This document shows positions 1-64,000 of a stretch of DNA of 64,000 bases, piece after piece; position 1 is the first letter of the stretch, and every line of letters starts with the position of its first letter. Under the pieces are notes generated by a model, which saw only the letters and a list, made by a program, of their open reading frames with translations, ran no database searches and had not been told where the DNA came from. Origin of the DNA: a virus (lineage: Duplodnaviria; Caudoviricetes); IMG/VR virus record IMGVR_UViG_3300025012_000029, positions 128,001-192,000 of that record; one strand, 5' to 3'. The translations under genes and the position numbers were made by a program.

Positions 1-1
1 G

Positions 2-1366
2 ACATATATTTATTCTATGAAAAAATTCTTCAAAAACATCATCTAGGTCTTTAAGATTATCCAAAACGTTTTTTATGTTTGGAGTCGAAAATGAAACATC
101 TCCAACAAAATCTGTCCTCGTTGAAACAAAATTATTATCAGAAGAAGAATATTGATCGACAAATTTAAATGAATTCAAAACAGAATCTTCTTGCTGTTTT
201 TGCTCTTCTGTTTTGTATGGACGGCTGTTGGATGTCTCAATAAAATTTGCTAAATCTTTCGGTTTAACCGATTTACCTTGACTCGCTTTTTGTAAAGCAA
301 AATCAAATAAATCTTTATCAAAAGACATTCCAGCCTGTCCGCCATCATGTTGAAAATCTCTCAAGAAATCAGTTATTGGAAATTGTGGACGACCAAAACC
401 TTGAAGTTTACCCATTTCAGATAACAATCTAATTGTTCTATCATTAGAGACAGATTTAGATTTGATGAAAGAACTATAGCCAGCTTCCAATCTCATGAAT
501 TCTTCACCGTCATCAAAAAGAACATACAAAACTTTAAAGTTGTCATCTATTCCAATAATAATCAAATCTTCTCTATCATCACGAAGATTCAAACCATTGG
601 CAGCCAATAAATTTTCTAAAACAAAAATAAATTCTTCAAGTCGATCAGCTTCTTTATCCAAAACAATTCCATGTATTACATTGCCAGAAGCTTCTGCTTC
701 TTTTTGATAGTTACGAATTGTAATCGCAGTATTTTTAATCCTTTCTTTAGCTTCAGAAGAAATTAATTTAATTTCTTTGGTAGCGATTGGCAATGATTCA
801 TTTGAAGTAATATCCGGAGCAATCTTAATTGAGTCGAATAATGTAGCTGGAACAGTTGTGAGAACGCGAACTCCAAACAAAGGAATTGTTTCACCATTAA
901 CGCCACAATTAGGACTTGGACGAGGTGGAATAAAATAATCTGGAGTCTCCGTGGCTAATATGAGTTGTGAAATTATTTCATCAGAAATTTCTTTATTGTA
1001 AACTTCTAGTAAAGAATTAACTGCTATTTCTTTTGCCAAATCATAAACTGTTTGAGGTTGAGATCCTAAAGTTTCAAATCTAGTGTGAACCGTACAATAA
1101 TATTTGTCATCCTTTGGATTATAAAATGGGCTAAATTGATCAAGACTTGTCCAATCAGGAGTAATAATCATTGCAGAACTAAATTTAGAAGTTCTACGTA
1201 GAGATTTTCTATTTACTGCTGATGAAATCTTACAATGGTGCTTTTTACCATCATCTTTAAATATCGCATCAGTAATTGCTTTTTCAGCAACGTCACCCAA
1301 CTCTATTTTTGAAGCACTACGCAATCCAGCATTAATGTCTTTATTTATATCTTTAAAGTTTGCCAT
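2..1366 (-). CDS. Large hypothetical protein, 3'-truncated by window edge (probable virion protein)
   Basis: ATG at 1366 (MANFKDINKD...) next to the upstream stop; frame appeared open to position 2 on manual translation; absent from the ORF track because it lacks a stop. Confidence 0.75.
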   Translation of the reverse strand, partial: MANFKDINKDINAGLRSASKIELGDVAEKAITDAIFKDDGKKHHCKISSAVNRKSLRRTSKFSSAMIITPDWTSLDQFSPFYNPKDDKYYCTVHTRFETLGSQPQTVYDLAKEIAVNSLLEVYNKEISDEIISQLILATETPDYFIPPRPSPNCGVNGETIPLFGVRVLTTVPATLFDSIKIAPDITSNESLPIATKEIKLISSEAKERIKNTAITIRNYQKEAEASGNVIHGIVLDKEADRLEEFIFVLENLLAANGLNLRDDREDLIIIGIDDNFKVLYVLFDDGEEFMRLEAGYSSFIKSKSVSNDRTIRLLSEMGKLQGFGRPQFPITDFLRDFQHDGGQAGMSFDKDLFDFALQKASQGKSVKPKDLANFIETSNSRPYKTEEQKQQEDSVLNSFKFVDQYSSSDNNFVSTRTDFVGDVSFSTPNIKNVLDNLKDLDDVFEEFFHRINIC

Positions 1367-1367
1367 A

Positions 1368-2306
1368 TTAAGTTAAATTGTGATGCCTAGAATTAATATA
1401 TTTTTTTCCAGAAGGATATAAATATGTGTGCTTATAAAGAGCTAAATTTGCTTTATTCATTATCAGAGACATTTTTGTTTGGAACAAATGATCGATCATT
1501 GTTTTCATTCCTGCTGCCACAACAGGAGGTGAAGGACTTGTTGGAAGTCCAAAAAAGGGACTAAAATGAAAATGGTGCGTCAATGCTGTATTAAATGTCA
1601 TTTGATACATTAATAAGCTATCCACAATTCCATTCAACTTATCTACGTGCATCGTCAATGTCTTCAATGCTTCATTTATATTTCTTCCTTTAACCATTGG
1701 CTGAATATCAGAATCGTCATTTCCGGCAATCAAATCAATCCCCGAAGTTGAATCAACTGAGCCTCCTTGCGAATTATTGTCATCAGTTTTTGTAACAAGT
1801 TTTATTCCTTCTCTCGCCACAATTCTTATGCCATCAGCCTTTAATCCTATAGCTGATTTAGTAGAAGCAATGCCTACTCTGCCAGACACCAAACCAAAAT
1901 TTTTATCAATATCTGTTTTTTGACTTATGTATATTCTAGCGGCATCTTCTTTAAAAGAAGGATCAACCCAGACTCTTGCCTCTCCATCAAACTCTCTAGC
2001 TTTATATCCCATCCTACCAACGACAATATCAATTGAGCCAGCTTGCGTATCACCGCGTCCACCATATCCACTCAAACGACTGGCAGGTCTATCTCTCCCT
2101 AAAACAATGGAAGAATTGAATCCAGATTCAATATGTTTTTCTGTAGAAGTTTTAATTACTTGAGGTACTGATTCATATAATGGGTGTCCAGCAGCTCCTC
2201 GGGCAAACGCAACTTGTTCTTTGTTGACCTTCTTGAGTCCATCTTGAACAATCTGATTTCCACCTTCATCGGAAAAAGCTTTTTTATTAGTAGCCATATT
2301 ACGCAA
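1368..2306 (-). CDS. Putative baseplate hub/spike-associated protein
   Basis: 312 aa, Gly/beta-rich (IVLGRDRP, SIDIVVGR, GIRIVAREGIKLV); follows the tail-hydrolase-like gene; function inferred from context. Confidence 0.45.
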   Translation of the reverse strand: MRNMATNKKAFSDEGGNQIVQDGLKKVNKEQVAFARGAAGHPLYESVPQVIKTSTEKHIESGFNSSIVLGRDRPASRLSGYGGRGDTQAGSIDIVVGRMGYKAREFDGEARVWVDPSFKEDAARIYISQKTDIDKNFGLVSGRVGIASTKSAIGLKADGIRIVAREGIKLVTKTDDNNSQGGSVDSTSGIDLIAGNDDSDIQPMVKGRNINEALKTLTMHVDKLNGIVDSLLMYQMTFNTALTHHFHFSPFFGLPTSPSPPVVAAGMKTMIDHLFQTKMSLIMNKANLALYKHTYLYPSGKKYINSRHHNLT

Positions 2307-3528
2307 ATGACCTTAATTTTTCTGACAAAGGCAATTTTCCTTCAGCAACAATAATAGGGTGATTTATACCCAAAAACTCAAAATGCCAGAATTCTTTTTG
2401 TCCTTTAAAAAATCTCCCAGCATTATAAAAACCAAATTTATGAGCATTTGTTGCCATCCATCCATAAGCTTTAGAGTGAGGGTTGCCAACAGCAAAATCA
2501 AAAGCAATACCAGTTTGATGGTTTGAATGTCCTGGCCTAGCAGCAAGATTAAATCCAGGCTTACCTTTCTTAAATCCATCATATAGATATTGTTGTTGAG
2601 TTTGTGTTCTAAATCCACTATTCAATTGTATTGAAATACCATCTCTCTTGGCAGCATTAATCAGGTCATAAAAAGGCTTTTCCTGACTTTTGGTAATATA
2701 AACTCCTGCTTTGGTAGCAATTGGAACAGGAATTTCTATCAAATCAACATTATCTCCTGGAGATCCTGATTTAAATGCTATTTCTGGAGGGTTAATCGGG
2801 GGCAATCCCGTTGGTACGTCAACGTGATCTTTTTGTGGTGTAAAGCTTCCTACAGTCATTGGCGGTTGAGTTGATCTAGTTGTTTGAAAAGGCAATGGTT
2901 TTGGTATTTGATTTAACTCATTTCCAAGTCCAGTTATTGGGTTATCTCCAGATGGAGGCAAAACTGAAAATGGTGATTTTCCTTCGCTCGCAAATTTATC
3001 TCTTCCAGTTTCTCTTCCTACGGCACCACCTTGAGCCATCTTATAAGCAATCCCATAATATACTGGATCAGACATATTGTTTCTATTTCCAAAATCAACC
3101 CAAACAATATCTCCTGGTGCCGGAACTTCATTACTTATTTCATCATTGGCAGCTATAAATGTTGGATACATATCGATAATAAAATTTTCACTGCCTTGAA
3201 CTGGTCCATATTTTGTAGGTTCAAGTAAAGCAGCGTGAAGTTCTGGTATACGAACTTTAACGCCAATTTTAGATTTGGCAAGAGGATTTAGTTTATAAAT
3301 CCACGAAGTAATTGGATTATTGGTTGGATTAGAGTCGACTCTCAAAACAACTCCTTTGAGTCGTCCTGTATTGGCAAAAGCATTCTTTTTATAAGAATCT
3401 GAAAGATTTTGGCGAAGCGCTGCAAATCCGGACGTATTTTTAGGATCAAGAGTCTTTCCAAACTCCTGCTCTTCAATATTGTTTAAACTACCATATCCTA
3501 AATCAAATCTTCCATCATTAGCAGCCAT
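2299..3528 (-). CDS. Baseplate-like N-terminal domain fused to M15B (VanY-like) peptidase; probable virion peptidoglycan hydrolase
   Basis: C-terminal SGFRT..Q..LY, ARPGHSNHQTGIAFD and EFWHFEF match M15B Zn motifs; Pro-rich linker. Confidence 0.8.
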   Translation of the reverse strand: MAANDGRFDLGYGSLNNIEEQEFGKTLDPKNTSGFAALRQNLSDSYKKNAFANTGRLKGVVLRVDSNPTNNPITSWIYKLNPLAKSKIGVKVRIPELHAALLEPTKYGPVQGSENFIIDMYPTFIAANDEISNEVPAPGDIVWVDFGNRNNMSDPVYYGIAYKMAQGGAVGRETGRDKFASEGKSPFSVLPPSGDNPITGLGNELNQIPKPLPFQTTRSTQPPMTVGSFTPQKDHVDVPTGLPPINPPEIAFKSGSPGDNVDLIEIPVPIATKAGVYITKSQEKPFYDLINAAKRDGISIQLNSGFRTQTQQQYLYDGFKKGKPGFNLAARPGHSNHQTGIAFDFAVGNPHSKAYGWMATNAHKFGFYNAGRFFKGQKEFWHFEFLGINHPIIVAEGKLPLSEKLRSFA

Positions 3529-3839
3529 TATCTAGCCTTCTTTTTAGCTTCTCTAATTGGATTATTCAATGCTTCAAATATTTTATCTCTATCGTTATCT
3601 GATAAATCAAGTTCTTCACCGCCCGTCTTCTTAATTAAGCTTGTTAATTTAACTAATTGTTCATTAGATCTTTGAAGAGTTTCAACATATTTGGCCAAAG
3701 TAAATCCAACTTCTTTATGTCTGTCACCATTATTTGCTATATAAGCAATCAAATCATTTAAAAGTTCGCTTGTTTTTTCCCTATCTTTGCGGATATTATC
3801 TATAGACTCATCCATTAAAGTATCAAAATCTTTTCTCAT
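3528..3839 (-). CDS. Hypothetical helical protein
   Basis: 103 aa ORF, translationally coupled. Confidence 0.7.
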   Translation of the reverse strand: MRKDFDTLMDESIDNIRKDREKTSELLNDLIAYIANNGDRHKEVGFTLAKYVETLQRSNEQLVKLTSLIKKTGGEELDLSDNDRDKIFEALNNPIREAKKKAR

Positions 3840-3914
3840 TTTAATTGCTCTTTAACTAAATACTCCAATTTCATTTTTTCTTACTATTTTGAGAACTCAA
3901 AATCCTGTCAGCTA

Positions 3915-4607
3915 TTATTCATCTTCGTTGTTCCATCTTCTAACAAAATCTTTGTAAAGAACGCGAAACTTATTAAGACTGTTGAGAATTTGCTTAGTGT
4001 TGAGATTTGTGATCTCTCGCACAAAAAGATACACAGCTTTTTTATTGAATATGTCAATTGATTCTGAATTTGCTAATAAAATTCTAATTGACTTGAGAAC
4101 TTTTTCTTCATTTGGTTTAAGCTCTATTTTTTCCCATTGATCTAATTCATTCCACAGAGCTTTTATGAATTCTTCTCTAACTTTATTATTAACATAATCG
4201 TTGTTGACGGAAAGATACTCTGTTTCGACGGATTTAGATATTTCCTCGTATTGAGTTTCTTTTTTTGTTTGTGCAGAAAACTTCTTAGCTGCATGTGAAA
4301 ACCAATTCTTTGTAATAACACTAAAATATGAAAATGCTTTAGAGCCCTTTTCTTTGTCAAATTTGCTTAAAACAGCAACAAGATGGCTTTCACATTCCTT
4401 AATTAACCCATCAATGTTAGGAAGAGAAGTAAATTTATATCGATAAACAATCTTTTTAATCATCTCCTCTAAAGCTGGTTGAATTATATGTTGATATAAT
4501 TCATTCCGATACTTGGAATTCTGTGAGCTGACATAATCAATAATTGCCTTCTCGTGAACCTTTGTAAAATATATTTTAGATTTAATCTTCGTTTTCTTTT
4601 TCGGCAT
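3915..4607 (-). CDS. Phage sigma factor, gp55-like (late transcription)
   Basis: KFDKEKGSKAFSYFSVITKNWF resembles sigma region 2 of T4-type gp55; start taken at second Met (MPKKK). Confidence 0.65.
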   Translation of the reverse strand: MPKKKTKIKSKIYFTKVHEKAIIDYVSSQNSKYRNELYQHIIQPALEEMIKKIVYRYKFTSLPNIDGLIKECESHLVAVLSKFDKEKGSKAFSYFSVITKNWFSHAAKKFSAQTKKETQYEEISKSVETEYLSVNNDYVNNKVREEFIKALWNELDQWEKIELKPNEEKVLKSIRILLANSESIDIFNKKAVYLFVREITNLNTKQILNSLNKFRVLYKDFVRRWNNEDE

Positions 4608-4929
4608 CAGGTTTTTCTTCTGAAAAAACAATATCTTCTAATTCTGTTTGTGTAAATGAATGAATCTCATTAAAAATGTTGAGATAATTCATCATAAATT
4701 TTGTATGCTCTATAACCTCTCGTAAGTTTTTATCTCCATAAAATAGTTGTAATTCATATATATCTTTCAAATGTGTCTTATAGGCATCAAGTCTGGAGAA
4801 TATTTCTGAAGCGGTTTCTGAGGCTATGAGTAATTGTTTTACAATTTTAGAAGCATATAAGATTAAAATAACATTGAGTCCTATTGAAAGAACTAAAAAA
4901 ATTGATAGTATTATCATTATGGATTCCAA
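4582..4929 (-). CDS. Hypothetical protein with N-terminal TM helix
   Basis: Hydrophobic N-terminus (IMIILSIFLVLSIGLNVILILY). Confidence 0.7.
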   Translation of the reverse strand: MESIMIILSIFLVLSIGLNVILILYASKIVKQLLIASETASEIFSRLDAYKTHLKDIYELQLFYGDKNLREVIEHTKFMMNYLNIFNEIHSFTQTELEDIVFSEEKPDAEKENED

Positions 4930-5180
4930 GTTCTCTTTTTAAGAGATTCTTTTTGCTCACTCATATCCTGTTTTGTTTCTTCACAAGCGCGTCCATAAGC
5001 TTCAAGATGCTCAAAGGTGCCCCACGTTTCTTTAGTCTTTACATTTACTTTACTAGGGACTTTCTTGAGAGTATTATTTCCGCAATCGCGACACTCAACA
5101 ATAGCATCGTCCATAGAATGAACCACTTCATATTCGCTCTCACATTCTGTGTTTGAACACTTGTAAGTATATGTTGGCAT
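4917..5180 (-). CDS. FmdB-family zinc-ribbon protein
   Basis: MPTYTYKC..C...C..CG pattern. Confidence 0.8.
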   Translation of the reverse strand: MPTYTYKCSNTECESEYEVVHSMDDAIVECRDCGNNTLKKVPSKVNVKTKETWGTFEHLEAYGRACEETKQDMSEQKESLKKRTWNP

Positions 5181-5182
5181 TA

Positions 5183-5401
5183 TTATTCTGTCTCTACTTC
5201 AAGCATTGGAGGATTCAAAACTAAAAGTTTTCCATCCAAAGATTGTTCCATCTCTAATCCCAAAAGTAATTTTGTAATATCGCATTCTTCAGCAGGACGA
5301 TCAGAAGCAACGGACATAAGTCCTCTTTGAACACACATCATAATTGAACCAACCGCTTGTGGTGTAAATTGTAATTTTTTATTTTCCCATTTTTTCGTCA
5401 T
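5183..5401 (-). CDS. Hypothetical protein
   Basis: 72 aa ORF in operon. Confidence 0.6.
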   Translation of the reverse strand: MTKKWENKKLQFTPQAVGSIMMCVQRGLMSVASDRPAEECDITKLLLGLEMEQSLDGKLLVLNPPMLEVETE

Positions 5402-5726
5402 TTAAATCTCCAAAATATTCCTTATCGTTCATAGCTTTATCATCAATCCAATGATCATAAAATGGCTTCCCGAGCTTCACTTCATGATACTTCGCTCCCC
5501 AGCTATCAAGTTGCTTCTTTGTGAAGTCAAAAAATCCTCGATATGCTTTTTCAACAACTTCACAATATCTACTCATACCTCGCGCGGTCCAATAAATTAT
5601 TATATGTCCTTCATCATAGAGTTTATTTATTTTTTCTATTCTGTTTTTGTAAGGAACAGCATTTTCGTAATCACCTTCTGTCCTAGAACAGATTGTTCCA
5701 TCAATGTCTACTATGTAAATTGCCAT
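5379..5726 (-). CDS. HAD-superfamily phosphatase (capsule-biosynthesis type)
   Basis: VDIDGTIC, WTARG, GKP..D..IDDK motifs. Confidence 0.85.
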   Translation of the reverse strand: MAIYIVDIDGTICSRTEGDYENAVPYKNRIEKINKLYDEGHIIIYWTARGMSRYCEVVEKAYRGFFDFTKKQLDSWGAKYHEVKLGKPFYDHWIDDKAMNDKEYFGDLNDEKMGK

Positions 5727-6135
5727 GCTCTAAAATCCTTGTTGTAGAATATCCAGGAATTCTATCAAAGTAAACAATTTCTTTACAATACTCTTCTCCA
5801 ACAATCTTCTTTCCTTCCCAATCAGACCCAACTATTCTAACATCTGGTTGAATAATTTTTAACATCTGAATTAATTCTTCTTCCGAATTAAAGCTTTTAA
5901 TCTGATCTATAAATTTTATTAATGACAAAGCATACATTCTGTCTTCAAGAGTGTTGAATGGTCGATTTATTCCTTTGTCTTTTTTAACTTTTTCATCCGT
6001 GTCAAGAGCTATGATGATTTTTGTCTTAGGATTACACAAAGAAGCAAATTCAATTAATTCAAAATGTCCGCGATGTAAAATATCAAAACAACCTGAAATA
6101 AACACAACAACTTCTTTACAATTTATATTAATCAT
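5701..6135 (-). CDS. Cytidylyl/adenylyltransferase (RfaE domain II/HldC/TagD-like)
   Basis: SGCFDILHRGH (HIGH), KGINRP, GYSTT motifs. Confidence 0.85.
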   Translation of the reverse strand: MININCKEVVVFISGCFDILHRGHFELIEFASLCNPKTKIIIALDTDEKVKKDKGINRPFNTLEDRMYALSLIKFIDQIKSFNSEEELIQMLKIIQPDVRIVGSDWEGKKIVGEEYCKEIVYFDRIPGYSTTRILEHGNLHSRH

Positions 6136-6883
6136 CTAATTCTTCTTTATTTACAACTGATACGCCCCGATGTTGAGCAGCGTATGTTGCGCAATTATTG
6201 GCAAATTTTATTGCTTCCTCAATATTTTTTGTTTCAAGATATTTTACAACCAAACCACTTAAGAAGCTATCGCCGCAGCCAGCAACGTCTCTGGTTGTAA
6301 TTTTTGGAACTGGAAAAGTCATTCCTTTAAACATTGCTCCATCTGGACCAAGAGTTATAATAGTCTTGTTTATAATATCTTTGCTAAGATTACCTTTCGC
6401 GCGCTTAAACTCGTTCTCATTTACTTTTATAAAAGATAAATTTCTAACCCAAGCGCTCAAAGGTTTTTTTGTATCAATAAAAGTTAGTTTGTGAGAAGCA
6501 GCAATATATTTTATCTCCGATTCTGTTAAAAATCCCTTATTATAATCTGAAATAACAATCGCTTCATATTTAGAAAAATCTATTGAACGTAAATCAGAAC
6601 GACCATAGCTTTTATCATTTTCATCTATTCGAACAAACATATGATTGCTCTTATGTTCGACATAACGAGTTTTTGTAATTTCACGCCAATTTGTATTAGT
6701 ATACAGGTGAGCATCGGCGCCCAAAGCAAGCAGATTGTTTAGAACGTTTGAAGCCATGCCAGAATTTTCATTACGAGAAACTGGAACCAATATTGGTACT
6801 GGGCTTTCTGGACTTAAACGTGTACAGTCGCACCCAATAAAAACATCTAAATTTGATTCACCTATAACTAATATTTTAGACAT
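6128..6883 (-). CDS. PfkB-family sugar kinase, HldA/RfaE domain I-like
   Basis: RLSPESPVP, SDYNKG, DVAGCGDSF motifs; start at MSKILVIGE. Confidence 0.85.
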   Translation of the reverse strand: MSKILVIGESNLDVFIGCDCTRLSPESPVPILVPVSRNENSGMASNVLNNLLALGADAHLYTNTNWREITKTRYVEHKSNHMFVRIDENDKSYGRSDLRSIDFSKYEAIVISDYNKGFLTESEIKYIAASHKLTFIDTKKPLSAWVRNLSFIKVNENEFKRAKGNLSKDIINKTIITLGPDGAMFKGMTFPVPKITTRDVAGCGDSFLSGLVVKYLETKNIEEAIKFANNCATYAAQHRGVSVVNKEELDD

Positions 6884-6884
6884 A

Positions 6885-8087
6885 TTAAATAATACAATAA
6901 TGTGAAGTTTTGACAATGTTACAAATAAATTCTATGTCGTCCTTGGACAAAGAAATATAATTTGGCAAAAATAATCCACAAGAATGAATCCGATCTGATA
7001 TTGGATGAGAATATTCCCCATACAAATTTTTCCAAAAAACAGATTTCCCCATATTTCCGGCCGAATATATTCTTGTTTCAATTCCATGGAGTTTTAAATT
7101 TCTTACAATAATTTTTCTGTGTTCTTCCGAACTAGCAAGAACAGCAAATGATATAGAAGCGACATTATTTTGTTCCACTTCTTGAACTTGAAACATAGAA
7201 CTTCCTTCAAATTGTTTTTTATAAAAAATATGATTTTCGTGTCTTTTCTTTCCTATGCTGTCCAATTTCGAAATTTGTCTTAAACCAACAAATGCCATTA
7301 AATCGGTAGGACGAAGATTCATGCCTGGAACAATGAAAGAAAACTGTTCATAAATCTTCGAAATATTATATTTTTCCACCATTTCTTTTTTTGAATCATC
7401 ATCTAAATCTCTTATAAATCCATGAGAACGTAACATCAATAGGTGATTATAAATTTCTTTATCATCAGTAAAAACAACTCCACCCTCCGGAGGAACTGTC
7501 GAAACTTGATGCCCAAAAAATAAACTCCATGTAGATATATCACCTACTGCACCTGATTTTGTGCCATCGACATAATGTGATGTTACTGCCGCACACCCAT
7601 CCTCAATCAAATAAAAACCATATTTATTTTTAAGTTGAAGTAATCGATTTTTATCACATAAAACCCCGAGCGGCTGAACAAACAATACTACCGCAGGATT
7701 TTCTCTTTCACATATAATTTCTAATTCATCCAAATCCATCCCAAAGTTATTTTTATCCGCTCCAACCATTATGGGTTTATCAAATCCAAAATTTATAAAT
7801 GGAGCAATTGAAGTTGCCCACGCAACAGATGGAACGACACATTTATTGTTTTTTAATTTTCCAATTATTTTCAAAGCGTATATTGCTAATAAATTTGCAG
7901 ATGAACCACTATTACAAAGAACAGCATATTTTCTTCCAACCCATTCAGCAATCTTCTTTTCAAATTCCTTTGTCAACTCACCCATTGTAAGTTTTGGTGT
8001 TGGATTTTGTAGCATCCATTCACACAATGCCTCAATATCTGATCGATCAAACGTATCTTTAGCAAGTGGAAATTTAATATCTATCAT
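6885..8087 (-). CDS. PLP/PMP-dependent 3-dehydratase, ColD/RfbH-like (DegT family)
   Basis: NSGSSANLL, EDGC; SLFFGHQVST..EGG has His where aminotransferases have the Schiff-base Lys. Confidence 0.8.
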   Translation of the reverse strand: MIDIKFPLAKDTFDRSDIEALCEWMLQNPTPKLTMGELTKEFEKKIAEWVGRKYAVLCNSGSSANLLAIYALKIIGKLKNNKCVVPSVAWATSIAPFINFGFDKPIMVGADKNNFGMDLDELEIICERENPAVVLFVQPLGVLCDKNRLLQLKNKYGFYLIEDGCAAVTSHYVDGTKSGAVGDISTWSLFFGHQVSTVPPEGGVVFTDDKEIYNHLLMLRSHGFIRDLDDDSKKEMVEKYNISKIYEQFSFIVPGMNLRPTDLMAFVGLRQISKLDSIGKKRHENHIFYKKQFEGSSMFQVQEVEQNNVASISFAVLASSEEHRKIIVRNLKLHGIETRIYSAGNMGKSVFWKNLYGEYSHPISDRIHSCGLFLPNYISLSKDDIEFICNIVKTSHYCII

Positions 8088-8088
8088 T

Positions 8089-9069
8089 CTATTTCCTTTC
8101 GTTTTTCACCAATTCTTCATCAGCATCGTACATTATTTTAACAAGCTGTTTAAATTTCGTTTTCGATTCGAATTTGAGAACTGCTTTGGCTTTCGAACAA
8201 TCACCTAGTAACATTGGAACTTCTTGCGCTCTATAATAGATTGGATCTATACGAACACATTTTTCATAATTACCCAAACCGGCATATTCAAATGTTTCTT
8301 TTAAAAATTCTTCAACAGAATGCATTTCTTCTGAACACAGTACGTAATCGCCTGGATGTTTTTGTTGAAGAATTTTCCATATTCCTTCACAAATTTCAGG
8401 AGCATAACTCCAATCTCTAAATGATTTTAGATTACCTAAAACTAATTCTTTTTGTATTCCAGCTTTTATTCTTGCCGCACCTAATGTTATTTTTCTAGTA
8501 ACGAAGTTTTCTCCGCGTCGACTAGACTCGGTGTTAAAAACTATTCCACAACTCGTGTGCAGATTATAAGCATTACGATAATTTACAACTAGATTGTGCG
8601 CTGCTACTTTTGAGCAAGCATACGGACTAGCAGGCATAAATCTAGACAATTCATTAAATGGAACATCAGGATTAAATCCAAACTGCTCACTAGAAGAAGC
8701 TTGATATAACTTTGTTTCTGGACTCAACCTATGAATACATTCAAGTATCCTAAGAGTCCCTATAGCAACTGTATTAAATGCTTCTTCGGGCATGTCAAAA
8801 GAAACTCTAACATGGCTCATACATCCCAAATTATAGAATTCATCTATTTTATATTTTGTAAAAATATTTACAATTGAAATTGGATCGTTAAAATCAAAAT
8901 ACTCCAATTTCAAATTTGGACTTAATAGAATATGATTTATTCTGGTTGTAGAATTGATTGTAGAAGTTCTTCTTTTTAATCCAACAACATAATATCCCTT
9001 ATCTAATAAGAGTTCTGCTAGATAACTTCCAATCTGCCCAGTAATACCGCTAATTGCAGCAATTTTCAT
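8089..9069 (-). CDS. gmd: GDP-mannose 4,6-dehydratase
   Basis: GITGQIGSYL, YQASSSEQFG, SPYACSK, RRGENFVTRKIT, GNLKSFRDW. Confidence 0.95.
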   Translation of the reverse strand: MKIAAISGITGQIGSYLAELLLDKGYYVVGLKRRTSTINSTTRINHILLSPNLKLEYFDFNDPISIVNIFTKYKIDEFYNLGCMSHVRVSFDMPEEAFNTVAIGTLRILECIHRLSPETKLYQASSSEQFGFNPDVPFNELSRFMPASPYACSKVAAHNLVVNYRNAYNLHTSCGIVFNTESSRRGENFVTRKITLGAARIKAGIQKELVLGNLKSFRDWSYAPEICEGIWKILQQKHPGDYVLCSEEMHSVEEFLKETFEYAGLGNYEKCVRIDPIYYRAQEVPMLLGDCSKAKAVLKFESKTKFKQLVKIMYDADEELVKNERK

Positions 9070-10034
9070 TTCACACCCCTACAGTTTGGATAATTCGTCG
9101 TAAACCATTTCACACTTTCTTTCAATGCTACATCAATGCCTGTGTATTTAAAATTGGGAAACAGTTTATCAAAATATTGCGACTCTGTTTTTCTGCGCAT
9201 TTGTCCATTTGGTTTATCTTTGTTCCAAACAATATCGGGATAACTCGTACCTAGTTGTGAATAAACACTCAAAAAAGACAAATCAATCTTTTCGACAATT
9301 TCTTTAATAGAAAATTCTTGACCAGGAACAATCAATCTTTGAGGCATTAGTTCATTCTTTTTCAACAACTCAACACAAACTTTTGCTAAATCTTGAGCAT
9401 AAATAAATTCTCTTTTTGGACTGCCATCGCCCCAACATTCAATATTGGTTTCTGTCGCAAGAGCATTATAAAACTTATGGATGAGAGAAGGAACAACATG
9501 TCCGTCTTCTAAATCATAATTGTCTTTAATCCCAAAAATGTTAGTAGGAATAATTGAGCAATAGTTTACATCGTATTGATCTCGATATGCTCCAATCTGC
9601 ACATCAACCATGCGCTTTGCCATAGCATAGCTCCAGTGAGCAGGAAATGGAGGACCATCGTGCATATTGTTTTCTCTTAAAACTTCTGTATTAGAAGGAA
9701 AAACACATACAGACGAAAAGGCAATTAATTTTTCAATTTTATGTAAGTGTGCTTGTTTGATGATGTTTGTATTCATCAAAATATTATCATTAAATTGCTG
9801 TACTGGGCTATTTAGATTCCTTCCGATCCCTCCAACTCTAGCAGCGCAATGAATTATGTATTCAGGCTTATACAGTCTAAAAAGTCTTTCTACTTCTGAC
9901 TCCTTTGTCAAATCGGCATTCTTGCGTCCAACAAATATGAAATCTAATTCAGGATGGTCAAAGGAAATAGTTTTAATGGCATTACCTACAAGACCGTCCC
10001 CCCCCGTAACAAGCGCGCGACATGGTTTATCCAT
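9066..10034 (-). CDS. GDP-L-fucose synthase/ColC-like epimerase-reductase
   Basis: GGDGLVG, AARVGGIG, SSVC, YAMAKR, PTNIFG, HVVPSLI, WGDGSPKREF. Confidence 0.9.
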   Translation of the reverse strand: MDKPCRALVTGGDGLVGNAIKTISFDHPELDFIFVGRKNADLTKESEVERLFRLYKPEYIIHCAARVGGIGRNLNSPVQQFNDNILMNTNIIKQAHLHKIEKLIAFSSVCVFPSNTEVLRENNMHDGPPFPAHWSYAMAKRMVDVQIGAYRDQYDVNYCSIIPTNIFGIKDNYDLEDGHVVPSLIHKFYNALATETNIECWGDGSPKREFIYAQDLAKVCVELLKKNELMPQRLIVPGQEFSIKEIVEKIDLSFLSVYSQLGTSYPDIVWNKDKPNGQMRRKTESQYFDKLFPNFKYTGIDVALKESVKWFTTNYPNCRGVK

Positions 10035-10205
10035 TTATATATCCCCTATAGAAATTTGCCATTTTTTGTAACAAAACAATTGAAATTTCTTCAAATCATT
10101 TAAAATAACTTCGTCGTAATCAATTTTATCTTTTAAATAAACAAGAAAATATTCTAACTCTTTTTCAATACCACATTTAGAGCACGCTTTTATCATATTA
10201 GTCAT
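10035..10205 (-). pseudogene. 56-aa remnant of an HNH-type endonuclease N-terminus
   Basis: MTNMIKACSKCGIEKELEYF matches the start of ORF 19346-20155 (MKKCSKCGLEKELSEF); no catalytic domain. Confidence 0.5.
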
Positions 10206-10218
10206 TATAACACGCTAG

Positions 10219-10977
10219 CTATCGCCCAAAACGCATATTCCATTTGCTTTCAGCATCTGTCCAATTATAATAATCGATTTTTATTCTCTGTGTTTGATCT
10301 TTGTCCCATATTTCTTCAAAAAGTTTTTTATCATTTTCAAAATATGCTCTTTGTATAGGTTTAGCGTCCGTTGTTACCCAAGACCAGTAAAAATTAGCAC
10401 ACGATTGATGCGATAGAATTATTTTACCACCATTATTCTGAATTCTAAACGAAAGATCGTGTGTATTCATATTTATGTGGAGAAACCGGCAATCTAAACC
10501 ACCCAATTCTCTAAAATAATTTGTATTATACATTCCTAGTGGAGCTATTTTATAGTCATCTGGGATACCAGCTAATTTCTGCATATCACCATGATGTTTC
10601 CCTCTCCAATAATCTAAAGGAAACTCTCCATTGCCTTCTCCTTCAAAATAACGTAATGTTATTCCATCTTTTTCTGTTGCTTGTCCGCTTTCAAATAATT
10701 GAATACATTGAGCTAAAGATCGAGGAGTTATAAATGTGCAGTCGTCCGATAACCACATTAAAAGTTTTCCCTCCGCTAGACAACTTCCCATTTGCACGCA
10801 TCTAGATGGAGATCCAAAATCTCTTATTACTTTAACTCCATCAATTGGAACATCATATGGACTGACAACAATTATCTCGTGAGAATATGGCTCAATTGCT
10901 CGGTCGAGCATGAATTGAATTTTCAATAAATTTTGGACTCGAATAGAAGGTATAATCACGGAAATATCAAATTTCAT
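10219..10977 (-). CDS. GT-A/GT2-like glycosyltransferase (paralog 1)
   Basis: ISVIIPSIR, LSDD, FRELGGLD; similar to 11288 and 16841 ORFs. Confidence 0.8.
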   Translation of the reverse strand: MKFDISVIIPSIRVQNLLKIQFMLDRAIEPYSHEIIVVSPYDVPIDGVKVIRDFGSPSRCVQMGSCLAEGKLLMWLSDDCTFITPRSLAQCIQLFESGQATEKDGITLRYFEGEGNGEFPLDYWRGKHHGDMQKLAGIPDDYKIAPLGMYNTNYFRELGGLDCRFLHINMNTHDLSFRIQNNGGKIILSHQSCANFYWSWVTTDAKPIQRAYFENDKKLFEEIWDKDQTQRIKIDYYNWTDAESKWNMRFGR

Positions 10978-11330
10978 TTAATCTCCAAATTCTGGATAAC
11001 ATATCCTAAAAGTTGTTTACGAGAAATTCCTTTTTCAAAAGCCAATTGTTCAACTCTATTTTTCTTATCAATTCTCTCTTGAAATTTTTCTGCAGTGACA
11101 TTACCAAAAGCAATGCCTTCAGGTTCATCTCTATAATCCAATATGCGACCTAGTTCGTATGAACCATCATCATTTATCGCTACTTCTAAAGCAAGTCCCA
11201 ATGGATGAAAGAAGAGACGATTGGCTTCTTGAAGGAAACCAAATTCAAGAAATTCTTTAATATCCATATTTTTAATCTTATTAGAATTCATCCAAACCTC
11301 CTTTTCCATACTGCTGATGAATCTTTCCAA
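10974..11330 (-). CDS. Hypothetical protein
   Basis: 118 aa ORF, coupled. Confidence 0.65.
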   Translation of the reverse strand: MERFISSMEKEVWMNSNKIKNMDIKEFLEFGFLQEANRLFFHPLGLALEVAINDDGSYELGRILDYRDEPEGIAFGNVTAEKFQERIDKKNRVEQLAFEKGISRKQLLGYVIQNLEIK

Positions 11331-12073
11331 TTATTAATGTCCAGTCTCATTTCTCCCATGGTCCACGAAGGATTTCTATATCGAGATTGAAATAAAGGCT
11401 TATCGTGTATAATTTGAGCAGATTCGATCGGAGCATGATCAAGTTGCTCATGATCACAATTTAGCAAAGGAAAATCAGACATCTTGACATTGGCGCCTAG
11501 ATATTGAGCCCGAACTGCCATGTCAGCGTGTGAGTAAAAAGTTCCTTCATACAAGGAATCCCATCCTCCAAGTTCTTCGAAAAAAGTCCGATGTATTATA
11601 GCAACATTAAAGAGCCACCACTCTTTTGAAATAAATGGCGATGAAGTCCAATCTGATCCGTTTAATTTGAAATAATTATCTGGTTGAAGAGGCTTCTCTG
11701 TACCATTTTTTCCTTCATAATATTTTGTCACAACAACATTTTTATTATTGTCTCCCATAGAACGAAGTAGATCTATATTTTTATCTAATGAATCTGGAAG
11801 GAGAATTCCATCATCGGCAATCCAAGTCACTAATTCTCCTTCACACATAGAAGCAGCAATTTGAGAAGCTCTCACAGGAGAACCATAATCTTTGACATAT
11901 TTAACACAATTAATAACTTCTAATTGTGGAGTAAGAGGAAATGGACCACATATGATTAATTCAAAAGTTTTTTTTGTAGAAGCAACAATTGAATCATATA
12001 CGGCATCCCAATTTTGTTGACGAATGCCTGGAAGGACTATCGATATTTCTGGTTTAGACATTGCAACTCCCAA
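11288..12073 (-). CDS. GT-A/GT2-like glycosyltransferase (paralog 2)
   Basis: ISIVLPGIR, IADD, FEELGGWD. Confidence 0.8.
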   Translation of the reverse strand: MGVAMSKPEISIVLPGIRQQNWDAVYDSIVASTKKTFELIICGPFPLTPQLEVINCVKYVKDYGSPVRASQIAASMCEGELVTWIADDGILLPDSLDKNIDLLRSMGDNNKNVVVTKYYEGKNGTEKPLQPDNYFKLNGSDWTSSPFISKEWWLFNVAIIHRTFFEELGGWDSLYEGTFYSHADMAVRAQYLGANVKMSDFPLLNCDHEQLDHAPIESAQIIHDKPLFQSRYRNPSWTMGEMRLDINNWKDSSAVWKRRFG

Positions 12074-13064
12074 TATATTCTATTACTTCGTCGATGCTTT
12101 CGTCGAGTGTTATTTTAGCTTCAAACCCAAGCAATTCTTTTGCCTTTGATACGTCGGGCTCTCTTCGAAGAGTATCATACTTGAATGGTTGCTCCATTTT
12201 GAATTCAAATGCTTCATTGGGTCGTAATTTGTTCCAAATAATTTCTGCTAATTCTTTTATCTTTATTGGATTTGGATTTGCGATATTAAAAATTTCATTC
12301 TCAGCAAGATTGCTTTCTAATGAAAGTCTAATACCTTTAGCAATATCTCGTACAGACGTAAAAGTTCTTATTTGATTTCCATCACCCAATATCTTTAACG
12401 GTTTTTGTCCAGATAAAGTTTTCATTATTAAATCTGGAATGACATGTGAACTTTCTCCTTTGCGAAAATCTTCCTCTCCAATCCCGCACGCATTCCAAGG
12501 ATTTATAATAGTATATGGCAATTTATATTGTTCACAAGCTGCTTTCGCAAAATACATTGTTCCTAATTTGGAAAATCCATATGAAGAAGGTGGAGGTGGT
12601 ATGTTAGGTATATCCGACTCAGATGTTGGAAATGTATCTGTCATATCCATAATCATTGAACTAGCTAACGCTACAATTCTTTTAAGTTGATGGTTTTGAA
12701 ATAAATCTATAGCACAATCAAACACGGAAGCATCTAGTCTCATATTTTCAGCTAGCAAATCAAATGCATTTGCATGAAAAAAAGATATGCCACCTATGGA
12801 AGCTGCGCAGTGAACAATGTAATCTACTTTATGTAGACCACTAAAAACTTCAACATTATCGCACGTACACCACTCGTTTAATTTTTTAGCATCTTCTTTA
12901 ATCAATTGAAAATTTGGATGATTATCGTGTGGCCTTTCGATGTAACCATATTTTGAATAATTATCTATAGATATGACATGATAATCATTATCAAGAAACT
13001 CTTGGCAAACCGCACTTCCGATGAAGCCTTGGCCACCAGTTACCAGTACCGTCGTCTTATTCAT
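12054..13064 (-). CDS. NAD-dependent epimerase/dehydratase (extended SDR)
   Basis: TGGQGFIG, YGFSK, GDGNQIRTF. Confidence 0.9.
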   Translation of the reverse strand: MNKTTVLVTGGQGFIGSAVCQEFLDNDYHVISIDNYSKYGYIERPHDNHPNFQLIKEDAKKLNEWCTCDNVEVFSGLHKVDYIVHCAASIGGISFFHANAFDLLAENMRLDASVFDCAIDLFQNHQLKRIVALASSMIMDMTDTFPTSESDIPNIPPPPSSYGFSKLGTMYFAKAACEQYKLPYTIINPWNACGIGEEDFRKGESSHVIPDLIMKTLSGQKPLKILGDGNQIRTFTSVRDIAKGIRLSLESNLAENEIFNIANPNPIKIKELAEIIWNKLRPNEAFEFKMEQPFKYDTLRREPDVSKAKELLGFEAKITLDESIDEVIEYIGSCNV

Positions 13065-13270
13065 TCTTGTTCGTCTTCTTTCGCACCAGACTCTACTGAT
13101 GCAATTAGTGGGCAGCTCTCTACTTCAAATTCTTCTCTAAAGACACGGTTTAGATTTCTAATAGCCGCATAAGCTTCTGCTTCGTTTTTATCAAAAAATA
13201 CCGCAACAAGTTCTTTGTCAAGAAGTTGAAATCTTTCTATCATACTCTTCGTAACGACATAAACTTTCAT
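13061..13270 (-). CDS. Hypothetical protein
   Basis: 69 aa coupled ORF. Confidence 0.55.
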   Translation of the reverse strand: MKVYVVTKSMIERFQLLDKELVAVFFDKNEAEAYAAIRNLNRVFREEFEVESCPLIASVESGAKEDEQE

Positions 13271-13585
13271 CTATCTCTGCTCACGTATCAATTTAGCATA
13301 ATATCTTTTATCAAAAAGATTGAACCAGATATCGTCGTCGACATTTTTTTGAACTCCACGACACCAGTAACCCTTAATTTCTGTACGACTAGTATCTATG
13401 TCAATAGCATCATCAAACATATTCTTGCCGCATTCATCCCAAACAATCAATCTATCTCCATCCGTTAGAGGATGTAGATTCTCATATGAGCACTGCTCCT
13501 TATCATGGTCTGTCTGCATACACCAGATGATACCCTCTGTCCCAGTTGCTACATAAGCCAACAATTTTCCATCAAAAGTCTTCAT
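13271..13585 (-). CDS. Hypothetical protein
   Basis: 104 aa coupled ORF. Confidence 0.6.
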   Translation of the reverse strand: MKTFDGKLLAYVATGTEGIIWCMQTDHDKEQCSYENLHPLTDGDRLIVWDECGKNMFDDAIDIDTSRTEIKGYWCRGVQKNVDDDIWFNLFDKRYYAKLIREQR

Positions 13586-14400
13586 TTCATTCTCATTCCA
13601 TCTGGAACTGTCTTGATATATTTCTCATTTTCTTCAATAATATATTTGAAGAATTCTACTTTTGTTCCGGAACACATTTTATTAAGTGCTGGTAAATCTT
13701 TGCTAAAACAGGGCCCGCAATATCCTCTCCAATTTGAATTCACAAGCAAATAGTCAGGCGGAATATGTGGAATATTCGTCATCGCATTTTTAATGTTATC
13801 GTAATCTGCTCCATATTTTTTCGAAAGTTCATGAAACGAATTCGCAAACACAACACGCATAGCGTTAAAAGAATTCAGAAAATATTTGCAAAGCTCTGCT
13901 TCAGTTGGACTTACCTTTACAAACTTCTTCGGCAATCTTCCATGCGCTTCTTTGATTTTTTCATAGACCATGTCACAATCAGTTCCAATAACACATAAAT
14001 CTTGTCTTTCGGAGAAATCTATAATTGCAGAACGCTCCTTGAGAAACTCTGGTACAAAACAAATATCAAAATCTGAATGCCTTTCTTGAATCTTTTTTGT
14101 GGTTCCGATTGCAACTGTAGATTTGATTGCAATAATAGGGCGCAAACGCCTTGGAAGCATCATTGCTTGCGTGTGCGCAATAATATCCTCAACAACGTCT
14201 TCTACAAAGCCTGTATAACACGAACCATCAGATTCCATAGGCGTTGGAACTGTAATAAAAATGATATCAGAATCAATAACATCGGCAATGTTTGTTTTTA
14301 GTTTTAAATCATGGCATTTTACTTCATGCCCTAACTTCTGGAAACCGAATTTACAAGCTGATCCAACAACGCCTTCGCTTCCAACAATCCCTAAACGCAT
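13582..14400 (-). CDS. UDP-glucose/GDP-mannose dehydrogenase family protein (short form, no C-terminal domain)
   Basis: GIVG..GVVG, VPTP, IKSTV, PEFLKE, AELCKY, GYCGPCFSKD. Confidence 0.85.
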   Translation of the reverse strand: MRLGIVGSEGVVGSACKFGFQKLGHEVKCHDLKLKTNIADVIDSDIIFITVPTPMESDGSCYTGFVEDVVEDIIAHTQAMMLPRRLRPIIAIKSTVAIGTTKKIQERHSDFDICFVPEFLKERSAIIDFSERQDLCVIGTDCDMVYEKIKEAHGRLPKKFVKVSPTEAELCKYFLNSFNAMRVVFANSFHELSKKYGADYDNIKNAMTNIPHIPPDYLLVNSNWRGYCGPCFSKDLPALNKMCSGTKVEFFKYIIEENEKYIKTVPDGMRMK

Positions 14401-14416
14401 ATTTTGTTTCCTTTTC

Positions 14417-14599
14417 TTATATTTTCTTTTGCTTCAAGTGGTTGTAAATAAAGAGAACATTTTCTGGAAGGTTGTTTGGCTCATCTAAGGATGTTATTGT
14501 TATAGTTTTGCAATTCTTGTTTAGCAAAAGATTCACAAGATGGCGACCAATCATTCCTGTTCCGCCGCTTATTAGCACATTTTTGTTTTCAAAATACAT
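14417..14599 (-). pseudogene. N-terminal stub of an SDR epimerase
   Basis: 60 aa containing only the Rossmann start SGGTGMIG. Confidence 0.7.
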
Positions 14600-15542
14600 T
14601 TTTCTTATACCATCTCAAAGTTTCTTTTATGCCTTTATCTATAGAAATTTTGGGTTGCCAATCAATGTCATTAAAAGCTTTATCATTTTTCATTGCTAAT
14701 TTTGTTGCAACAAAAGGCTTTGAAATATCATACTTGATTTTCAAATTTTTTCCAGAATAATCGATTATTTTTTGAACTATTTCAGAAACAGAAAATGACT
14801 TACCATAACTTACATTAAAAATATCAAACAATTTAGTTTGTCTTTGAATTACATCGTCAATAAAATCAACAACATCATCGATGTAAATTAAATCTCTTTC
14901 AGTTGATCCGTCGCCGCATACAACAATATCATCGCCTTCGTTTGCTTTCATAACCTTTGTTATGTTGGCACCCATAAAATGTGAACGTTCCAAATCAAAT
15001 TTATCATATGGACCGTAAGTATTACTAAGTCGCATTACTGTATGTTTCGTTCTACCAAGTCGAGAATAAAACTCACACATTTTCTCTATATAAACTTTCG
15101 TCCATCCAACACCAAAATAAGTTGGAACAATACCATCGCTTTCGTTAAAATCTTCTTCTGAAACTGGACTTTTGGCTGGATTATACATCACACCACAACT
15201 TGGAAATATAAAGTGCCTTACATTATTTTCAAAACATTTTTTCAACAAAAGAGAATTCATTACAGCATTATCAGTAACGTGTAAATAAGGTTTATTAATA
15301 GTGTCATCGATGCCCGACGACGCGGCAGCGCACTGTATTACTACATCAAACTTATTTTTAGAAAAAAAAGAATCAATCTCTTTATTGTTTGTTAATGTTA
15401 AATCAAATCCGTAGATCCTACTGTAATTCAACGATCTATTTAGCACAAGTCCAAACGTCTCATACCCTTGTCTACCACTGAAACTTTCAAATATATTTCT
15501 ACCAACAAATCCTGTCGCGCCACAAACTAAAATCTTCATCAT
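14589..15542 (-). CDS. NAD-dependent epimerase/reductase (Fcl-like)
   Basis: CGATGFVG, GWTK, SNTYGP, GDGSTERD. Confidence 0.85.
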   Translation of the reverse strand: MMKILVCGATGFVGRNIFESFSGRQGYETFGLVLNRSLNYSRIYGFDLTLTNNKEIDSFFSKNKFDVVIQCAAASSGIDDTINKPYLHVTDNAVMNSLLLKKCFENNVRHFIFPSCGVMYNPAKSPVSEEDFNESDGIVPTYFGVGWTKVYIEKMCEFYSRLGRTKHTVMRLSNTYGPYDKFDLERSHFMGANITKVMKANEGDDIVVCGDGSTERDLIYIDDVVDFIDDVIQRQTKLFDIFNVSYGKSFSVSEIVQKIIDYSGKNLKIKYDISKPFVATKLAMKNDKAFNDIDWQPKISIDKGIKETLRWYKKNVF

Positions 15543-15558
15543 TCTTCTACCTTCTCTT

Positions 15559-15690
15559 CTAGAGATCTTCTAGAGAACCCAGACCAAGTTTTTTATCCAG
15601 ATTTTCTTTTACTTCTTTCCCAATTAACCCGAATCCGAACTTGCAAGCAGCGCCGACAACACCTTCAGATCCGATTATTCCTAGCTTCAT
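15559..15690 (-). pseudogene. N-terminal stub of a second UDP-glucose dehydrogenase
   Basis: MKLGIIGSEGVVGAACKFGF...L* (43 aa) parallels MRLGIVGSEGVVGSACKFGF of 13582-14400. Confidence 0.75.
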
Positions 15691-16072
15691 ATTCTTTTAC
15701 CTTCCTTTCCAATTCTGCTAATCGATTATTTTGTTTCCAAATCTTTTCAGGAAAAAAATGTCCTGTACGTATTAATGTTAAAAGTCGTTGAAAAAATGTA
15801 TTAATTGTTTCATTTATTATTCTAAGTGTCCCTTTAAACCAAGACAAATAAAATTTACGAAGACTCAATTGATCCCACAATTCATTTCGCATGGCATGTA
15901 TTTGCTGATAATCCCATTTAATTCTGTCATGCCATTCTTTGGCTGGTTTCATAACAGCAACATAACGACGACGATATTTAGAAACACGCTTTTCTAATTT
16001 CTGACATCTCCTATTGAGACGCCTGTTAGTCTCTTTATACCGTTCGATTTCCTGTTGTAACTCTTCGTTCAT
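15665..16072 (-). CDS. Hypothetical coiled-coil protein
   Basis: 135 aa, heptad-like. Confidence 0.6.
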   Translation of the reverse strand: MNEELQQEIERYKETNRRLNRRCQKLEKRVSKYRRRYVAVMKPAKEWHDRIKWDYQQIHAMRNELWDQLSLRKFYLSWFKGTLRIINETINTFFQRLLTLIRTGHFFPEKIWKQNNRLAELERKVKEYEARNNRI

Positions 16073-16296
16073 TGTTTTTCTACATATCCTGTACAGGATG
16101 GTAAATCTAACAGATCTTCAGGATCATTGTCCTCGTGTCCGTAACTCCATCCCCTACAAATAGGACAAATAATTTTTCCATCTTTTTCTAAACACTTAAA
16201 AGAACAATAGTCATAATACCATTCTTCGACTCCACAGCTAGAACAAATATGATATTTCTCTCCACAAACCTTACAAACTGTTCCACCGAATGCCAT
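16069..16296 (-). CDS. Small Cys-rich (zinc-binding) protein
   Basis: Four CxxC-type pairs. Confidence 0.6.
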   Translation of the reverse strand: MAFGGTVCKVCGEKYHICSSCGVEEWYYDYCSFKCLEKDGKIICPICRGWSYGHEDNDPEDLLDLPSCTGYVEKQ

Positions 16297-16844
16297 TATT
16301 TTACTGCCTCAATATTCAAACTTACTAATTTTGCTGTTCTACTAAATGGAGGTTCTAGTGTTGCTGCAGAGTAATCATCAACAAATGCGTGCGTCGTTGA
16401 AAATCTATCGTACATGCGAACTTCTTTAAATCCAACCGATCGCAAATCTCTTTCTAAACTATTAAAATCAAAAATATGATAATGAATGTCGAAATGATTT
16501 CTTTGACCACCCAATAAAAGTCCATAAATCTTTTCTATATTTCCAAATTTTGAATAATGCTCACATATGGCAAAAAAATCAGGTACAGACAAACGAAGTA
16601 TACCGCCAGGATTTAATGCTTTAAACCAATCTTTCAAAACATCCAAATAAGTTTTTTCTTGTCCTTGAAATGGTTTGCGAGGAAAATGTTCCAACAAATG
16701 AACTGCCAATATTAATTCTACATTTTGATATTTTTCACTTATTTTTGATACATCCATAACAACATCTGGATTACAAGATGAGTCTCCATCAATATTTATA
16801 AATCCGTGAATTTGTTTTTTCCCACAACCAAGATGCAGCTTCAT
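16296..16844 (-). CDS. SAM-dependent methyltransferase-domain protein (glycan-cluster type)
   Basis: LHLGCG, HLLEHF, LNPGGILRLSVPD. Confidence 0.8.
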   Translation of the reverse strand: MKLHLGCGKKQIHGFINIDGDSSCNPDVVMDVSKISEKYQNVELILAVHLLEHFPRKPFQGQEKTYLDVLKDWFKALNPGGILRLSVPDFFAICEHYSKFGNIEKIYGLLLGGQRNHFDIHYHIFDFNSLERDLRSVGFKEVRMYDRFSTTHAFVDDYSAATLEPPFSRTAKLVSLNIEAVK

Positions 16845-17638
16845 TTTAACAAATCCTCATAATTTTTTGGAATAGTTTTAAATCGTCTTGTCCAAACAGA
16901 AGGTTGTTGCGTCCAATTGTTGATGTCTATTTTTATTCTAGTTTTTAGCGCATCTGGATTGGAATATATTTTTTGAAAAAGAGGAAGGTCGTGTTCATGG
17001 TGTGCTTTTTCGATAGCGTTATGATCATTTTGACCGTGATTACATGTGGTTACATCAATAGGAGAGTCATATAATTTTCCACCATCAGCTTGAACGCGCA
17101 GCATTATATCGTGTAAATTGAAGTTTTGATATTCAAATTCACAATCATAACCGCCAAGTTCTCTAAAATATTCTATATTTATTAAATGATGAAGAGAAAT
17201 TTTTGAATCTTGAGGAATGCCAGCAAGTCGTAAATCTCCATGATACTGAGCGGTCCAATATACAATTGGCATTGAAGCACCAGAATATCCAGCACCTTCC
17301 TTATATCGCATATTAACTACGTCTTTATGTCCACAAATTGAATTATAAAAATCAATTGATTCATCAATACTGTTTTCTAGCATCAAAGCATCATCAACAA
17401 CATGATAGAGAAGCCTTCCATTACATTCAAAAGAAGCAAGCTGGGCACATCTACTTGGAGATCCTAAATCTTTTATCATATTAACATTGTTTTTTGTTTT
17501 CAAATATTCAGTTAATTCAAACGGTCCACACATTACGAGTTCCCAAGAATATTTTTTACAAGATTGAACAATGGAATCATACATACGATCCCAATTTGGT
17601 ATACGAATCGCAGGACAAAAAATACTTAAATCAATCAT
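16841..17638 (-). CDS. GT-A/GT2-like glycosyltransferase (paralog 3)
   Basis: LSIFCPAIR, VVDD, FRELGGYD. Confidence 0.8.
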   Translation of the reverse strand: MIDLSIFCPAIRIPNWDRMYDSIVQSCKKYSWELVMCGPFELTEYLKTKNNVNMIKDLGSPSRCAQLASFECNGRLLYHVVDDALMLENSIDESIDFYNSICGHKDVVNMRYKEGAGYSGASMPIVYWTAQYHGDLRLAGIPQDSKISLHHLINIEYFRELGGYDCEFEYQNFNLHDIMLRVQADGGKLYDSPIDVTTCNHGQNDHNAIEKAHHEHDLPLFQKIYSNPDALKTRIKIDINNWTQQPSVWTRRFKTIPKNYEDLLK

Positions 17639-18590
17639 TCATTACTTTCTCTAAAACTGTTGTCCAGAATATTTTTGAATTATATTTTTCATTATATACT
17701 TTATAACCATTTTCCGCTATTTTAACTCTCTCTGCTTCATTGTTTAAGTAATAATGAATTTTCTGAACAAAATCATTTGGATCGGTAAATTCAACATATT
17801 CAATACCGGGCACAAATAATTCTTTTGTAGCATTATTCGCACTTTCCAAAAGCATTGAATGAGATGCTAAGATTTCATACACCCGTCCCTTACATTGATG
17901 AAATGAACCAGGAGACCATGAAAAATTAACCCCTATTTTGCTCCTACGAATATAAGATGCGTATTGTTCTGGAGAAAGTTTTTCTTCTCTTTGTCCTCCT
18001 CTAATAAGAATTGGAGCATTCGATTGAACGGCATGTTTAAGGAAAATTTGTCTATCTTGGTAGCGAGGACTTCCGATAAAACTAATAGGAATATCCTGAC
18101 CTTCTTGTTTGAAATATAATTTATCGTCTTGAGGCACCCACATTTGTTGAAAGTTAGATGGTAATTGCCTAGTTCTGTGGAAATCACTGTCAGCGCGATC
18201 CCAACCAATATGTAAATCTACCAAAGATCCCAAACCAAGAATTTGTGGATATCCCCAATCAATGCCAACGTCTGGCCACATTACAACATTTTTAATTCCC
18301 ATATTTTTAATAATTTCAAACGTTGGAGGATTGGGGTTGGCAGAAGACTTTCCCAACAAAGAAAAAATACATATATCTGGCTTTATTGAAGAACACACTT
18401 TTGGAAGAATAACATCCATATGTGTTTTATGAGAAACAACAGCCTCATCTAAATGTATAATGTCAAATATAATCTCAGGCATTGAATGTTTGAGAGAGCC
18501 AAATAAATTATGGTAATTATTTGTTAAACCCATATCTGGGCGTCCGTCAACCCATTTCTCAGTACAAAAAAGCAGCTTTGGTTTATTCAT
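17631..18590 (-). CDS. GT-B glycosyltransferase, CgeB-like
   Basis: ISFIGS, SKIGVNF, KGRVYE, LFVPGIEYV. Confidence 0.8.
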   Translation of the reverse strand: MNKPKLLFCTEKWVDGRPDMGLTNNYHNLFGSLKHSMPEIIFDIIHLDEAVVSHKTHMDVILPKVCSSIKPDICIFSLLGKSSANPNPPTFEIIKNMGIKNVVMWPDVGIDWGYPQILGLGSLVDLHIGWDRADSDFHRTRQLPSNFQQMWVPQDDKLYFKQEGQDIPISFIGSPRYQDRQIFLKHAVQSNAPILIRGGQREEKLSPEQYASYIRRSKIGVNFSWSPGSFHQCKGRVYEILASHSMLLESANNATKELFVPGIEYVEFTDPNDFVQKIHYYLNNEAERVKIAENGYKVYNEKYNSKIFWTTVLEKVMND

Positions 18591-18623
18591 CGCTTTATCC
18601 TATATTTTTAATCCTGTCATCTT

Positions 18624-18845
18624 TTATTTTATTTTATCAAACCAACTTTTAGTTTCTTGTTCATAATACTTCGCTCTATAGTCCAAATCTAATATTAAAC
18701 ATCTTTGACGAGAGTGGGATTTAATCAAATGCCCCAATGGGTCTTCTTTGATAAATTCAAACTGTTCATCATCCAAGAATGAATGCAAATAGTCTTCTAT
18801 TCTTTGTATTTCTTTATTTTTCATTATAATAGTCCCCAAATTCAA
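18624..18845 (-). CDS. Hypothetical protein
   Basis: 73 aa; C-terminus duplicated at 23353-23460. Confidence 0.5.
   Translation of the reverse strand: MNLGTIIMKNKEIQRIEDYLHSFLDDEQFEFIKEDPLGHLIKSHSRQRCLILDLDYRAKYYEQETKSWFDKIK
18642..18699. repeat. 58-bp direct repeat, copy 1 (copy 2 at 23380-23437)
   Basis: ccaactttt[a/t]gtttcttgttcataatacttcgctctatagtccaaatctaatattaaa; one mismatch. Confidence 0.9.
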
Positions 18846-19353
18846 CTAAAATTGTTGATTTTCCATCTGTTCTTTCATAAGCATGTTTGTAGGCAGGAAA
18901 AATATCTTTTGGTTCATTTAATTCTATAATTTCTATATTGGTAAGCATTTCTCTAAATGCTGATGAAAAATTGCCAACATGTTGCGCTTGTGGATGAAGC
19001 GGACGTTCGGAACCCACACCAACTCGGATTATGACTTTTGGAATAAATTCATCATGCGAATATTGTTTGATTTTATCCAGATGGTTGACCAGTTGATCGG
19101 AAGCACAAATCAAAAAATTCCATCGAGGAAAAATGGAAATTGGTATAGTTCCGTTGATTGCCATCCCAATTGACATTCCAAGTTGCGTGTTCTCAATAAC
19201 AGGCATTTCAAGTCGTTTAGACAATGGAACATCTTTCAATGTCGCAAACATTGCTGTTCCTTCTTTTCCTACTGATTGTCCTAGAAAGAAAGTGTCTTGC
19301 TGCTCACCGAGCCAAGTCATTGTTTTTTTCATTTCTTCAAAGTACTTACCCAT
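18814..19353 (-). CDS. ThDP-dependent E1 beta-like subunit (pyrimidine-binding domain)
   Basis: FFLGQSV, EMPVIENTQLGMSIG, HPQAQH. Confidence 0.85.
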   Translation of the reverse strand: MGKYFEEMKKTMTWLGEQQDTFFLGQSVGKEGTAMFATLKDVPLSKRLEMPVIENTQLGMSIGMAINGTIPISIFPRWNFLICASDQLVNHLDKIKQYSHDEFIPKVIIRVGVGSERPLHPQAQHVGNFSSAFREMLTNIEIIELNEPKDIFPAYKHAYERTDGKSTILVEFGDYYNEK

Positions 19354-20155
19354 CTATTTTATCTCCCTTTCTTATGTTTTCTATTGATTCTAATGGTCGG
19401 AGGTTTTCAAGTGTCCAACATTTCAAAAAGTTTTCATGTTCCATTGAATCATAAGGCAACTTGCTTTGAGGTATTATGTGATCTATTTGCCAAGTTTGTT
19501 TAGTGAAAGAAAGTCTACCATGGTTGTCCCAGTTCATCCACGGTTCCCATAAACTTTCTATGTGTTTTACTAACTCTTCTGGCGTATAAGGTAGTTTAGA
19601 AAAAATGGGAGCATTTTTGATGCCACCTTGAGATTTGAGGGTTTTGCGAATCGAGGAAGAAATAACACGATGACATCTAAAGCATGGATCATTTTTGATG
19701 CGTTGTTTGAACTTTTTCTTTCTTAGTTCTTTTGCTTTTGGAGATTGGCGATATTGTCTATCTCGTTTCCTATCTCGTTTCAATATTTTTTCTATATTAT
19801 TTTTTCGATATTGTTTACATTTTTCCAAAATATTTTCTTTATTATATAAATAATATTGTTTTTTCTGTTCTAAAATATTTTCTTTATTATATAAATAATA
19901 TTGTTTATATTTTTCCAAAATATTTTCTTTATTATATAAATAATATTGTTTTTTCTGTTCTAAAATATTTTCTTTATTATATAAATAATATTGTTTATAT
20001 TTTTCCAAAATAGTTTCTTTGTTATTTATAAAGAATTGTTTTTTATATCGTTTATTACAATTTTTACACCATGCATGCTTATTGTCTTTATTGTTTTTAT
20101 TATTACTAAACTCACTCAACTCTTTTTCAAGACCACATTTACTACATTTCTTCAT
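19346..20155 (-). CDS. HNH homing endonuclease with internal 15-aa repeats
   Basis: CSKC/CKNC zinc finger; WQIDHIIP...NLRPL...N..K core. Confidence 0.85.
   Translation of the reverse strand: MKKCSKCGLEKELSEFSNNKNNKDNKHAWCKNCNKRYKKQFFINNKETILEKYKQYYLYNKENILEQKKQYYLYNKENILEKYKQYYLYNKENILEQKKQYYLYNKENILEKCKQYRKNNIEKILKRDRKRDRQYRQSPKAKELRKKKFKQRIKNDPCFRCHRVISSSIRKTLKSQGGIKNAPIFSKLPYTPEELVKHIESLWEPWMNWDNHGRLSFTKQTWQIDHIIPQSKLPYDSMEHENFLKCWTLENLRPLESIENIRKGDKIDG
19808..20010. repeat. 45-bp tandem repeat (about 4.5 units; exact 90-bp dimer at 19831-19920 and 19921-20010)
   Basis: Encodes ENILE[Q/K][K/Y]KQYYLYNK. Confidence 0.9.
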
Positions 20156-20157
20156 AA

Positions 20158-20811
20158 CTAAAATTGTATCCTTTTTCCGCCCGGGCCGGCGTGAGGATAA
20201 TCCAAGCGATATTTATAATACCACAAATATTTGCTCTTGTAAAACTCATTTTCTTCTATCATTCCTTGATTTATTTCATCTGGTTCGAATGGAAGTTTGT
20301 GAGTATTCCATACCTCCCTGGTGTCAGTGCAAACACTTTTACCATTGTCGCTTATCACAAATACAATAGGCAAAAAATGATTTTTCGCATAAGTATATGC
20401 TTCATAAAACCCACCACAAGTAGCAGACATTTCTCCTGCGAAACAATAAACTTTATTATTATCACCCCTTCTTTTTATATCTAACGCTATTCCTAGCGCA
20501 ATAGGAAAAATGCCTGCTACTATGGCAGATGTAAAAACTTTATGCTCTTTATTACACAACTCGATTGACCGTCCGTCAAGAATATCTTGTTTTGCTTTTT
20601 CAGGTGGAACACCTTTCAATAGCGTTTCTGCATGAAAACGCCAAGTTCCACAAACCCAATCTTCTTCGTTTATTTCTTCAAACATCTTTATCAATATCTC
20701 AAAATTATTTGACTGAAGATGTATGGGCGCTCTAATCATTTTGTTATTGAAACATTGAGCTATGTCTTCTTCAAAAGCAATTAACTGTTCGGCTGTCATT
20801 AAGTTTTTCAT
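20158..20811 (-). CDS. ThDP-dependent E1 alpha-like subunit
   Basis: CGTWRFH, SAIVAG, GEMS...G.FYE...N. Confidence 0.85.
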   Translation of the reverse strand: MKNLMTAEQLIAFEEDIAQCFNNKMIRAPIHLQSNNFEILIKMFEEINEEDWVCGTWRFHAETLLKGVPPEKAKQDILDGRSIELCNKEHKVFTSAIVAGIFPIALGIALDIKRRGDNNKVYCFAGEMSATCGGFYEAYTYAKNHFLPIVFVISDNGKSVCTDTREVWNTHKLPFEPDEINQGMIEENEFYKSKYLWYYKYRLDYPHAGPGGKRIQF

Positions 20812-22350
20812 TTAATCTCCAAGCAAACGCCTTTTTAGTTTTATCTGTGTTGATGCTTTAATGTTGTCGGTGCAAACTTTCCCAAACTTCTTTTCCATCA
20901 TTTGAAGGTAAACAGAATTTGTAAAATATCTAGTCCAACAATCATCACGGGCTTGCAGAATTTCTGCTGCTGATAATGTATCAGTTGGAAGATTTTGAGT
21001 GTAATATGAATGTTGTGAATAACCAGCATACCGATCAGGCAATATAACTTTATTTTTTCTTGCTTCTAAATATAATGGACTTCCAGGAAGTGCCATTGCC
21101 GAATAGATATTCATAAACTCTGTTAGATTATTCATCATAAACTCAACAGTATTTTGGATACTTTCTTTTGTGTCTTTTGGAAGTCCAAAAATGTAGTTTG
21201 CTCCTATATTTATTCCGGCATTTCTCATCATACTAAATAAGTTATCTATTTTTACTTCTTTGAATCCTCCCTTATGAACTTCTTTACGGAGAACTTGATT
21301 TGGATTCTCAACGCCTATTCCTAACCAGTTTATTCCTGCTTTTTTCATTCTATCAAGATATTCAGGCTTGCAAGTATCAACCCTAGAATAACACCAAATA
21401 TTGAAGTCATATTTTCGCTCTATTATCAAATCACATATTTTCAGAAAGTGCTTTGGATTATAGACAAAAAGTTCATCTGCTATTTTAACATTCTTTACGC
21501 CCATTTGCGCGATAATATCAAACTGTTTAATAATGAACTCTGGATCCCAATAGCGAAAAATATTGCTATCAGCGGCTGAAATATGAAGTGCATTGTCAGT
21601 CCTATTCAGAATATTTATCATACAATAGCTACATTTATATGGGCAACCAAGAGAAGTATAAAGAGATGCAAATGGAGTTTTTATTGTGTTATTTGACCAA
21701 CTGTGCCAGCCTGAGGTTTTAAAATATTTAATATTTGGCATTAAATCCCAAGCAATTCCTGGCAAATCTCTCGCGAGAAAATCTTTTGGAACAATTCTTT
21801 CTGGTTCGTTTATTATTGATAATCCTTCTTTTGTTTTAAAACCAATACCTTTTATTTTTAGAAGATCGTGATTATCGTCAACATTGCATTTCAATAAATT
21901 ATGAAGAGCATAAACACCTTCATTCGTGCACACAATATCAACGCAACCTTCATTAAGAGTTTCCCTAGGAACGGCTGAAACATGTGGACCTACAAAAATA
22001 ATTTTTGAATTAGGATTAAGCTCTTTGACTTTTTTTGCAGTTGCAATATTTCCTTCCATTGATTGAGTAGAAGCATTAGGATTGGCACCAAAAACAACAA
22101 AGCAAATTAAACGGGAATTTCTAGAAACAATTTCTTTTGCAGAATTGTTAGTTGTTAAATGTTCTGCTTCGCAATCTAATATTTGTGAAGAAAAACCTTT
22201 ACTTTTGCAACTGTTTGCTAACATACCAGCCCAAATATTAGGCTCTATTGCGCTATGTTCATTAGCAAGTTCTTGATAATTGATTTCCAAACTATTACTG
22301 TGCACAAAAAGTATGTCTAAATTTTTACTCATCTTTGATTTTCCTTCCAT
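20812..22350 (-). CDS. Cobalamin-binding radical SAM protein
   Basis: N-terminal B12-binding domain (VGPH, NEG); SLGCPYKCSYC CxxxCxxC. Confidence 0.9.
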   Translation of the reverse strand: MEGKSKMSKNLDILFVHSNSLEINYQELANEHSAIEPNIWAGMLANSCKSKGFSSQILDCEAEHLTTNNSAKEIVSRNSRLICFVVFGANPNASTQSMEGNIATAKKVKELNPNSKIIFVGPHVSAVPRETLNEGCVDIVCTNEGVYALHNLLKCNVDDNHDLLKIKGIGFKTKEGLSIINEPERIVPKDFLARDLPGIAWDLMPNIKYFKTSGWHSWSNNTIKTPFASLYTSLGCPYKCSYCMINILNRTDNALHISAADSNIFRYWDPEFIIKQFDIIAQMGVKNVKIADELFVYNPKHFLKICDLIIERKYDFNIWCYSRVDTCKPEYLDRMKKAGINWLGIGVENPNQVLRKEVHKGGFKEVKIDNLFSMMRNAGINIGANYIFGLPKDTKESIQNTVEFMMNNLTEFMNIYSAMALPGSPLYLEARKNKVILPDRYAGYSQHSYYTQNLPTDTLSAAEILQARDDCWTRYFTNSVYLQMMEKKFGKVCTDNIKASTQIKLKRRLLGD

Positions 22351-22424
22351 GTTATATTTCTTACTATTCTAGAAACTGTATTTCTAGTAGTGCTCTGTCT
22401 TCTGTTTCAGACATACATTCTTTA

Positions 22425-22470
22425 GTGAACTACCCACCCACGCCAAAGCGATGAATGGGTTTTACGGCAC
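22425..22470 (-). mobile_element. Solo IS200/IS605 end (fused right-end/left-end hairpin)
   Basis: agtgaactacccac identical to 49491-49504; 22433-22470 matches 50807-50844 at 34/38 nt. Confidence 0.75.
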
Positions 22471-22543
22471 ATCCTATAAAGAATTCTAAAAACTCTTGCT
22501 GCATAAAACGTCCAATATCAATAATTTTATTTAGAGAAATTTT

Positions 22544-23143
22544 TTATTCTTCGAACATTATTGCATACCACGGTGGCATTTTCGTTTTTTTATTTTTTAA
22601 AAAATATTTCCATATTGTTGCAACAGTTCTGTGTGTTCCATCAACTATTTGATATTGTCCATCTTTACGTTTCATCCAAATACATCGATGATAATCTATA
22701 CTAGGATTAAAATCAATCATCCAATTCGTGTCTAAAGAAACGCTTGGTAATGTTTTCATTCTACGATTTACTTCACGCACTGAACCTTTATCTTTCACCA
22801 CTCCTTTGATTTTGACCTTCTTATTGTTAAGAAATGCTCGTTTGTATTCTTTAGCAAGTCTATACAGTGGTACGTTATTCCACACTGATAATACATTTAC
22901 AATGTCTTTTTTTTCCAATTTTACTAGCGCGAATGATTTATTTTCAATAAAATCAAATAACCATTTACGATTTTTAGTCTCTTTTAAAAAGATTTTTCGC
23001 AATTCGTTTTCTTTATTATCAATAAAATTGGGAGATTTAATAATAGACGCAGAAAGAAATTTCTCAACATCCTGACATGCATGATCTCCCTTCAAAATAC
23101 ACCATATTGGAATATTTTGATTAATGTAATTAATGATTTCCAT
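22544..23143 (-). CDS. Hypothetical protein with ParB/Srx-like motif
   Basis: YQIVDGTHR motif. Confidence 0.55.
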   Translation of the reverse strand: MEIINYINQNIPIWCILKGDHACQDVEKFLSASIIKSPNFIDNKENELRKIFLKETKNRKWLFDFIENKSFALVKLEKKDIVNVLSVWNNVPLYRLAKEYKRAFLNNKKVKIKGVVKDKGSVREVNRRMKTLPSVSLDTNWMIDFNPSIDYHRCIWMKRKDGQYQIVDGTHRTVATIWKYFLKNKKTKMPPWYAIMFEE

Positions 23144-23342
23144 ATTCTTTTTTTAAAAAAATATCTAAAGTGTCATATCCAAGAAGTTTTGATATCTGTT
23201 CAAGCTTGATTCTTGCCTGTTCGAGATGAACAAAATCGCCACACTCTATACATTGACAATAAACATTAAACCAATAATCAGCAGCTTTATCAATAGAAAA
23301 CGGAACATCCATATCCCAACCAATATCAATAATTTCGTGCAT
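23130..23342 (-). CDS. Hypothetical protein (CxxC)
   Basis: 70 aa ORF. Confidence 0.5.
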   Translation of the reverse strand: MHEIIDIGWDMDVPFSIDKAADYWFNVYCQCIECGDFVHLEQARIKLEQISKLLGYDTLDIFLKKEYGNH

Positions 23343-23352
23343 ACCTAAGACC

Positions 23353-23460
23353 CTACTCGCCTTCCATCATTCTGTCAAGCCAACTTTTTGTTTCTTGTTC
23401 ATAATACTTCGCTCTATAGTCCAAATCTAATATTAAAATGATAAGTGCTTTTTTACTCAT
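23353..23460 (-). pseudogene. 35-aa stub sharing the C-terminus of ORF 18624-18845
   Basis: LILDLDYRAKYYEQETKSW present in both, in frame. Confidence 0.5.
23380..23437. repeat. 58-bp direct repeat, copy 2
   Basis: Matches 18642-18699 with one mismatch. Confidence 0.9.
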
Positions 23461-23480
23461 TTCATTCCTTCCAAAAATAT

Positions 23481-23879
23481 CTAACCACATGAGAAACTTT
23501 CGCCGCATCCACAACAACGAGATGCGCTTTGGTTGATAAACTTAAACCCTGATCCCATTAATCCTTCTCTATAATCTAACACAACATTTTGAAGAAATAT
23601 AAAACTTTTTGGGTCTACTAAAACAGCTTTTCTGCTTTCATCTATCGGAATAACATGGTCGCCTTCTTCTAACGTTCCATCTTCAAGAAGATAACGATAT
23701 CCCGAACAACCTCCTGCTATCACTCCAACACGAATATATTGTCCTCTCTCTTCTTTTTCTTCAAGATATTTTACAAACTCTACCTTTGCCGCTTCTGTTA
23801 TTTGCAATGGTTGTTTTTCTTCAGAATTATCCATTTTTCTTCTTTCTTCTCCACCTATTATTTTTTCACTATAGCTCAA
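23481..23879 (-). CDS. iscA: A-type Fe-S carrier (IscA/ErpA/HesB family)
   Basis: GGCSGYRY and CGCGESF signature. Confidence 0.9.
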   Translation of the reverse strand: MSYSEKIIGGEERRKMDNSEEKQPLQITEAAKVEFVKYLEEKEERGQYIRVGVIAGGCSGYRYLLEDGTLEEGDHVIPIDESRKAVLVDPKSFIFLQNVVLDYREGLMGSGFKFINQSASRCCGCGESFSCG

Positions 23880-23880
23880 A

Positions 23881-24612
23881 TTATTCTACCTCAAATACGT
23901 GAGTTATCAAACACTCCCTATCTTCACACAAAATATGAATCCTAGATTTTTCACCGGAAGAAACGATATTTCCCCAATTGTTGCCATCTAAAGTAGATGA
24001 AATAACAGTCGTAGTTGTGTCTAGGTGTTCATAAATCAATTCCAATTCTTCATAATCATGAAAATTTGGATGTTGATTCAAAACTGGATTGCTTGAATAA
24101 TCCATACAGCTTCCTAAAGGAATATTATAAAAATCCTCATCTTGATGACTTAATCCTAGCGTATGTCCTATCTCTTGACACATAACAAGTCTTCTAAGTT
24201 CAGGTGTATTGTACTGCTGCATATTAAAATAAGTGTCATTCATTTTTACAATGCCTTGCGTAATATGTTCACCGCTAATCCAAATTTGGGCAATTCCAAG
24301 CCATCCTGTTTTTCCATACTTTGAATTACAAATCAAAATAGAACCAGCAGAAATCCTACAAGATCTTCCATTAAATAGCATTACAGTTGTATCCAATACG
24401 GAAGACAAACTCCAATCGTATGAGGCTTCATTTAAATATGGATCCCACGTAGTTGATACATTATCTCGTAAATTCAAAGTGAAAGGATTTGACGTTCTTG
24501 CCCAATGATATCCATTCCAAGAATGAAGTCCGGAAATAGAATTATTATAATCCGCTTCAAAATTACAAGACGACAAAAGCACTACAAACAAAAAACTAAA
24601 AATAAATTTCAT
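23881..24612 (-). CDS. Lipoprotein zinc metallopeptidase (matrixin-like)
   Basis: LSSC lipobox; QEIGHTLGLSH variant of HExxHxxGxxH; SCM Met-turn. Confidence 0.75.
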   Translation of the reverse strand: MKFIFSFLFVVLLSSCNFEADYNNSISGLHSWNGYHWARTSNPFTLNLRDNVSTTWDPYLNEASYDWSLSSVLDTTVMLFNGRSCRISAGSILICNSKYGKTGWLGIAQIWISGEHITQGIVKMNDTYFNMQQYNTPELRRLVMCQEIGHTLGLSHQDEDFYNIPLGSCMDYSSNPVLNQHPNFHDYEELELIYEHLDTTTTVISSTLDGNNWGNIVSSGEKSRIHILCEDRECLITHVFEVE

Positions 24613-24647
24613 TTTCTCTCCTATTTTTATATTTTACAGAAACCATT

Positions 24648-25727
24648 TTATACTATTATTCCTTCAACGTATTTTGCTATCGATAAACAGCAAGTAAGCC
24701 CAGGTGATTCTATTCCAATCAAGTTTATCATATTGCGGAAACCATTGTCAATTTCATTCTTGATTATAAAATCTTTTTTATTGCCCTCATTACCAGAAAG
24801 TCTTGGACGAATTCCACTATAATCAGGAAATATATCTTCATCGCCTAATTCAATATATTCATTGATAGATGAAAGAAAACTTTCTTTAAATCTTTCATCA
24901 ATATTGTAATCAACATCGTATACTCTATAAGCGTTTGGTCCAAAAGAAACAGAACCATCTAAATTAATTCGAGTATGTATTCCCAAACTATCAAAACGAG
25001 GCAATGGATAAATTAAATGATTAAGATTTTTAATTTTATTTGTTTTATAATAATCGCCTTTCCAGAATTCCAATCTATATTGGTTTGGAAAAAGCAAATT
25101 TGCTATTTTATCTGCCCAGAGCCCAGCACAATTAATTAGAATTTTAGATGTTAAATGAAAATCATCTATTCCAACTCGAAAAGTGCCACCTTCATAGCGA
25201 TCGTATTGAATGCTCCGAACATTACATCCGAATCCAACATATACGTTGTTTCTCTGTCCTATCTGTCTATTCAATTCATACATTAAAGCATGAGAGTCGA
25301 TTATGCCAGTAGACGGCACCCATACAGCGGTATTATACTTTATAGTATCAGGAATATTATCTTTCGCTATTGTTAACCCTTCAATGCCATTTCTCTTTCC
25401 GTTGGAAAGGATATCAATTAAATAACCTTCCTCTCCTTTTTGGCATATGATAAATTTTCCGCATTTCTTATGATGAATATTGTGCTCATGAGCAAAATCA
25501 TAAAGCATTTTATTGCCTTCAATACACAATTTTGATTTTAGACTATTTGCTTGGTAATAAATACCAGAATGAATTACTTCACTATTTCTACTTGAAGTAT
25601 GTTGACCAAAACTGTTTTCTTTTTCAACAATGATTACTTGTTTCCCAGAACGAGATAAGCGTTCAGCTATAGCAAGACCAATTACTCCAGCACCAATAAC
25701 AATAATTTCGGCATCAATAGTTGGCAT
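24648..25727 (-). CDS. FAD-dependent oxidoreductase, LhgO-like
   Basis: GAGVIG, SSRNSEVIHSG, YSGIRP, GIESPGLT. Confidence 0.9.
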   Translation of the reverse strand: MPTIDAEIIVIGAGVIGLAIAERLSRSGKQVIIVEKENSFGQHTSSRNSEVIHSGIYYQANSLKSKLCIEGNKMLYDFAHEHNIHHKKCGKFIICQKGEEGYLIDILSNGKRNGIEGLTIAKDNIPDTIKYNTAVWVPSTGIIDSHALMYELNRQIGQRNNVYVGFGCNVRSIQYDRYEGGTFRVGIDDFHLTSKILINCAGLWADKIANLLFPNQYRLEFWKGDYYKTNKIKNLNHLIYPLPRFDSLGIHTRINLDGSVSFGPNAYRVYDVDYNIDERFKESFLSSINEYIELGDEDIFPDYSGIRPRLSGNEGNKKDFIIKNEIDNGFRNMINLIGIESPGLTCCLSIAKYVEGIIV

Positions 25728-26658
25728 AGATTATAAAATCATCATTTAACATTTCGTACACAGTTTTGAGTTGTATAATGCCTTCATCTAGATCAGTACG
25801 GCAACTAAATCCTTTATCATAGAATTTTTGACTACTAATAATATAATTCCGACAATCAGGATCCTTTGTTATTTGTGCTTCAATAATTTCCAATGGAATA
25901 TGTTCAGAAATTTTTTGACAAAGCTGAAGTTTACTCATATTGAGTTTATCATTTCCAACGTTAAATACTTCATTTTTACACTTATCCCAATTATTTATGG
26001 CGAATATAAAAGCATTACACGCATCATCAATATGTATATAATTACGCATGTATGAGCCTTCATATACAATAAGAACTTTTTCTCTCATTGCCTTTAACAC
26101 AAGATTGTTCACAAGCAAATCAGTTCGCATCCTTGACGATGGACCAAACACTGTAGCAAGTCTCATCGAACAATGGTTCTCGACTTGCCGAATTGCTTCT
26201 TCGCCAGCGCATTTTGATTTTCCATAAACAGATATCGGATTAAGTGGATCTTTTTCTGTTATCGTTGAAGTCCCATCAGTAGTTCCATAACCAGAATTCG
26301 AATTTGGAACCAAAAGTAATTGATCTTTTGATTTGTTATTGGCAAGGAATTCATTAGCTCCGTGATGAATGTCCCACGCTTCTTGTGGACGTTTATCACA
26401 TAATGGAGCGCCGACTAAAGCAGCGAGAGAAATAATAACATCATGATTTTTTAATAAAAAACCAAGCAACTCTTTATCTCGTACATCACCTTTAACAAAA
26501 TTGAATCTATCATCATTTGCGTACTGAAGAAGAGAAGTTTTATCGTAAAGAAGTGAGTCTAGTGCTGTAACTTCACCGAATGGATAGTCCTGTTCTAAAA
26601 TTTTGCCAACTAGATTAGAACCAATATATCCCGCTGCTCCGGATATAAGATATCTCAT
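25714..26658 (-). CDS. NAD-dependent epimerase/dehydratase
   Basis: GAAGYIG, YGKSK, RLATVFG. Confidence 0.9.
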   Translation of the reverse strand: MRYLISGAAGYIGSNLVGKILEQDYPFGEVTALDSLLYDKTSLLQYANDDRFNFVKGDVRDKELLGFLLKNHDVIISLAALVGAPLCDKRPQEAWDIHHGANEFLANNKSKDQLLLVPNSNSGYGTTDGTSTITEKDPLNPISVYGKSKCAGEEAIRQVENHCSMRLATVFGPSSRMRTDLLVNNLVLKAMREKVLIVYEGSYMRNYIHIDDACNAFIFAINNWDKCKNEVFNVGNDKLNMSKLQLCQKISEHIPLEIIEAQITKDPDCRNYIISSQKFYDKGFSCRTDLDEGIIQLKTVYEMLNDDFIIYANY

Positions 26659-26661
26659 ATT

Positions 26662-27156
26662 TTATTCCTCACTATTCCAGCTTGGTTCCCAATCAGAATA
26701 TTCTGATGCCAAGCAATCAACTTTATGATCAATTCTTCCTTTGACTTGATATTCAATATTATTTTTAGCTCTATTTCTTACTCCATTCAAAGAATGTGAC
26801 AATAAAAGCTTACTTCCGTCTTTATTGCCTTTTCTTGCTTCACTTTCATTATACCAGATATGATTGTTATAGTGCGCAAGGATAATGATATTACGAATGA
26901 TGTCAGCATTGAGCGCTACTGGAATTTCATCTAAAAATAGATCAATATCATACATTATGTCCTTTATTTCTTGCGCGTACGCTGCTTTATGTTCAGGAAT
27001 TCTAACTTCTTTCAACTGATCTATCGACATCCTATCTATCAAGTCTGATAGCGATGGCAAATATCTCCTTTTCTTCTCTGTCATTTTTTCTCCTCGATTC
27101 CCATTACAACTACAACACACATATCCCATATGAATAGAACAATAATTGTGTAACAT
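26662..27156 (-). CDS. Hypothetical protein
   Basis: 164 aa ORF; LSDLIDRMSI segment; true start may be MTEKK. Confidence 0.65.
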   Translation of the reverse strand: MLHNYCSIHMGYVCCSCNGNRGEKMTEKKRRYLPSLSDLIDRMSIDQLKEVRIPEHKAAYAQEIKDIMYDIDLFLDEIPVALNADIIRNIIILAHYNNHIWYNESEARKGNKDGSKLLLSHSLNGVRNRAKNNIEYQVKGRIDHKVDCLASEYSDWEPSWNSEE

Positions 27157-27158
27157 TT

Positions 27159-28829
27159 TTATTCAACACTGTCAAAGTATTCTTTAAAGGTATTATAATT
27201 TGACTCTCCTATAACATCTTTAAATTCATGGAAAACATCACGTTCTTCGCGCCTTCGACGAAGCATTTTGTCTGGATCGGAACTTGTGCTTAATCCGTCT
27301 GGATTATAATAATAAAGTCCCAATATTTTATTAACCTTCTTAAAAAGAGAACCAGCTCTAACAGCTCGCAACCATAACTCCCAATCTCCAGCGTGTTTGA
27401 GTTTTTCATCCCATAGTCCCGCTTTATCGTGAATAGATTTACGATATAGAGGTAGGGGTCCGGGAAGACATTTGATCATATTTTCTCTGGAAAAATCCAT
27501 TCGAGAGTGTTCATACAATCTTCCTTTTGAAGAATTTTGTTCAACTGTTTCATTAGGTTTTGTCGTTTGAAGACAATCCCCATATACCAAATCGATTTCT
27601 GGATTCAACATTAAGTGTTTTGCTAGTGTTTCTAAATGATCGTTCGCCATCCTATCATCAGCCAACACACATGCTATAAATTCCCCGGACGCAAGTTTCG
27701 TTGCTTCATTAAATGCTTCCATTGGAGTTATTTGGGTGTTTTTTCTAATATATTTAATATTGTCTGTATGCACTTGTATATATTTCGAAATTATTGAGAC
27801 TTCATCATCTGGAGAATTGGCATCGATAATGATTAATTCAGAATCGTCTGATATTGTTTGTGCTACAAACGAATCCATAAAACCTTTAATATGTTCCTTT
27901 GCTTTATAGATTGTCGTAATAACTGAAACTTTGGGAAGTTTTACTGAATTAAATTTTTCCACTTCTTTATCTTTGATTACTTTCTCAAACAAATCAATTG
28001 TTTTTTCTTTTCTTCCGGCAATATATTCTAATAACTCTTCGCCCTTTAATTTGAAAAAATCTTCTGATGCGCATCCTAAAGCTTTGTTTGTTATTAATTT
28101 ACAACCTAGAATTCTAGCTTCAATCGCGACCCTACAAAATGTTTCAATCCATGTAGGAAAAAACACCAACGTTTCTGTTTTGGCAAGTTCATCAAAAAAT
28201 CTATCTTGATCACAAAATGGAATTAATTCATAATTTATTTTATTCTTTTTACAATATTGTATTGCTTCGGGCATGCCTTTATTTTTATTATTGGATTGGA
28301 TAATACCAACTTTTCTATTCTTCTTTTTTCCAATATTGTTGCGAAGGACTTCAACTGCTTCATCAGACCATATATTACATCCAATATTGACAATATTTTT
28401 GAGAAGAAGATTTTTCTCCATTATTTCAGCATGCATCTTGCTTTGACAAAAAACTGCTTTCGCTGATTTAAAAAATTGTTTATTCTGTATTTGATCTTCA
28501 GGAACAACAAGATTTGGAAATAATGCTGGGTTATTTGATTTGAATGCCTTCCAATCATTTTCAACTATCAAATAATTTATTTTTTCATTAATCAGTGTTT
28601 GTTTACTATCTTCTGGTAATAGCATAAAATTTGATATTATCCAAAAACAATCTTTATTGTCTTTTAGCAAGTTAGAAGTACATTCAACACTTTTAAGTTT
28701 TTCTAATTCGAATCCACGTTTCTGCAGAGACTTTATTTGTTCTTCTGCGCACAACTCGGCACCGCCACAGATTTCATTAGCAAAATAGTCAGCAACATAA
28801 ACAACTTTTTTAGTATTAATCATACGCAA
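27159..28829 (-). CDS. Two-domain glycosyltransferase (GT-B-like + GT2)
   Basis: ETFCRVAIEA (GT4 E-x7-E type); C-terminal VSVITTIY, IDANS, LADD, GDWELWLR. Confidence 0.85.
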   Translation of the reverse strand: MRMINTKKVVYVADYFANEICGGAELCAEEQIKSLQKRGFELEKLKSVECTSNLLKDNKDCFWIISNFMLLPEDSKQTLINEKINYLIVENDWKAFKSNNPALFPNLVVPEDQIQNKQFFKSAKAVFCQSKMHAEIMEKNLLLKNIVNIGCNIWSDEAVEVLRNNIGKKKNRKVGIIQSNNKNKGMPEAIQYCKKNKINYELIPFCDQDRFFDELAKTETLVFFPTWIETFCRVAIEARILGCKLITNKALGCASEDFFKLKGEELLEYIAGRKEKTIDLFEKVIKDKEVEKFNSVKLPKVSVITTIYKAKEHIKGFMDSFVAQTISDDSELIIIDANSPDDEVSIISKYIQVHTDNIKYIRKNTQITPMEAFNEATKLASGEFIACVLADDRMANDHLETLAKHLMLNPEIDLVYGDCLQTTKPNETVEQNSSKGRLYEHSRMDFSRENMIKCLPGPLPLYRKSIHDKAGLWDEKLKHAGDWELWLRAVRAGSLFKKVNKILGLYYYNPDGLSTSSDPDKMLRRRREERDVFHEFKDVIGESNYNTFKEYFDSVE

Positions 28830-31326
28830 TAACTTCTTTCAATAAGGGATTAACTTCTTTTTCTTCTTTCAGAAAATCCGCAATATCTACAATTGGATAA
28901 TATTCATCTACACAATCGGCGAAATGTGTCAACATCTTATCGGAATCAAATTTGTCTAACACATATTCTTGAAGTTTGTTTGCTCGCGATTTACAAGAAC
29001 CATAATTTTTGTAAACTTCCCTCATTTGTTGTTTAGCATCAATTTCTCTAGGAAAGCACCATTGTGCATCAGGAATAATTATTCCATCCCAAACTGCTTC
29101 TGGTTGAACATTTTTAATATCGTACGCTACGTTAGAAATCATACATGTATTTTTGATTTTATTCTTTTTCTTATCTTTTATTGGCATATAAATAAAATCA
29201 TTTTGTCCACTCCATGCGGGGGCAACTATCGGCAATCCATTATATGCTGATTCAAACATTGGAAGACAGTTGTGCACCATAAAATTTTCAGTACAATAAG
29301 TTTCGTCTTCTTCAACAGAAAGGTTGAATACTTTACCAGCGTGCTGAAATTTAGTAATATTTTTTATTCTCAGCAAAAAACAATCTTCTTTTTCTTTAGT
29401 TCTTCCAGATTGTTTTTCATTAAACGAATCTGCCAACTGCAGTGTGTCGTATATTACAGTATTAGAAGTATGTTTATTTAACATGGTTACAAATTTATTA
29501 ATACTTTCTTTTTTTCCAATAACTAACGAATGAATTTCACTCTTGTAATTCCATTTTTCTTTAATAATTCCTTCTCGGGTGCACATTTTATAGGAACATA
29601 ATATTCCTTGTTCTAATAATAATATTCTAATTTGTCTCAATAATGTTTTATTGACAAGTTGTACCTCTATAGATGGATTCTTGTAATTTTTAGTATTAAT
29701 ATATCCATCTCCTTCAAATAAAGCAGTAATCATTCCCTCTTTAAATTCATTAGGAAACGAGAAAACGCAATCACTAATAACTTTATTTTTTGATTTATTT
29801 CCCAATAAAGATTTGAAAAATAAAGCCACAATTTTATTGTGAAATACAATAACAGAACATTTTTTATTTTTTCTTTTTTCTATCCTAAAATGTTCTATCC
29901 CGAATATATCTTTCATGCAATTGATAATTTCTTTTCCAAAAGAATCAATTTCTTTATCATGAAGAGAAAAAGCAATAATTCTATCATCAGATACACATCC
30001 TTCGGCTAAAAACCATCCACACAATCTACCAAATTTTTTATCAATATTGATATTATTTTTTATTTTTAGGCCAAGTTTATTTGAATGCATATAAAAAATA
30101 TCTTCATCGTTTAGTACTAAATTTTTTTCATTTTTTACGTGTTCAAATATATCAATATTGTTAATGATATTTTCTTTTTTTGACATTTTTGGCAAAACCA
30201 AATAGTCATTTTGTTTTAATTCATCGCTTCTTTTCCACAAGAATTCTTTATTTTTATTATCATAAATGTAAACATTGTGATTCGGCGTTAAAACAATTGG
30301 TTCCATAGGTACTGCACAATATGGAACAATTTTAATCATCTCGCCAGAATATTCACGAGACATAGGAGTTATAACTTTTCGATATCGATTTCTATGAGTC
30401 AATACTAAATCTCCAGATTTAATATCGATCAATTTCTTAAGTCCTTTGTCTGTAATAATTGGAGTATAGTCCAATCCGCAGAAACCTTCTCCGTGCGTTA
30501 AACTAATGAAAGCTTTAATTTTTGGATGTCTATAAAGAAAAGTCATTTCTTCCTCTCTTAAATCTCCATGTAAAAGATGTATAGCACATTTTCGTTCTTT
30601 TCCATTAAATTGAGATAAAACATCATTAACTCTATTTTGAGTCATTTCTCTATCCATTAATGATTGATTAACGGAATTGACTTTCAATATTAATCCAACT
30701 TCTTTATTCATAAACTCTTCAACGAACCATTTAATTGTATTTTCAACATTCTTTCGTGGTCCCCATTGAGCTACAGTTAGAAAATTAAAATCATACTTAA
30801 AATCAACATTAATTGGTTTTGGTTCTACAATTCTAACCGGATAAGGAACAACTTCCATTGGCATCTCAAGTTTGGCAACAAATTGTCTTCCTGTAACATT
30901 ATCTGTCGCTGGAAACTGCGCATTGGTAAAACCAAATTTAGAATGATTAGATGTTAATAGAATTTTGTTTACATTGAAACATCCCTGAAACCATTGAGGT
31001 GAAATTTTAGTTGTTTCAATTCCAGCAGTATATCCAATATTAATTGGAGCCATTTTTTTCCACTCATTTGGGATACAAACTTGTAATGATATATCAAACT
31101 GTCCACCTTGTTGTTGATAAACAAGAGTTTTTTGAAGAATTTGATCAATCCAGCGGCGCTCTTCTGTATCTTCCCATGTCCAACTTGTTCTACCCCAAGG
31201 GGTATTAATGAGATATATGTCAAATCGTTCTGGAAACTTTCGAAGAGCGGAAAGAGCAAAACGACTCTGAACACCATAACCGCTTTGGCTCAAAAAAGGT
31301 CCCCTCATTATGATTTTTTTAGTCAT
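28816..31326 (-). CDS. GT4-like glycosyltransferase containing an intein
   Basis: SGYG, QWGPRKN; the motif EGF|CLPMFES is restored after intein removal. Confidence 0.9.
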   Translation of the reverse strand: MTKKIIMRGPFLSQSGYGVQSRFALSALRKFPERFDIYLINTPWGRTSWTWEDTEERRWIDQILQKTLVYQQQGGQFDISLQVCIPNEWKKMAPINIGYTAGIETTKISPQWFQGCFNVNKILLTSNHSKFGFTNAQFPATDNVTGRQFVAKLEMPMEVVPYPVRIVEPKPINVDFKYDFNFLTVAQWGPRKNVENTIKWFVEEFMNKEVGLILKVNSVNQSLMDREMTQNRVNDVLSQFNGKERKCAIHLLHGDLREEEMTFLYRHPKIKAFISLTHGEGFCGLDYTPIITDKGLKKLIDIKSGDLVLTHRNRYRKVITPMSREYSGEMIKIVPYCAVPMEPIVLTPNHNVYIYDNKNKEFLWKRSDELKQNDYLVLPKMSKKENIINNIDIFEHVKNEKNLVLNDEDIFYMHSNKLGLKIKNNINIDKKFGRLCGWFLAEGCVSDDRIIAFSLHDKEIDSFGKEIINCMKDIFGIEHFRIEKRKNKKCSVIVFHNKIVALFFKSLLGNKSKNKVISDCVFSFPNEFKEGMITALFEGDGYINTKNYKNPSIEVQLVNKTLLRQIRILLLEQGILCSYKMCTREGIIKEKWNYKSEIHSLVIGKKESINKFVTMLNKHTSNTVIYDTLQLADSFNEKQSGRTKEKEDCFLLRIKNITKFQHAGKVFNLSVEEDETYCTENFMVHNCLPMFESAYNGLPIVAPAWSGQNDFIYMPIKDKKKNKIKNTCMISNVAYDIKNVQPEAVWDGIIIPDAQWCFPREIDAKQQMREVYKNYGSCKSRANKLQEYVLDKFDSDKMLTHFADCVDEYYPIVDIADFLKEEKEVNPLLKEVIAYD
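29269..30480 (-). mobile_element. Class-1 intein (404 aa) with LAGLIDADG endonuclease
   Basis: Cys1 (CGLDYTPIIT), block B TPNH, FLAEG and LFEGDG motifs, ends VHN followed by +1 Cys. Confidence 0.92.
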
Positions 31327-31334
31327 TGTGCTTC

Positions 31335-31655
31335 CTATAATATATTTTTAATTTTTATTTCATTAGTTTTTGGATCGCATACACGCGAAGATAAAGATAC
31401 ATTATCTATATGCCTAGGATATAATAATCTTTTTTTTAGTGCGACTTCTTTTAGTTTTTGTCCACGAAGTGAATTTTTAAAAAAACTTTTTATACTGTTA
31501 TTAAAACATTCTTTATTATCAAAACAAATATTATGTGGTGAAAACTTAATTGACTTTTTTTCCACCCGGCGTCGCAAAGTATATAATAATCTCTCAATTA
31601 GAAAAAACATATACTCCATCGTTTTCAATAAATTATAAATAATATTTTTCACCAT
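31335..31655 (-). CDS. Hypothetical protein
   Basis: 106 aa, preceded by AGGGG SD-like motif. Confidence 0.5.
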   Translation of the reverse strand: MVKNIIYNLLKTMEYMFFLIERLLYTLRRRVEKKSIKFSPHNICFDNKECFNNSIKSFFKNSLRGQKLKEVALKKRLLYPRHIDNVSLSSRVCDPKTNEIKIKNIL

Positions 31656-31674
31656 ATTTACCCCTTACACTTTT

Positions 31675-33259
31675 TTATAAAGTTCTCAATTCCCACGCTC
31701 TGTAACATTTTCTATTTTCCCAACTACCATGCTTTTCGTGAACATGAGTTAAAACTTCATCCCAACGCTTGTTGAATGATTCAAAATTATAATTTTTGAT
31801 AACATGTTCTCTTCCCTTTTTACCCATCAATATGCGTTCTTCTTTTGTCATATTATAAAACATAACCATTGCCTTGAGAAAATCCGGTTTTGAAATTCTG
31901 TCCTCAAAAATATATGGCACTGTTTGTGATCCAATTACAACGCTTGACGCCGGAATTATTCCAATTCCATGTTCACATATTTTTATTTTATCAGATATCT
32001 CATTATTTCTTTTTTCGACAAATTCACAAGACATTTGAATATTTGTCATATCCATTACTTGTTCTTGTAAACCACCTGTCATACTGACTATAATTGGAGT
32101 TTCACAAGCAAGGCTTTCAAAAACAGAAAGTCCAAAACCCTCTGCATCCGAAATTGATAGAGTAGCATCCGCCATATTATAAATTCCTGCCATATTTTCT
32201 GATGTTAATTTATCTTTAGATATAAAAACACTTTGCTCTTTATCTAAACCAAGTTCTTTAATTATGGCATATAAATCTTGTCCATTTTCATCTTTTGGCT
32301 CAGTGTGCATAAGCAGCATTGCTTTATCGTGCCCTATAATGTCTAAAAATTCTTTAAACCACCAAATAAGAGTTCCACTTTGCTTTCTTCTAGCATTTCT
32401 GCTATTCCAGAAAAACAACATTTTATCTGTAGCATTGGGAAAATTCTCTCTTCTTAAAGAAATGATTTTGTCATCTGGTAATTTAGTAAAAACGGATGTA
32501 TTCACAGAATGCGGAAAATATGTTTCTTCTACGTTTGGAGAAACAGTCTTTACAATGTCTGATGTAAGTTTTGAAATGGTAGCAATGAAATCTGTTGAAT
32601 CATATAATACTTTATTGAAGCTTGGATATGGGTAATTATCCCAAACGTGGTAATAAACCATCGGTACCAAGGAACGTATTTCGTGTTCAATTTCCCAAAG
32701 CCAAATATAGAATCTTGGATCGGTCATAAACCAAAGAATATCAGGTCTATGATTTCTAACGACTGAACGAACAATTTCTTGATTGGCATACCCATCAACT
32801 GGATAAATGATCCAATCATCTCCAAATTCATGGAATTTAACAATGCGTCGATCACTGTGAACTAATGCGCCACCTAAAGTAATAATCTGATATTTTCCTG
32901 TTTTAAGGAGTGCTTCACACATGTATTTAGTTTGCGATCCAACCCCAGACGGGCTTACGATTATTGGACTATATCACCATGTTACAAAAACATGTCGGGC
33001 GCTGTCGGATCATTACCATGTTGCTATAGCAATTTAGGCTAACCGTAGTCTCTGAACCTTCTCCACCGTTTCCAGACAGGAGCTTGGCTGCTGATTGTTC
33101 AATTACATTATTTTTTTTCTTTCGCGCATGTCGTTTCCAACTACGCTGTAGAACAATGTTTTTAAGAATTTTCCAGCAATTCACCCGATTTTACATCCGC
33201 TAAACCTTGTCAGTCGACGGATGATCGGAAATTGTTAGTATTTTAATCTTTTTTGTCAC
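31675..33259 (-). CDS. GT4 glycosyltransferase, spliced (exon 1 33217-33259, exon 2 31675-32957; 441 aa)
   Basis: Joined exons read MTKKIKILTISDHP-L-SPSGVGSQTKY...; RNARRK and EGFGLSVFES GT4 motifs; GTG start. Confidence 0.88.
32958..33216 (-). ncRNA. Group I intron (259 nt, ORF-less, IA-like)
   Basis: P AAUUGCUGGAAA, Q AAUCAGCAG, R UCAGAGACUA, S GAUAUAGUCC; P1 CAUCCGU/GCGGAUG with U-G at the splice site; P10 UAAGCC/GGUUUA; P3 CGGGUG/CGCCCG; terminal G. Confidence 0.92.
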
Positions 33260-34115
33260 TTATTTCTTTCCTTAACCTTTCTAAAACTAATTTTTTATTT
33301 TCGTTAAAATCTTTTTCCCAAATAATATAAACTTTATATCCTAATCCTTTTAAAAAGTTTAACCTTTTTTCATCCTTTTCCCATATTTCATTGGCATACA
33401 TGTTCTTTTTTTTGTTGAAATATTTTTTATCATAATCTCTAGGGTCGCAGTGCCAATAACCACCGTTAAATTCAACAATTATAGAATGCTTTTTGCTAAA
33501 AACGTCAGCATAAAATCCAGAAATGTATTGTTCAGCTTTAAACCCAAATTCTTTAAGTTCTTTTTGTAAAAAATCTAAGATTTCTTTGTTTGGCTTACTC
33601 TGAGCATGACGCTTAGAAAGTTCATAAGCGTTATTAACGCCATGATTTTTTTGTAAAGTATTTTTTTGTTTCAACTTTTGTTCATTTGTAAGTTTTTTAC
33701 CAAACATTGGATTATTTTCACCAAAAAATAAATTAGACATATATTTTTGATGACAAATTTTATTACCACACAACTTCTTGTTTTCTACTTCAGAAGGTTT
33801 TGCGTAAAATGGTTTATCACATATAATACAATTTTTGTATATTCCTTTTTTATCATTAGCTCGATAACGCCATTTATTATACGCACCATTTTCTATGTAA
33901 AATTTCGAAGCGCAACTGTTGCTACAAAATCCACCACCCTTCCTATACCTTATAACCTCTTTTTGACATTCTTTACAATTAAAAATTGATAAATGTTGTA
34001 ATCGATTTTTTTTAGTTCTGTCGTTATTGTGTCTCACGCGACATTCTTTTGAACATGTTTTGGACGCCCACGTTCCTTCAAACTCATTCTCACATATAAT
34101 GCACTTCCTCAACAT
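33243..34115 (-). CDS. Free-standing putative homing endonuclease (Zn fingers + NUMOD3-like + Vsr/DUF559-like nuclease)
   Basis: Multiple CxxC; GENNPMFGKK; C-terminal FYADV..IVEFNGGYWH..D..R...L..LGYKV..IWE. Confidence 0.75.
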   Translation of the reverse strand: MLRKCIICENEFEGTWASKTCSKECRVRHNNDRTKKNRLQHLSIFNCKECQKEVIRYRKGGGFCSNSCASKFYIENGAYNKWRYRANDKKGIYKNCIICDKPFYAKPSEVENKKLCGNKICHQKYMSNLFFGENNPMFGKKLTNEQKLKQKNTLQKNHGVNNAYELSKRHAQSKPNKEILDFLQKELKEFGFKAEQYISGFYADVFSKKHSIIVEFNGGYWHCDPRDYDKKYFNKKKNMYANEIWEKDEKRLNFLKGLGYKVYIIWEKDFNENKKLVLERLRKEISDKKD

Positions 34116-34139
34116 AGCCTAAACTTTATTTTTTATTCT

Positions 34140-34931
34140 TCACGGACAGAATTCTGTTTTTAAAAACGGACAATATTTACATGATAATCTATTCTTTGGA
34201 AACTTTTCATTGTCAACATTGTATACCATGGTATTTAAAAGTTTAAGAGCATTGTCTATTTTTTTCTTTCCTATTTTTGTCTCGAATATTTCAATATTAT
34301 CTTTCTTGGCAGTGCGTTTAATTAATCCAAAATGAGTTTTGATTTTATTTAATTCTATGTCTTCTTGCTGAGAAAGAAAATGTTTATAATATGTAAGCTG
34401 ATATGTTGTCATCTTGTCATTTCTTTTTTTAGCATCCCAACCCCAGCTTGTTGTTTTCCAGTCTAGTATATGAATTGTATCATCTGATGGTGTATGAATA
34501 ACAACATCTAAAATACCTTTGAATTCAAAATTCTTTTTCATATAACTTATAATTGGTTCTATTATTTTACTTTCTGTAGAAATAATCACAAAACCAGGAA
34601 ACTGTTTATGAAGTTCCTCAATTGACTTTTTGCAAAGGGATGGTCCAACTTCCATCATTTCCTTAGCTAATTTTTTGAGACTTTTATCAGAGAAAATATT
34701 TTGTTTAATATTTCCAGAAAGTTCTTTAAGAGATCTCTTAAAGTTTGTTTTAAACACATTTTCTATATCTGAGATATTATCTACAAGAATTGATTGGTTA
34801 GTGGCATGAACGGCATTGCCAAAAGCTGTATGTATGCTGCCTTTATCATGAGGAATTTTATCTATATATTTTAGCTTAAAATAAAAAGGACATTTTGACC
34901 AATCAGATAAAGAAGAATAAGAAATATACAT
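34140..34931 (-). CDS. Cas4-like/RecB-family PD-(D/E)XK exonuclease
   Basis: N-terminal CP; GILD, LDWKT, QLTYY; C-terminal CKYC..C. Confidence 0.85.
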   Translation of the reverse strand: MYISYSSLSDWSKCPFYFKLKYIDKIPHDKGSIHTAFGNAVHATNQSILVDNISDIENVFKTNFKRSLKELSGNIKQNIFSDKSLKKLAKEMMEVGPSLCKKSIEELHKQFPGFVIISTESKIIEPIISYMKKNFEFKGILDVVIHTPSDDTIHILDWKTTSWGWDAKKRNDKMTTYQLTYYKHFLSQQEDIELNKIKTHFGLIKRTAKKDNIEIFETKIGKKKIDNALKLLNTMVYNVDNEKFPKNRLSCKYCPFLKTEFCP

Positions 34932-35359
34932 TAAACACTCGATTCAGGATCTCCCTTTCCTTCGTCTATCTCTATAATAGAAGATAATTTCCTAGCGCGC
35001 TTTCGTTTTTGGGAGTCTTCCTTCAAAGGTACATCGGATGTAATATCGATGTCAAGAATTGAATTAGTTTCTTTTTCAATCTGTTTTAAATGATTAGTTT
35101 CTTGATTCATTAATTGAAAAATCCATGTGCCATGTAAAGTATCGTCACCTGTATTTGTAACGACTGATGATTTAACACATTGTGTAATGTTCAGATTTTT
35201 TTCTTCAATGAGAAATCTAGTAATATCTTTGGTTGTGATTCTAACCTCTTTTTCTTTATCTTGAATCGGATCGACTGTCACATCTATACTTATAAGATTT
35301 TTATCTTTAAGATTCATTATTAAAATGCCACTCACATTTTGTCCATTAATCTTTTCCAT
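34931..35359 (-). CDS. Hypothetical protein
   Basis: 142 aa coupled ORF. Confidence 0.65.
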   Translation of the reverse strand: MEKINGQNVSGILIMNLKDKNLISIDVTVDPIQDKEKEVRITTKDITRFLIEEKNLNITQCVKSSVVTNTGDDTLHGTWIFQLMNQETNHLKQIEKETNSILDIDITSDVPLKEDSQKRKRARKLSSIIEIDEGKGDPESSV

Positions 35360-35368
35360 ATATTACCT

Positions 35369-36064
35369 CTAATTCATTTTAATAATTTTGTCAAGTTCTT
35401 TTATTTTATTAAATAGAATTGGACAAATCTGCTGAAGATATTTTCTATCTCCTATTGTATAAAAATATTCAAATCCATTAGCATAATATTCACTTAATGA
35501 TGTTGCTGAATATGGAGAAGTGAATAATCCTACAATCATAGGTCCCAAGATGGTATATCCAACATCTCTATATAGAAATTTATCTAGTTCTATAGAATAT
35601 TCAGAATTTGAAAGAAACTCTTTTCCTGGAAAATTGTAACCACTATTTTTAAGTGTGAAAAGAAGTTTTTTCTTTTTCGCATAGAATTCTAATTCTAATT
35701 CTCCATCTCCATATATGTCCATCCCATAATCCGTTTCTAATGAATGTCCTATTTCATGAATTATGTCTTTTATTATTATAGTTTCAGTAATATCTTGATC
35801 ATTATTAAAACCAGAAACATATATACAGCCATCAGAATATAGTGATTGTATTTGTCTTCCTTTTAAGAAGTTAAAATTACCAAAATATATTTCCTCTATA
35901 TTATAAAAAAACTTTTTGCTAATTAAAGTTCTCTCTATCTGTCTTAATATCTTATTAAGATCTATATTAGGTGATATAGTACCAATTACTGTTACAGGTA
36001 TTCTATTAAAAATAATCATTCTCTTAGATTCTTTTAATTTATTTCTAATAGAATTAATATTCAT
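35369..36064 (-). CDS. Putative zincin metallopeptidase
   Basis: HEIGH plus distal SEYYA Glu motif. Confidence 0.6.
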   Translation of the reverse strand: MNINSIRNKLKESKRMIIFNRIPVTVIGTISPNIDLNKILRQIERTLISKKFFYNIEEIYFGNFNFLKGRQIQSLYSDGCIYVSGFNNDQDITETIIIKDIIHEIGHSLETDYGMDIYGDGELELEFYAKKKKLLFTLKNSGYNFPGKEFLSNSEYSIELDKFLYRDVGYTILGPMIVGLFTSPYSATSLSEYYANGFEYFYTIGDRKYLQQICPILFNKIKELDKIIKMN

Positions 36065-36147
36065 GAGTCATCACATTAATTTAGCTAAATTAGTAATTTA
36101 AATATCACACTTTTAGACACTTTTCAAGTTTTTTCAGAATATATTTT

Positions 36148-38742
36148 TTACAATACCTGCGATGCTATGGTAGCTACGCGACTACGCTCGCCTTTTGTTA
36201 ACGTTACATGTCCAGCAAAATCAAATTCTTTGAATTTTTCTACTACATGAGTTAGTCCATTAGAAGTATCATCGACATGTACGTTATCGATCTGTTCTAC
36301 ATCTCCAGTCAAAACTATTTTACTGTCATTTCCAACTCTTGTTAGGATGGTTTTCATTTCATGCTTAGTCAATGACTGGCATTCGTCAATTATTATATAA
36401 GCATTTTGAATAGATCTACCTCTAATGTATGTTAGAGCTTCAATTTCAATTATTCCCTTCTCCATATATTGAGATAACATTAAATGATCATTGGAAAACA
36501 AAAACCTTAGATTGTCTTGAATTGGAGAAAGCCATGGTAACATCTTTTCAGCTACAGTATTATGTGTAACAATATAATCATCAGTTATATATAAATGCTC
36601 AGGATCATCAATTAGAATGCATTTAACTTCTTTTTCTCCAATATAATTAATTTCTTTTATTTTACTAAAATGTAAATATTTTGCTTTATGTCTATTTGAT
36701 TTTCTAGAAATAAAAAATGGATTAATTGTTTCTGGAAGACTTATTGTAAATTCATATGTACAAAAATTAGATTTAACAATTCTATTATTTATTTTTGTAT
36801 TGTCATTTTCTTTACGAATTTCTCTTTTTCTTAAAATTGATTTACCTCCTAATGAATAAACTAATTCAATAACATCTAATGCCAATTGTTTGCTAGTTGT
36901 TATAAAACCGGCTTCTCCTTTTTCTTTTATTGTGCCATCTGTGTCCATTAATCCTTGCAGTATTGCAATTCTATCTTCTATAGAAGAAAATTTATAAATA
37001 TTAGGAATAAATTTATCATTACATTTTCTGCCTTCTAAACCTAATTTAAATAATTCTTCTTTTATTGGATTGCTCCATTTGTTTTCACAATCTAGAAATT
37101 CATATTTAAAATTATCAATAATAAGTTTTTTATCACATCTACTTTGCAAAGTAGAACGATTAATATCTAATTTTTCTAATGCTTTTCCTATTGAAGAAAA
37201 TTCTATTTCTTCTTTTGTTATAGAATTAGTTATTTTTATTTTTCTAGATGGTTTATTATTTGTTTGATATTTTCTTTTTATATTATAAAAAATTGATTTG
37301 CCAGGATCACCTAAAATACAATCCATCATTTCCAATTCTTTTCTTACTCTATCAATAAGTTCGTTATCTATATTAGATATACCAATACTATTTGATATTG
37401 ATCCATCACCCAATATTGCGCCTAATACATAAGGAGGAATTGGTAATAATTGTTTATTAAATTGTATAGGTTCGTTTCTTGGTATTGAATGATTAATTTT
37501 GTCTCCTATTTTTAATGTTGTTCTAATTTCATTAGTACTGCGTATTTTTCCTTTTTTATTTCTTTTTCTTTCCTCGGATGTCTGGGTATACCACAAATGA
37601 TCATCACAACATTCTGTTTTTCTATTATCAGTAGTTATAATTTCAAAAACTGATTTTTTTCCTTTTGGAAACGTACCAATAACTTTCGAAGGTTTTCCAT
37701 TTTTAGCAATAATATAATTTCCAATTTCAATATCACCCATGGTAGTCCATCCATTGGGAGTTAATATCTTAGCATCTAAAGGTTGTGGGCCAGGCAAAAA
37801 CCCTATATCTCGACCCATCGGCTGTACAGGCCTTGATATAATCAATCTACTATATTTGTGTTCTTTTTCTTTATCTCCGTTTTTTCCATTTCCATTTTTT
37901 AGTGGTGATGACATTAATTGTTGTAAACCAGCAGCTACAGCCAATAAACTCTTTCCACTTCCTGCTTTTCCAATTAAACTTACAACTGGAATGTTAGGAT
38001 CCAATAAAATATCTATGGCAAAACTTTGTTCTTTGTTTTTTGGAGAAATGCCCCAAAGATTTTCACTCTCTTTTACTTTACGAAGAGGAGTATTTTCATC
38101 CATATAGCGCGCAATTGCTGTTTTCTTCTCATTTGCGCTTGACACTAACATTATAAATTGATTACAGTGAAATCGATTTTTTTGTTTAATAGCATCTTGT
38201 TTAGAAATATAAATGTTTTCACCAGAATAAAATCTGTCAATCAATTGATCATCAACTAAAAAAGTTGAGAAGCCAGTGTAGATTTGTGATTTTTCTTTTA
38301 TTGCGCGATTTGGAGTATAGTCTTCTGCTTTTATACCTATAGAGTCGCATTTAACTCTCATATTTATGTCGCATGAGACAACGACAACTTTAGTATTTGG
38401 ATTATTTTTTTGTTCTGTTATGGCAGTAGCAATAATTTGGTGGTCCGGAATAGATGAATCAAAACCAATTGGTAAAACACCAAAATCAAAATTTTTTGCT
38501 AATACAAAGCCACTATTCTTTTTTACTCTAACACCAGTTTGCAGAGATCCTTTCTCCCTTAATGAATCTAATATCCTAATGATTCCACGTGCATTTGTGC
38601 CGACGCTATCCACGCGCTTTTTATGATTATCAATTTCTTCTAAAACTATTAAAGGAATGACAATGTTGTTTGAGCCATATGAAAATATTGAACGAAAATC
38701 AGAAAGATATACGGATGTGTCTAAAATGTATGTTTTTTTCAT
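36148..38742 (-). CDS. phoH: PIN-PhoH ATPase (PhoH2/YlaK type) containing an intein
   Basis: PIN (YILDTS), Walker A GKAGSGKS, IGFLPG|TVAEK after splicing, YIRGRS, DECQ, LTGD. Confidence 0.93.
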   Translation of the reverse strand: MKKTYILDTSVYLSDFRSIFSYGSNNIVIPLIVLEEIDNHKKRVDSVGTNARGIIRILDSLREKGSLQTGVRVKKNSGFVLAKNFDFGVLPIGFDSSIPDHQIIATAITEQKNNPNTKVVVVSCDINMRVKCDSIGIKAEDYTPNRAIKEKSQIYTGFSTFLVDDQLIDRFYSGENIYISKQDAIKQKNRFHCNQFIMLVSSANEKKTAIARYMDENTPLRKVKESENLWGISPKNKEQSFAIDILLDPNIPVVSLIGKAGSGKSLLAVAAGLQQLMSSPLKNGNGKNGDKEKEHKYSRLIISRPVQPMGRDIGFLPGPQPLDAKILTPNGWTTMGDIEIGNYIIAKNGKPSKVIGTFPKGKKSVFEIITTDNRKTECCDDHLWYTQTSEERKRNKKGKIRSTNEIRTTLKIGDKINHSIPRNEPIQFNKQLLPIPPYVLGAILGDGSISNSIGISNIDNELIDRVRKELEMMDCILGDPGKSIFYNIKRKYQTNNKPSRKIKITNSITKEEIEFSSIGKALEKLDINRSTLQSRCDKKLIIDNFKYEFLDCENKWSNPIKEELFKLGLEGRKCNDKFIPNIYKFSSIEDRIAILQGLMDTDGTIKEKGEAGFITTSKQLALDVIELVYSLGGKSILRKREIRKENDNTKINNRIVKSNFCTYEFTISLPETINPFFISRKSNRHKAKYLHFSKIKEINYIGEKEVKCILIDDPEHLYITDDYIVTHNTVAEKMLPWLSPIQDNLRFLFSNDHLMLSQYMEKGIIEIEALTYIRGRSIQNAYIIIDECQSLTKHEMKTILTRVGNDSKIVLTGDVEQIDNVHVDDTSNGLTHVVEKFKEFDFAGHVTLTKGERSRVATIASQVL
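36559..37788 (-). mobile_element. Class-3 intein (410 aa, Pro1) with LAGLIDADG endonuclease
   Basis: Starts PQPLDAK; block B DHLW (Trp), block F VKC (Cys), block G THN (Thr); +1 Thr; ILGDGS and LMDTDG motifs. Confidence 0.88.
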
Positions 38743-38770
38743 CTAAAAACCTATTTGGTTACCTCTTTTT

Positions 38771-38779
38771 GTAAATAGT
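38771..38779 (-). promoter_or_regulatory. ACTATTTA(C/T/A) motif, candidate late promoter
   Basis: Same motif just upstream of starts at 38742, 40483, 44640, 48062 and 50693. Confidence 0.5.
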
Positions 38780-38797
38780 AGTAGTAGTTAACATTAT

Positions 38798-39685
38798 ATG
38801 ACTTTGAATAGTATCACAAATCTCAAGAATATAGTCATACTTATTACCTCTTTAACTATCGTTAGCTGCTGTAGTTCTAATCATCTATTCAATGATAATG
38901 TAGATGTGACTTTTTCTAAAGAAGAAAATATACTCAATGCTGTTAAAAAATCAGTAGTTAAAATAACGACTATTACGGAATTAACTATTATAGATACTAC
39001 TACTACAACTACAATATCCAAAGAAATATCTGTATACAGTGGATCTGGATCAATAATTAAACAAACAACTACGGGAACATTTATTTTGACCGCTTCACAC
39101 ATATGCGAAGTTAGCGGACTCAAACGAATTATGCTTTACTTTCCATATTACAAACCAGAACAACACACGATTAGAACAAAAAGTGAATATCTTATCCAAG
39201 ATATCGATGGAATAAAACATGCCGCTACTAATATTTCAACAATAGAAGAGTCAGATACGTGTATCTTGTTATCGACTAAAATTCCAAAACAACCATTAAA
39301 AATTTCTGAAACGGCACCTAGACAATCGCAAAGGGCATATACACTTGGATTCCCAACTGGATTGTGGGAGATAAATTTTGTTCCCGTTTTTTCTGGATTT
39401 TACACAGGAACTATTGATTTGGGTATAAACTCAAAAGATATTAACGCATTTTATACTATACCCGCTTCTCCGGGAATATCTGGTGGACCAGTTATAAACA
39501 TTAACGGAGAAGTTATCGGCATTATTCATTCATATTTATCTAACTTTAATGACATATCCTTCGGAGCAACAATCGATCAAGTTAGACAAATATTTGATTT
39601 AGCAGAATCGAATTATTTTTCTGATAAACAATTTTACGACTCTCTTTGTTTAGAATTGGATAAATCTTTATATCCAAAAAATTAA
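38798..39685 (+). CDS. Trypsin-like (S1) serine protease, probable lipoprotein
   Basis: TASH, D, GISGGP triad motifs; IVSC lipobox-like; the only convincing plus-strand gene. Confidence 0.88.
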   Translation: MTLNSITNLKNIVILITSLTIVSCCSSNHLFNDNVDVTFSKEENILNAVKKSVVKITTITELTIIDTTTTTTISKEISVYSGSGSIIKQTTTGTFILTASHICEVSGLKRIMLYFPYYKPEQHTIRTKSEYLIQDIDGIKHAATNISTIEESDTCILLSTKIPKQPLKISETAPRQSQRAYTLGFPTGLWEINFVPVFSGFYTGTIDLGINSKDINAFYTIPASPGISGGPVININGEVIGIIHSYLSNFNDISFGATIDQVRQIFDLAESNYFSDKQFYDSLCLELDKSLYPKN

Positions 39686-39690
39686 ATTTT

Positions 39691-40173
39691 TTAATCTTGA
39701 TTATCGTGTTCCGGTTCTGACAAAACATTATCTCCATATGATTCGGAGAAAGGTTTAAATCTCTTAATTATATCCTTTAAATTTCTTTCCGTTATGCCTA
39801 GAAAACTTGCTGTATCTTTCCTGGAAAAGGTATTACTCAACGCAAATCCCAATAAAGCTTCCCTTGTTATATTTGGCATAAGTGCCCAAAGTGGAAATCC
39901 GTAAAACTTGTTATTAGCTAGCATCCTTGTTGTTACTTCTAATTTTAATTGAATTACTTCTTCAAGAGTTAAATGGCTCAACATTATTTCGAAATCTTCA
40001 CTAGATTTACCTTGAGAACGAAGTTTAATTGATATTGCCTCAACTGTTTTTAATCTTCCTTGCTTTCTTCTGTTTAACCAATACATCTTTTTTGCGAAGA
40101 AGCGCTCTCTCATTAAATTCTTTCCAGCCATACCACCTGTTATCCCTTTCTGGGTATAATTTTGTTGTATCAA
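39691..40173 (-). CDS. Hypothetical protein with C-terminal HTH-like segment
   Basis: SRKDTASFLGITERNL; true start probably downstream of the annotated Met. Confidence 0.55.
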   Translation of the reverse strand: MIQQNYTQKGITGGMAGKNLMRERFFAKKMYWLNRRKQGRLKTVEAISIKLRSQGKSSEDFEIMLSHLTLEEVIQLKLEVTTRMLANNKFYGFPLWALMPNITREALLGFALSNTFSRKDTASFLGITERNLKDIIKRFKPFSESYGDNVLSEPEHDNQD

Positions 40174-40483
40174 ATAGCATCATAACGCAACATGCCGCAT
40201 GAGCTAAGTGTGAAAGTCCAGATTCAGGATCAATGTCTTTTCCCGCGTTAAAAGCATTAATATGCCTCATTGCCGCATCAGATAAACGAGTCCAATCAAA
40301 TCCTGACATCCAATTATATGAAGCATATTTCTTCGCGCCATATGTCATAACTTTAGCGACCTCTTCTAATGCCAAATTTGGCACTAAAGACATTTTAGGT
40401 TTTTCTTGATCGAATTTTACACCAGAATTATTTAAATCTATTTGAATTTGTTTTGATTTGGTTGTTTTATTTTTCAAAGCCAT
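40040..40483 (-). CDS. dATP/dGTP diphosphohydrolase-domain protein (DUF5664-like)
   Basis: KFDQEKP, GAKKYASYNW, AAMRH, DPESGLSHLAHA. Confidence 0.88.
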   Translation of the reverse strand: MALKNKTTKSKQIQIDLNNSGVKFDQEKPKMSLVPNLALEEVAKVMTYGAKKYASYNWMSGFDWTRLSDAAMRHINAFNAGKDIDPESGLSHLAHAACCVMMLFDTTKLYPERDNRWYGWKEFNERALLRKKDVLVKQKKARKIKNS

Positions 40484-43260
40484 TAAATAGTCTGTTCTTT
40501 CTTTTCAGAATTTATATTATCAAATTCACTTTCGGAATCTTCAAATGAATTAGTAATGTCGCTACCAGCGTTAGGTTCTTCTATTTGAGAAGTCAACTCG
40601 CCTTCAAACTTATCAAAATACATACGTAAATTTACCATGAGATAATCATAAAAAACTTTCTGGTCTTCATTGTCGCTCAGTATATTGTAACTGTCAAGTA
40701 TATTTTTCTCCAATTTATCATATGTCGTCATTGCCATATTTCTTCCTGTTTCGTTCTTTCCAGGAATGGAAAAATTTTGATTTTTCTTTAATAACTTTTG
40801 AAATTTTTTCGTATTTCCATCAACATCTATAAATTTTGAGGATGCGTCTGGAATTGAATCTTGTTCATCTCCAACATTAACAGATATTTCATCTACCTGT
40901 TGTTCCATAGAATCTTCTGGAGTTTTTATCATCCCTCCAGCATTTTGATTAATATCGGCGGTTGTTAATGTTTTGTTAACAGCATTCAAAATATGTGCTC
41001 TAAAAGATAGCCTCTGTTCTTTACTTGAGGTTAATGTTTTATAATCTTGTTCTAGTTGTGAAATTATCTTTTTGAGTAATTCTTCTAAAATATTTATCCC
41101 AGTGGAAGGATGAACAGTGTCAGGAACTTCAGACTTGGCTTCAACTAATACCCTTCTGAATTGTTCTCTCAATATATTTGTGGCTCGTTCTCGTGAAGAT
41201 AGTGTTTCACATAAAGATTCTTTTATAAAATTTTTAACAATATTTCTTAGCATCATCTCAGCCATTATTTTTCGGCGATCGATAAAAACTGTTTCATCCA
41301 TTTCATTCCACGGACCTTTAATTCTTTTCTTGCTAAAATTCGTTGGCGTTCTTTCAATAGAACCTTCAATAGAACCTGCTGTTGCTCCCATTGCTGACAT
41401 TTCATCTAACTGTTTATTGTCTTTCTTCATAGTCTTATCAATAAGTATCATCCAGACTTGTTCTTTTTCTTGTGTGGATAAATGAGTTGGCATTAGTTTA
41501 AAAAAATTTTGTTTATCATTGTTTGCGATTAAATCTCTTATTTTTGTAGCGCTTATATTTGAATATTTGCCAACATTTGTTGTTATCGTTTTTATTTTAA
41601 CGCCAAGATTATTTTTATCAGACCATTCTTGTGCCCTAGAAAATCTAGTGTCATCTAAATCTTTTTCTCCAAGAGCCAACACTAAAGTATCGCCAGGATT
41701 CATTTCAGACATCATATCATATACGTCTCTTACTGGTGAAGTAACTTTGGAAATTAATATTTTTACTTTTGGATCATTTTGAGTGAATATTTTCCATATC
41801 TTAGCAGATTTTTGTTCCGTTATTTCAATTTGACGTAAAGAATCAAACCTCGATTTGGGAGAAATAACAACTCTTACTTCGTCTATGTTCGGAAAATCAG
41901 ATAAATATTTGACACCAAGATAATGCCCAATATGTGGTGGTTTAAATCCTCCAGGAACTAGACTAATAATTCTATTTTTATCACTTTCTTTTATTATGTC
42001 CTTGAGGGGAGGTATTTTTCCCCGTCCATATTTAAACATTCCTAAAATTTGATTTATAGGAGCAAAATTACCAGTAAATTTATATGTTATTCCATCATAT
42101 ACAAATACAAATCCTTCTGATGCCGTGAATATGTTTTCAGCAGTTTTGAGTTTTTCTAATTGACGTTTTAATATGGAAATTGCCTCATCCTGTCCAGAAC
42201 GTTCGATTGTGGCAACTGCTTGAGTAATTTCTCCACGAAGACGTTTCACTTCTTTATCATTGTCTAATATAAAAGCGCTTTCCAAACCCTTGAGAGCTTC
42301 AACGGAAAAATCGTGAATTATATCTTCTAGTGGAGCTATAGCTTTTTTGAGGATAAATGCTGGATTATCAGCAATTGCTTTAACTTTTTGTTTTTGTTCA
42401 TCCGGAGTTCTTTCAAGAATTTTATCAATTCTCAACCCTGAAGTTCCGAGTATTTTATTAGTTAAATCACGAATTATAGCTGGAGTTAACCCTGGAATTT
42501 CTTTTTTGAGAAACTTAGCAACTCTCAAAGATATATATTCTCCAACAGTTTGTTTGTCAGAAATCTTTGTTTCTTCTTGTAATTGGGATAGGCGTGATAA
42601 TGCTATGTGAAGTGGTTTTTTACTGTCCAACATTTTCAAAGTTCGAACAGCATCATTTACAACATTAAAATTACCAGGTTGTCCAATTGTCTGAATTTTA
42701 TCTATGGCAGTTTTTAGAACATTATAATTTTCCAATATATCAACATCTTTTACATGTCCAGTTTCTCTATCAAAGAACGCATGTCCTGTTTGATGAATTA
42801 GCAGATTTTTATTATCATATTGGATAACATTTGGCATGCCAGGATCTAATATTTCTACATTGTAATAAATTTCTGCGTCATTACCAAAAATCTTTTGTCG
42901 CGCTGATGGATGAAGTTGAGAAATAGCTTGTTCCCAAGAACTCATAGCCTCTTTGAACGACTCTGACATGTTGGGTCTATCGGAGAATTTTTTAATCAAC
43001 CCATTAGCATCTAATCCTCCACTCTTTATGTTACTTTTATTTCTGGCTGCTTTAGCTTTACCATCTTTATTTGAAAAAGATAAAAATAGATTGATTCCAT
43101 CAGTTTTTTCTGTTCCTAGTAATTTACCTCCAGAAGCTTGTTTCAAGACATCTTTAATTTGTCCAAAAGTTAAATTTGGGTTGTCATAGAGATGGGCAAG
43201 GTGTCCTGCTAAACCACCGATATTATTCACCATTTTGTGAAAAGCCTGATTGATTTTCAC
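40483..43260 (-). CDS. Large fusion: ligase-like nucleotidyltransferase fold + HIGH cytidyltransferase-like domain + acidic C-terminus
   Basis: EKTDG, EGFVF, YKFTG (ligase motifs I/IV/V-like); GGFKPPHIGH and SATKIR. Confidence 0.65.
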   Translation of the reverse strand: MKINQAFHKMVNNIGGLAGHLAHLYDNPNLTFGQIKDVLKQASGGKLLGTEKTDGINLFLSFSNKDGKAKAARNKSNIKSGGLDANGLIKKFSDRPNMSESFKEAMSSWEQAISQLHPSARQKIFGNDAEIYYNVEILDPGMPNVIQYDNKNLLIHQTGHAFFDRETGHVKDVDILENYNVLKTAIDKIQTIGQPGNFNVVNDAVRTLKMLDSKKPLHIALSRLSQLQEETKISDKQTVGEYISLRVAKFLKKEIPGLTPAIIRDLTNKILGTSGLRIDKILERTPDEQKQKVKAIADNPAFILKKAIAPLEDIIHDFSVEALKGLESAFILDNDKEVKRLRGEITQAVATIERSGQDEAISILKRQLEKLKTAENIFTASEGFVFVYDGITYKFTGNFAPINQILGMFKYGRGKIPPLKDIIKESDKNRIISLVPGGFKPPHIGHYLGVKYLSDFPNIDEVRVVISPKSRFDSLRQIEITEQKSAKIWKIFTQNDPKVKILISKVTSPVRDVYDMMSEMNPGDTLVLALGEKDLDDTRFSRAQEWSDKNNLGVKIKTITTNVGKYSNISATKIRDLIANNDKQNFFKLMPTHLSTQEKEQVWMILIDKTMKKDNKQLDEMSAMGATAGSIEGSIERTPTNFSKKRIKGPWNEMDETVFIDRRKIMAEMMLRNIVKNFIKESLCETLSSRERATNILREQFRRVLVEAKSEVPDTVHPSTGINILEELLKKIISQLEQDYKTLTSSKEQRLSFRAHILNAVNKTLTTADINQNAGGMIKTPEDSMEQQVDEISVNVGDEQDSIPDASSKFIDVDGNTKKFQKLLKKNQNFSIPGKNETGRNMAMTTYDKLEKNILDSYNILSDNEDQKVFYDYLMVNLRMYFDKFEGELTSQIEEPNAGSDITNSFEDSESEFDNINSEKKEQTI

Positions 43261-43528
43261 TTATCCAAGTTCTATTTTTTAAAATCGCTCTTATACATCC
43301 TCTAGAAACATTAAACTCTTTTGCTAATCCAACTTGTGTATTTTCATTTTGTTTCCATTTTTTTCGTATTAGGTTAACTTTATTCCAAGTCTTTTGCAAA
43401 TGATCATTATCGTGTTCATTTCTTAACAAATCTTTTTTATGTTCTAAAAATCTTTTACGAAACGAAATAGTGCTTCCCACACAAACCTTACCATTGACAA
43501 GATTTTTTATTTGGTAAATGCCGCTCAT
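43223..43528 (-). pseudogene. Internally deleted GIY-YIG homing endonuclease
   Basis: SGIYQIKNLVNGKVCVGS..R..EH then an abrupt jump to an HTH tail; 101 aa. Confidence 0.65.
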
Positions 43529-43821
43529 TATCTTTTCCTAATTTTCTTTTCCTTGAGTACAGTATTCTCTTCCTCAAGTATAGAAATTTTTTCTTCCAGG
43601 CGCTTAACATGCCTTTTTACGTTTAAGAGATTTTCTCTTGCCACTTCTAATCTTCTTGAGTCTCCTACTGTTCTGGGGGTAAATGTTGACAATACATCCG
43701 TCAATGATTGAATATAACTGTTTATTCCAGCTACTCCTTCATTTAGTAAAAAATCTCTCTGTAAGATATTGAGAAAATCTCTTGATTTCATTTTACTCTT
43801 CAACCTTTTCTTCAACAACAC
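43528..43821 (-). CDS. Hypothetical coiled-coil protein
   Basis: 97 aa. Confidence 0.6.
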   Translation of the reverse strand: MLLKKRLKSKMKSRDFLNILQRDFLLNEGVAGINSYIQSLTDVLSTFTPRTVGDSRRLEVARENLLNVKRHVKRLEEKISILEEENTVLKEKKIRKR

Positions 43822-43978
43822 TTACAAAAGACTCTTCTTCCACTTCTTGAATTGATTCAACCACTATTGCCGATTCTGAAACTACAACCGGAGATGTAAC
43901 TTCAACTGGAACTTGAACATTTCCGACCTGAAGATTTCTTTCAATCATTTTTTTCTGTCGTCTTCTACGTGGATTCAT
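43793..43978 (-). CDS. Hypothetical Val/Glu-rich small protein
   Basis: 61 aa with GGAG SD. Confidence 0.55.
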   Translation of the reverse strand: MNPRRRRQKKMIERNLQVGNVQVPVEVTSPVVVSESAIVVESIQEVEEESFVSVVEEKVEE

Positions 43979-44273
43979 TATTATTCTCCTTTTTTTCTAC
44001 TTTAATCCAACGACGCATAAGCTCTTCATTTAAACGAATTTTATTTTTCGTTAAATGTTCCTTATCTTCTGGCATTATTTTTTCAGCAGATGTTTCATTT
44101 TTTCTAGCTAATTTCTCAAAATAACTTTCTTTAATTGTTTTTTTAGTAGTTTCTGCAGCATCATTAACTGTTTCTTCTTCAGCTTCATCGACAGGATTGT
44201 CATATTTTATGCTATTTAGTCTTTTAGTACCTTTCATTATTATTCTCCTTTTTAATTTTGTCTTCGTAATCAC
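43965..44273 (-). CDS. Hypothetical protein
   Basis: Likely start MKGTK after GGAG SD. Confidence 0.55.
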   Translation of the reverse strand: MITKTKLKRRIIMKGTKRLNSIKYDNPVDEAEEETVNDAAETTKKTIKESYFEKLARKNETSAEKIMPEDKEHLTKNKIRLNEELMRRWIKVEKKENNNEST

Positions 44274-44640
44274 GAAAAATTAGATTGCCTGCTAGATATG
44301 CTTCTTCTTCCATTCGTCTCAAATGAGAATTTTCCTGTGCGTATCCTTCATCAGTAGAATGTCCTTGAAGATCTCCTCGGCAATTCTGAGCATGATGCAC
44401 AATTTCGTGGGTTAGACTCCTACAAACATCTTTTATATGCCTTCCAGTTATGAATATAGAAATTTTCTTTTGTTCTGGATCGTAGAAAGCTGTTTTTCCT
44501 AGAGGATTACTAGCATTTTTACTACTATGAATGAAAGAAATTTTAGCATCTTCATCAAATTGAAGACACTCTTTCGCATATCCATATAATCCTCTAATTA
44601 AGTCTTGGTATTCTGAAATGATTTTTACATTCTTATTCAT
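44224..44640 (-). CDS. Putative zincin metallopeptidase
   Basis: LTHEIVHHAQ plus MEEEAY; start at MNKNVK. Confidence 0.65.
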   Translation of the reverse strand: MNKNVKIISEYQDLIRGLYGYAKECLQFDEDAKISFIHSSKNASNPLGKTAFYDPEQKKISIFITGRHIKDVCRSLTHEIVHHAQNCRGDLQGHSTDEGYAQENSHLRRMEEEAYLAGNLIFRDYEDKIKKENNNERY

Positions 44641-44660
44641 ACGTTTGTTATGTAAATAGT

Positions 44661-45008
44661 TCAAAACATAACTTGAACCCAAGCATACAATACTATCATA
44701 TAAGAAATACTTACAATAAATGTTCCAATTATACCTATGGGAGTTGTAACATATTTGAAAATAGTAAGAATAAAGAAAGGAATTAACAATCCTTTAATGA
44801 AAATAAAAGATACTCTCGAATGCTCTAAAAGATAATACATTAGAGGATTGTAATCACTAAGTGTTGGAAAATTTATAAATTTTAAAGACAAAATAGCATC
44901 TATAAAATTTGTTATTAGTGTAAATAAGAGAAGGATTTTAAGTATTCTAATGGTATTTTCACGGATCCCACATGGGATGATTACAGGATATAAAGAAAAC
45001 CTTTTCAT
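44661..45008 (-). CDS. Membrane protein (DUF5658-like)
   Basis: N.IDAILS, NPLM, FIKG; three TM segments. Confidence 0.6.
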   Translation of the reverse strand: MKRFSLYPVIIPCGIRENTIRILKILLLFTLITNFIDAILSLKFINFPTLSDYNPLMYYLLEHSRVSFIFIKGLLIPFFILTIFKYVTTPIGIIGTFIVSISYMIVLYAWVQVMF

Positions 45009-45207
45009 TTTTTTGAATCCATGAACATTTTTTATTTTTCAAAAACAGACACATCATCTTATATGCTTCTGAATGAGAAGCAAATTCAAAATGTTTTATT
45101 TTACAATAATATTTACTTATCCAATAAACACGCCATGTAATAAATATCTTTGGAAAAGCTTTAGAAGGACATTCAATCTTTTCCCATTTTTCTTCCTTTT
45201 TTTTCAT
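44959..45207 (-). CDS. Hypothetical protein
   Basis: 82 aa. Confidence 0.5.
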   Translation of the reverse strand: MKKKEEKWEKIECPSKAFPKIFITWRVYWISKYYCKIKHFEFASHSEAYKMMCLFLKNKKCSWIQKNEKVFFISCNHPMWDP

Positions 45208-45445
45208 GACGTTTAACCTTCGCTTCTAATTTTATAACAGCCAATGGTGTTTTAATTGTAATTCCCCTCATAGTTCTAATTTGTGCTATTACGCATTGTC
45301 TATTTATGCCTATTTCCTTAGTATAAATATCAACTATTATACCATAACTTTTTTCACCACCCAATTCAGTAAACGATACACAATCACCTTTATCAAAATT
45401 CTTGAGATAATTAAAACCAAATATATTGGGTTCGTTTGTAATCAT
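45173..45445 (-). CDS. Hypothetical protein (SH3/KOW-like beta fold possible)
   Basis: KGDCVSF..GIIVD pattern. Confidence 0.55.
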   Translation of the reverse strand: MITNEPNIFGFNYLKNFDKGDCVSFTELGGEKSYGIIVDIYTKEIGINRQCVIAQIRTMRGITIKTPLAVIKLEAKVKRHEKKGRKMGKD

Positions 45446-45855
45446 TGTTTTTTAAAGCGTTCGCATGCTTCTTCAACATATGTATATACCCATTTAGCCA
45501 TCTCCTTATTATAATTATCTCCATTAATAGTAATTTTGAGACGTGTAGCTAATTCTTGGCCGCGCCGCCAAGCATCTATCTCTTCAGCAATAGCATCTAT
45601 TTGGTAGATTTTAGAATGTTCTATATATCGTTTTTTAAAAGAATCAAGTTTTTTATTGATAACAACATGTCCACATTCATGAACGAGAGCATATAATTGA
45701 GATTCTTTTTTATATCTCGTACATATTGTTATTGTTTTTTCAATAAAATTGATTTCATCATCATAAAGAAATCCAAAATATATTTTATAACCTAGCTTCG
45801 AAGCCCAACGAGTTAATTTTTTAATACCCAATTCAATTTTTCTTTCAGAAAACAT
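45442..45855 (-). CDS. ImmA/IrrE-like zincin protein
   Basis: LVHECGH and EEIDAW. Confidence 0.65.
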   Translation of the reverse strand: MFSERKIELGIKKLTRWASKLGYKIYFGFLYDDEINFIEKTITICTRYKKESQLYALVHECGHVVINKKLDSFKKRYIEHSKIYQIDAIAEEIDAWRRGQELATRLKITINGDNYNKEMAKWVYTYVEEACERFKKQ

Positions 45856-45870
45856 AGGTATCCTATTCTT

Positions 45871-45899
45871 ATCTTAGCATTACAATAAAACGTTGTCAA
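45871..45899 (-). promoter_or_regulatory. Sigma70-type promoter
   Basis: TTGACA-17 nt-TAAGAT upstream of 45855. Confidence 0.75.
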
Positions 45900-45911
45900 G
45901 ATAATTTGATG

Positions 45912-46385
45912 CTAAACAGGTTCAATTGTTAAAATATTCAATGAATAAGTTTGTTGTAGCATGCTGCTTACTGTTAATATTACATAATTGGGATCATTAA
46001 CTGAATTTGGAACAACCGATTCAACAGTTAAAGATGGAGTAAAAATATAATTTTGTGGATTTGTTAAAGCAAAATTGTTAATAACAGGAAAAGAAAACAA
46101 AACCTTAACTTCTGTATTTGATAGTGCCGTTACTGTAATTGATAACGGTTCATCACATATTGACACTCTATCAAATGGTGGCTGAACTGCTAAATATACT
46201 GAAATATCTGTTGAAACCGCAACTCGCGAAACCAATAAAGCAGGATATGTATTCGAAGCGCTTCCAGTTGCTGTGTTAATGGCTGCAGCTCTAAAGGAAA
46301 TAGAATTTATTTCCGGAGAAGTATTAAAAATATTTAATGCTGGATAAAAGTTAGGTATCGGTAACGATCCAGAAAAAGTTGCCAT
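45912..46385 (-). CDS. Putative virion structural protein (Ig-like C-terminus)
   Basis: Ser/Thr/Val-rich, follows tail-fibre-like gene. Confidence 0.5.
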   Translation of the reverse strand: MATFSGSLPIPNFYPALNIFNTSPEINSISFRAAAINTATGSASNTYPALLVSRVAVSTDISVYLAVQPPFDRVSICDEPLSITVTALSNTEVKVLFSFPVINNFALTNPQNYIFTPSLTVESVVPNSVNDPNYVILTVSSMLQQTYSLNILTIEPV

Positions 46386-46390
46386 TTACA

Positions 46391-47782
46391 TTAAGTAGCG
46401 CCTGGACCTATTCCTATCAAGAAACTTGAGAATGATAAACTTACAAAAGCCTTATAATCGTCAGTTATGGCATCACCACCTGTTCTCATAATATCTTGAT
46501 CATTTTGAACACTTATTGGAAATGCTACAAATCCTACCATACGTCCTCTTATTCCTGTTGGGGCGGTCCCGCGCTGTAAGAAAATGTCTCTTCCTTGATG
46601 ATAATCCGTTGAATCTGGATCTATATAAGATTCAGTTATTCCAGTATCTAATATTTGTGTCATTGTTTGCGCAGTAGCTGGACTTGTTGGATCTCTAGTC
46701 ATATCTAAATGAAATATAAATCTCGCCGTGCGCGACGAGAAGGTGTCGGATGGAGAAGTTCCTAACCCACCAAAAATTAGTAATGGTAACGGATCTTCTC
46801 CAACAAGAGTTCCTGACGGATATGAATTAGATAAAACGCACCCAAATGAAGAGCTCGTTGGTTTTGACGTTACCAACACTCTTTCGAAAGATCCTGTACC
46901 GGCAGAACCACTAGGATGAACAAAAGATATTCTTTGTCCTGTCCTTATATTCGCAACATCTCTATCTAAACTTGCCGTTACAGCACCCGCTGTAATGTTT
47001 GTCAATAAAAATGCTCTTCCATTAAAATCTTGAGGAACATGATCTCTGCCAACTTCGCCTAGATAAAATGTTTGATACGTTCCACCTTGATTAACAAGTC
47101 CACACATTCTCCACTCATCATAATACATAAAACATGCCATATTAGCATCATTTAATGTCAGACCAACTCCATTATTAACTCCAGAATTATAATCACTTGT
47201 TGGATTATAGACAGCTAAAACATATCCACCAGAAACAGAATCAGCCGGAGTCGACAAGGTAGGTAACGATAAATATGTGAATGTATTTGTTGACGGAGCC
47301 GAACTAGTAGTTGTAATAATAAACCCGCCGTTTCCTGGACCGATATTAGTGGAAGTGATCCATCCTTCATGAAAAGAAGAAGAATGTGGTGTCCCATTAA
47401 TAATAACATGATCTCCAGAAACTAAATTATGAGGAGCCGAGCAGGTTACTTGGATAATTGTGCTTGCACCAGTAGAACGTGATATTTGCGATATAATGAT
47501 TGGATTTGAAAAACCCTTTTCACCAGAAAAACTAATAAATTTTATTCTATCATCACAACAATTGCTTTGAGTATCTCTATAAATTGTAACATATCCCTTA
47601 GTTGGATCTGCTGTTGTGCCATTTATTCTAAAAACATCTTGTCGCCCAATTAAATCAGTATTTGGATGTAAAGAAGATGTGTTCATCGCAAAATGTGTCC
47701 ACCCATTAGATGTCAACGCATTTTTGAAGAAAGTCATTAACGCATCAATGTTTGCGATTCCGGCCGATTGAGTATATGCCAT
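46391..47782 (-). CDS. Putative tail fibre/receptor-binding protein, paralog A
   Basis: 463 aa Ser/Thr/Gly-rich; HNLVSGDHVIING insert; collinear with 48105-49481. Confidence 0.55.
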   Translation of the reverse strand: MAYTQSAGIANIDALMTFFKNALTSNGWTHFAMNTSSLHPNTDLIGRQDVFRINGTTADPTKGYVTIYRDTQSNCCDDRIKFISFSGEKGFSNPIIISQISRSTGASTIIQVTCSAPHNLVSGDHVIINGTPHSSSFHEGWITSTNIGPGNGGFIITTTSSAPSTNTFTYLSLPTLSTPADSVSGGYVLAVYNPTSDYNSGVNNGVGLTLNDANMACFMYYDEWRMCGLVNQGGTYQTFYLGEVGRDHVPQDFNGRAFLLTNITAGAVTASLDRDVANIRTGQRISFVHPSGSAGTGSFERVLVTSKPTSSSFGCVLSNSYPSGTLVGEDPLPLLIFGGLGTSPSDTFSSRTARFIFHLDMTRDPTSPATAQTMTQILDTGITESYIDPDSTDYHQGRDIFLQRGTAPTGIRGRMVGFVAFPISVQNDQDIMRTGGDAITDDYKAFVSLSFSSFLIGIGPGAT

Positions 47783-47804
47783 TTATCTTCTTTCCTAACT
47801 AACT

Positions 47805-48062
47805 CTAACTCATTTCAAAGTTAAAATTTTCTATTCCTGAGTCAAAGAAATTTATCGTTCCGGAACAACTGTTAGTTCCGCTCCACTGAATGGATGGAAG
47901 CGAATTAACATCTCCATTTTCAATGGAGTCGGCAATTGATCTTAAAATAGTTGCCACAGCATTTCTTCTACCAATTTTTGGATGACTAGCTATCATAGCA
48001 TTATCAATATTGACAATATTTTCAAGTTCTTCCACAGAAGTTGCTATTTTTTTTCTTGCCAT
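47805..48062 (-). CDS. Hypothetical protein
   Basis: 85 aa, ACTATTTAT motif upstream. Confidence 0.6.
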   Translation of the reverse strand: MARKKIATSVEELENIVNIDNAMIASHPKIGRRNAVATILRSIADSIENGDVNSLPSIQWSGTNSCSGTINFFDSGIENFNFEMS

Positions 48063-48104
48063 AAAATTAATCTCTAGTCATAAATAGTTCTTATTTTCTA
48101 AATA

Positions 48105-49481
48105 TTACGAACTCATAGGTCCTATAGCTAAAGAAAATGATCCACCCATAGTTGTTGAACTTGGCCAAGATTGATAATCGCCAGACCCTGATGCTCCAGT
48201 TGTAATTATATCTTTATTTGATTGTGGACCGATTGGAAAAGTAACAAAACCAACCAATCTTCTAATCCCTGTTGGAGCAGTAGAGCTTCGAACAAATATA
48301 TATCTTCCGTTAAGATAATCCATAGCGTCAGGATCAATATCGGCTTCAGTCAAACCAGTAGGTTGATTCGCAAAATATATTTGTTTATTTCTAGGGTTTA
48401 ATTCATCTCTAGTACAATTATTATAAAATATAAAGTTTATATCTCTTTGATTGAGTGACAAATTACTTGACGGATTTCCCCCTAATACACCTAAAACCAT
48501 CGACGGAACTGGATCCTCTCCAACAAGAGTTCCAGAAGGATATGAATTCGCTAAGACACATCCGAACGAAGAACTAGTTGGTTTCGAAGTTATTGTAGTT
48601 CTTTCGAAGGAGCCGGTCCCTGCTGATCCACTCGGGCAGATAAAGCATATTTTTTGCCCTACTCTTATATTTTCTACATTTCTATCTAAACTTGCTGTTA
48701 CGGATCCTGAACCAATATTGGTAGATATATATGCCCTGCCTCTAAAGTCCAGAGGAATGTGATCGCGGGAAGTTTCTCCAATATAGAATGTCTGAAGCGC
48801 ATTGCTTTGACTTACAATACCACATGCTCTGAAAGCATCATGATACATATGTATTGAAATTGATCCAGTTAAAATTAAATCTATTCCTTGTCCTGCTGCT
48901 GTAGATCGATCTCCGCCTACATTATACACAGCTAATACATTTCCACCTGAAGCTGTGTTTGCGGTTGTGTAATTTGAAAAATATGTAAATGATGAAGTTG
49001 TAGCTACGCTAAATACTTTTGCTCCCTGTATTGGTCCATGACTAGTGTTTGGTGACCAACCTTCATTCATTTCAGGTCGATCGGCTCCATTTATTATTAT
49101 AGTGTCTCCAACTTCTAAATTATGTGGTTCGTTGGATGTAGCGAATATAAGACTTCCACCCGATGATCTCGACAAGGATGATATTGAAACCGGATTGTCA
49201 AAGTTTTTTGCTCCTGTAAAAGTTATGAATCCAATCCTATTAGTGCTATTTGAAGAATATGTGTGTCTATAGGCAGAAATATAAAATCGTGTTGGATCGG
49301 AAACACTTCCTGTTGATCTGAAAATTATTTCTCTTCCAACAATTCCATTTAACATATTTGGTGGACTTACACTAGAAGTGTTTATTTCTAATACTTGCCA
49401 TCCAGAAGATGTTAAAGCATTCTTTAAAGTTGTAAGAAAGGCATCAGAACCAGAAACATTTATTGCTTGTGTAAATGCCAT
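48105..49481 (-). CDS. Putative tail fibre/receptor-binding protein, paralog B
   Basis: 458 aa; shares GSAGTGSFER..TSKPTSSSFGCVL.NSYPSGTLVGEDP with paralog A. Confidence 0.55.
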   Translation of the reverse strand: MAFTQAINVSGSDAFLTTLKNALTSSGWQVLEINTSSVSPPNMLNGIVGREIIFRSTGSVSDPTRFYISAYRHTYSSNSTNRIGFITFTGAKNFDNPVSISSLSRSSGGSLIFATSNEPHNLEVGDTIIINGADRPEMNEGWSPNTSHGPIQGAKVFSVATTSSFTYFSNYTTANTASGGNVLAVYNVGGDRSTAAGQGIDLILTGSISIHMYHDAFRACGIVSQSNALQTFYIGETSRDHIPLDFRGRAYISTNIGSGSVTASLDRNVENIRVGQKICFICPSGSAGTGSFERTTITSKPTSSSFGCVLANSYPSGTLVGEDPVPSMVLGVLGGNPSSNLSLNQRDINFIFYNNCTRDELNPRNKQIYFANQPTGLTEADIDPDAMDYLNGRYIFVRSSTAPTGIRRLVGFVTFPIGPQSNKDIITTGASGSGDYQSWPSSTTMGGSFSLAIGPMSS

Positions 49482-49491
49482 ATTTTCCTAA

Positions 49492-50850
49492 GTGAACTAC
49501 CCACACACGCCAACGGCAATGGGATGGGCTTCGGGTTTCACAGAGTGTGCTTTGTTGCCAAAGTCTGATTTCCTCTCCACCCTTGTAATGGGCAGTCCAT
49601 GCCCATATATTTTCAATCCTTCTTTAAGTATGTTCCTTGCAGCATTTAAATCACGGTCTAATACGTGTCCATTCTTGCAAGTCCATTTTCTTATAGAAAG
49701 ATTTAAGTCTTGATTTATATAGCCACACTCACAGCAGGTTTTTGACGATGGATACCAGCGATTGATTTTAACGATTTGTTTATCATTCCAATCTGCTTTG
49801 TATTCAAGCAATCTTACAAACGTTCCCCAACTGGCATCTGATATGTGTTTTGCAAGTTTGTGGTTTTTAACCATTCCCTTTACATTCAAATCTTCTAATG
49901 CAATTATATCATAATCTGATACTAATTGACGGGATACTTTGTGTAAATTATCCATTCGTGAGTTGGTTATCTTCTCGTGGATTAAGGCTGTTTTTCGTCT
50001 TTGTTTTTCAAACGAAAAGCTTCCTTTTGTTTTACGAGAAAGATGTTTTTGAGCTTCCGCTAACTTTCTTTCATATTGTTTTGTGTATTTGTTATTCTTA
50101 AATTTAATTCCATCAGAAGTAATAGCAAAGTCTTTTAATCCCAAGTCTATTCCACAAACCGCACCTGTCTTTTCTTTTGGCTGATATTGTTCTTCTGATA
50201 GAATTGATACAAAGTATTTTCCTGTTGGCGTTTTGCTTAAAGTACATTTCCCAATTTCACCTTTTACTTCTCGGTGAACATTAACCTTAATTCCTTCTTT
50301 AAACTTCGGGGCATAAAACCTATCTGCTTCAAGTTTTGCGAATTGAGGAACAGTAAATGTATTTTTCTTTTTCCTTGACTTAAATCGTGGAAACTTAGCA
50401 TTACCACGAAAGAAGTTTACATAGGCAGTATCCAAACATCTTAAAGCAAATTGTAATGATTGGCTGTTAACTTCTTTAAGCCAAACAGTTTCCTCTTTTT
50501 TCTTTAATTCAGTTAGTGTTGCTGCCTGTGCATAGTAATTATCTGATTTTTTGTCTGCTTGATACTGCTCTTTTCGCTCATTTAGAAAATGATTATACAC
50601 AAATCGGGTACACCCAAAGTGCTTTTCCAACAACATCTTTTGCTCTTGTGTTGGTTGTAATTCGAATTTATATGTCCGAAATATTGTTTTCATCTATTAG
50701 TAAATAGTCTATTTTTTTACAAAAATACATCTTTTTCGCATAACCGCTACATTTTTTGTACAAATATTCTTTCACAAGGTTAATTTACTATATTTGTGCC
50801 TTACATCCCATCCACGCTAAAGCAATAAATGGGTTTTACGGCACGTTTTA
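49492..50850 (-). mobile_element. IS200/IS605-family element, tnpB only (IS1341-like)
   Basis: Related subterminal hairpins at 49500-49530 and 50807-50844; right end ...TTCAC; no tnpA; left boundary approximate. Confidence 0.85.
49497..50693 (-). CDS. tnpB: RNA-guided endonuclease TnpB
   Basis: HTH start (FGCTRFVYN), RuvC GIDLG / LEDL / DRDLNAA, Zn ribbon. Confidence 0.95.
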   Translation of the reverse strand: MKTIFRTYKFELQPTQEQKMLLEKHFGCTRFVYNHFLNERKEQYQADKKSDNYYAQAATLTELKKKEETVWLKEVNSQSLQFALRCLDTAYVNFFRGNAKFPRFKSRKKKNTFTVPQFAKLEADRFYAPKFKEGIKVNVHREVKGEIGKCTLSKTPTGKYFVSILSEEQYQPKEKTGAVCGIDLGLKDFAITSDGIKFKNNKYTKQYERKLAEAQKHLSRKTKGSFSFEKQRRKTALIHEKITNSRMDNLHKVSRQLVSDYDIIALEDLNVKGMVKNHKLAKHISDASWGTFVRLLEYKADWNDKQIVKINRWYPSSKTCCECGYINQDLNLSIRKWTCKNGHVLDRDLNAARNILKEGLKIYGHGLPITRVERKSDFGNKAHSVKPEAHPIAVGVCG

Positions 50851-50867
50851 ATAAAAAACTTGGAAGA

Positions 50868-51230
50868 TTATGAATTTTTCTTTTTATCTTCCCAATATTT
50901 TTGCATCCTCAATTTTGCTGCTTCAGATTTTACAGAACTCTTTTCCTTCTTCGTAGAAGATACCTTTCTAAAAGCTCCATGAATCCCACGAAAAGCCTTT
51001 CTATCAATGTGAAATTGAACACCTTCTTCAGTAGCTTTGAACTTTATAATTGAACTTCCACATTTCTCAATTATTTTTGATGCGTCCGATCGATTTGTCC
51101 AAAGTGACACATATCCATCTGCTTTTTCGGCGCCATTGTCGAGAAGAATACTTTCGGACTCAGGATTAACGCCTCCCTTGCCTTTAAAGGCAGTTTTTAT
51201 AGCTTCAAGTGTATCAAGTTTTTTAGTCAT
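50868..51230 (-). CDS. Hypothetical protein
   Basis: 120 aa. Confidence 0.65.
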   Translation of the reverse strand: MTKKLDTLEAIKTAFKGKGGVNPESESILLDNGAEKADGYVSLWTNRSDASKIIEKCGSSIIKFKATEEGVQFHIDRKAFRGIHGAFRKVSSTKKEKSSVKSEAAKLRMQKYWEDKKKNS

Positions 51231-51819
51231 TAAAAATACCCCATCGTGCTCGTTTGGTAAGATTCAAAAGAGCATATGCTGTCAATTTAGCATCTCCAAT
51301 AGCAGTATGTCTAATATTTTGTTCATATGGAACTCTAGCAATTTGAAGGAGAAAATCTAAATTTGGTGATCTCTCTTTGTCAGCCGACTCAGACATTTGG
51401 AGAAATTGAACTATTGATGCTGTATCGACGGTTCTATGAGAAAAAATCTGTTTAATATTATATGAATGAGAGGCCAATCTAAACAATCTTTTCAGAAAAG
51501 AAACATCGAAACTTACGTTATGTCCCCCAAGAACAACTGGTTTTCCAAATGGAAATTCTTTATTTATTGAATTTACTATTTCCTCAACCGCTTGAGTAGG
51601 AGAAATTCCGTTTTGGATAATTTCGTTTAGATTTATTTTATTCACTTCCATAGCTTCTTTTTGAACACATAGATACGGCTCTCTTACAAGAATATTAAAT
51701 ATTTCATGAACTGTAGAATTTTTAATATCTAAAGCAACTCCAGCAATACTCAATAAACTATGTTCAGAAGAATCCAATCCACCAGTTTCAGTATCGATAA
51801 CCAATATCTTGTTTGTCAT
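51223..51819 (-). CDS. DEDDh 3'-5' exonuclease (DnaQ-like)
   Basis: IDTETGG, GHNVSFD, DT, HTAIGD. Confidence 0.92.
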   Translation of the reverse strand: MTNKILVIDTETGGLDSSEHSLLSIAGVALDIKNSTVHEIFNILVREPYLCVQKEAMEVNKINLNEIIQNGISPTQAVEEIVNSINKEFPFGKPVVLGGHNVSFDVSFLKRLFRLASHSYNIKQIFSHRTVDTASIVQFLQMSESADKERSPNLDFLLQIARVPYEQNIRHTAIGDAKLTAYALLNLTKRARWGIFND

Positions 51820-52157
51820 TTACTATCCTTTCGGAGAACTTCCTCCTTGTTCAATTTTTCGAACAATTTCTCTTTAAAGAGAACTTCTATCTCCATTTGT
51901 AATCTCAAATTTTCTTTTTTGAAATTTTCTATTTCTTTTTTTTGAATTTTAATATGCTCCATTAGAGCTTTTACGTCTTTCCATCTACGTGCAGAATTAT
52001 ATATTTCAGGAGGAAATTCTTCAATATTCTGAATTTGATTGAACCAAGCTTCATCATGAAATTGCCCATTAAGCCCTTTAATTATAATTTTATTAGATGT
52101 AGCGGAAACGGAATGAAATTGTGGCAATTTCAAAGGCTCTATTTTAGGTTTGGACAT
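51816..52157 (-). CDS. Hypothetical coiled-coil protein (paralog of 52192-52419)
   Basis: IYNSARRWKDV motif. Confidence 0.65.
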   Translation of the reverse strand: MSKPKIEPLKLPQFHSVSATSNKIIIKGLNGQFHDEAWFNQIQNIEEFPPEIYNSARRWKDVKALMEHIKIQKKEIENFKKENLRLQMEIEVLFKEKLFEKLNKEEVLRKDSK

Positions 52158-52191
52158 GTCTTATACTATCATAAATCCAAACAAAGTCAAC

Positions 52192-52419
52192 CTATGTGTC
52201 TTTTTTAATTGAATTTAATTGTTTAGAATATTCCTCTAATCGTTTATTTAATTCGTTTACTCTCAATTTGATATTTTCTGCTTTTAAAGCATAAATTTCA
52301 CTTTTGAGTTCTTTGATTCTATTCATTAAAGACTGAATATCTTTCCATCTCCTTGCCGAAGAATATATGTTTATGTCATATTCTATGTGATTAACAGAAC
52401 CACTTATGCTCATTTTCAT
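52192..52419 (-). CDS. Hypothetical coiled-coil protein
   Basis: IYSSARRWKDI motif. Confidence 0.65.
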   Translation of the reverse strand: MKMSISGSVNHIEYDINIYSSARRWKDIQSLMNRIKELKSEIYALKAENIKLRVNELNKRLEEYSKQLNSIKKDT

Positions 52420-53222
52420 TACATATTTTCACCAAGAATATTAAAGAATTCAGGACGATTTTTTGACCAAGTAATATTGGGACGATTCGCATTCTTTTTA
52501 AAAGTCATTGGGTCGGTAACGTAAGCATTCATATAAGATTCTAGTAATGTTATTGTTTTGTCGTATGTTCTAAATGAATTCCAAAATGCCCTTCCGAATG
52601 TTGTTCCATACGAAACATGATCGTCGTCTGTAGCAGAAATAAAAATGTATTCAGATAGCCGTTCCTCATCTTCAATGGTTCCCCAATAACAGAAATCAGT
52701 AAATACAATACCAATACGTGGATTTATTGTTGATAATATTTCTATAAACATTTCCTTAGTGAGATTTTCTACTTTATTGAGAGCAAAAGCTGACTTTCTT
52801 ATATTTCCAACTTTATTTCCATGTCCAGTCATATAAATAAGCAAAGAATCATTTTCCGTTACATGTGTTTTAAGCCATCCAAACATAATCAAAATTGATT
52901 TTTCATTGGTTGAGTCTGTGATTGGGAATACCGCCGGGTTCCCACCCTCCGAGTCAAAAATGAATATATCCCTTCTATTATATCCTTGTTCTATGAGCAC
53001 CTGGTATGCTAGTGAAAGATTATTCCTATGTCTATCTTCAGAATTGCCAGCAATCAAAACAGCATAATGATGCTGTGCTTTATCTTCGTTAGCGCCGAGA
53101 AGCTTTAATCTATTTTCCAAACGAATTGGAGATGGGGGAATGTAAACTGAATAAGTCATGCGGAATGTTTCCGCACAACCTACTGTTAGCAGTAACAAAA
53201 TATAACTGAATAGTTGCCACAC
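52419..53222 (-). CDS. Caspase-hemoglobinase fold cysteine peptidase (C13-like), probable lipoprotein
   Basis: YMTGHG and TDFCY dyad; GTG start at 53222 gives an LTVGC lipobox. Confidence 0.75.
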   Translation of the reverse strand: MWQLFSYILLLLTVGCAETFRMTYSVYIPPSPIRLENRLKLLGANEDKAQHHYAVLIAGNSEDRHRNNLSLAYQVLIEQGYNRRDIFIFDSEGGNPAVFPITDSTNEKSILIMFGWLKTHVTENDSLLIYMTGHGNKVGNIRKSAFALNKVENLTKEMFIEILSTINPRIGIVFTDFCYWGTIEDEERLSEYIFISATDDDHVSYGTTFGRAFWNSFRTYDKTITLLESYMNAYVTDPMTFKKNANRPNITWSKNRPEFFNILGENM

Positions 53223-53239
53223 ATAATAAGTAGTGTTAA

Positions 53240-53307
53240 CGGAAAGTGTGAGAATCGAACTCACTCAGGAAATTTAGCAAATTTCCGTCTCTCCAAGTAG
53301 ACTTTCC
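53240..53307 (-). tRNA. Atypical short tRNA-Ser(GCT)-like (68 nt)
   Basis: 7-bp acceptor, perfect T arm, loop TTGCTAA; weak D arm and 3-nt variable region. Confidence 0.55.
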
Positions 53308-53311
53308 AAAA

Positions 53312-53385
53312 TGTTTCGGGGTGGATTCGAACCACCATCGCCCACGCCTTCAACGTGGCGCTCTACCAATTGGAGCTACCGAAAC
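53312..53385 (-). tRNA. tRNA-Phe(GAA)
   Basis: Cloverleaf; CCACG-TTGAAGG-CGTGG. Confidence 0.92.
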
Positions 53386-53465
53386 AAAAAGCCCCATTAC
53401 AAGGCTTATGTTACGACATAAATGTCTTATTTATTTAAGAATTTTCTAATTGTTAGGTTTCGAAA

Positions 53466-53699
53466 TTAGAAACTAGCGTCGTAGGTTTGCTCTGTCGAGA
53501 CAGAACCATCAGCATTGCGCACGCGAAGTGTGGTATTGATACCAAAGTCAGAAGCAGCAAGACGAGCTCGCCTTCGCCCCTCTTGTTCCGCTTCACGCCG
53601 GGTCTCCGTTCGCTTAACGCAAGTACCCTTTCCAGTGACTACCTTCCAGCCACCAATATTTCTATCCGAGCGAACTTCATATAGCCTATGATTTTTCAT
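53466..53699 (-). CDS. DUF2188-like small protein
   Basis: GGWKV...T..EA...R..A...LRVRNADG pattern. Confidence 0.6.
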   Translation of the reverse strand: MKNHRLYEVRSDRNIGGWKVVTGKGTCVKRTETRREAEQEGRRRARLAASDFGINTTLRVRNADGSVSTEQTYDASF

Positions 53700-53801
53700 T
53701 ATTAATTATTACCTCTTTGTTTTTAAATCTCAATATTTCATTGAGTATCTTTACTTTACAGCATTTTGTTTGCTGTGTCAATAGGAAAATTTCTTTTCCT
53801 A

Positions 53802-53874
53802 CGTCTCTGGCAGGGTTCGAACCTGCTACCTCATTTTTAGGGGAAATGCGTTCTTCCTTATGAACTACAGAGAC
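53802..53874 (-). tRNA. tRNA-Arg(CCT)
   Basis: CATTT-CCCCTAA-AAATG (C33). Confidence 0.85.
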
Positions 53875-53892
53875 ATTTAGCATAAAATCTCA

Positions 53893-53963
53893 AGCCTATA
53901 TAGGGAATTAAACCCTAGTTTCAACTTTACCAAAGTTGTGTATTATCACTATACTATACAGGC
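53893..53963 (-). tRNA. tRNA-Thr(GGT)
   Basis: CAACT-TTGGTAA-AGTTG. Confidence 0.85.
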
Positions 53964-54611
53964 AAAATACTTGTCAAACACTTTTTCAAATAATTTCATT
54001 GTTTCTTTTAATTCATTTTTGTGATCTTTGAGATAATCTTTTAACCCAGAATTCAGTCCAGTGCTTAAATAAGCATGTATTTCGTCATCCAAAACACTTT
54101 CATCATACATATTGTCATAAAGAAATTTTCTTATCGCTTTGTTTAATTCTTTAGGAATTGATTTGAGAAGTGTTTTCATTTCTTCTTTATATTCTGGTAT
54201 CATATTCCAAAAAGCATGTGATAATTCATGCTTATAAGTGCTTTCATCGCCTTTTTTGATTCCTATTAAATAAAATTCTTTTCCATATCTTTTTCTCATT
54301 GTATTGAATAATTTTTTCATGAAAAGATCATATTTGTTAATATCTGGAATTCCTTTTTTAAAAACATCATGAATTACACATCCAGAAATATTAAATCCGC
54401 CCCAGTCGTTAGGATATGTAAAACAACCTCTACCAAATGATTTAGAATACCATTCCATATAATCTATAAGAGAAAAAACATTATTTCTGAAAGATGGATT
54501 AGGTGATTCATAATATTCTTGAAATCTCAAGAAGTGCATTGCTAGATCATATTCGCTATCAAACGATAAAACAAATATTTTTGGATACACTTCATTGAAT
54601 TCAAATTTCAT
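53949..54611 (-). CDS. Hypothetical protein with HExxH motif
   Basis: KHELSHAFW; 220 aa. Confidence 0.65.
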   Translation of the reverse strand: MKFEFNEVYPKIFVLSFDSEYDLAMHFLRFQEYYESPNPSFRNNVFSLIDYMEWYSKSFGRGCFTYPNDWGGFNISGCVIHDVFKKGIPDINKYDLFMKKLFNTMRKRYGKEFYLIGIKKGDESTYKHELSHAFWNMIPEYKEEMKTLLKSIPKELNKAIRKFLYDNMYDESVLDDEIHAYLSTGLNSGLKDYLKDHKNELKETMKLFEKVFDKYFACIV

Positions 54612-54612
54612 T

Positions 54613-54684
54613 TGCTGACAAGAAGATTCGCACTTCTACCTATTACTTACGGGGCAATAATACTTCTAATTATACTATGTCAGC
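54613..54684 (-). tRNA. tRNA-Thr(CGT)
   Basis: ATTGC-CCCGTAA-GTAAT; T loop TGCGAAT. Confidence 0.75.
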
Positions 54685-54688
54685 TCTA

Positions 54689-55063
54689 TTAGAAAAGTAA
54701 ACGAACATTATGATGTCTATCAGAAATCTTAGATAATTCTTTCTTTATCACTTCTTCCCATATGTTGAATTTGTTTGCCAATCCAGAACCTAATTGGGAA
54801 ATTAGCCAAAGCGTATTAGGTGATTTCCTTATTTCAAATTCAAGTTTAGATAATTCTTTTTCAAATACTTTTCTGTATTCTTCTGGTTTATAAAAACTAT
54901 CATCGTTGTTATTTGGATATTTCTTTGTGATAAATCCATATGTATTTGGTTCACTTCGAAACATCGCTGCGCCAGCAAAACCTTTTCTTAACCGATTGTC
55001 TCCATATACAAAAATTGTATTAGGGTTTTTTCGAAGGTATTCTTTTGTTATTAACATAACCAC
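54689..55063 (-). CDS. Hypothetical phage protein (A1S_2505-like/macro-like fold suspected)
   Basis: IFVYGDN..G.AGAA and LGSGLA motifs. Confidence 0.55.
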   Translation of the reverse strand: MVMLITKEYLRKNPNTIFVYGDNRLRKGFAGAAMFRSEPNTYGFITKKYPNNNDDSFYKPEEYRKVFEKELSKLEFEIRKSPNTLWLISQLGSGLANKFNIWEEVIKKELSKISDRHHNVRLLF

Positions 55064-55069
55064 TCTCCA

Positions 55070-55145
55070 TGAACACGAAAGGATTCGAACCTTTGCTGTC
55101 CGACTGATTTCTCTCCCGGATGCCGTCCCGCTTGGCTACGTGTCC
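55070..55145 (-). ncRNA. tRNA-like RNA with 12-nt anticodon loop
   Basis: Normal acceptor, D and T arms; TCCGG-GAGAGAAATCAG-TCGGA has no readable anticodon. Confidence 0.6.
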
Positions 55146-55155
55146 AATATTTAAA

Positions 55156-55746
55156 TCAGGTCCATAAATATTTTCTTAATTTTATGAGCTTATCAAGATT
55201 ATCGTCATCTTTTCTCTCAAACTCTTCTTTCTTTTTAGAAAATTCTTCCCATTTGGGATTTTCGAAAAAATGAGAAGTATCCCATATTCTACATCCTGGA
55301 TGTTCTGGAGATTCTTTGAATTTTATCGATAAATCCATGCCATCACAAATATGATGTATTTCATCATACTCTTTTTCTCTGTCTTCTTTCCACCAATGAT
55401 AAAGTTTAAATATTTCCTCATAAACTCTAGTTGCTTCCTCATTGTGTTTCTTTTTATTTTCTGTTGAGTGTTCTTCTTCGCTTAATTCATCAAAACAACC
55501 AATTTGGCGCTTAAGCATACCTAAACCATCTTCTTTTTCAACAAATTCTACAAGACAATTAAAACAAGCATGGAACATTCTCCAATCTTGATCCATCCAT
55601 CCATATCGATATTCTTTGGTTCGAAGGTCTAACATATGATATCGGTTGATGGTGTGACATCTAATCCAATACCAAATATCATGAAAGGGACGCTTAATAT
55701 CCCTTAATGCGTCTAATACAGCATGCTTGATTTTTTGTTTAACCAT
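55156..55746 (-). CDS. Hypothetical protein
   Basis: Start MVKQK with GGAG SD; the longer ORF overlaps tRNA-Val. Confidence 0.7.
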   Translation of the reverse strand: MVKQKIKHAVLDALRDIKRPFHDIWYWIRCHTINRYHMLDLRTKEYRYGWMDQDWRMFHACFNCLVEFVEKEDGLGMLKRQIGCFDELSEEEHSTENKKKHNEEATRVYEEIFKLYHWWKEDREKEYDEIHHICDGMDLSIKFKESPEHPGCRIWDTSHFFENPKWEEFSKKKEEFERKDDDNLDKLIKLRKYLWT

Positions 55747-55793
55747 TAAATTTCTCCATTTTATTATCGTTATTATATTTTCCTCATAAATTA

Positions 55794-55864
55794 TACTGGG
55801 TAGGGGATTTGCACTCCTGCGAAAGGTATGTAACACCTTCATGCTACTTTTACATCAACCCAGT
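55794..55864 (-). tRNA. tRNA-Val(TAC)
   Basis: AAGGT-GTTACAT-ACCTT; T loop TGCAAAT. Confidence 0.75.
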
Positions 55865-56100
55865 CTATTTTTCTTTTTGTTTCTTCCAGAAAATGTGATT
55901 GTTTGACTATGACAATTAGGACACAACAATCGTAGATTTTCCAATCTATTGTCTGTTCGTATTCCATTTGTGTGGTCTAATTGTAAAGTAATTGATTTTC
56001 CATTCCACATCGGTTCCATTTTACATATGTTAACATTTTTCTTCTAAAATATTTTCATCTAATAATCGTTTTCTCAGATTTGTTGACCAAATATACTCAC
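55855..56100 (-). pseudogene. Frameshifted HNH endonuclease between tRNA genes
   Basis: EEKC then +1 shift to NICKMEPMWNGKSITLQLDHTNG..DNRLENLRLLCPNCHSQT; start boundary approximate. Confidence 0.75.
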
Positions 56101-56113
56101 TATAATTGTGGTG

Positions 56114-56184
56114 TTGCCCCACTAAGATTCGAACTTAGAACAAAAATTTCAGAGACTTTTATTTTGCCATTAAACTATGGGGCA
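56114..56184 (-). tRNA. tRNA-Gln(CTG)
   Basis: AAAGT-CTCTGAA-ATTTT; U1-A72. Confidence 0.9.
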
Positions 56185-56185
56185 G

Positions 56186-56274
56186 CGGAGTGTAGAAGAA
56201 TCGAACTTCTGTGAGCTTATGATCTCAACCTCTGCTTTCGAAACAGGTGCTTTTCCAAACTCAGCCAACACTCC
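56186..56274 (-). tRNA. tRNA-Ser(CGA)
   Basis: Loop TTCGAAA, long variable arm, G73. Confidence 0.85.
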
Positions 56275-56477
56275 TAATCAATAACGTTATGTTTATATTT
56301 TTTAAGTTCTTTTCTAATAATTTCTTTTAGAACTGGTGTTGGTTCAGATTTTCCTTCTCGCCATCTTTTAATTGATGGACGTGAACAATCGAACATCTCT
56401 GAGACATCCTCATCGTAAACTTCACATTCTTTCATTAGTAATGTTATTTCTTCAGCCCAAGATATTTCTTTGTTCAT
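56274..56477 (-). CDS. Small HTH (Cro/XRE-like) protein
   Basis: VSEMFDCSRPSIKRWREGKSEP; start MNKEIS. Confidence 0.7.
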   Translation of the reverse strand: MNKEISWAEEITLLMKECEVYDEDVSEMFDCSRPSIKRWREGKSEPTPVLKEIIRKELKKYKHNVID

Positions 56478-56478
56478 A

Positions 56479-56566
56479 CGGAAGATAGAGGATTCGAACC
56501 CCTGCACGACTGATTACGTGACACCAGTTTTCAAGACTGGAACCTTTCCAACTCGGTCAATCTTCC
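56479..56566 (-). tRNA. tRNA-Ser(TGA)
   Basis: CCAGT-CTTGAAA-ACTGG, long variable arm. Confidence 0.92.
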
Positions 56567-56832
56567 ACAGCATTAACACTATACTCTTCGGACTTTTTTA
56601 ATATCAGCCTAAACCGATCATGATCTTCTAACCTTAGCATAAACGAATCAAAATGTCCATATTTACATTTGTATCCAAAAACATATTTTAAAGCAATCCA
56701 AATTCTTTTATACCAACTATTCCATTGATTCAAAAATACAGAAGCGTAGATATATCCATCTTCATCATCAATGTTAAATTTCAATGTATGTTCATCTGAA
56801 TAACATTGGCATTCAAAATGTTCTGTATCCAT
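56557..56832 (-). CDS. Hypothetical protein
   Basis: 91 aa, GGAG SD. Confidence 0.65.
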   Translation of the reverse strand: MDTEHFECQCYSDEHTLKFNIDDEDGYIYASVFLNQWNSWYKRIWIALKYVFGYKCKYGHFDSFMLRLEDHDRFRLILKKSEEYSVNAVED

Positions 56833-56854
56833 TATATCTCCAATCTAATTAATA

Positions 56855-57091
56855 TTATTTTCTTACCAAAAGAAGCATTGTCGTGGAACCAATTATGAAC
56901 CCAAAAGCAGAAAAAAAAGTAAGACGAAGCCTTTCCATAAAGTCTTTTGTATCGATAAACCACATATACAAAATCATATTAACGAAAGGGAGAATGAAAC
57001 CAGTGATCGCTTGAGTTATAATCCATCCATGAGCGACAGAATAAGAATATAAAGAGATCCAAAAATCTGCGATCGCGCTTAATATCGTCAC
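56855..57091 (-). CDS. Hypothetical membrane protein
   Basis: Two hydrophobic segments. Confidence 0.55.
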   Translation of the reverse strand: MTILSAIADFWISLYSYSVAHGWIITQAITGFILPFVNMILYMWFIDTKDFMERLRLTFFSAFGFIIGSTTMLLLVRK

Positions 57092-57178
57092 AAACAGGTA
57101 ACGTGTAACGTCTGAATGGGTTCTCCCATATTTTGTTTAATAGATTTTTCTCCACCAGGGTCATCCATAAATTATGTT

Positions 57179-57397
57179 TTAATCCTCAACAACTTTAGCA
57201 TATACAAAAATTAATTGATATATGTTTCCTAATCTAAATAGCTTAATATCAATATAGTTGCTGACACAAACATTATTCTCCTCCAGAAATTTAGAGAATT
57301 CATATTCAATTGTTCCTATAGTTGAAGCAAGTAATATTTTCGTTCTTAACACTCTTGCTTTTAGCTCAATATTATCGAAAACGGAGCAAGAGTTCAT
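57179..57397 (-). CDS. Hypothetical protein
   Basis: 72 aa coupled ORF. Confidence 0.55.
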   Translation of the reverse strand: MNSCSVFDNIELKARVLRTKILLASTIGTIEYEFSKFLEENNVCVSNYIDIKLFRLGNIYQLIFVYAKVVED

Positions 57398-57657
57398 TGT
57401 TCTTTGAACTCCACAATAGAAAGGAAATGTTTAATTGTTTTTTCAACAAACTCTTTACCCATACATTCTGTATCGCAGATTATTTTACTTCCTTTTTTAT
57501 AGAAAGCAATTTGTCCAAAACCAAGATGTTCAACACCCCAATTAAGAATAAATCCGCCATCATTTCCAGTGTGTTTATCCCACACTTCCAGTTCAACATA
57601 TTTGAATTGTGGATTCTTTTTAGCTTCAGCAATTTCTTCTTTTGTTCCAAAAACCAT
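57394..57657 (-). CDS. Hypothetical protein
   Basis: 87 aa coupled ORF. Confidence 0.6.
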   Translation of the reverse strand: MVFGTKEEIAEAKKNPQFKYVELEVWDKHTGNDGGFILNWGVEHLGFGQIAFYKKGSKIICDTECMGKEFVEKTIKHFLSIVEFKEQ

Positions 57658-57918
57658 TTACTTCCTCATATCTTTCTCTTCAACATCTTCCCAATAATGT
57701 TTACCATCTTTATCCATCGACCAAACATCCATCGTTTCTTCTTCATTAAAAAAGACTACGTTTTCTGAATCTACAGCTCCTTGTTCAATTTTTCGAACAA
57801 TTTCTCTTTCAAGAGAACGATACATCTTATGAAATAATTTTTTATCTTTTTTTTCAGATGCGTGACAAAGAGATCCAACGTTTCCGAATATTTTTGTTTT
57901 ACGGATTGATCTGCTCAT
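57658..57918 (-). CDS. Hypothetical protein
   Basis: 86 aa (MSRS.RKT...WSMDKDGK). Confidence 0.65.
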   Translation of the reverse strand: MSRSIRKTKIFGNVGSLCHASEKKDKKLFHKMYRSLEREIVRKIEQGAVDSENVVFFNEEETMDVWSMDKDGKHYWEDVEEKDMRK

Positions 57919-57948
57919 AAAGTAATTATGTTCCCATTGACAGTAACA

Positions 57949-58092
57949 TTAAGAAAACTGTTTAATGAATTTAATTTTAAGTTTTCTAATTAAATCTTTG
58001 AGTTTCTTATTTTCTTTGTCAAGTTTACGCTTGTCAAGTTGTAACTTGATAACTTCATTTTTAAGACGCTGTATTTCTATTCTATAATCCAT
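57949..58092 (-). CDS. Small coiled-coil protein
   Basis: Start MDYRIE just 3' of tRNA-Ala. Confidence 0.4.
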   Translation of the reverse strand: MDYRIEIQRLKNEVIKLQLDKRKLDKENKKLKDLIRKLKIKFIKQFS

Positions 58093-58100
58093 ATATTGAT

Positions 58101-58174
58101 TGGAATGTATCGGAATCGAACCGATTCTTAAAGAATGCAAATCTTTCGTGCAAACCCATTAACACTTACACCCC
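58101..58174 (-). tRNA. tRNA-Ala(TGC)
   Basis: AAAGA-TTTGCAT-TCTTT; G3-U70. Confidence 0.9.
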
Positions 58175-58392
58175 AATATGATCGATTTTCGTTCAGTCAA
58201 TCCATCTCTCAACTTGTAATCGCGCGTAGATAGTTTATTATCATTTGGAAGTCATAGTTTCCTCGTTCCATTTGTAAACAACATTGTATCATTGTATTAC
58301 ACACAAATCAATCATCGCACGCACGCGAACATTTGCTAAGAAGGTTTTTTATGATAGCTCACGCCGCACTATCACCCTCTCGTTACGTGATC

Positions 58393-58935
58393 TTAATCGG
58401 ATAATTCTCCATGCCAATATAAGCATGTTGCCATATAGTCTCTCCATGAATCTGGAGCACCTTTATTCCAAAATATAGTTTGGAAGATGTTCTTTGGTTT
58501 ACTTGGAATAGATAACAAAGTCATTCCAGATTTATGAAGAGGTTTATCTTGTTTTCGTCTATTACAATCTACACAACAAACGACAACATTTTTCCATTCC
58601 GTTATCCCACCTAATGCCCTTGGAACAATGTGATCTAGTGTAAACTCTTCTGTCGTACAATGAGTTCCACAATATTGGCATTTTCCTTTATCTCTTGCAT
58701 AAACATTATCTCTTGAGAATTTTACTCTTCTCACTTTTTTGAAAACGTTTTTGACAAATCTGATAATGGAAGGAACTTTGAATGCTTGATGAGCTGAGCG
58801 AACCCATAAGTCAGCATATTCTTCTACAATTTCAACCTTATCCATCATATAAAGACAAAAAGCACGTTGCCAGCTAATAATTCCTAGTGGTTGATATGAA
58901 GTATCGAGCACTAGCGTTTTTGCGTTCACATCCAT
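58393..58935 (-). CDS. HNH endonuclease (McrA-like)
   Basis: CQYCG..TLDHIVPR..GG..W.NVV.CC..CN..K; start MDVNAK after AAGGA. Confidence 0.9.
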   Translation of the reverse strand: MDVNAKTLVLDTSYQPLGIISWQRAFCLYMMDKVEIVEEYADLWVRSAHQAFKVPSIIRFVKNVFKKVRRVKFSRDNVYARDKGKCQYCGTHCTTEEFTLDHIVPRALGGITEWKNVVVCCVDCNRRKQDKPLHKSGMTLLSIPSKPKNIFQTIFWNKGAPDSWRDYMATCLYWHGELSD

Positions 58936-58954
58936 AATTCTTTTCCTTTTTAAG

Positions 58955-59032
58955 TGGAGCGCAGGGGAGTCGAACCCCTTTCCGAAAAACTCCATTTGTT
59001 GGATTATCTTTCGTCGAAACCATTAGCGCCCC
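58955..59032 (-). ncRNA. tmRNA tRNA-like domain without mRNA-like domain (78 nt)
   Basis: 5' GGGGCGCTAATGGTTTCGAC, G3-U70, no D stem, short capped P2, T arm AGGGG-TTCGACT-CCCCT, A73. Confidence 0.75.
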
Positions 59033-59040
59033 ATATTTTT

Positions 59041-59069
59041 ACTATAAATAACTATTCATCATTTGTCAA
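59041..59069 (-). promoter_or_regulatory. Sigma70-type promoter for the tmRNA-like RNA/HNH
   Basis: TTGACA-17 nt-TATAGT. Confidence 0.8.
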
Positions 59070-59104
59070 ATAGATTTGACATTCGCAATTATGAATGATA
59101 AGAA

Positions 59105-59422
59105 TTAATCATGATTTTTAAGCATTCTATCAACTTCTTCCTTATCTCTTGTTTGATAAAAGATTAATCTTATTCTTTCTAAAATCTTTTTTCTATTCTT
59201 GAGTCTTGTTTTTGCTGGGAATGTTGACGTTAAAATTCCAAACAACGCATGATGCGAGGTTATTTTCTCAACATCTATCAACTCAAGAATTTTATCAATG
59301 ATATCAAACCTATTCCTGTTCATTAAATTATGCATCATATCAAACATATAATCTAATTGTAAATCATCTGATAAATTTGTATTTTCAATTATATTTCTTG
59401 CGATCAATTCAGAATTATTCAT
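59105..59422 (-). CDS. Hypothetical protein
   Basis: 105 aa. Confidence 0.6.
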   Translation of the reverse strand: MNNSELIARNIIENTNLSDDLQLDYMFDMMHNLMNRNRFDIIDKILELIDVEKITSHHALFGILTSTFPAKTRLKNRKKILERIRLIFYQTRDKEEVDRMLKNHD

Positions 59423-59440
59423 ATTTATTCACACATTAAG

Positions 59441-59514
59441 AGGATAGGGAGGGACTTGCGCCCACTAAAATTCGTTTTGCAGACGAATGCCTCGACTACT
59501 TCAGCTTCCTATCC
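59441..59514 (-). tRNA. tRNA-Cys(GCA)
   Basis: TTCGT-CTGCAAA-ACGAA; U73. Confidence 0.85.
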
Positions 59515-59519
59515 ACAAA

Positions 59520-59729
59520 TCATTTAATTGCTTTCTTTTCACATAAAGATAACATCACTAACGCAATTATGTGCTTTGCCTCAGATAAACATTCGTCAGC
59601 GGGTACATTGGAAGACAAAATGAATTGTTTTGTAAGATAACAATTTACCTTCTTTTCTAATTCATTATCTCCGTCCATTTGTTCCCAAGTTACTTTACCT
59701 TTAACAACTCTACTTATTTCTTTTTTCAT
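59520..59729 (-). CDS. Hypothetical protein
   Basis: 69 aa. Confidence 0.5.
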   Translation of the reverse strand: MKKEISRVVKGKVTWEQMDGDNELEKKVNCYLTKQFILSSNVPADECLSEAKHIIALVMLSLCEKKAIK

Positions 59730-59732
59730 AAC

Positions 59733-59809
59733 ATTGTGGTGACGAGTCGAACGCCTTGAAATAACTTTTGGAGGGTTACCCGAATCCGATTCGGTTTAAT
59801 CTACCACAA
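59733..59809 (-). tRNA. Atypical tRNA-Trp(CCA)-like
   Basis: Acceptor TTGTGGT/ACCACAA, loop CTCCAAA, T loop TTCGACT; D region replaced by palindrome CCGAATCGGATTCGG. Confidence 0.45.
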
Positions 59810-59836
59810 TATAATTTAGATGAATTCATCTAAAAG

Positions 59837-59910
59837 CACCCCTAGGAGGATTTAAACCCACCAACTCAAAGTTCGTAGCTTTGTGTGATATTCAGTTTCA
59901 CTATAGGGGT
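59837..59910 (-). tRNA. tRNA-Arg(ACG)
   Basis: CAAAG-CTACGAA-CTTTG. Confidence 0.88.
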
Positions 59911-59915
59911 ATAAT

Positions 59916-60088
59916 TCTAATAGAGCAGATTTCCACTGCGTTGAGGATAGGCGTGATATGAGTAACGCCTCGTTTTACATCTTGTCCGCCAGCTTACCAT
60001 ACCCATCTGGCTGGTCTTGTCCGCACCGTATCACTACACCGAACAAGTTCTCCTTCAACTGATTACCTCCTAAGGAGGTTCTATTAGA
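59916..60088 (-). ncRNA. Unassigned structured RNA (173 nt)
   Basis: 9-bp closing stem TCTAATAGA/TCTATTAGA and several internal stems; GC-rich relative to surroundings. Confidence 0.6.
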
Positions 60089-60160
60089 TGCGAATACCAA
60101 GAATCGAACTTGGAAAAAAAGTTTATCAGACTTTTATGATAACCATTTCATCATATTCGC
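60089..60160 (-). tRNA. tRNA-Ile(GAT)
   Basis: AAAGT-CTGATAA-ACTTT. Confidence 0.9.
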
Positions 60161-60323
60161 CCATTGGGGAGTCAGGGATTCGAACCCCGCTACCGCAAAC
60201 CAGTATCGCTATTTGTTAACGCGGACTTGTTTTACAGACAAGTGCGATTAACTCACCGTTTAGTATACATTCCACTTCGGTATACTAGCGAACTGAACTT
60301 CTTGTCAATCCTCTCTACAATGG
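60161..60323 (-). ncRNA. Expanded tRNA-Tyr(GTA)-like RNA (163 nt)
   Basis: CTTGT-CTGTAAA-ACAAG and CGGGG-TTCGAAT-CCCTG intact; D arm and variable arm greatly enlarged. Confidence 0.65.
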
Positions 60324-60345
60324 AGGGACGCACAGATAAAGTGGA

Positions 60346-60416
60346 TCGCGATTACCAGAATCGAACTGGTAAATTAATTTTATGAGAATTATGTGATTCC
60401 ATTTCACCAAATCGCG
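60346..60416 (-). tRNA. tRNA-CAT (Met or Ile2)
   Basis: TAATT-CTCATAA-AATTA; C1-G72 paired. Confidence 0.85.
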
Positions 60417-60677
60417 TTATTTTCTCTTTTTTCTCATTTCTATTTCATGAAGTTCAATTGAAATATCTATACATTTTTTCTCAATTACTTCATATTCTAC
60501 AATCTCACAATCCTTGTATACAAGTGGATTTCCACTTTTGACAATAAAAACAAGATGTAATTTCAATTGTCCCTCTCCGTTCCATGTCTTTCCTTTTTCA
60601 GAAAATCTTGGCTTACTTCCGCCTTTCGAAAATAAACCTTCTTGATTTCTTATTTTATAGATCATATTAATTATCAA
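60417..60677 (-). CDS. Hypothetical protein
   Basis: 86 aa (YKIRNQEGLFSKGG..P..GK.W). Confidence 0.65.
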   Translation of the reverse strand: MIINMIYKIRNQEGLFSKGGSKPRFSEKGKTWNGEGQLKLHLVFIVKSGNPLVYKDCEIVEYEVIEKKCIDISIELHEIEMRKKRK

Positions 60678-60685
60678 AGATAAAT

Positions 60686-60758
60686 TGCGGGTACAAGAGT
60701 CGAACTTGTTATCTCGAAGGTTATGAGCCTTGAATGATTATCCGTTTCACCCACCCGC
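60686..60758 (-). tRNA. tRNA-CAT (Met or Ile2)
   Basis: AAGG-CTCATAA-CCTT. Confidence 0.85.
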
Positions 60759-61051
60759 TATATATTGTTGTTTTTTCTTCTTTTCTGTTCGTCATACATT
60801 TCTATCCACTCAAATAAAGGAATGAAAACTTCTGTATGTTTATTATCATCCCACATAATCCAACCCTGAAGTTCTTTAACCAATTCATTAATTCTAAATC
60901 TTTCTCGACCAGTCAGATCTGATAAATGTTCAGAGCCGTTAATATCTTCCCAAACTCTATATTCGATATATCCACACCATCCAGCGCAAGTTTCACGTTC
61001 TGAGAACTGCGAGATTATATTTTTGAGTTCATTAAAAGCTTCTTTATTCAT
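60758..61051 (-). CDS. Hypothetical protein
   Basis: Start MNKEAF; the longer ORF overlaps tRNA-Leu. Confidence 0.6.
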   Translation of the reverse strand: MNKEAFNELKNIISQFSERETCAGWCGYIEYRVWEDINGSEHLSDLTGRERFRINELVKELQGWIMWDDNKHTEVFIPLFEWIEMYDEQKRRKNNNI

Positions 61052-61064
61052 AATAATATTACCA

Positions 61065-61138
61065 TGCTCACAGAGAGATTCGAACTCCCAACGCACACGG
61101 TCTAAACGTGTTGACTCTACCAATTGGTCTATGTGAGC
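61065..61138 (-). tRNA. tRNA-Leu(TAG), short variable loop
   Basis: ACACG-TTTAGAC-CGTGT; 5-nt variable loop. Confidence 0.85.
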
Positions 61139-61374
61139 TTTTTTTTCATTCTTTCTCTAACTTCTTCATGTGTATAATACCACTTCATTTTACAACAAGC
61201 AAGTCCCAAAGTAATGTGACAGCAAGTTCTGAAATCTAAAAGATCATCGCTTTTTCTAGCATAAAGACTATTCAAGAAATAAAATTTAATCGCTTCATAA
61301 GGAACGAGAAAATAATATCTTCTTCTCCATAGTTTAACATACCAAGAACAATATTGGAATCGTTTTTCTTCCAT
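61129..61374 (-). CDS. Hypothetical protein
   Basis: 81 aa. Confidence 0.55.
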   Translation of the reverse strand: MEEKRFQYCSWYVKLWRRRYYFLVPYEAIKFYFLNSLYARKSDDLLDFRTCCHITLGLACCKMKWYYTHEEVRERMKKKLT

Positions 61375-61385
61375 AAATTAATTAG

Positions 61386-61458
61386 CACTCCCGATAGGAC
61401 TCAAACCCATACCAAAGCGTTAGAAGCGCCTTATGCTATTCTTTTACACTACGGGAGC
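61386..61458 (-). tRNA. tRNA-Arg(TCT)
   Basis: AGGCG-CTTCTAA-CGCTT. Confidence 0.88.
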
Positions 61459-61463
61459 AAAAG

Positions 61464-61537
61464 GTTGTATGATGAGAATTGCACTCACTAACAACAGCTT
61501 CACAGGCTGTCCGCTAACTATTTTGCGTTCATACAAC
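61464..61537 (-). tRNA. tRNA-His(GTG)
   Basis: ACAGC-CTGTGAA-GCTGT; G-1:C73. Confidence 0.88.
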
Positions 61538-61639
61538 ATAGCAATAATAAATAATATTTACTTTTCATTTAACTCATCACAACAAAAACAACAAGAAAAA
61601 AAGTTGTTATTACAATTGGAATGTATTTTATATCCATAG

Positions 61640-61723
61640 TGCAGGTAGAGGGACTCGAACCCCCACGCCCTCACGGGCGGAAGCTCTTAAGGCTTCTGCG
61701 GCTGCCAATTACGCCATACCTGC
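61640..61723 (-). tRNA. tRNA-Leu(TAA)
   Basis: GAAGC-CTTAAGA-GCTTC; long variable arm. Confidence 0.93.
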
Positions 61724-61788
61724 ATTTTATTTAACTTACAATTCTATATTACCAGTTATTATTGATTCTGTCAATAAGTAATTTTTAA

Positions 61789-61861
61789 TCAGGGTGGTGA
61801 GAGTCGCACTCACAATCTCATCACTCCGAATGACGCAGGTTTCTATCAACCCTTCACCCTG
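61789..61861 (-). tRNA. tRNA-Pro(CGG)
   Basis: CGTCA-TTCGGAG-TGATG; G72 A73. Confidence 0.82.
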
Positions 61862-61936
61862 TTAAATCGGATAACGTGCTAGCTTACACCACACAACTTA
61901 AGAGTCTGACCGTATCCCAGCGACTCCTTTATCCTA

Positions 61937-62010
61937 TACCTTTGATCAGATTCGAACTGATAACAATTTGTTTTTGAGACAAATGACTCTACCAATTGGT
62001 CTACAAAGGC
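61937..62010 (-). tRNA. tRNA-Leu(CAA), short variable loop
   Basis: TTTGT-CTCAAAA-ACAAA; 5-nt variable loop. Confidence 0.85.
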
Positions 62011-62013
62011 TCA

Positions 62014-62087
62014 CGTACCCTAAAAGAATCGAACTTTTCTTGTACAGTTTAACAGACTGTCGCAATCTCCAGACATGCCAAGGGTAC
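62014..62087 (-). tRNA. tRNA-Asn(GTT)
   Basis: ACAGT-CTGTTAA-ACTGT; G73. Confidence 0.88.
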
Positions 62088-62100
62088 ATAATTTATAATA

Positions 62101-62172
62101 AGCTTCTTGCCGGTACTGCCCCGGCTTATCCAGTTTACAAGACTGGCATATCACTTTTTATATTTAAGAAGC
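62101..62172 (-). tRNA. tRNA-Thr(TGT)
   Basis: CCAGT-CTTGTAA-ACTGG; T loop GGCAGTA. Confidence 0.8.
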
Positions 62173-62184
62173 AAAGTGTTGGTT

Positions 62185-62631
62185 TTACCCTATAGCCAAC
62201 AAGGAATTAATCATTTTACAAATTGAATTTACAGTTTTTGTCCCGAAAAGAAGTTTAACCGACTTAATGTCTTTTTTTTCTAAAATCAAATGGATATTGT
62301 CTGCCCCTACTGGGTTCATACTCCATATAATGACAGGAACATCTTTCCACTCTATCTTTTTAGCTGCATCAGATCCGTTTTTATAAACAGAATATGTTGT
62401 TTTTCCATAGCTTGGATGTCCTGAGCAAACATAATGATCATAATCTAAATCATGATCCAACACAATCATATCAGGAGGATTATTTTTGTTTTCATTCATC
62501 CAAATTTCGAAATCATTCACTTGAGTTTTCCAGATAATGTTAACTTTTTCAGTCAAACCGAAGTGAGATAATTTCTTTTTCAGAAAAATTATTCTCTCTT
62601 CAGAATCTTCAAGAATTAAAATATTTATCAT
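62185..62631 (-). CDS. Receiver-like domain protein (cyclic-phosphate-processing REC type)
   Basis: ILILEDS, LDHDL, G.DAA, WSMNPVG motifs. Confidence 0.75.
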   Translation of the reverse strand: MINILILEDSEERIIFLKKKLSHFGLTEKVNIIWKTQVNDFEIWMNENKNNPPDMIVLDHDLDYDHYVCSGHPSYGKTTYSVYKNGSDAAKKIEWKDVPVIIWSMNPVGADNIHLILEKKDIKSVKLLFGTKTVNSICKMINSLLAIG

Positions 62632-62634
62632 AAG

Positions 62635-62706
62635 CGCCTCATAGGAGTTTCGATCTCCTTATTTTATCGTGACAGGATAATGTGATAGCCAGTTCACCAA
62701 TGAGGC
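62635..62706 (-). tRNA. tRNA-Asp(GTC)
   Basis: TTATC-CTGTCAC-GATAA; G73. Confidence 0.88.
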
Positions 62707-62948
62707 AAAAGACACGACAAACAGTTAAATCTTTACTTTAACCACGCTAGGATAATTTCGTATTGTCAATACAGCCGTTTCCTTCATATACCCATCAGAA
62801 GGTTTACAATAATATTATTGATTTGCTCTCGTGTCGTAACAACAAATTAAGTATAAATATAAAATACTATCATAGTCACCTTTATGTCAATCCATTTTTC
62901 GAATTCCTTTTCAAGTTTTGAATACTTTGTCCTTTTACATTTATAAAA

Positions 62949-63022
62949 TCTAGGTAGCAAGATTCGAACTTGCGGTCTTTTGTTCCCAAAACAAACGTGA
63001 TACCAAGCTTCACCATACCTAG
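62949..63022 (-). tRNA. tRNA-Pro(TGG)
   Basis: TTTGT-TTTGGGA-ACAAA. Confidence 0.9.
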
Positions 63023-63065
63023 TCAAATAAAATATTCGAATCCGAAATCTAAACACAATTAAAAA

Positions 63066-63140
63066 TGGAACCGGAGAGAATTGAACTCTCGTTTCGACGG
63101 ATTAAAAGTCCGCTGCAATGCCAACGTTTGCTACGATTCC
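63066..63140 (-). tRNA. tRNA-Lys(TTT)
   Basis: GCGGA-CTTTTAA-TCCGT. Confidence 0.9.
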
Positions 63141-63196
63141 GTAATTTGCCAAATGGACAGTTTTGAATGGCAAGCCAATTAGCTATCCATCGGCAA

Positions 63197-63269
63197 TTGC
63201 CCCACAAAGACTCGAACTTTGACCAAAAGCTTCAAAGGCTTTCGTGCTTGCCAATTACACCATAGGGCA
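63197..63269 (-). tRNA. tRNA-Gln(TTG)
   Basis: AAAGC-CTTTGAA-GCTTT; U1-A72. Confidence 0.92.
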
Positions 63270-63322
63270 ATTGAAGCTCTTTAATTTATCATCCGCCAAA
63301 GAGCTTACGACATAAAGCGGGA

Positions 63323-63395
63323 TGCCCTTACTGGGAATCGAACCCGAGATTGAGAGTGTGAAAGACTCTTAGCCTAGCCATTAGCTGATAAGGGC
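63323..63395 (-). tRNA. tRNA-Glu(TTC)
   Basis: AGAGT-CTTTCAC-ACTCT. Confidence 0.9.
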
Positions 63396-63420
63396 ATAAT
63401 TTTTGAACGCGTCAAAACAT

Positions 63421-63493
63421 AGCAATGCAAGAGACTCGAACTCTTACCTTTAGGTTGGAAGCCTAAAATGCTACCATTAAACACTAGCATTGC
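63421..63493 (-). tRNA. tRNA-Gly(TCC)
   Basis: TTAGG-CTTCCAA-CCTAA; U73. Confidence 0.92.
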
Positions 63494-63506
63494 ATTTGGC
63501 AATTAT

Positions 63507-63630
63507 TCAATTGTCACAGACACAAACCCGCTGTTTTACCAAGGCCATTTTCCAAGCCTCAACCCTTTCGGCACAAGACGATAAACCGTCTCCGTGTCAG
63601 CTAAGTTGTCATTCCCCTAATCACAATTGA
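63507..63630 (-). ncRNA. Unassigned structured RNA (124 nt)
   Basis: Closing stem TCAATTGT/ACAATTGA, GACAC/GTGTC and two internal hairpins. Confidence 0.45.
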
Positions 63631-63636
63631 TTAAGG

Positions 63637-63660
63637 TTGAAAAGGCTTGAGCCTTTTCAA
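63637..63660. terminator. Perfect 10-bp hairpin (terminator or processing site)
   Basis: TTGAAAAGGC-TTGA-GCCTTTTCAA. Confidence 0.5.
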
Positions 63661-63731
63661 TCCGCCTGCATGGAATCGCACCATGCCGGGAGCTTTATAA
63701 GAACTCCTGAACCAACTAGGCCCACAGGCGG
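63661..63731 (-). tRNA. tRNA-Ile(TAT), compact D arm
   Basis: Acceptor CCGCCTG/CAGGCGG, GAGTT-CTTATAA-AGCTC, T arm CATGG-TGCGATT-CCATG. Confidence 0.7.
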
Positions 63732-63823
63732 TTATTTTCATCGTCCATTCACTTTACGCTTATTCTTTGTCTTTGTCAACTCCGGTAGAGCGTTTTTGAT
63801 CTCTTTTCTCATTTTCTAAAAAC

Positions 63824-63852
63824 ATAATAACTCATCATCAAGAGTTTGTCAA
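63824..63852 (-). promoter_or_regulatory. Sigma70-type promoter heading the tRNA cluster
   Basis: TTGACA-17 nt-TATTAT. Confidence 0.8.
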
Positions 63853-64000
63853 CACCCCCCGATCAACTTTTTTCACTTTTTTGATCGAGGGTTTACCCTA
63901 ATGTGGTGGGTTGGTATCTGTCTTCAAGACCAGTATTCAATGGGCTATCGCTAATGCGTTTAAAGGGCTCATGGGTTCGTTGCAATTGCCATAGTGTGGA

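Follow-up and report, generated by a model that had tools for sequence, protein, structure and literature searches.

What is left of a tRNA gene when its body is complete and its anticodon loop is not that of a tRNA? The question is raised by a 76-nt gene of a groundwater phage with a Gp23-type capsid gene, found in a stretch of 64,000 nt (bases 128001-192000 of a 201,144-bp IMG/VR record) that we refer to as the window. A preliminary description of this DNA pointed out a tRNA body with a 12-nt loop in place of an anticodon and offered a non-decoding tRNA mimic, a frameshifting tRNA or a precursor needing cleavage and ligation as readings. Here we consider the structure of the gene, the fidelity of its sequence, its place among related phages and the other members of its array, and we conclude that the most probable reading is a tRNA gene of a phage array that has been disabled, and not a new kind of RNA.

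An Intact tRNA Body With an Altered Loop

The acceptor, D (GCC/GGC) and T arms had been described as textbook, and this is borne out by the reading of the sequence, the Rfam alignment and the predicted fold (Table 1). The gene scores 46.5 bits (E = 9e-07 over the whole window) with the Rfam tRNA family RF00005, for which the gathering score is 29, and this score together with its location in a same-strand array of approximately 30 tRNA genes places the match beyond chance. The features of a tRNA cloverleaf are present, namely a 7-bp acceptor, G18 and G19, a UUCRANY T loop, U8 and A14. U8 and A9 follow the 5' strand of the acceptor, A26 lies between the D and anticodon stems and the variable region reads CAGC, with 20 of the 21 stem pairs being standard and the minimum-free-energy fold being the cloverleaf. 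The GC content of the gene is 55% compared with 34% for the genome. CCA is not encoded, as the bases after A73 are UGGA.

Table 1. Features of the 76-nt gene and its neighborhood (window positions).
Feature	Position	Strand	Sequence, structure or basis
tRNA-shaped gene, 76 nt	55070..55145	-	Rfam RF00005, 46.5 bits; slot shared with L155; reciprocal best covariance-model match
Acceptor, 5' strand	55139..55145	-	GGACACG, partner 55071-55077; 7 standard pairs including G2.U71
Acceptor, 3' strand, and discriminator A73	55070..55077	-	CGUGUUC + A73; sequence reading
D arm	55122..55136	-	Stem GCC/GGC + A13.C22; G18 G19 in loop; sequence, model alignment
Anticodon arm, 22 nt	55099..55120	-	5-bp stem UCCGG/UCGGA, last pair G.U, closing a 12-nt loop
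12-nt loop	55104..55115	-	GAGAGAAAUCAG, where a 7-nt anticodon loop is expected; sequence, same in an independent contig
Five extra bases	55107..55111	-	GAAAU; global alignment with the L155 Val(GAC) loop, single 5-nt gap
T arm	55078..55094	-	AAAGG-UUCGAAU-CCUUU; sequence, model alignment
tRNA-Val(UAC)	55794..55864	-	Sole intact valine tRNA of the phage; Rfam, missed by ARAGORN
Upstream ORF	55156..55842	-	Stop 10 nt before the 76-nt gene; called product P0001, 196 aa
Downstream ORF, DUF7831	54689..55057	-	ATG 12 nt past the discriminator; GGAGAG before ATG
tRNA-Thr(CGU)	54613..54684	-	Next in the conserved order

In a decoding tRNA the anticodon loop is 7 nt long and carries U33 as well as a purine at position 37; in this gene the loop is the 12 nt GAGAGAAAUCAG. 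Ten of the 12 bases are purines, the sole U stands at loop position 9 and position 33 is A, which confirms the purine-rich loop without U33 that had first been pointed out. The Rfam tRNA model alignment skips 14 nt at the anticodon loop. The loop is predicted to close upon itself by means of a 2x2 internal loop, two pairs (GA/UC; G-C and A-U) and a GAAA tetraloop, the inner two pairs having predicted probabilities of 0.88-0.92. Judged by its sequence, the gene is tRNA-derived and without a working decoder function. The earlier proposal that it is non-decoding is thereby supported, since the 12-nt loop lacks U33 and no removal of five consecutive bases produces one.

Automatic annotation gave two labels to this gene. 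ARAGORN called tRNA-Ser(AGA), for which a one-base frame shift and a poor anticodon stem were accepted, and with introns allowed it called tRNA-Leu(GAG) with a 5-nt "intron," AUCAG; both labels depend on the setting, are unsupported and were rejected as artefacts. The tRNA-like domain of a mini-tmRNA was likewise rejected, as Rfam matches the gene to the tRNA family only and its wobble pair is G2.U71, position 3-70 being A-U, not G3.U70. A likeness of the 12-nt loop to the sarcin-ricin loop or a k-turn, considered by eye, was set aside because the closing pair and the orientation of the G.A pairs do not fit.

Fidelity of the Sequence

The public runs that contain DNA of this phage are groundwater metagenomes. 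In one of them (X5), positions 54946-55549 are covered by a 604-nt contig that agrees with the window in every letter and has no gaps; this run belongs to a study other than the likely source study, its contig depth is 4 and, coming from groundwater like the source, it represents one near-identical strain only. The preliminary description had allowed for an indel error that hides a 7-nt loop, and the contig, identical across the gene, gives no sign of one. That the gene is an assembly or sequencing artefact in a normal tRNA gene, a suspicion which a metagenomic source assembly and the low depth in the second study could raise, is therefore highly improbable given 604 identical nucleotides in an independent contig of another study and the fact that the loss of any five bases still yields no normal loop.

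The Slot of the Gene in Related Phages

A 219,615-bp contig, L155, was found through a homolog of the upstream ORF and has the same gene order as the window. The order common to both is Gln(CUG), Val(UAC), ORF, X, DUF7831, Thr(CGU), 220-aa ORF, Thr(GGU), Arg(CCU), Phe and peptidase C13. Slot X holds the 12-nt-loop gene in the window and an ordinary 71-nt tRNA-Val(GAC) with the loop AUGACAU in L155 (L155:10613-10683), where ORF203 precedes it and DUF7831 follows; the proteins on either side share 55% and 70% identity with those of the window, the latter figure being that of DUF7831 and the L155 protein P0010. The gene thus stands in the Val(GAC) position of the shared order. The upstream ORF has four homologs on long contigs (P0002-P0005, 51-57% identical). 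Within the region 55746-55864, the longest reading of this ORF overlaps tRNA-Val(UAC) by 49 nt, but as the catalogued product has 196 aa, its true start is probably at 55746.

The shared position was compared with sequence similarity using two covariance models, one built from the 76-nt gene and one from the L155 Val(GAC). Over 102,911 bases of related loci the first model ranked the L155 Val(GAC) highest (46.8 bits; next 41.1), and over the phage's own array the second ranked the 76-nt gene highest (46.6 bits), ahead of Val(UAC) with 45.9 and the others with at most 35.3. The two are reciprocal best matches, although by small margins, and the second model gives the Ala and Met tRNAs of L155 48.1 and 47.5 bits, about equal to the score of the 76-nt gene. 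In a global alignment, 45 of 71 positions are identical and a single 5-nt gap falls in the loop, where GAGA, the unmatched GAAAU and CAG stand against AUGA-CAU. A contiguous anticodon G34 A35 C36 is absent, GA and C being split by five bases in this best alignment. The placement of GAAAU is not unique, as AUCAG or other stretches equal in length would serve and ARAGORN -i takes out AUCAG. MAFFT set the 5-nt gap at the 5' end, and the model-based alignment was preferred; it gives an identity of 41/64 over the body and of 28/38 over the acceptor, variable region and T arm, both the best values among the nine tRNAs compared. Other orthologous tRNA pairs of the window and L155 are 63-80% identical, and an identity of 63% is near the level of unrelated tRNAs. 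Since the sequence similarity is weak, the case for descent lies mainly in position.

It is position, then, that decides the origin. As the gene occupies the same slot as the L155 Val(GAC), the simplest reading is a valine tRNA that an expansion of 5 nt inside the anticodon has disabled, with replacement of the slot gene by recombination instead of descent being possible on the same sequences. Between the two genes there are seven two-sided compensatory pair changes, and all stems still pair; by a reading of the pair table by eye, four of the seven are unique to the 76-nt gene in comparison with three relatives. These changes may all be older than the expansion of the loop, in which case they are no proof of later selection.

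Among the relatives examined, Val(GAC) is found in the slot only in L155. In L165 and L167, reached through DUF7831 (71-73% identical), the tRNA immediately 5' of DUF7831 is also a valine tRNA, with the anticodon UAC, and scores of 66.5 and 62.6 bits with the L155-derived model place it in the same lineage as the L155 Val(GAC). Both of these genes (L165:2862-2932 and L167:482-552) look chimeric: the D and anticodon arms in L167 match the Val(UAC) of the window, and the acceptor and T arms in L165 and L167 match the gene of the Val(GAC) slot. Recombination between the two Val genes with loss of the intervening ORF would explain such chimeras.

Genes in this region are tightly packed. In L155 the TAA stop of the preceding ORF touches G1 of Val(GAC), the DUF7831 ATG lies 3 nt past A73 and no Shine-Dalgarno sequence lies outside the tRNA, and in the window Thr(CGU) begins 4 nt after one ORF and ends 1 nt before the next. 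This spacing suggests tRNA-punctuated processing and near-leaderless messages in the clade. As tRNA genes abut ORFs in this way, a tRNA shape may be needed for cutting the transcript.

The tRNA Array and Valine Decoding

The tRNA genes form a single minus-strand array at 53.2-63.7 kb of the window. Three of its members, Val(UAC) at 55794-55864, Cys(GCA) at 59441-59514 and His(GUG) at 61464-61536, are missed by ARAGORN and found by Rfam. With these three added, the array covers all amino acids but Trp, for which L158 and L163 have Trp(CCA). We found no second Val(GAC) in this phage. Its valine codons are GUU in 55% and GUC in 9% of cases. L158, L161 and L163 carry only Val(UAC) for valine and no Val(GAC), from which it follows that Val(GAC) is dispensable in the clade; a Val(GAC) would be useful here by codon usage, yet the clade evidently manages without one.

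Two other members of the array have an unusual anticodon loop. Thr(CGU) at 54613-54684 (loop CCCGUAA) and Arg(CCU) at 53802-53874 (loop CCCCUAA) carry C33, and both lie at most 1.4 kb from the 12-nt-loop gene. Every relative examined has U33 at these genes, with three relatives for Thr(CGU) and four for Arg(CCU) (L155:11056-11128 and L155:11861-11935, and the same genes in L161, L163, and L165). C33 in two neighboring tRNAs may point to unusual pressure on the anticodon loops of this lineage.

The array also contains a mini-tmRNA match at 58952-59032, which overlaps an HNH_5 ORF. An 80-nt element at L165:212-291, 5' of an HNH_5 gene, is a weak match of the model built from the 76-nt gene (17.5 bits); by eye it resembles the mini-tmRNA and it is probably the ortholog of that RNA. 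Upstream of the array, at a distance of 1.2 kb, is an RtcB gene, and the array itself contains a weak cREC-like match. Between Gln(CUG) and Val(UAC), a 54-aa ORF (55855-56019) has an HNH core only (PF13392, PF01844), and in L155 the gene immediately upstream of Gln(CUG) codes for a 136-aa HNH_3 protein; the 54-aa ORF is probably a decayed homing-endonuclease gene.

Searches for Similar RNAs

The preliminary description had pointed to a search for homologs. No look-alike sharing the 12-nt loop was found in the collections searched, and the same slot of L155 holds an ordinary tRNA-Val(GAC). A blastn search with the locus returned no match among 50,697 phage records, and one with the tRNA array returned generic tRNA matches only. 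Exact and degenerate patterns drawn from the 5' half, the anticodon arm, the loop together with the T loop and a Val-type 3' half had no match in IMG/VR, where the 16-mer of the D arm was matched in protein-coding DNA only. Two metagenome scans and one scan of GTDB species-representative genomes, all of which looked for this D arm followed, ahead of the T arm, by 3-7 additional bases, did not yield the 12-nt loop; what they matched were tRNA-Gln genes whose variable loops are long and some other unusual cases. The D arm of the 76-nt gene (GCCA-AGCGGGA-CGGC) itself resembles that of typical bacterial tRNA-Gln genes among the metagenome matches (GCCA-AGCGGTA-AGGC) and is unlike those of all Val genes of the relatives, which could reflect convergence or a recombined segment.

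The covariance model built from the gene was also applied to two sets of records. One set was traced by the major capsid protein and consists of five IMG/VR contigs, Microcystis phage Mel-JY01 and three uncultured huge phages; the other consists of two huge phages traced by the flanking proteins. The model had no match in these records or none above 42 bits, and the matches that were inspected are ordinary tRNAs. Eight loci around RtcB relatives have no comparable tRNA arrays, and the DUF7831 homologs P0009, P0012, P0013, P0015 and P0018 stand in other contexts with no upstream tRNA slot. In the related arrays themselves, the 12-nt loop is absent from all other tRNA genes found by ARAGORN or by the model. 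As there is no look-alike in the collections searched or in the related arrays, a one-off lesion is favored over a conserved RNA family. Promoter and terminator scans did no better than shuffles. An antisense target of the loop was sought throughout the phage genome, with no exact match except the gene's own complement and none with up to one mismatch on the minus-sense strand; two one-mismatch sites lie on the strand of the gene's complement.

A Probable Recently Disabled Valine tRNA

Overall, we consider it the best explanation, with a probability of roughly 60%, that the gene is a recently disabled descendant of tRNA-Val(GAC) with no trans function of its own. The phage lineage would have inherited a tRNA-Val(GAC) in a fixed slot of the array, and the anticodon loop would then have grown from 7 to 12 nt by the insertion of five bases between A35 and C36, as placed by the alignment, with U33 changing to A. 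An RNA with such a loop would have no U-turn and would not present an anticodon. The main identity elements for ValRS in Escherichia coli are A35, C36, and A73. The 76-nt gene has A73 and its A35-C36 is disrupted, so the adjacent A35-C36, the main signal for ValRS, would have been lost. As ValRS reads mainly A35 and C36, charging of the RNA with valine is doubtful on this sequence. Valine codons would be left to the neighboring tRNA-Val(UAC), as they are in the three relatives without Val(GAC). We infer that the gene is transcribed with its array neighbors and that RNase P and 3' processing enzymes then excise the RNA, because the acceptor, T and D arms are intact and the gene lies in the array on its neighbors' strand. 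Retention of its shape might then serve only to mark a processing site between two closely spaced genes.

Several observations agree with such a history. The gene is the only one of its kind in the collections searched, conservation of its new part is lacking and relatives show it to be expendable, and tRNA pseudogenes are known from the arrays of jumbo phages (PMC5852040). Against it stands the state of the body, which shows no decay and keeps its full 76 nt, whereas the relatives without Val(GAC) deleted the gene outright. This state of the body, with its compensatory changes and high GC content, fits continued selection on the shape no less than a recent lesion.

Alternative Explanations

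A tentative alternative, which we regard as possible although unlikely, is that the tRNA shape has been retained for a non-decoding job. With a short rod and GAAA tetraloop where its anticodon was, the RNA could be a decoy that engages host tRNA-cutting nucleases or factors that bind tRNA bodies, such as repair and sensing factors, while staying out of translation, or it could serve as an RNase P or 3'-end processing signal between the flanking messages. Intact stems with compensatory changes, a high GC content in an AT-rich genome and the predicted inner hairpin, with pair probabilities of about 0.9, speak for this reading. The company that the gene keeps points in the same direction: the mini-tmRNA is another tRNA-shaped non-decoder in the same array, RtcB and a cREC-like protein flank the array or sit in it, C33 is present in Thr(CGU) and Arg(CCU) where relatives have U33, and ORFs abut tRNA genes at the distances given above for L155. 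However, the collections searched hold no second loop or rod of this kind by which conservation or covariation of the new part would be seen, and the loop has no antisense partner in the phage genome. A processing role, moreover, needs no change in the loop and would account for the keeping of the gene but not for its alteration.

The precursor of the preliminary description would be a tRNA in which two cuts in the loop drop five bases and the phage RtcB re-joins the ends, giving for example GAGACAG with the anticodon GAC. The presence of an RtcB gene near the array would suit this, as would the fact that removal of GAAAU recreates GAC and A37 as in the relative's Val(GAC). Each removal of five consecutive bases nevertheless leaves A33, and 5 nt are too short for a bulge-helix-bulge or group I intron, neither of which has its features here; a sensitive Rfam scan found no intron family, and there are only five extra nucleotides. 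The position of the "intron" also varies with the criterion applied (GAAAU or AUCAG), and we know of no splicing endonuclease for such a site. We therefore find the precursor unsupported and rate it as improbable.

A frameshifting tRNA, the remaining proposal, would be a decoder whose expanded loop lets it read codons of over three bases or change the reading frame, and the expanded loop itself is all that speaks for it. Known frameshift suppressors have 8-9-nt loops and keep U33, whereas this loop has 12 nt, lacks U33 and is predicted to be self-paired. This proposal is thus unsupported as well, and we consider it very improbable and less likely than a precursor that is cut and rejoined.

Comparison With Known Systems

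The 76-nt gene resembles the non-decoding tRNA-derived genes of large phage tRNA arrays in that it also sits in such an array. It differs from them in that the lesion is confined to the anticodon loop, the cloverleaf is otherwise flawless and an intact counterpart, Val(GAC), has been identified by gene order. A loop of more than 7 nt is shared with engineered and frameshift-suppressor tRNAs. In those tRNAs the loop is 8-9 nt long, U33 is retained and the anticodon is stacked, whereas the loop considered here has 12 nt, A33, and pairs with itself by prediction.

Related work reportedly deals with the evasion of PARIS and retrons by phage tRNAs. Substitutions in the anticodon loops of phage tRNAs have been proposed as an escape from host anticodon nucleases (van den Berg et al., 2023, PMC10264068). 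As in those tRNAs, the change in the 76-nt gene is concentrated in the anticodon loop, and its neighbors carry C33, which by analogy fits the proposed evasion. However, the tRNAs of that proposal keep a 7-nt loop and decoding, in contrast to the 12 nt and the absence of decoding here.

In YrlA-type bacterial Y RNAs, a tRNA-like module of acceptor, T and D arms is combined with a helix in place of the anticodon arm (Chen et al., 2014, PMC4201824). The 76-nt gene has a tRNA-like module with a helix at the anticodon arm as well. Nonetheless, YrlA has a long Ro60-binding helix and a linked rsr (TROVE) gene, whereas the extension here consists of two pairs and a tetraloop. With an arm of only 22 nt and no TROVE gene (PF05731) in the 201-kb phage genome, assignment to the YrlA-type Y RNAs was rejected.

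Implications

If the gene is a disabled valine tRNA, the finding is mainly a correction to annotation, as the labels Ser(AGA) and Leu(GAG), both of them wrong, would overstate what the phage seems able to decode. It would also be a snapshot of how a member of a phage tRNA array is lost, by a loop lesion with an intact body here and by outright deletion in relatives. Should the shape be under selection instead, the gene would offer a simple example from nature of how a tRNA becomes an RNA that does not decode, and this in a phage already equipped with a mini-tmRNA. Such a retained role would then belong to a wider remodeling of anticodon loops in this lineage, of which C33 in two neighboring tRNAs would be a part.

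Follow-up and report, generated by a model that had tools for sequence, protein, structure and literature searches.

A tmRNA reduced to its tRNA-like domain in the tRNA array of a large groundwater phage belongs to a covarying, overwhelmingly viral RNA family

The genome of a groundwater phage (201,144 bp, 34% GC) carries a 78-nt gene for a tmRNA that consists of the tRNA-like domain (TLD) only, here called the mini-tmRNA. This RNA joins a known, under-annotated kind, the phage TLD-only tmRNA. The first-pass annotation of the window (the whole 64,000-nucleotide stretch analysed, whose positions are used below) had regarded it as an undescribed system, a claim that is not supported, since the kind is described in mycobacteriophage DS6A and has many further viral members. 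The tag-less mini-tmRNA is probably, with appreciable room for other readings, an alanine-charged competitor that uses the host SmpB and blocks or short-circuits trans-translation. This reading is based on the fold, the alanine identity elements, the conserved SmpB contacts, the lack of a tag template, the lack of smpB in the phage genome and a covarying, mostly phage-borne family to which the DS6A RNA belongs. The features of the locus are as follows (basis in brackets):

58955..59032, minus strand: mini-tmRNA gene (tRNA-like domain only), 78 nt, G1 at 59032, discriminator A at 58955 (RF00023 score, fold)
59026..59032, minus strand: 5' strand of the acceptor stem, GGGGCGC, paired with 58956-58962, GCGCUCC (sequence, fold)
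59014..59025, minus strand: stemless D-loop UAAUGGUUUCGA, 12 nt unpaired, fitting the tmRNA consensus uGGaUUCGA (Rfam alignment)
58983..59013, minus strand: P2 stub, with an 8-bp helix (59006-59013/58983-58990), AA bulge and hairpin (fold, family covariation)
58991-59003, minus strand: 4-bp hairpin UCCA-ACAAA-UGGA, which caps the P2 stub in place of the pseudoknots and tag template
58963..58982, minus strand: linker GAA (tmRNA 'GGAC' region) and T arm AGGGG-UUCGACU-CCCCU (alignment, fold)
59041..59069, minus strand: sigma-70-type promoter TTGACA-17-TATAGT, near-consensus, 11/12 match (predicted from sequence)
58393..58935, minus strand: free-standing HNH endonuclease gene (PF14279, 5.3e-15; phrog_16726, 9.1e-44)
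58100-58175: ordinary tRNA-Ala(UGC) with its own G3:U70 (ARAGORN)

In the Infernal scan of the whole window the mini-tmRNA matched the tmRNA model RF00023 with 54.5 bits (gathering score 47, E 1.2e-18), and the whole-genome scan again returned 54.5 bits; a permissive local scan of 301 bases gave 33.7 bits (E 3.4e-12), and the tRNA-clan models, which scored below tmRNA at this place, were dropped there. The comparison with tmRNA and tRNA models that the first-pass annotation had proposed therefore placed the RNA above the tmRNA threshold. In both Infernal scans the match spans model positions 1-374, about 306 of which are missing and replaced by 13 nt; the missing positions contain the pseudoknots and the tag template, only the ends of the model being matched. 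ARAGORN, run for tRNA and tmRNA, called no tmRNA in the window or in the whole genome.

The minimum free energy (MFE) fold of the mini-tmRNA has -30.7 kcal/mol (z = -3.3; 1 of 200 shuffles was equally good) and comprises: an acceptor pairing 1-7/71-77, in which G3:U75 is G3:U70 in tRNA numbering; P2 (20-27/43-50) with a two-A bulge and a 4-bp hairpin UCCA/UGGA with loop ACAAA; and a T arm (54-58/66-70) with loop UUCGACU, the linker GAA and the discriminator A. The acceptor pairs G1:C, G2:C, G3:U and G4:C are the alanine identity set, and the tmRNA signature UGGUUUCGA is carried in the 12-nt unpaired D-loop. All the elements of a tRNA-like domain are thus present (7-bp acceptor stem with G3:U70, A73, stemless D-loop GGxUUCGAC, GGA(C) linker and T arm); of these, the first-pass annotation had read G3:U70, A73, the stemless D-loop and the T arm from a 78-nt RNA starting with GGGGC. 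The tRNA cloverleaf (RF00005) is not formed, there being no D stem and a loop of 5 nt, not 7, at the position of the anticodon arm. The layout fits the TLD-only (DS6A) type: standard order, P2 closed by a short hairpin, 60-90 nt and no tag frame. In the Rfam consensus alignment, U16, G18 and A52 of the mini-tmRNA are the equivalents of E. coli tmRNA U17, G19 and A334, which pack against SmpB, the G19C change abolishing binding (PMC8363625).

The mRNA-like domain (resume codon, tag frame, stop codon) is absent: only 31 nt lie between the two TLD halves, all of them paired or within a 5-nt loop in the fold, and the sequence is too short for the pseudoknots PK1-PK4. The capped P2 lacking a tag reading frame and pseudoknots was therefore correctly recognised at the outset. 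The missing parts are not encoded elsewhere in the phage, as no full-length tmRNA and no second or permuted tmRNA piece was found in the genome (RF00023, RF04321), and the genome encodes no SmpB. The stretch 58300-59600 is identical and gap-free in Logan contigs that were assembled independently for two groundwater samples, both taken in one study, giving no sign that the collapse of a full-length tmRNA in assembly, a possibility raised in the first-pass annotation, lies behind the short form. The mini-tmRNA stretch was absent from every RNA run searched.

The promoter noted upstream by the first-pass annotation is present and in register with the gene, but its quality carries little weight. 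TTGACA-17-TATAGT is the sole 11/12 sigma-70 match within 57800-60200; matches of at least 11/12 number 18 in the whole genome, against 13 ± 2.7 in Markov shuffles, so that they are not rare in this AT-rich genome and the match alone is weak evidence. Judged from the sequence, the evidence for a promoter lies in its position relative to G1: the -10 hexamer ends 8 nt before G1, a placement with a chance of about 3e-4 (arithmetic from the genome-wide background), and the expected transcription start would accordingly coincide with the mature 5' end or lie no more than about 2 nt from it. A nested palindrome spans 59054-59096, with perfect 8-nt arms TGTCAAAT/ATTTGACA within 10-nt arms; one arm includes the -35 hexamer, and TTGACA can be read on either strand. 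Possible roles are those of an operator, of a divergent promoter or, for the upstream gene, of a terminator hairpin.

The mini-tmRNA lies within an array of 27 tRNA genes (ARAGORN, whole genome; window positions 53239-63731), 13 of them within 3 kb of it, and the separate, normal tRNA-Ala mentioned in the first-pass annotation is the UGC gene listed above. CCA is not encoded at the 3' end of the mini-tmRNA, where CUU comes next, nor does it directly follow the discriminator in any of the 27 ARAGORN tRNA genes of the phage; since no CCA-adding enzyme domain was found in the phage genome, the mini-tmRNA and all 27 tRNAs would need the host enzyme. The HNH gene begins 20 nt 3' of the mini-tmRNA and has its own AAGGA ribosome-binding site. 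The terminator scan found no terminator between the two, so the HNH gene is probably co-transcribed with the mini-tmRNA and shares its promoter, as far as the sequence indicates. The HNH open frame extends 20 codons upstream into the mini-tmRNA (ATG 58995), the ribosome-binding site belonging to ATG 58935. Neighbour clustering shows that the HNH gene is not a conserved partner of the mini-tmRNA family.

Several other genes of the phage were recorded. Within the tRNA array, 62185-62631 (minus strand) weakly matches a cyclic-phosphate-processing receiver domain, below the threshold (PF20274, 1.9e-4), and a Peptidase_C13-like protein (1.7e-7) is encoded at the end of the array (52419-53264, minus strand). 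A transposase of 398 aa (49497-50693, minus strand; phrog_506, 2e-134) is located inside the phage genome. PhoH families match both ends of an 864-aa PhoH-like protein (36148-38742, minus strand), whose middle (about residues 320-730) matches regions of terminase, primase and helicase-loader families and looks, from these matches, like an intein-type insertion.

Relatives of the mini-tmRNA were sought with a strict pattern of 22 specified bases (GGGG, GGxTTCGAC and GGTTCGAxTCC fixed, with 20-50 free bases between), which misses variants, for example the sequence of DS6A itself. The pattern matched at least 118 viral contigs; a sub-scan with the same pattern returned 48 contigs, 40 of them already known, bringing the total near 140 viral contigs. 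The search for other TLD-only genes that the first-pass annotation had suggested was thus productive. Among the matches listed, all but 3 of 118 viral contigs have a fold like that of the window RNA, and the 88 unique sequences are narrow in length (68 of 88 are 77-81 nt, the pattern permitting about 63-93 nt); the stub design of the window RNA recurs in 79 of 88 unique viral relatives among these matches. A short class of 63-65 nt (L007, L017, L032, L041, L050, L061) has a P2 of 6-7 bp and a 3-4-nt loop only, a design resembling laboratory TLD constructs.

The family is diverged, the closest aligned relative of the window RNA being at most 70% identical among the matches listed. Against 50,697 phage records, blastn with the 1.2-kb locus gave no match, and neither did blastn with a marine relative as query; the RNA with its promoter gave short matches to the T arm and acceptor end only, in full tmRNAs or attachment sites of actinophages. 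An exact 25-mer of the 5' half had no match in IMG/VR, and a GGGGCGC-anchored pattern yielded no close relative of the window RNA. A locus with a similar hairpin (L023) was rejected as a relative of this phage, as the two genomes have no proteins in common. In five contigs (L008, L040, L048, L093, L098) the mini-tmRNA lies between the genes for the prohead protease and the major capsid protein, an unusual site for an RNA gene. The record of L071 has a weak 113-nt RF00023 match (G029:C1:26587-26699, 31 bits) 80 nt upstream of its mini-tmRNA, which may be a second tRNA-like RNA, judging from the match.

The same search in bacteria and archaea (one genome per species, n = 185,579) found 21 pattern places, 11 of them genuine mini-tmRNAs and mostly on MAG contigs; about 4 chance matches are expected in 596 Gb at uniform composition (arithmetic). 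With near 140 viral contigs against 11 places in 185,579 species genomes, the family is overwhelmingly viral. One genuine mini-tmRNA from a MAG labelled as an archaeon (L136, NZBO01000077.1) lies on a 20.8-kb contig, which is probably a mis-binned phage contig. The resident mini-tmRNA of Cellulosimicrobium differs from the host tmRNA in both the acceptor and the T stems, indicating, from this one case, that mini-tmRNAs are not recently copied from the TLD of their host.

Selection was analysed in alignment A2 (46 sequences, window RNA included). Pairing is found in 98.3% of its cells, where shuffles reach 68%, and its covariation score of 0.73 compares with 0.13 for shuffled alignments and about 0.1 for slid partners; none of 500 shuffles reached the observed score, but since the sequences are related this count is not a probability and the slid control is the fairer one. 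Double (compensatory) changes occur in 12 of 19 pairs, and P2 covaries. The third acceptor pair is G:U in 46/46 members and never G:C. Among the matches listed, G3:U70 is found in 80 of the 88 unique sequences and, separately, A73 in 80 of 88, although the 3' acceptor strand (U70), the discriminator A73 and the linker are not part of the strict search pattern; in the other 8 the acceptor frame was called one base off, or they are chance matches. The linker bases G50, G51 and A52, likewise outside the pattern, are each either invariant or conserved to at least 90% across the family; variation is free in acceptor pairs 5-7, in P2 and in the T stem. The fixation of the charging and SmpB-contact bases while the helices vary is a signature of selection for alanylation and the SmpB-binding surface. 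From these comparisons, the structure, the alanylation and the SmpB-binding surface of the family are under selection.

A stop triplet (UAA/UGA/UAG) at the junction between P2 and the purine-rich 5' bulge occurs in 47 of 79 members, where shuffling the same letters gives 28 ± 3.4 (loci L003-L154), the triplet of the window RNA being UAA. Its reading as a release codon was rejected: 40% of the members lack it, and its place is in a helix some 8 bp away from the elbow, for which reason it is not read as a codon; it may be a structural motif of the UAA/GAN type, as its sequence suggests.

The carriers of the family lack the rest of the system. Their short match (66-88 nt) is the only strong tmRNA match in 50/50 other carrier records, above the Rfam threshold in 48 of them; no full tmRNA was found in any of the 50, and no SmpB either, 16 of these records being at least 90% complete and their sizes 36-194 kb. 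The family spans unrelated phage types and genome contexts, and among the matches listed 85 of 116 members lie more than 3 kb from any tRNA. A conserved partner protein was ruled out, as no flanking gene family is common to more than 9 of 116 loci among the matches listed. No integrase was found among the flanking genes of the 116 loci listed, which speaks against the reading of the family as attachment sites.

The closest described RNA is that of mycobacteriophage DS6A, which is listed as '(TLD only)' in tmRNA database papers (PMC4131195, PMC11915505). We located it at 28478-28560 of JN698994.1, where it scores 43.2 bits, below the Rfam threshold, and is unannotated in GenBank. It has the same stub design as the window RNA, and its central part is closely like that of a viral contig of the family (L097). 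The two RNAs are alike in being phage-borne and about 80 nt long, with G3:U70 and A73, a stemless D-loop, a T arm and no tag frame, and both have a P2 stub with a purine-rich bulge and a small capped hairpin; they differ in sequence, in score (43.2 against 54.5 bits) and in setting, DS6A being a 60-kb GC-rich actinophage, whereas the window phage has 201 kb and 34% GC and carries its mini-tmRNA with its own promoter in a 27-tRNA array. The 2025 update of the tmRNA database contains 9 'standard, no CDS' sequences among 97,179 (PMC11915505); literature text searches found no description of a broad phage mini-tmRNA family.

CDS-less tmRNAs are also found in organelles, in jakobid mitochondria (RF02544), as the first-pass annotation had noted, there with a nuclear SmpB, and as forms of about 65 bp in Mallomonadaceae plastids (PMC11915505, PMC3590771). 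Like the window RNA, they consist of the tRNA-like domain only, with no tag frame and with SmpB encoded elsewhere. They differ in being usually permuted or in two pieces in mitochondria and in replacing the only tmRNA of the cell, while the phage mini-tmRNA has the standard order and acts in a cell with a full tmRNA of its own. Engineered TLD fragments, e.g. 5' 25 and 3' 34 residues joined by UUCG, share the idea of a TLD with P2 closed by a small loop; SmpB and EF-Tu bind to them, and once in the ribosome they serve as peptide acceptors or polymerise alanine in vitro (PMC3929946). The stub of the window RNA is longer than theirs (8-bp P2, bulge, 4-bp hairpin). Phage tmRNAs of full length, such as the annotated 296-nt one of Streptomyces phage BillNye and those of the mycobacteriophage Bxz1 group, lie inside the tRNA arrays of large phages and have the same TLD core, but they retain the tag template and the pseudoknot region, both of which the window RNA lacks.

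The mini-tmRNA as a competitor of the host tmRNA would work in the following way. The transcript would receive its CCA from the host enzyme and would then be charged with alanine by the host AlaRS; the charged RNA would bind host SmpB and EF-Tu (compatibility with AlaRS and SmpB of this phage's host is assumed), competing with the host tmRNA for SmpB and for stalled non-stop ribosomes. As the RNA has neither a resume nor a stop codon, trans-translation could not be completed and SsrA tagging would be expected to fall, so that the tagging and degradation of incomplete proteins would be blocked or diverted during infection. A possible gain for an AT-rich phage with 27 tRNAs would be that phage proteins from slow or cleaved messages are spared tagging. 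Some phages need trans-translation, and the benefit of inhibiting the pathway is thus not obvious. In E. coli, tmRNA was strongly inhibited by a TLD-only RNA of the DS6A type, titration of SmpB being a possible cause (Mao et al. 2009, RNA Biol 6:355, as reported in PMC4131195 and PMC11915505); according to PMC4131195, the RNA did not have to be chargeable for this. Both functions proposed in the first-pass annotation, an SmpB decoy and the addition of alanine without a degradation tag, are reasonable, the decoy agreeing with the inhibition reported in these papers, though the RNA is of a kind already described. Inhibition without charging, as reported in PMC4131195, means that pure SmpB titration, which would not require G3:U70 and A73, fails to explain why both are strictly kept in a diverged family; their conservation suggests that the RNA acts on the ribosome and allows for a second reading.

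In this second reading, which is possible though doubtful, the mini-tmRNA is an active rescue RNA: charged with alanine and bound to host SmpB, it would enter non-stop ribosomes and accept the nascent chain, once or repeatedly, adding alanine or polyalanine, the chain would be released by host ArfA/RF2, ArfB or Pth, and the ribosomes would be recycled to the benefit of the phage either without the SsrA degron or with an alanine-tail degron. The strictly kept charging bases and the narrowly constrained stub length noted above agree with such a role. So do three precedents: template-free polyalanine made in vitro by a TLD fragment with SmpB (Shimizu & Ueda 2006, as cited in PMC3929946), the jakobid forms, and the 2-residue Ala-Ala tags of some bacteria (PMC11915505). 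Rescue would, however, need another factor for release, there being no readable stop codon in the RNA, and the phage genome holds no RF-1/ArfB-type domain protein and no peptidyl-tRNA hydrolase (Pth). Furthermore, the sole in vivo test of such an RNA reportedly gave inhibition and not rescue (PMC4131195). That the mini-tmRNA repeatedly adds untemplated alanine or polyalanine at non-stop ribosomes, a phage-run template-free tagging resembling bacterial RQC alanine tailing, is unlikely.

A role outside trans-translation is improbable. Here the RNA would be a bait for a host nuclease or defence system directed at tRNA or tmRNA, or an alanine donor for a non-ribosomal aminoacyl transferase, as its alanine identity elements and its setting in a tRNA array near the weak cyclic-phosphate-processing receiver domain match might suggest; the conserved parts of the family are however the tmRNA-specific D-loop and the GGA linker, which contact SmpB and are not generic tRNA features, and neither the tRNA neighbourhood nor a protein partner is kept across the loci listed. 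Attachment sites that consist of the 3' part of a tmRNA or tRNA gene are common in temperate phages. A non-functional remnant (decayed tmRNA or tRNA, attachment-site fragment or assembly artefact), to which partial matches of the 3'-piece type in Gordonia and Mycobacterium phages might point, is very improbable, given that the acceptor stem has both of its strands and forms as a helix, a neat cap closes the deletion, the family helices covary with no integrase beside the members, the promoter is in register and the two independent assemblies are identical.

Bacteria rely mainly on trans-translation for ribosome rescue and quality control, and the pathway has been proposed as a target for antibiotics. 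In a compact natural phage RNA competing with tmRNA, both a ready-made inhibitor of this pathway and a tool for probing it would be available. The published record has one phage example, and the covarying family described here, with well over a hundred members that nearly all come from viruses, is of the kind that escapes annotation: ARAGORN missed the window RNA, and that of DS6A stands unannotated in GenBank. The window instance adds a jumbo-phage example with its own promoter in a large tRNA array and by itself brings no new principle; the family points to a common, overlooked way in which phages handle the control of host translation.
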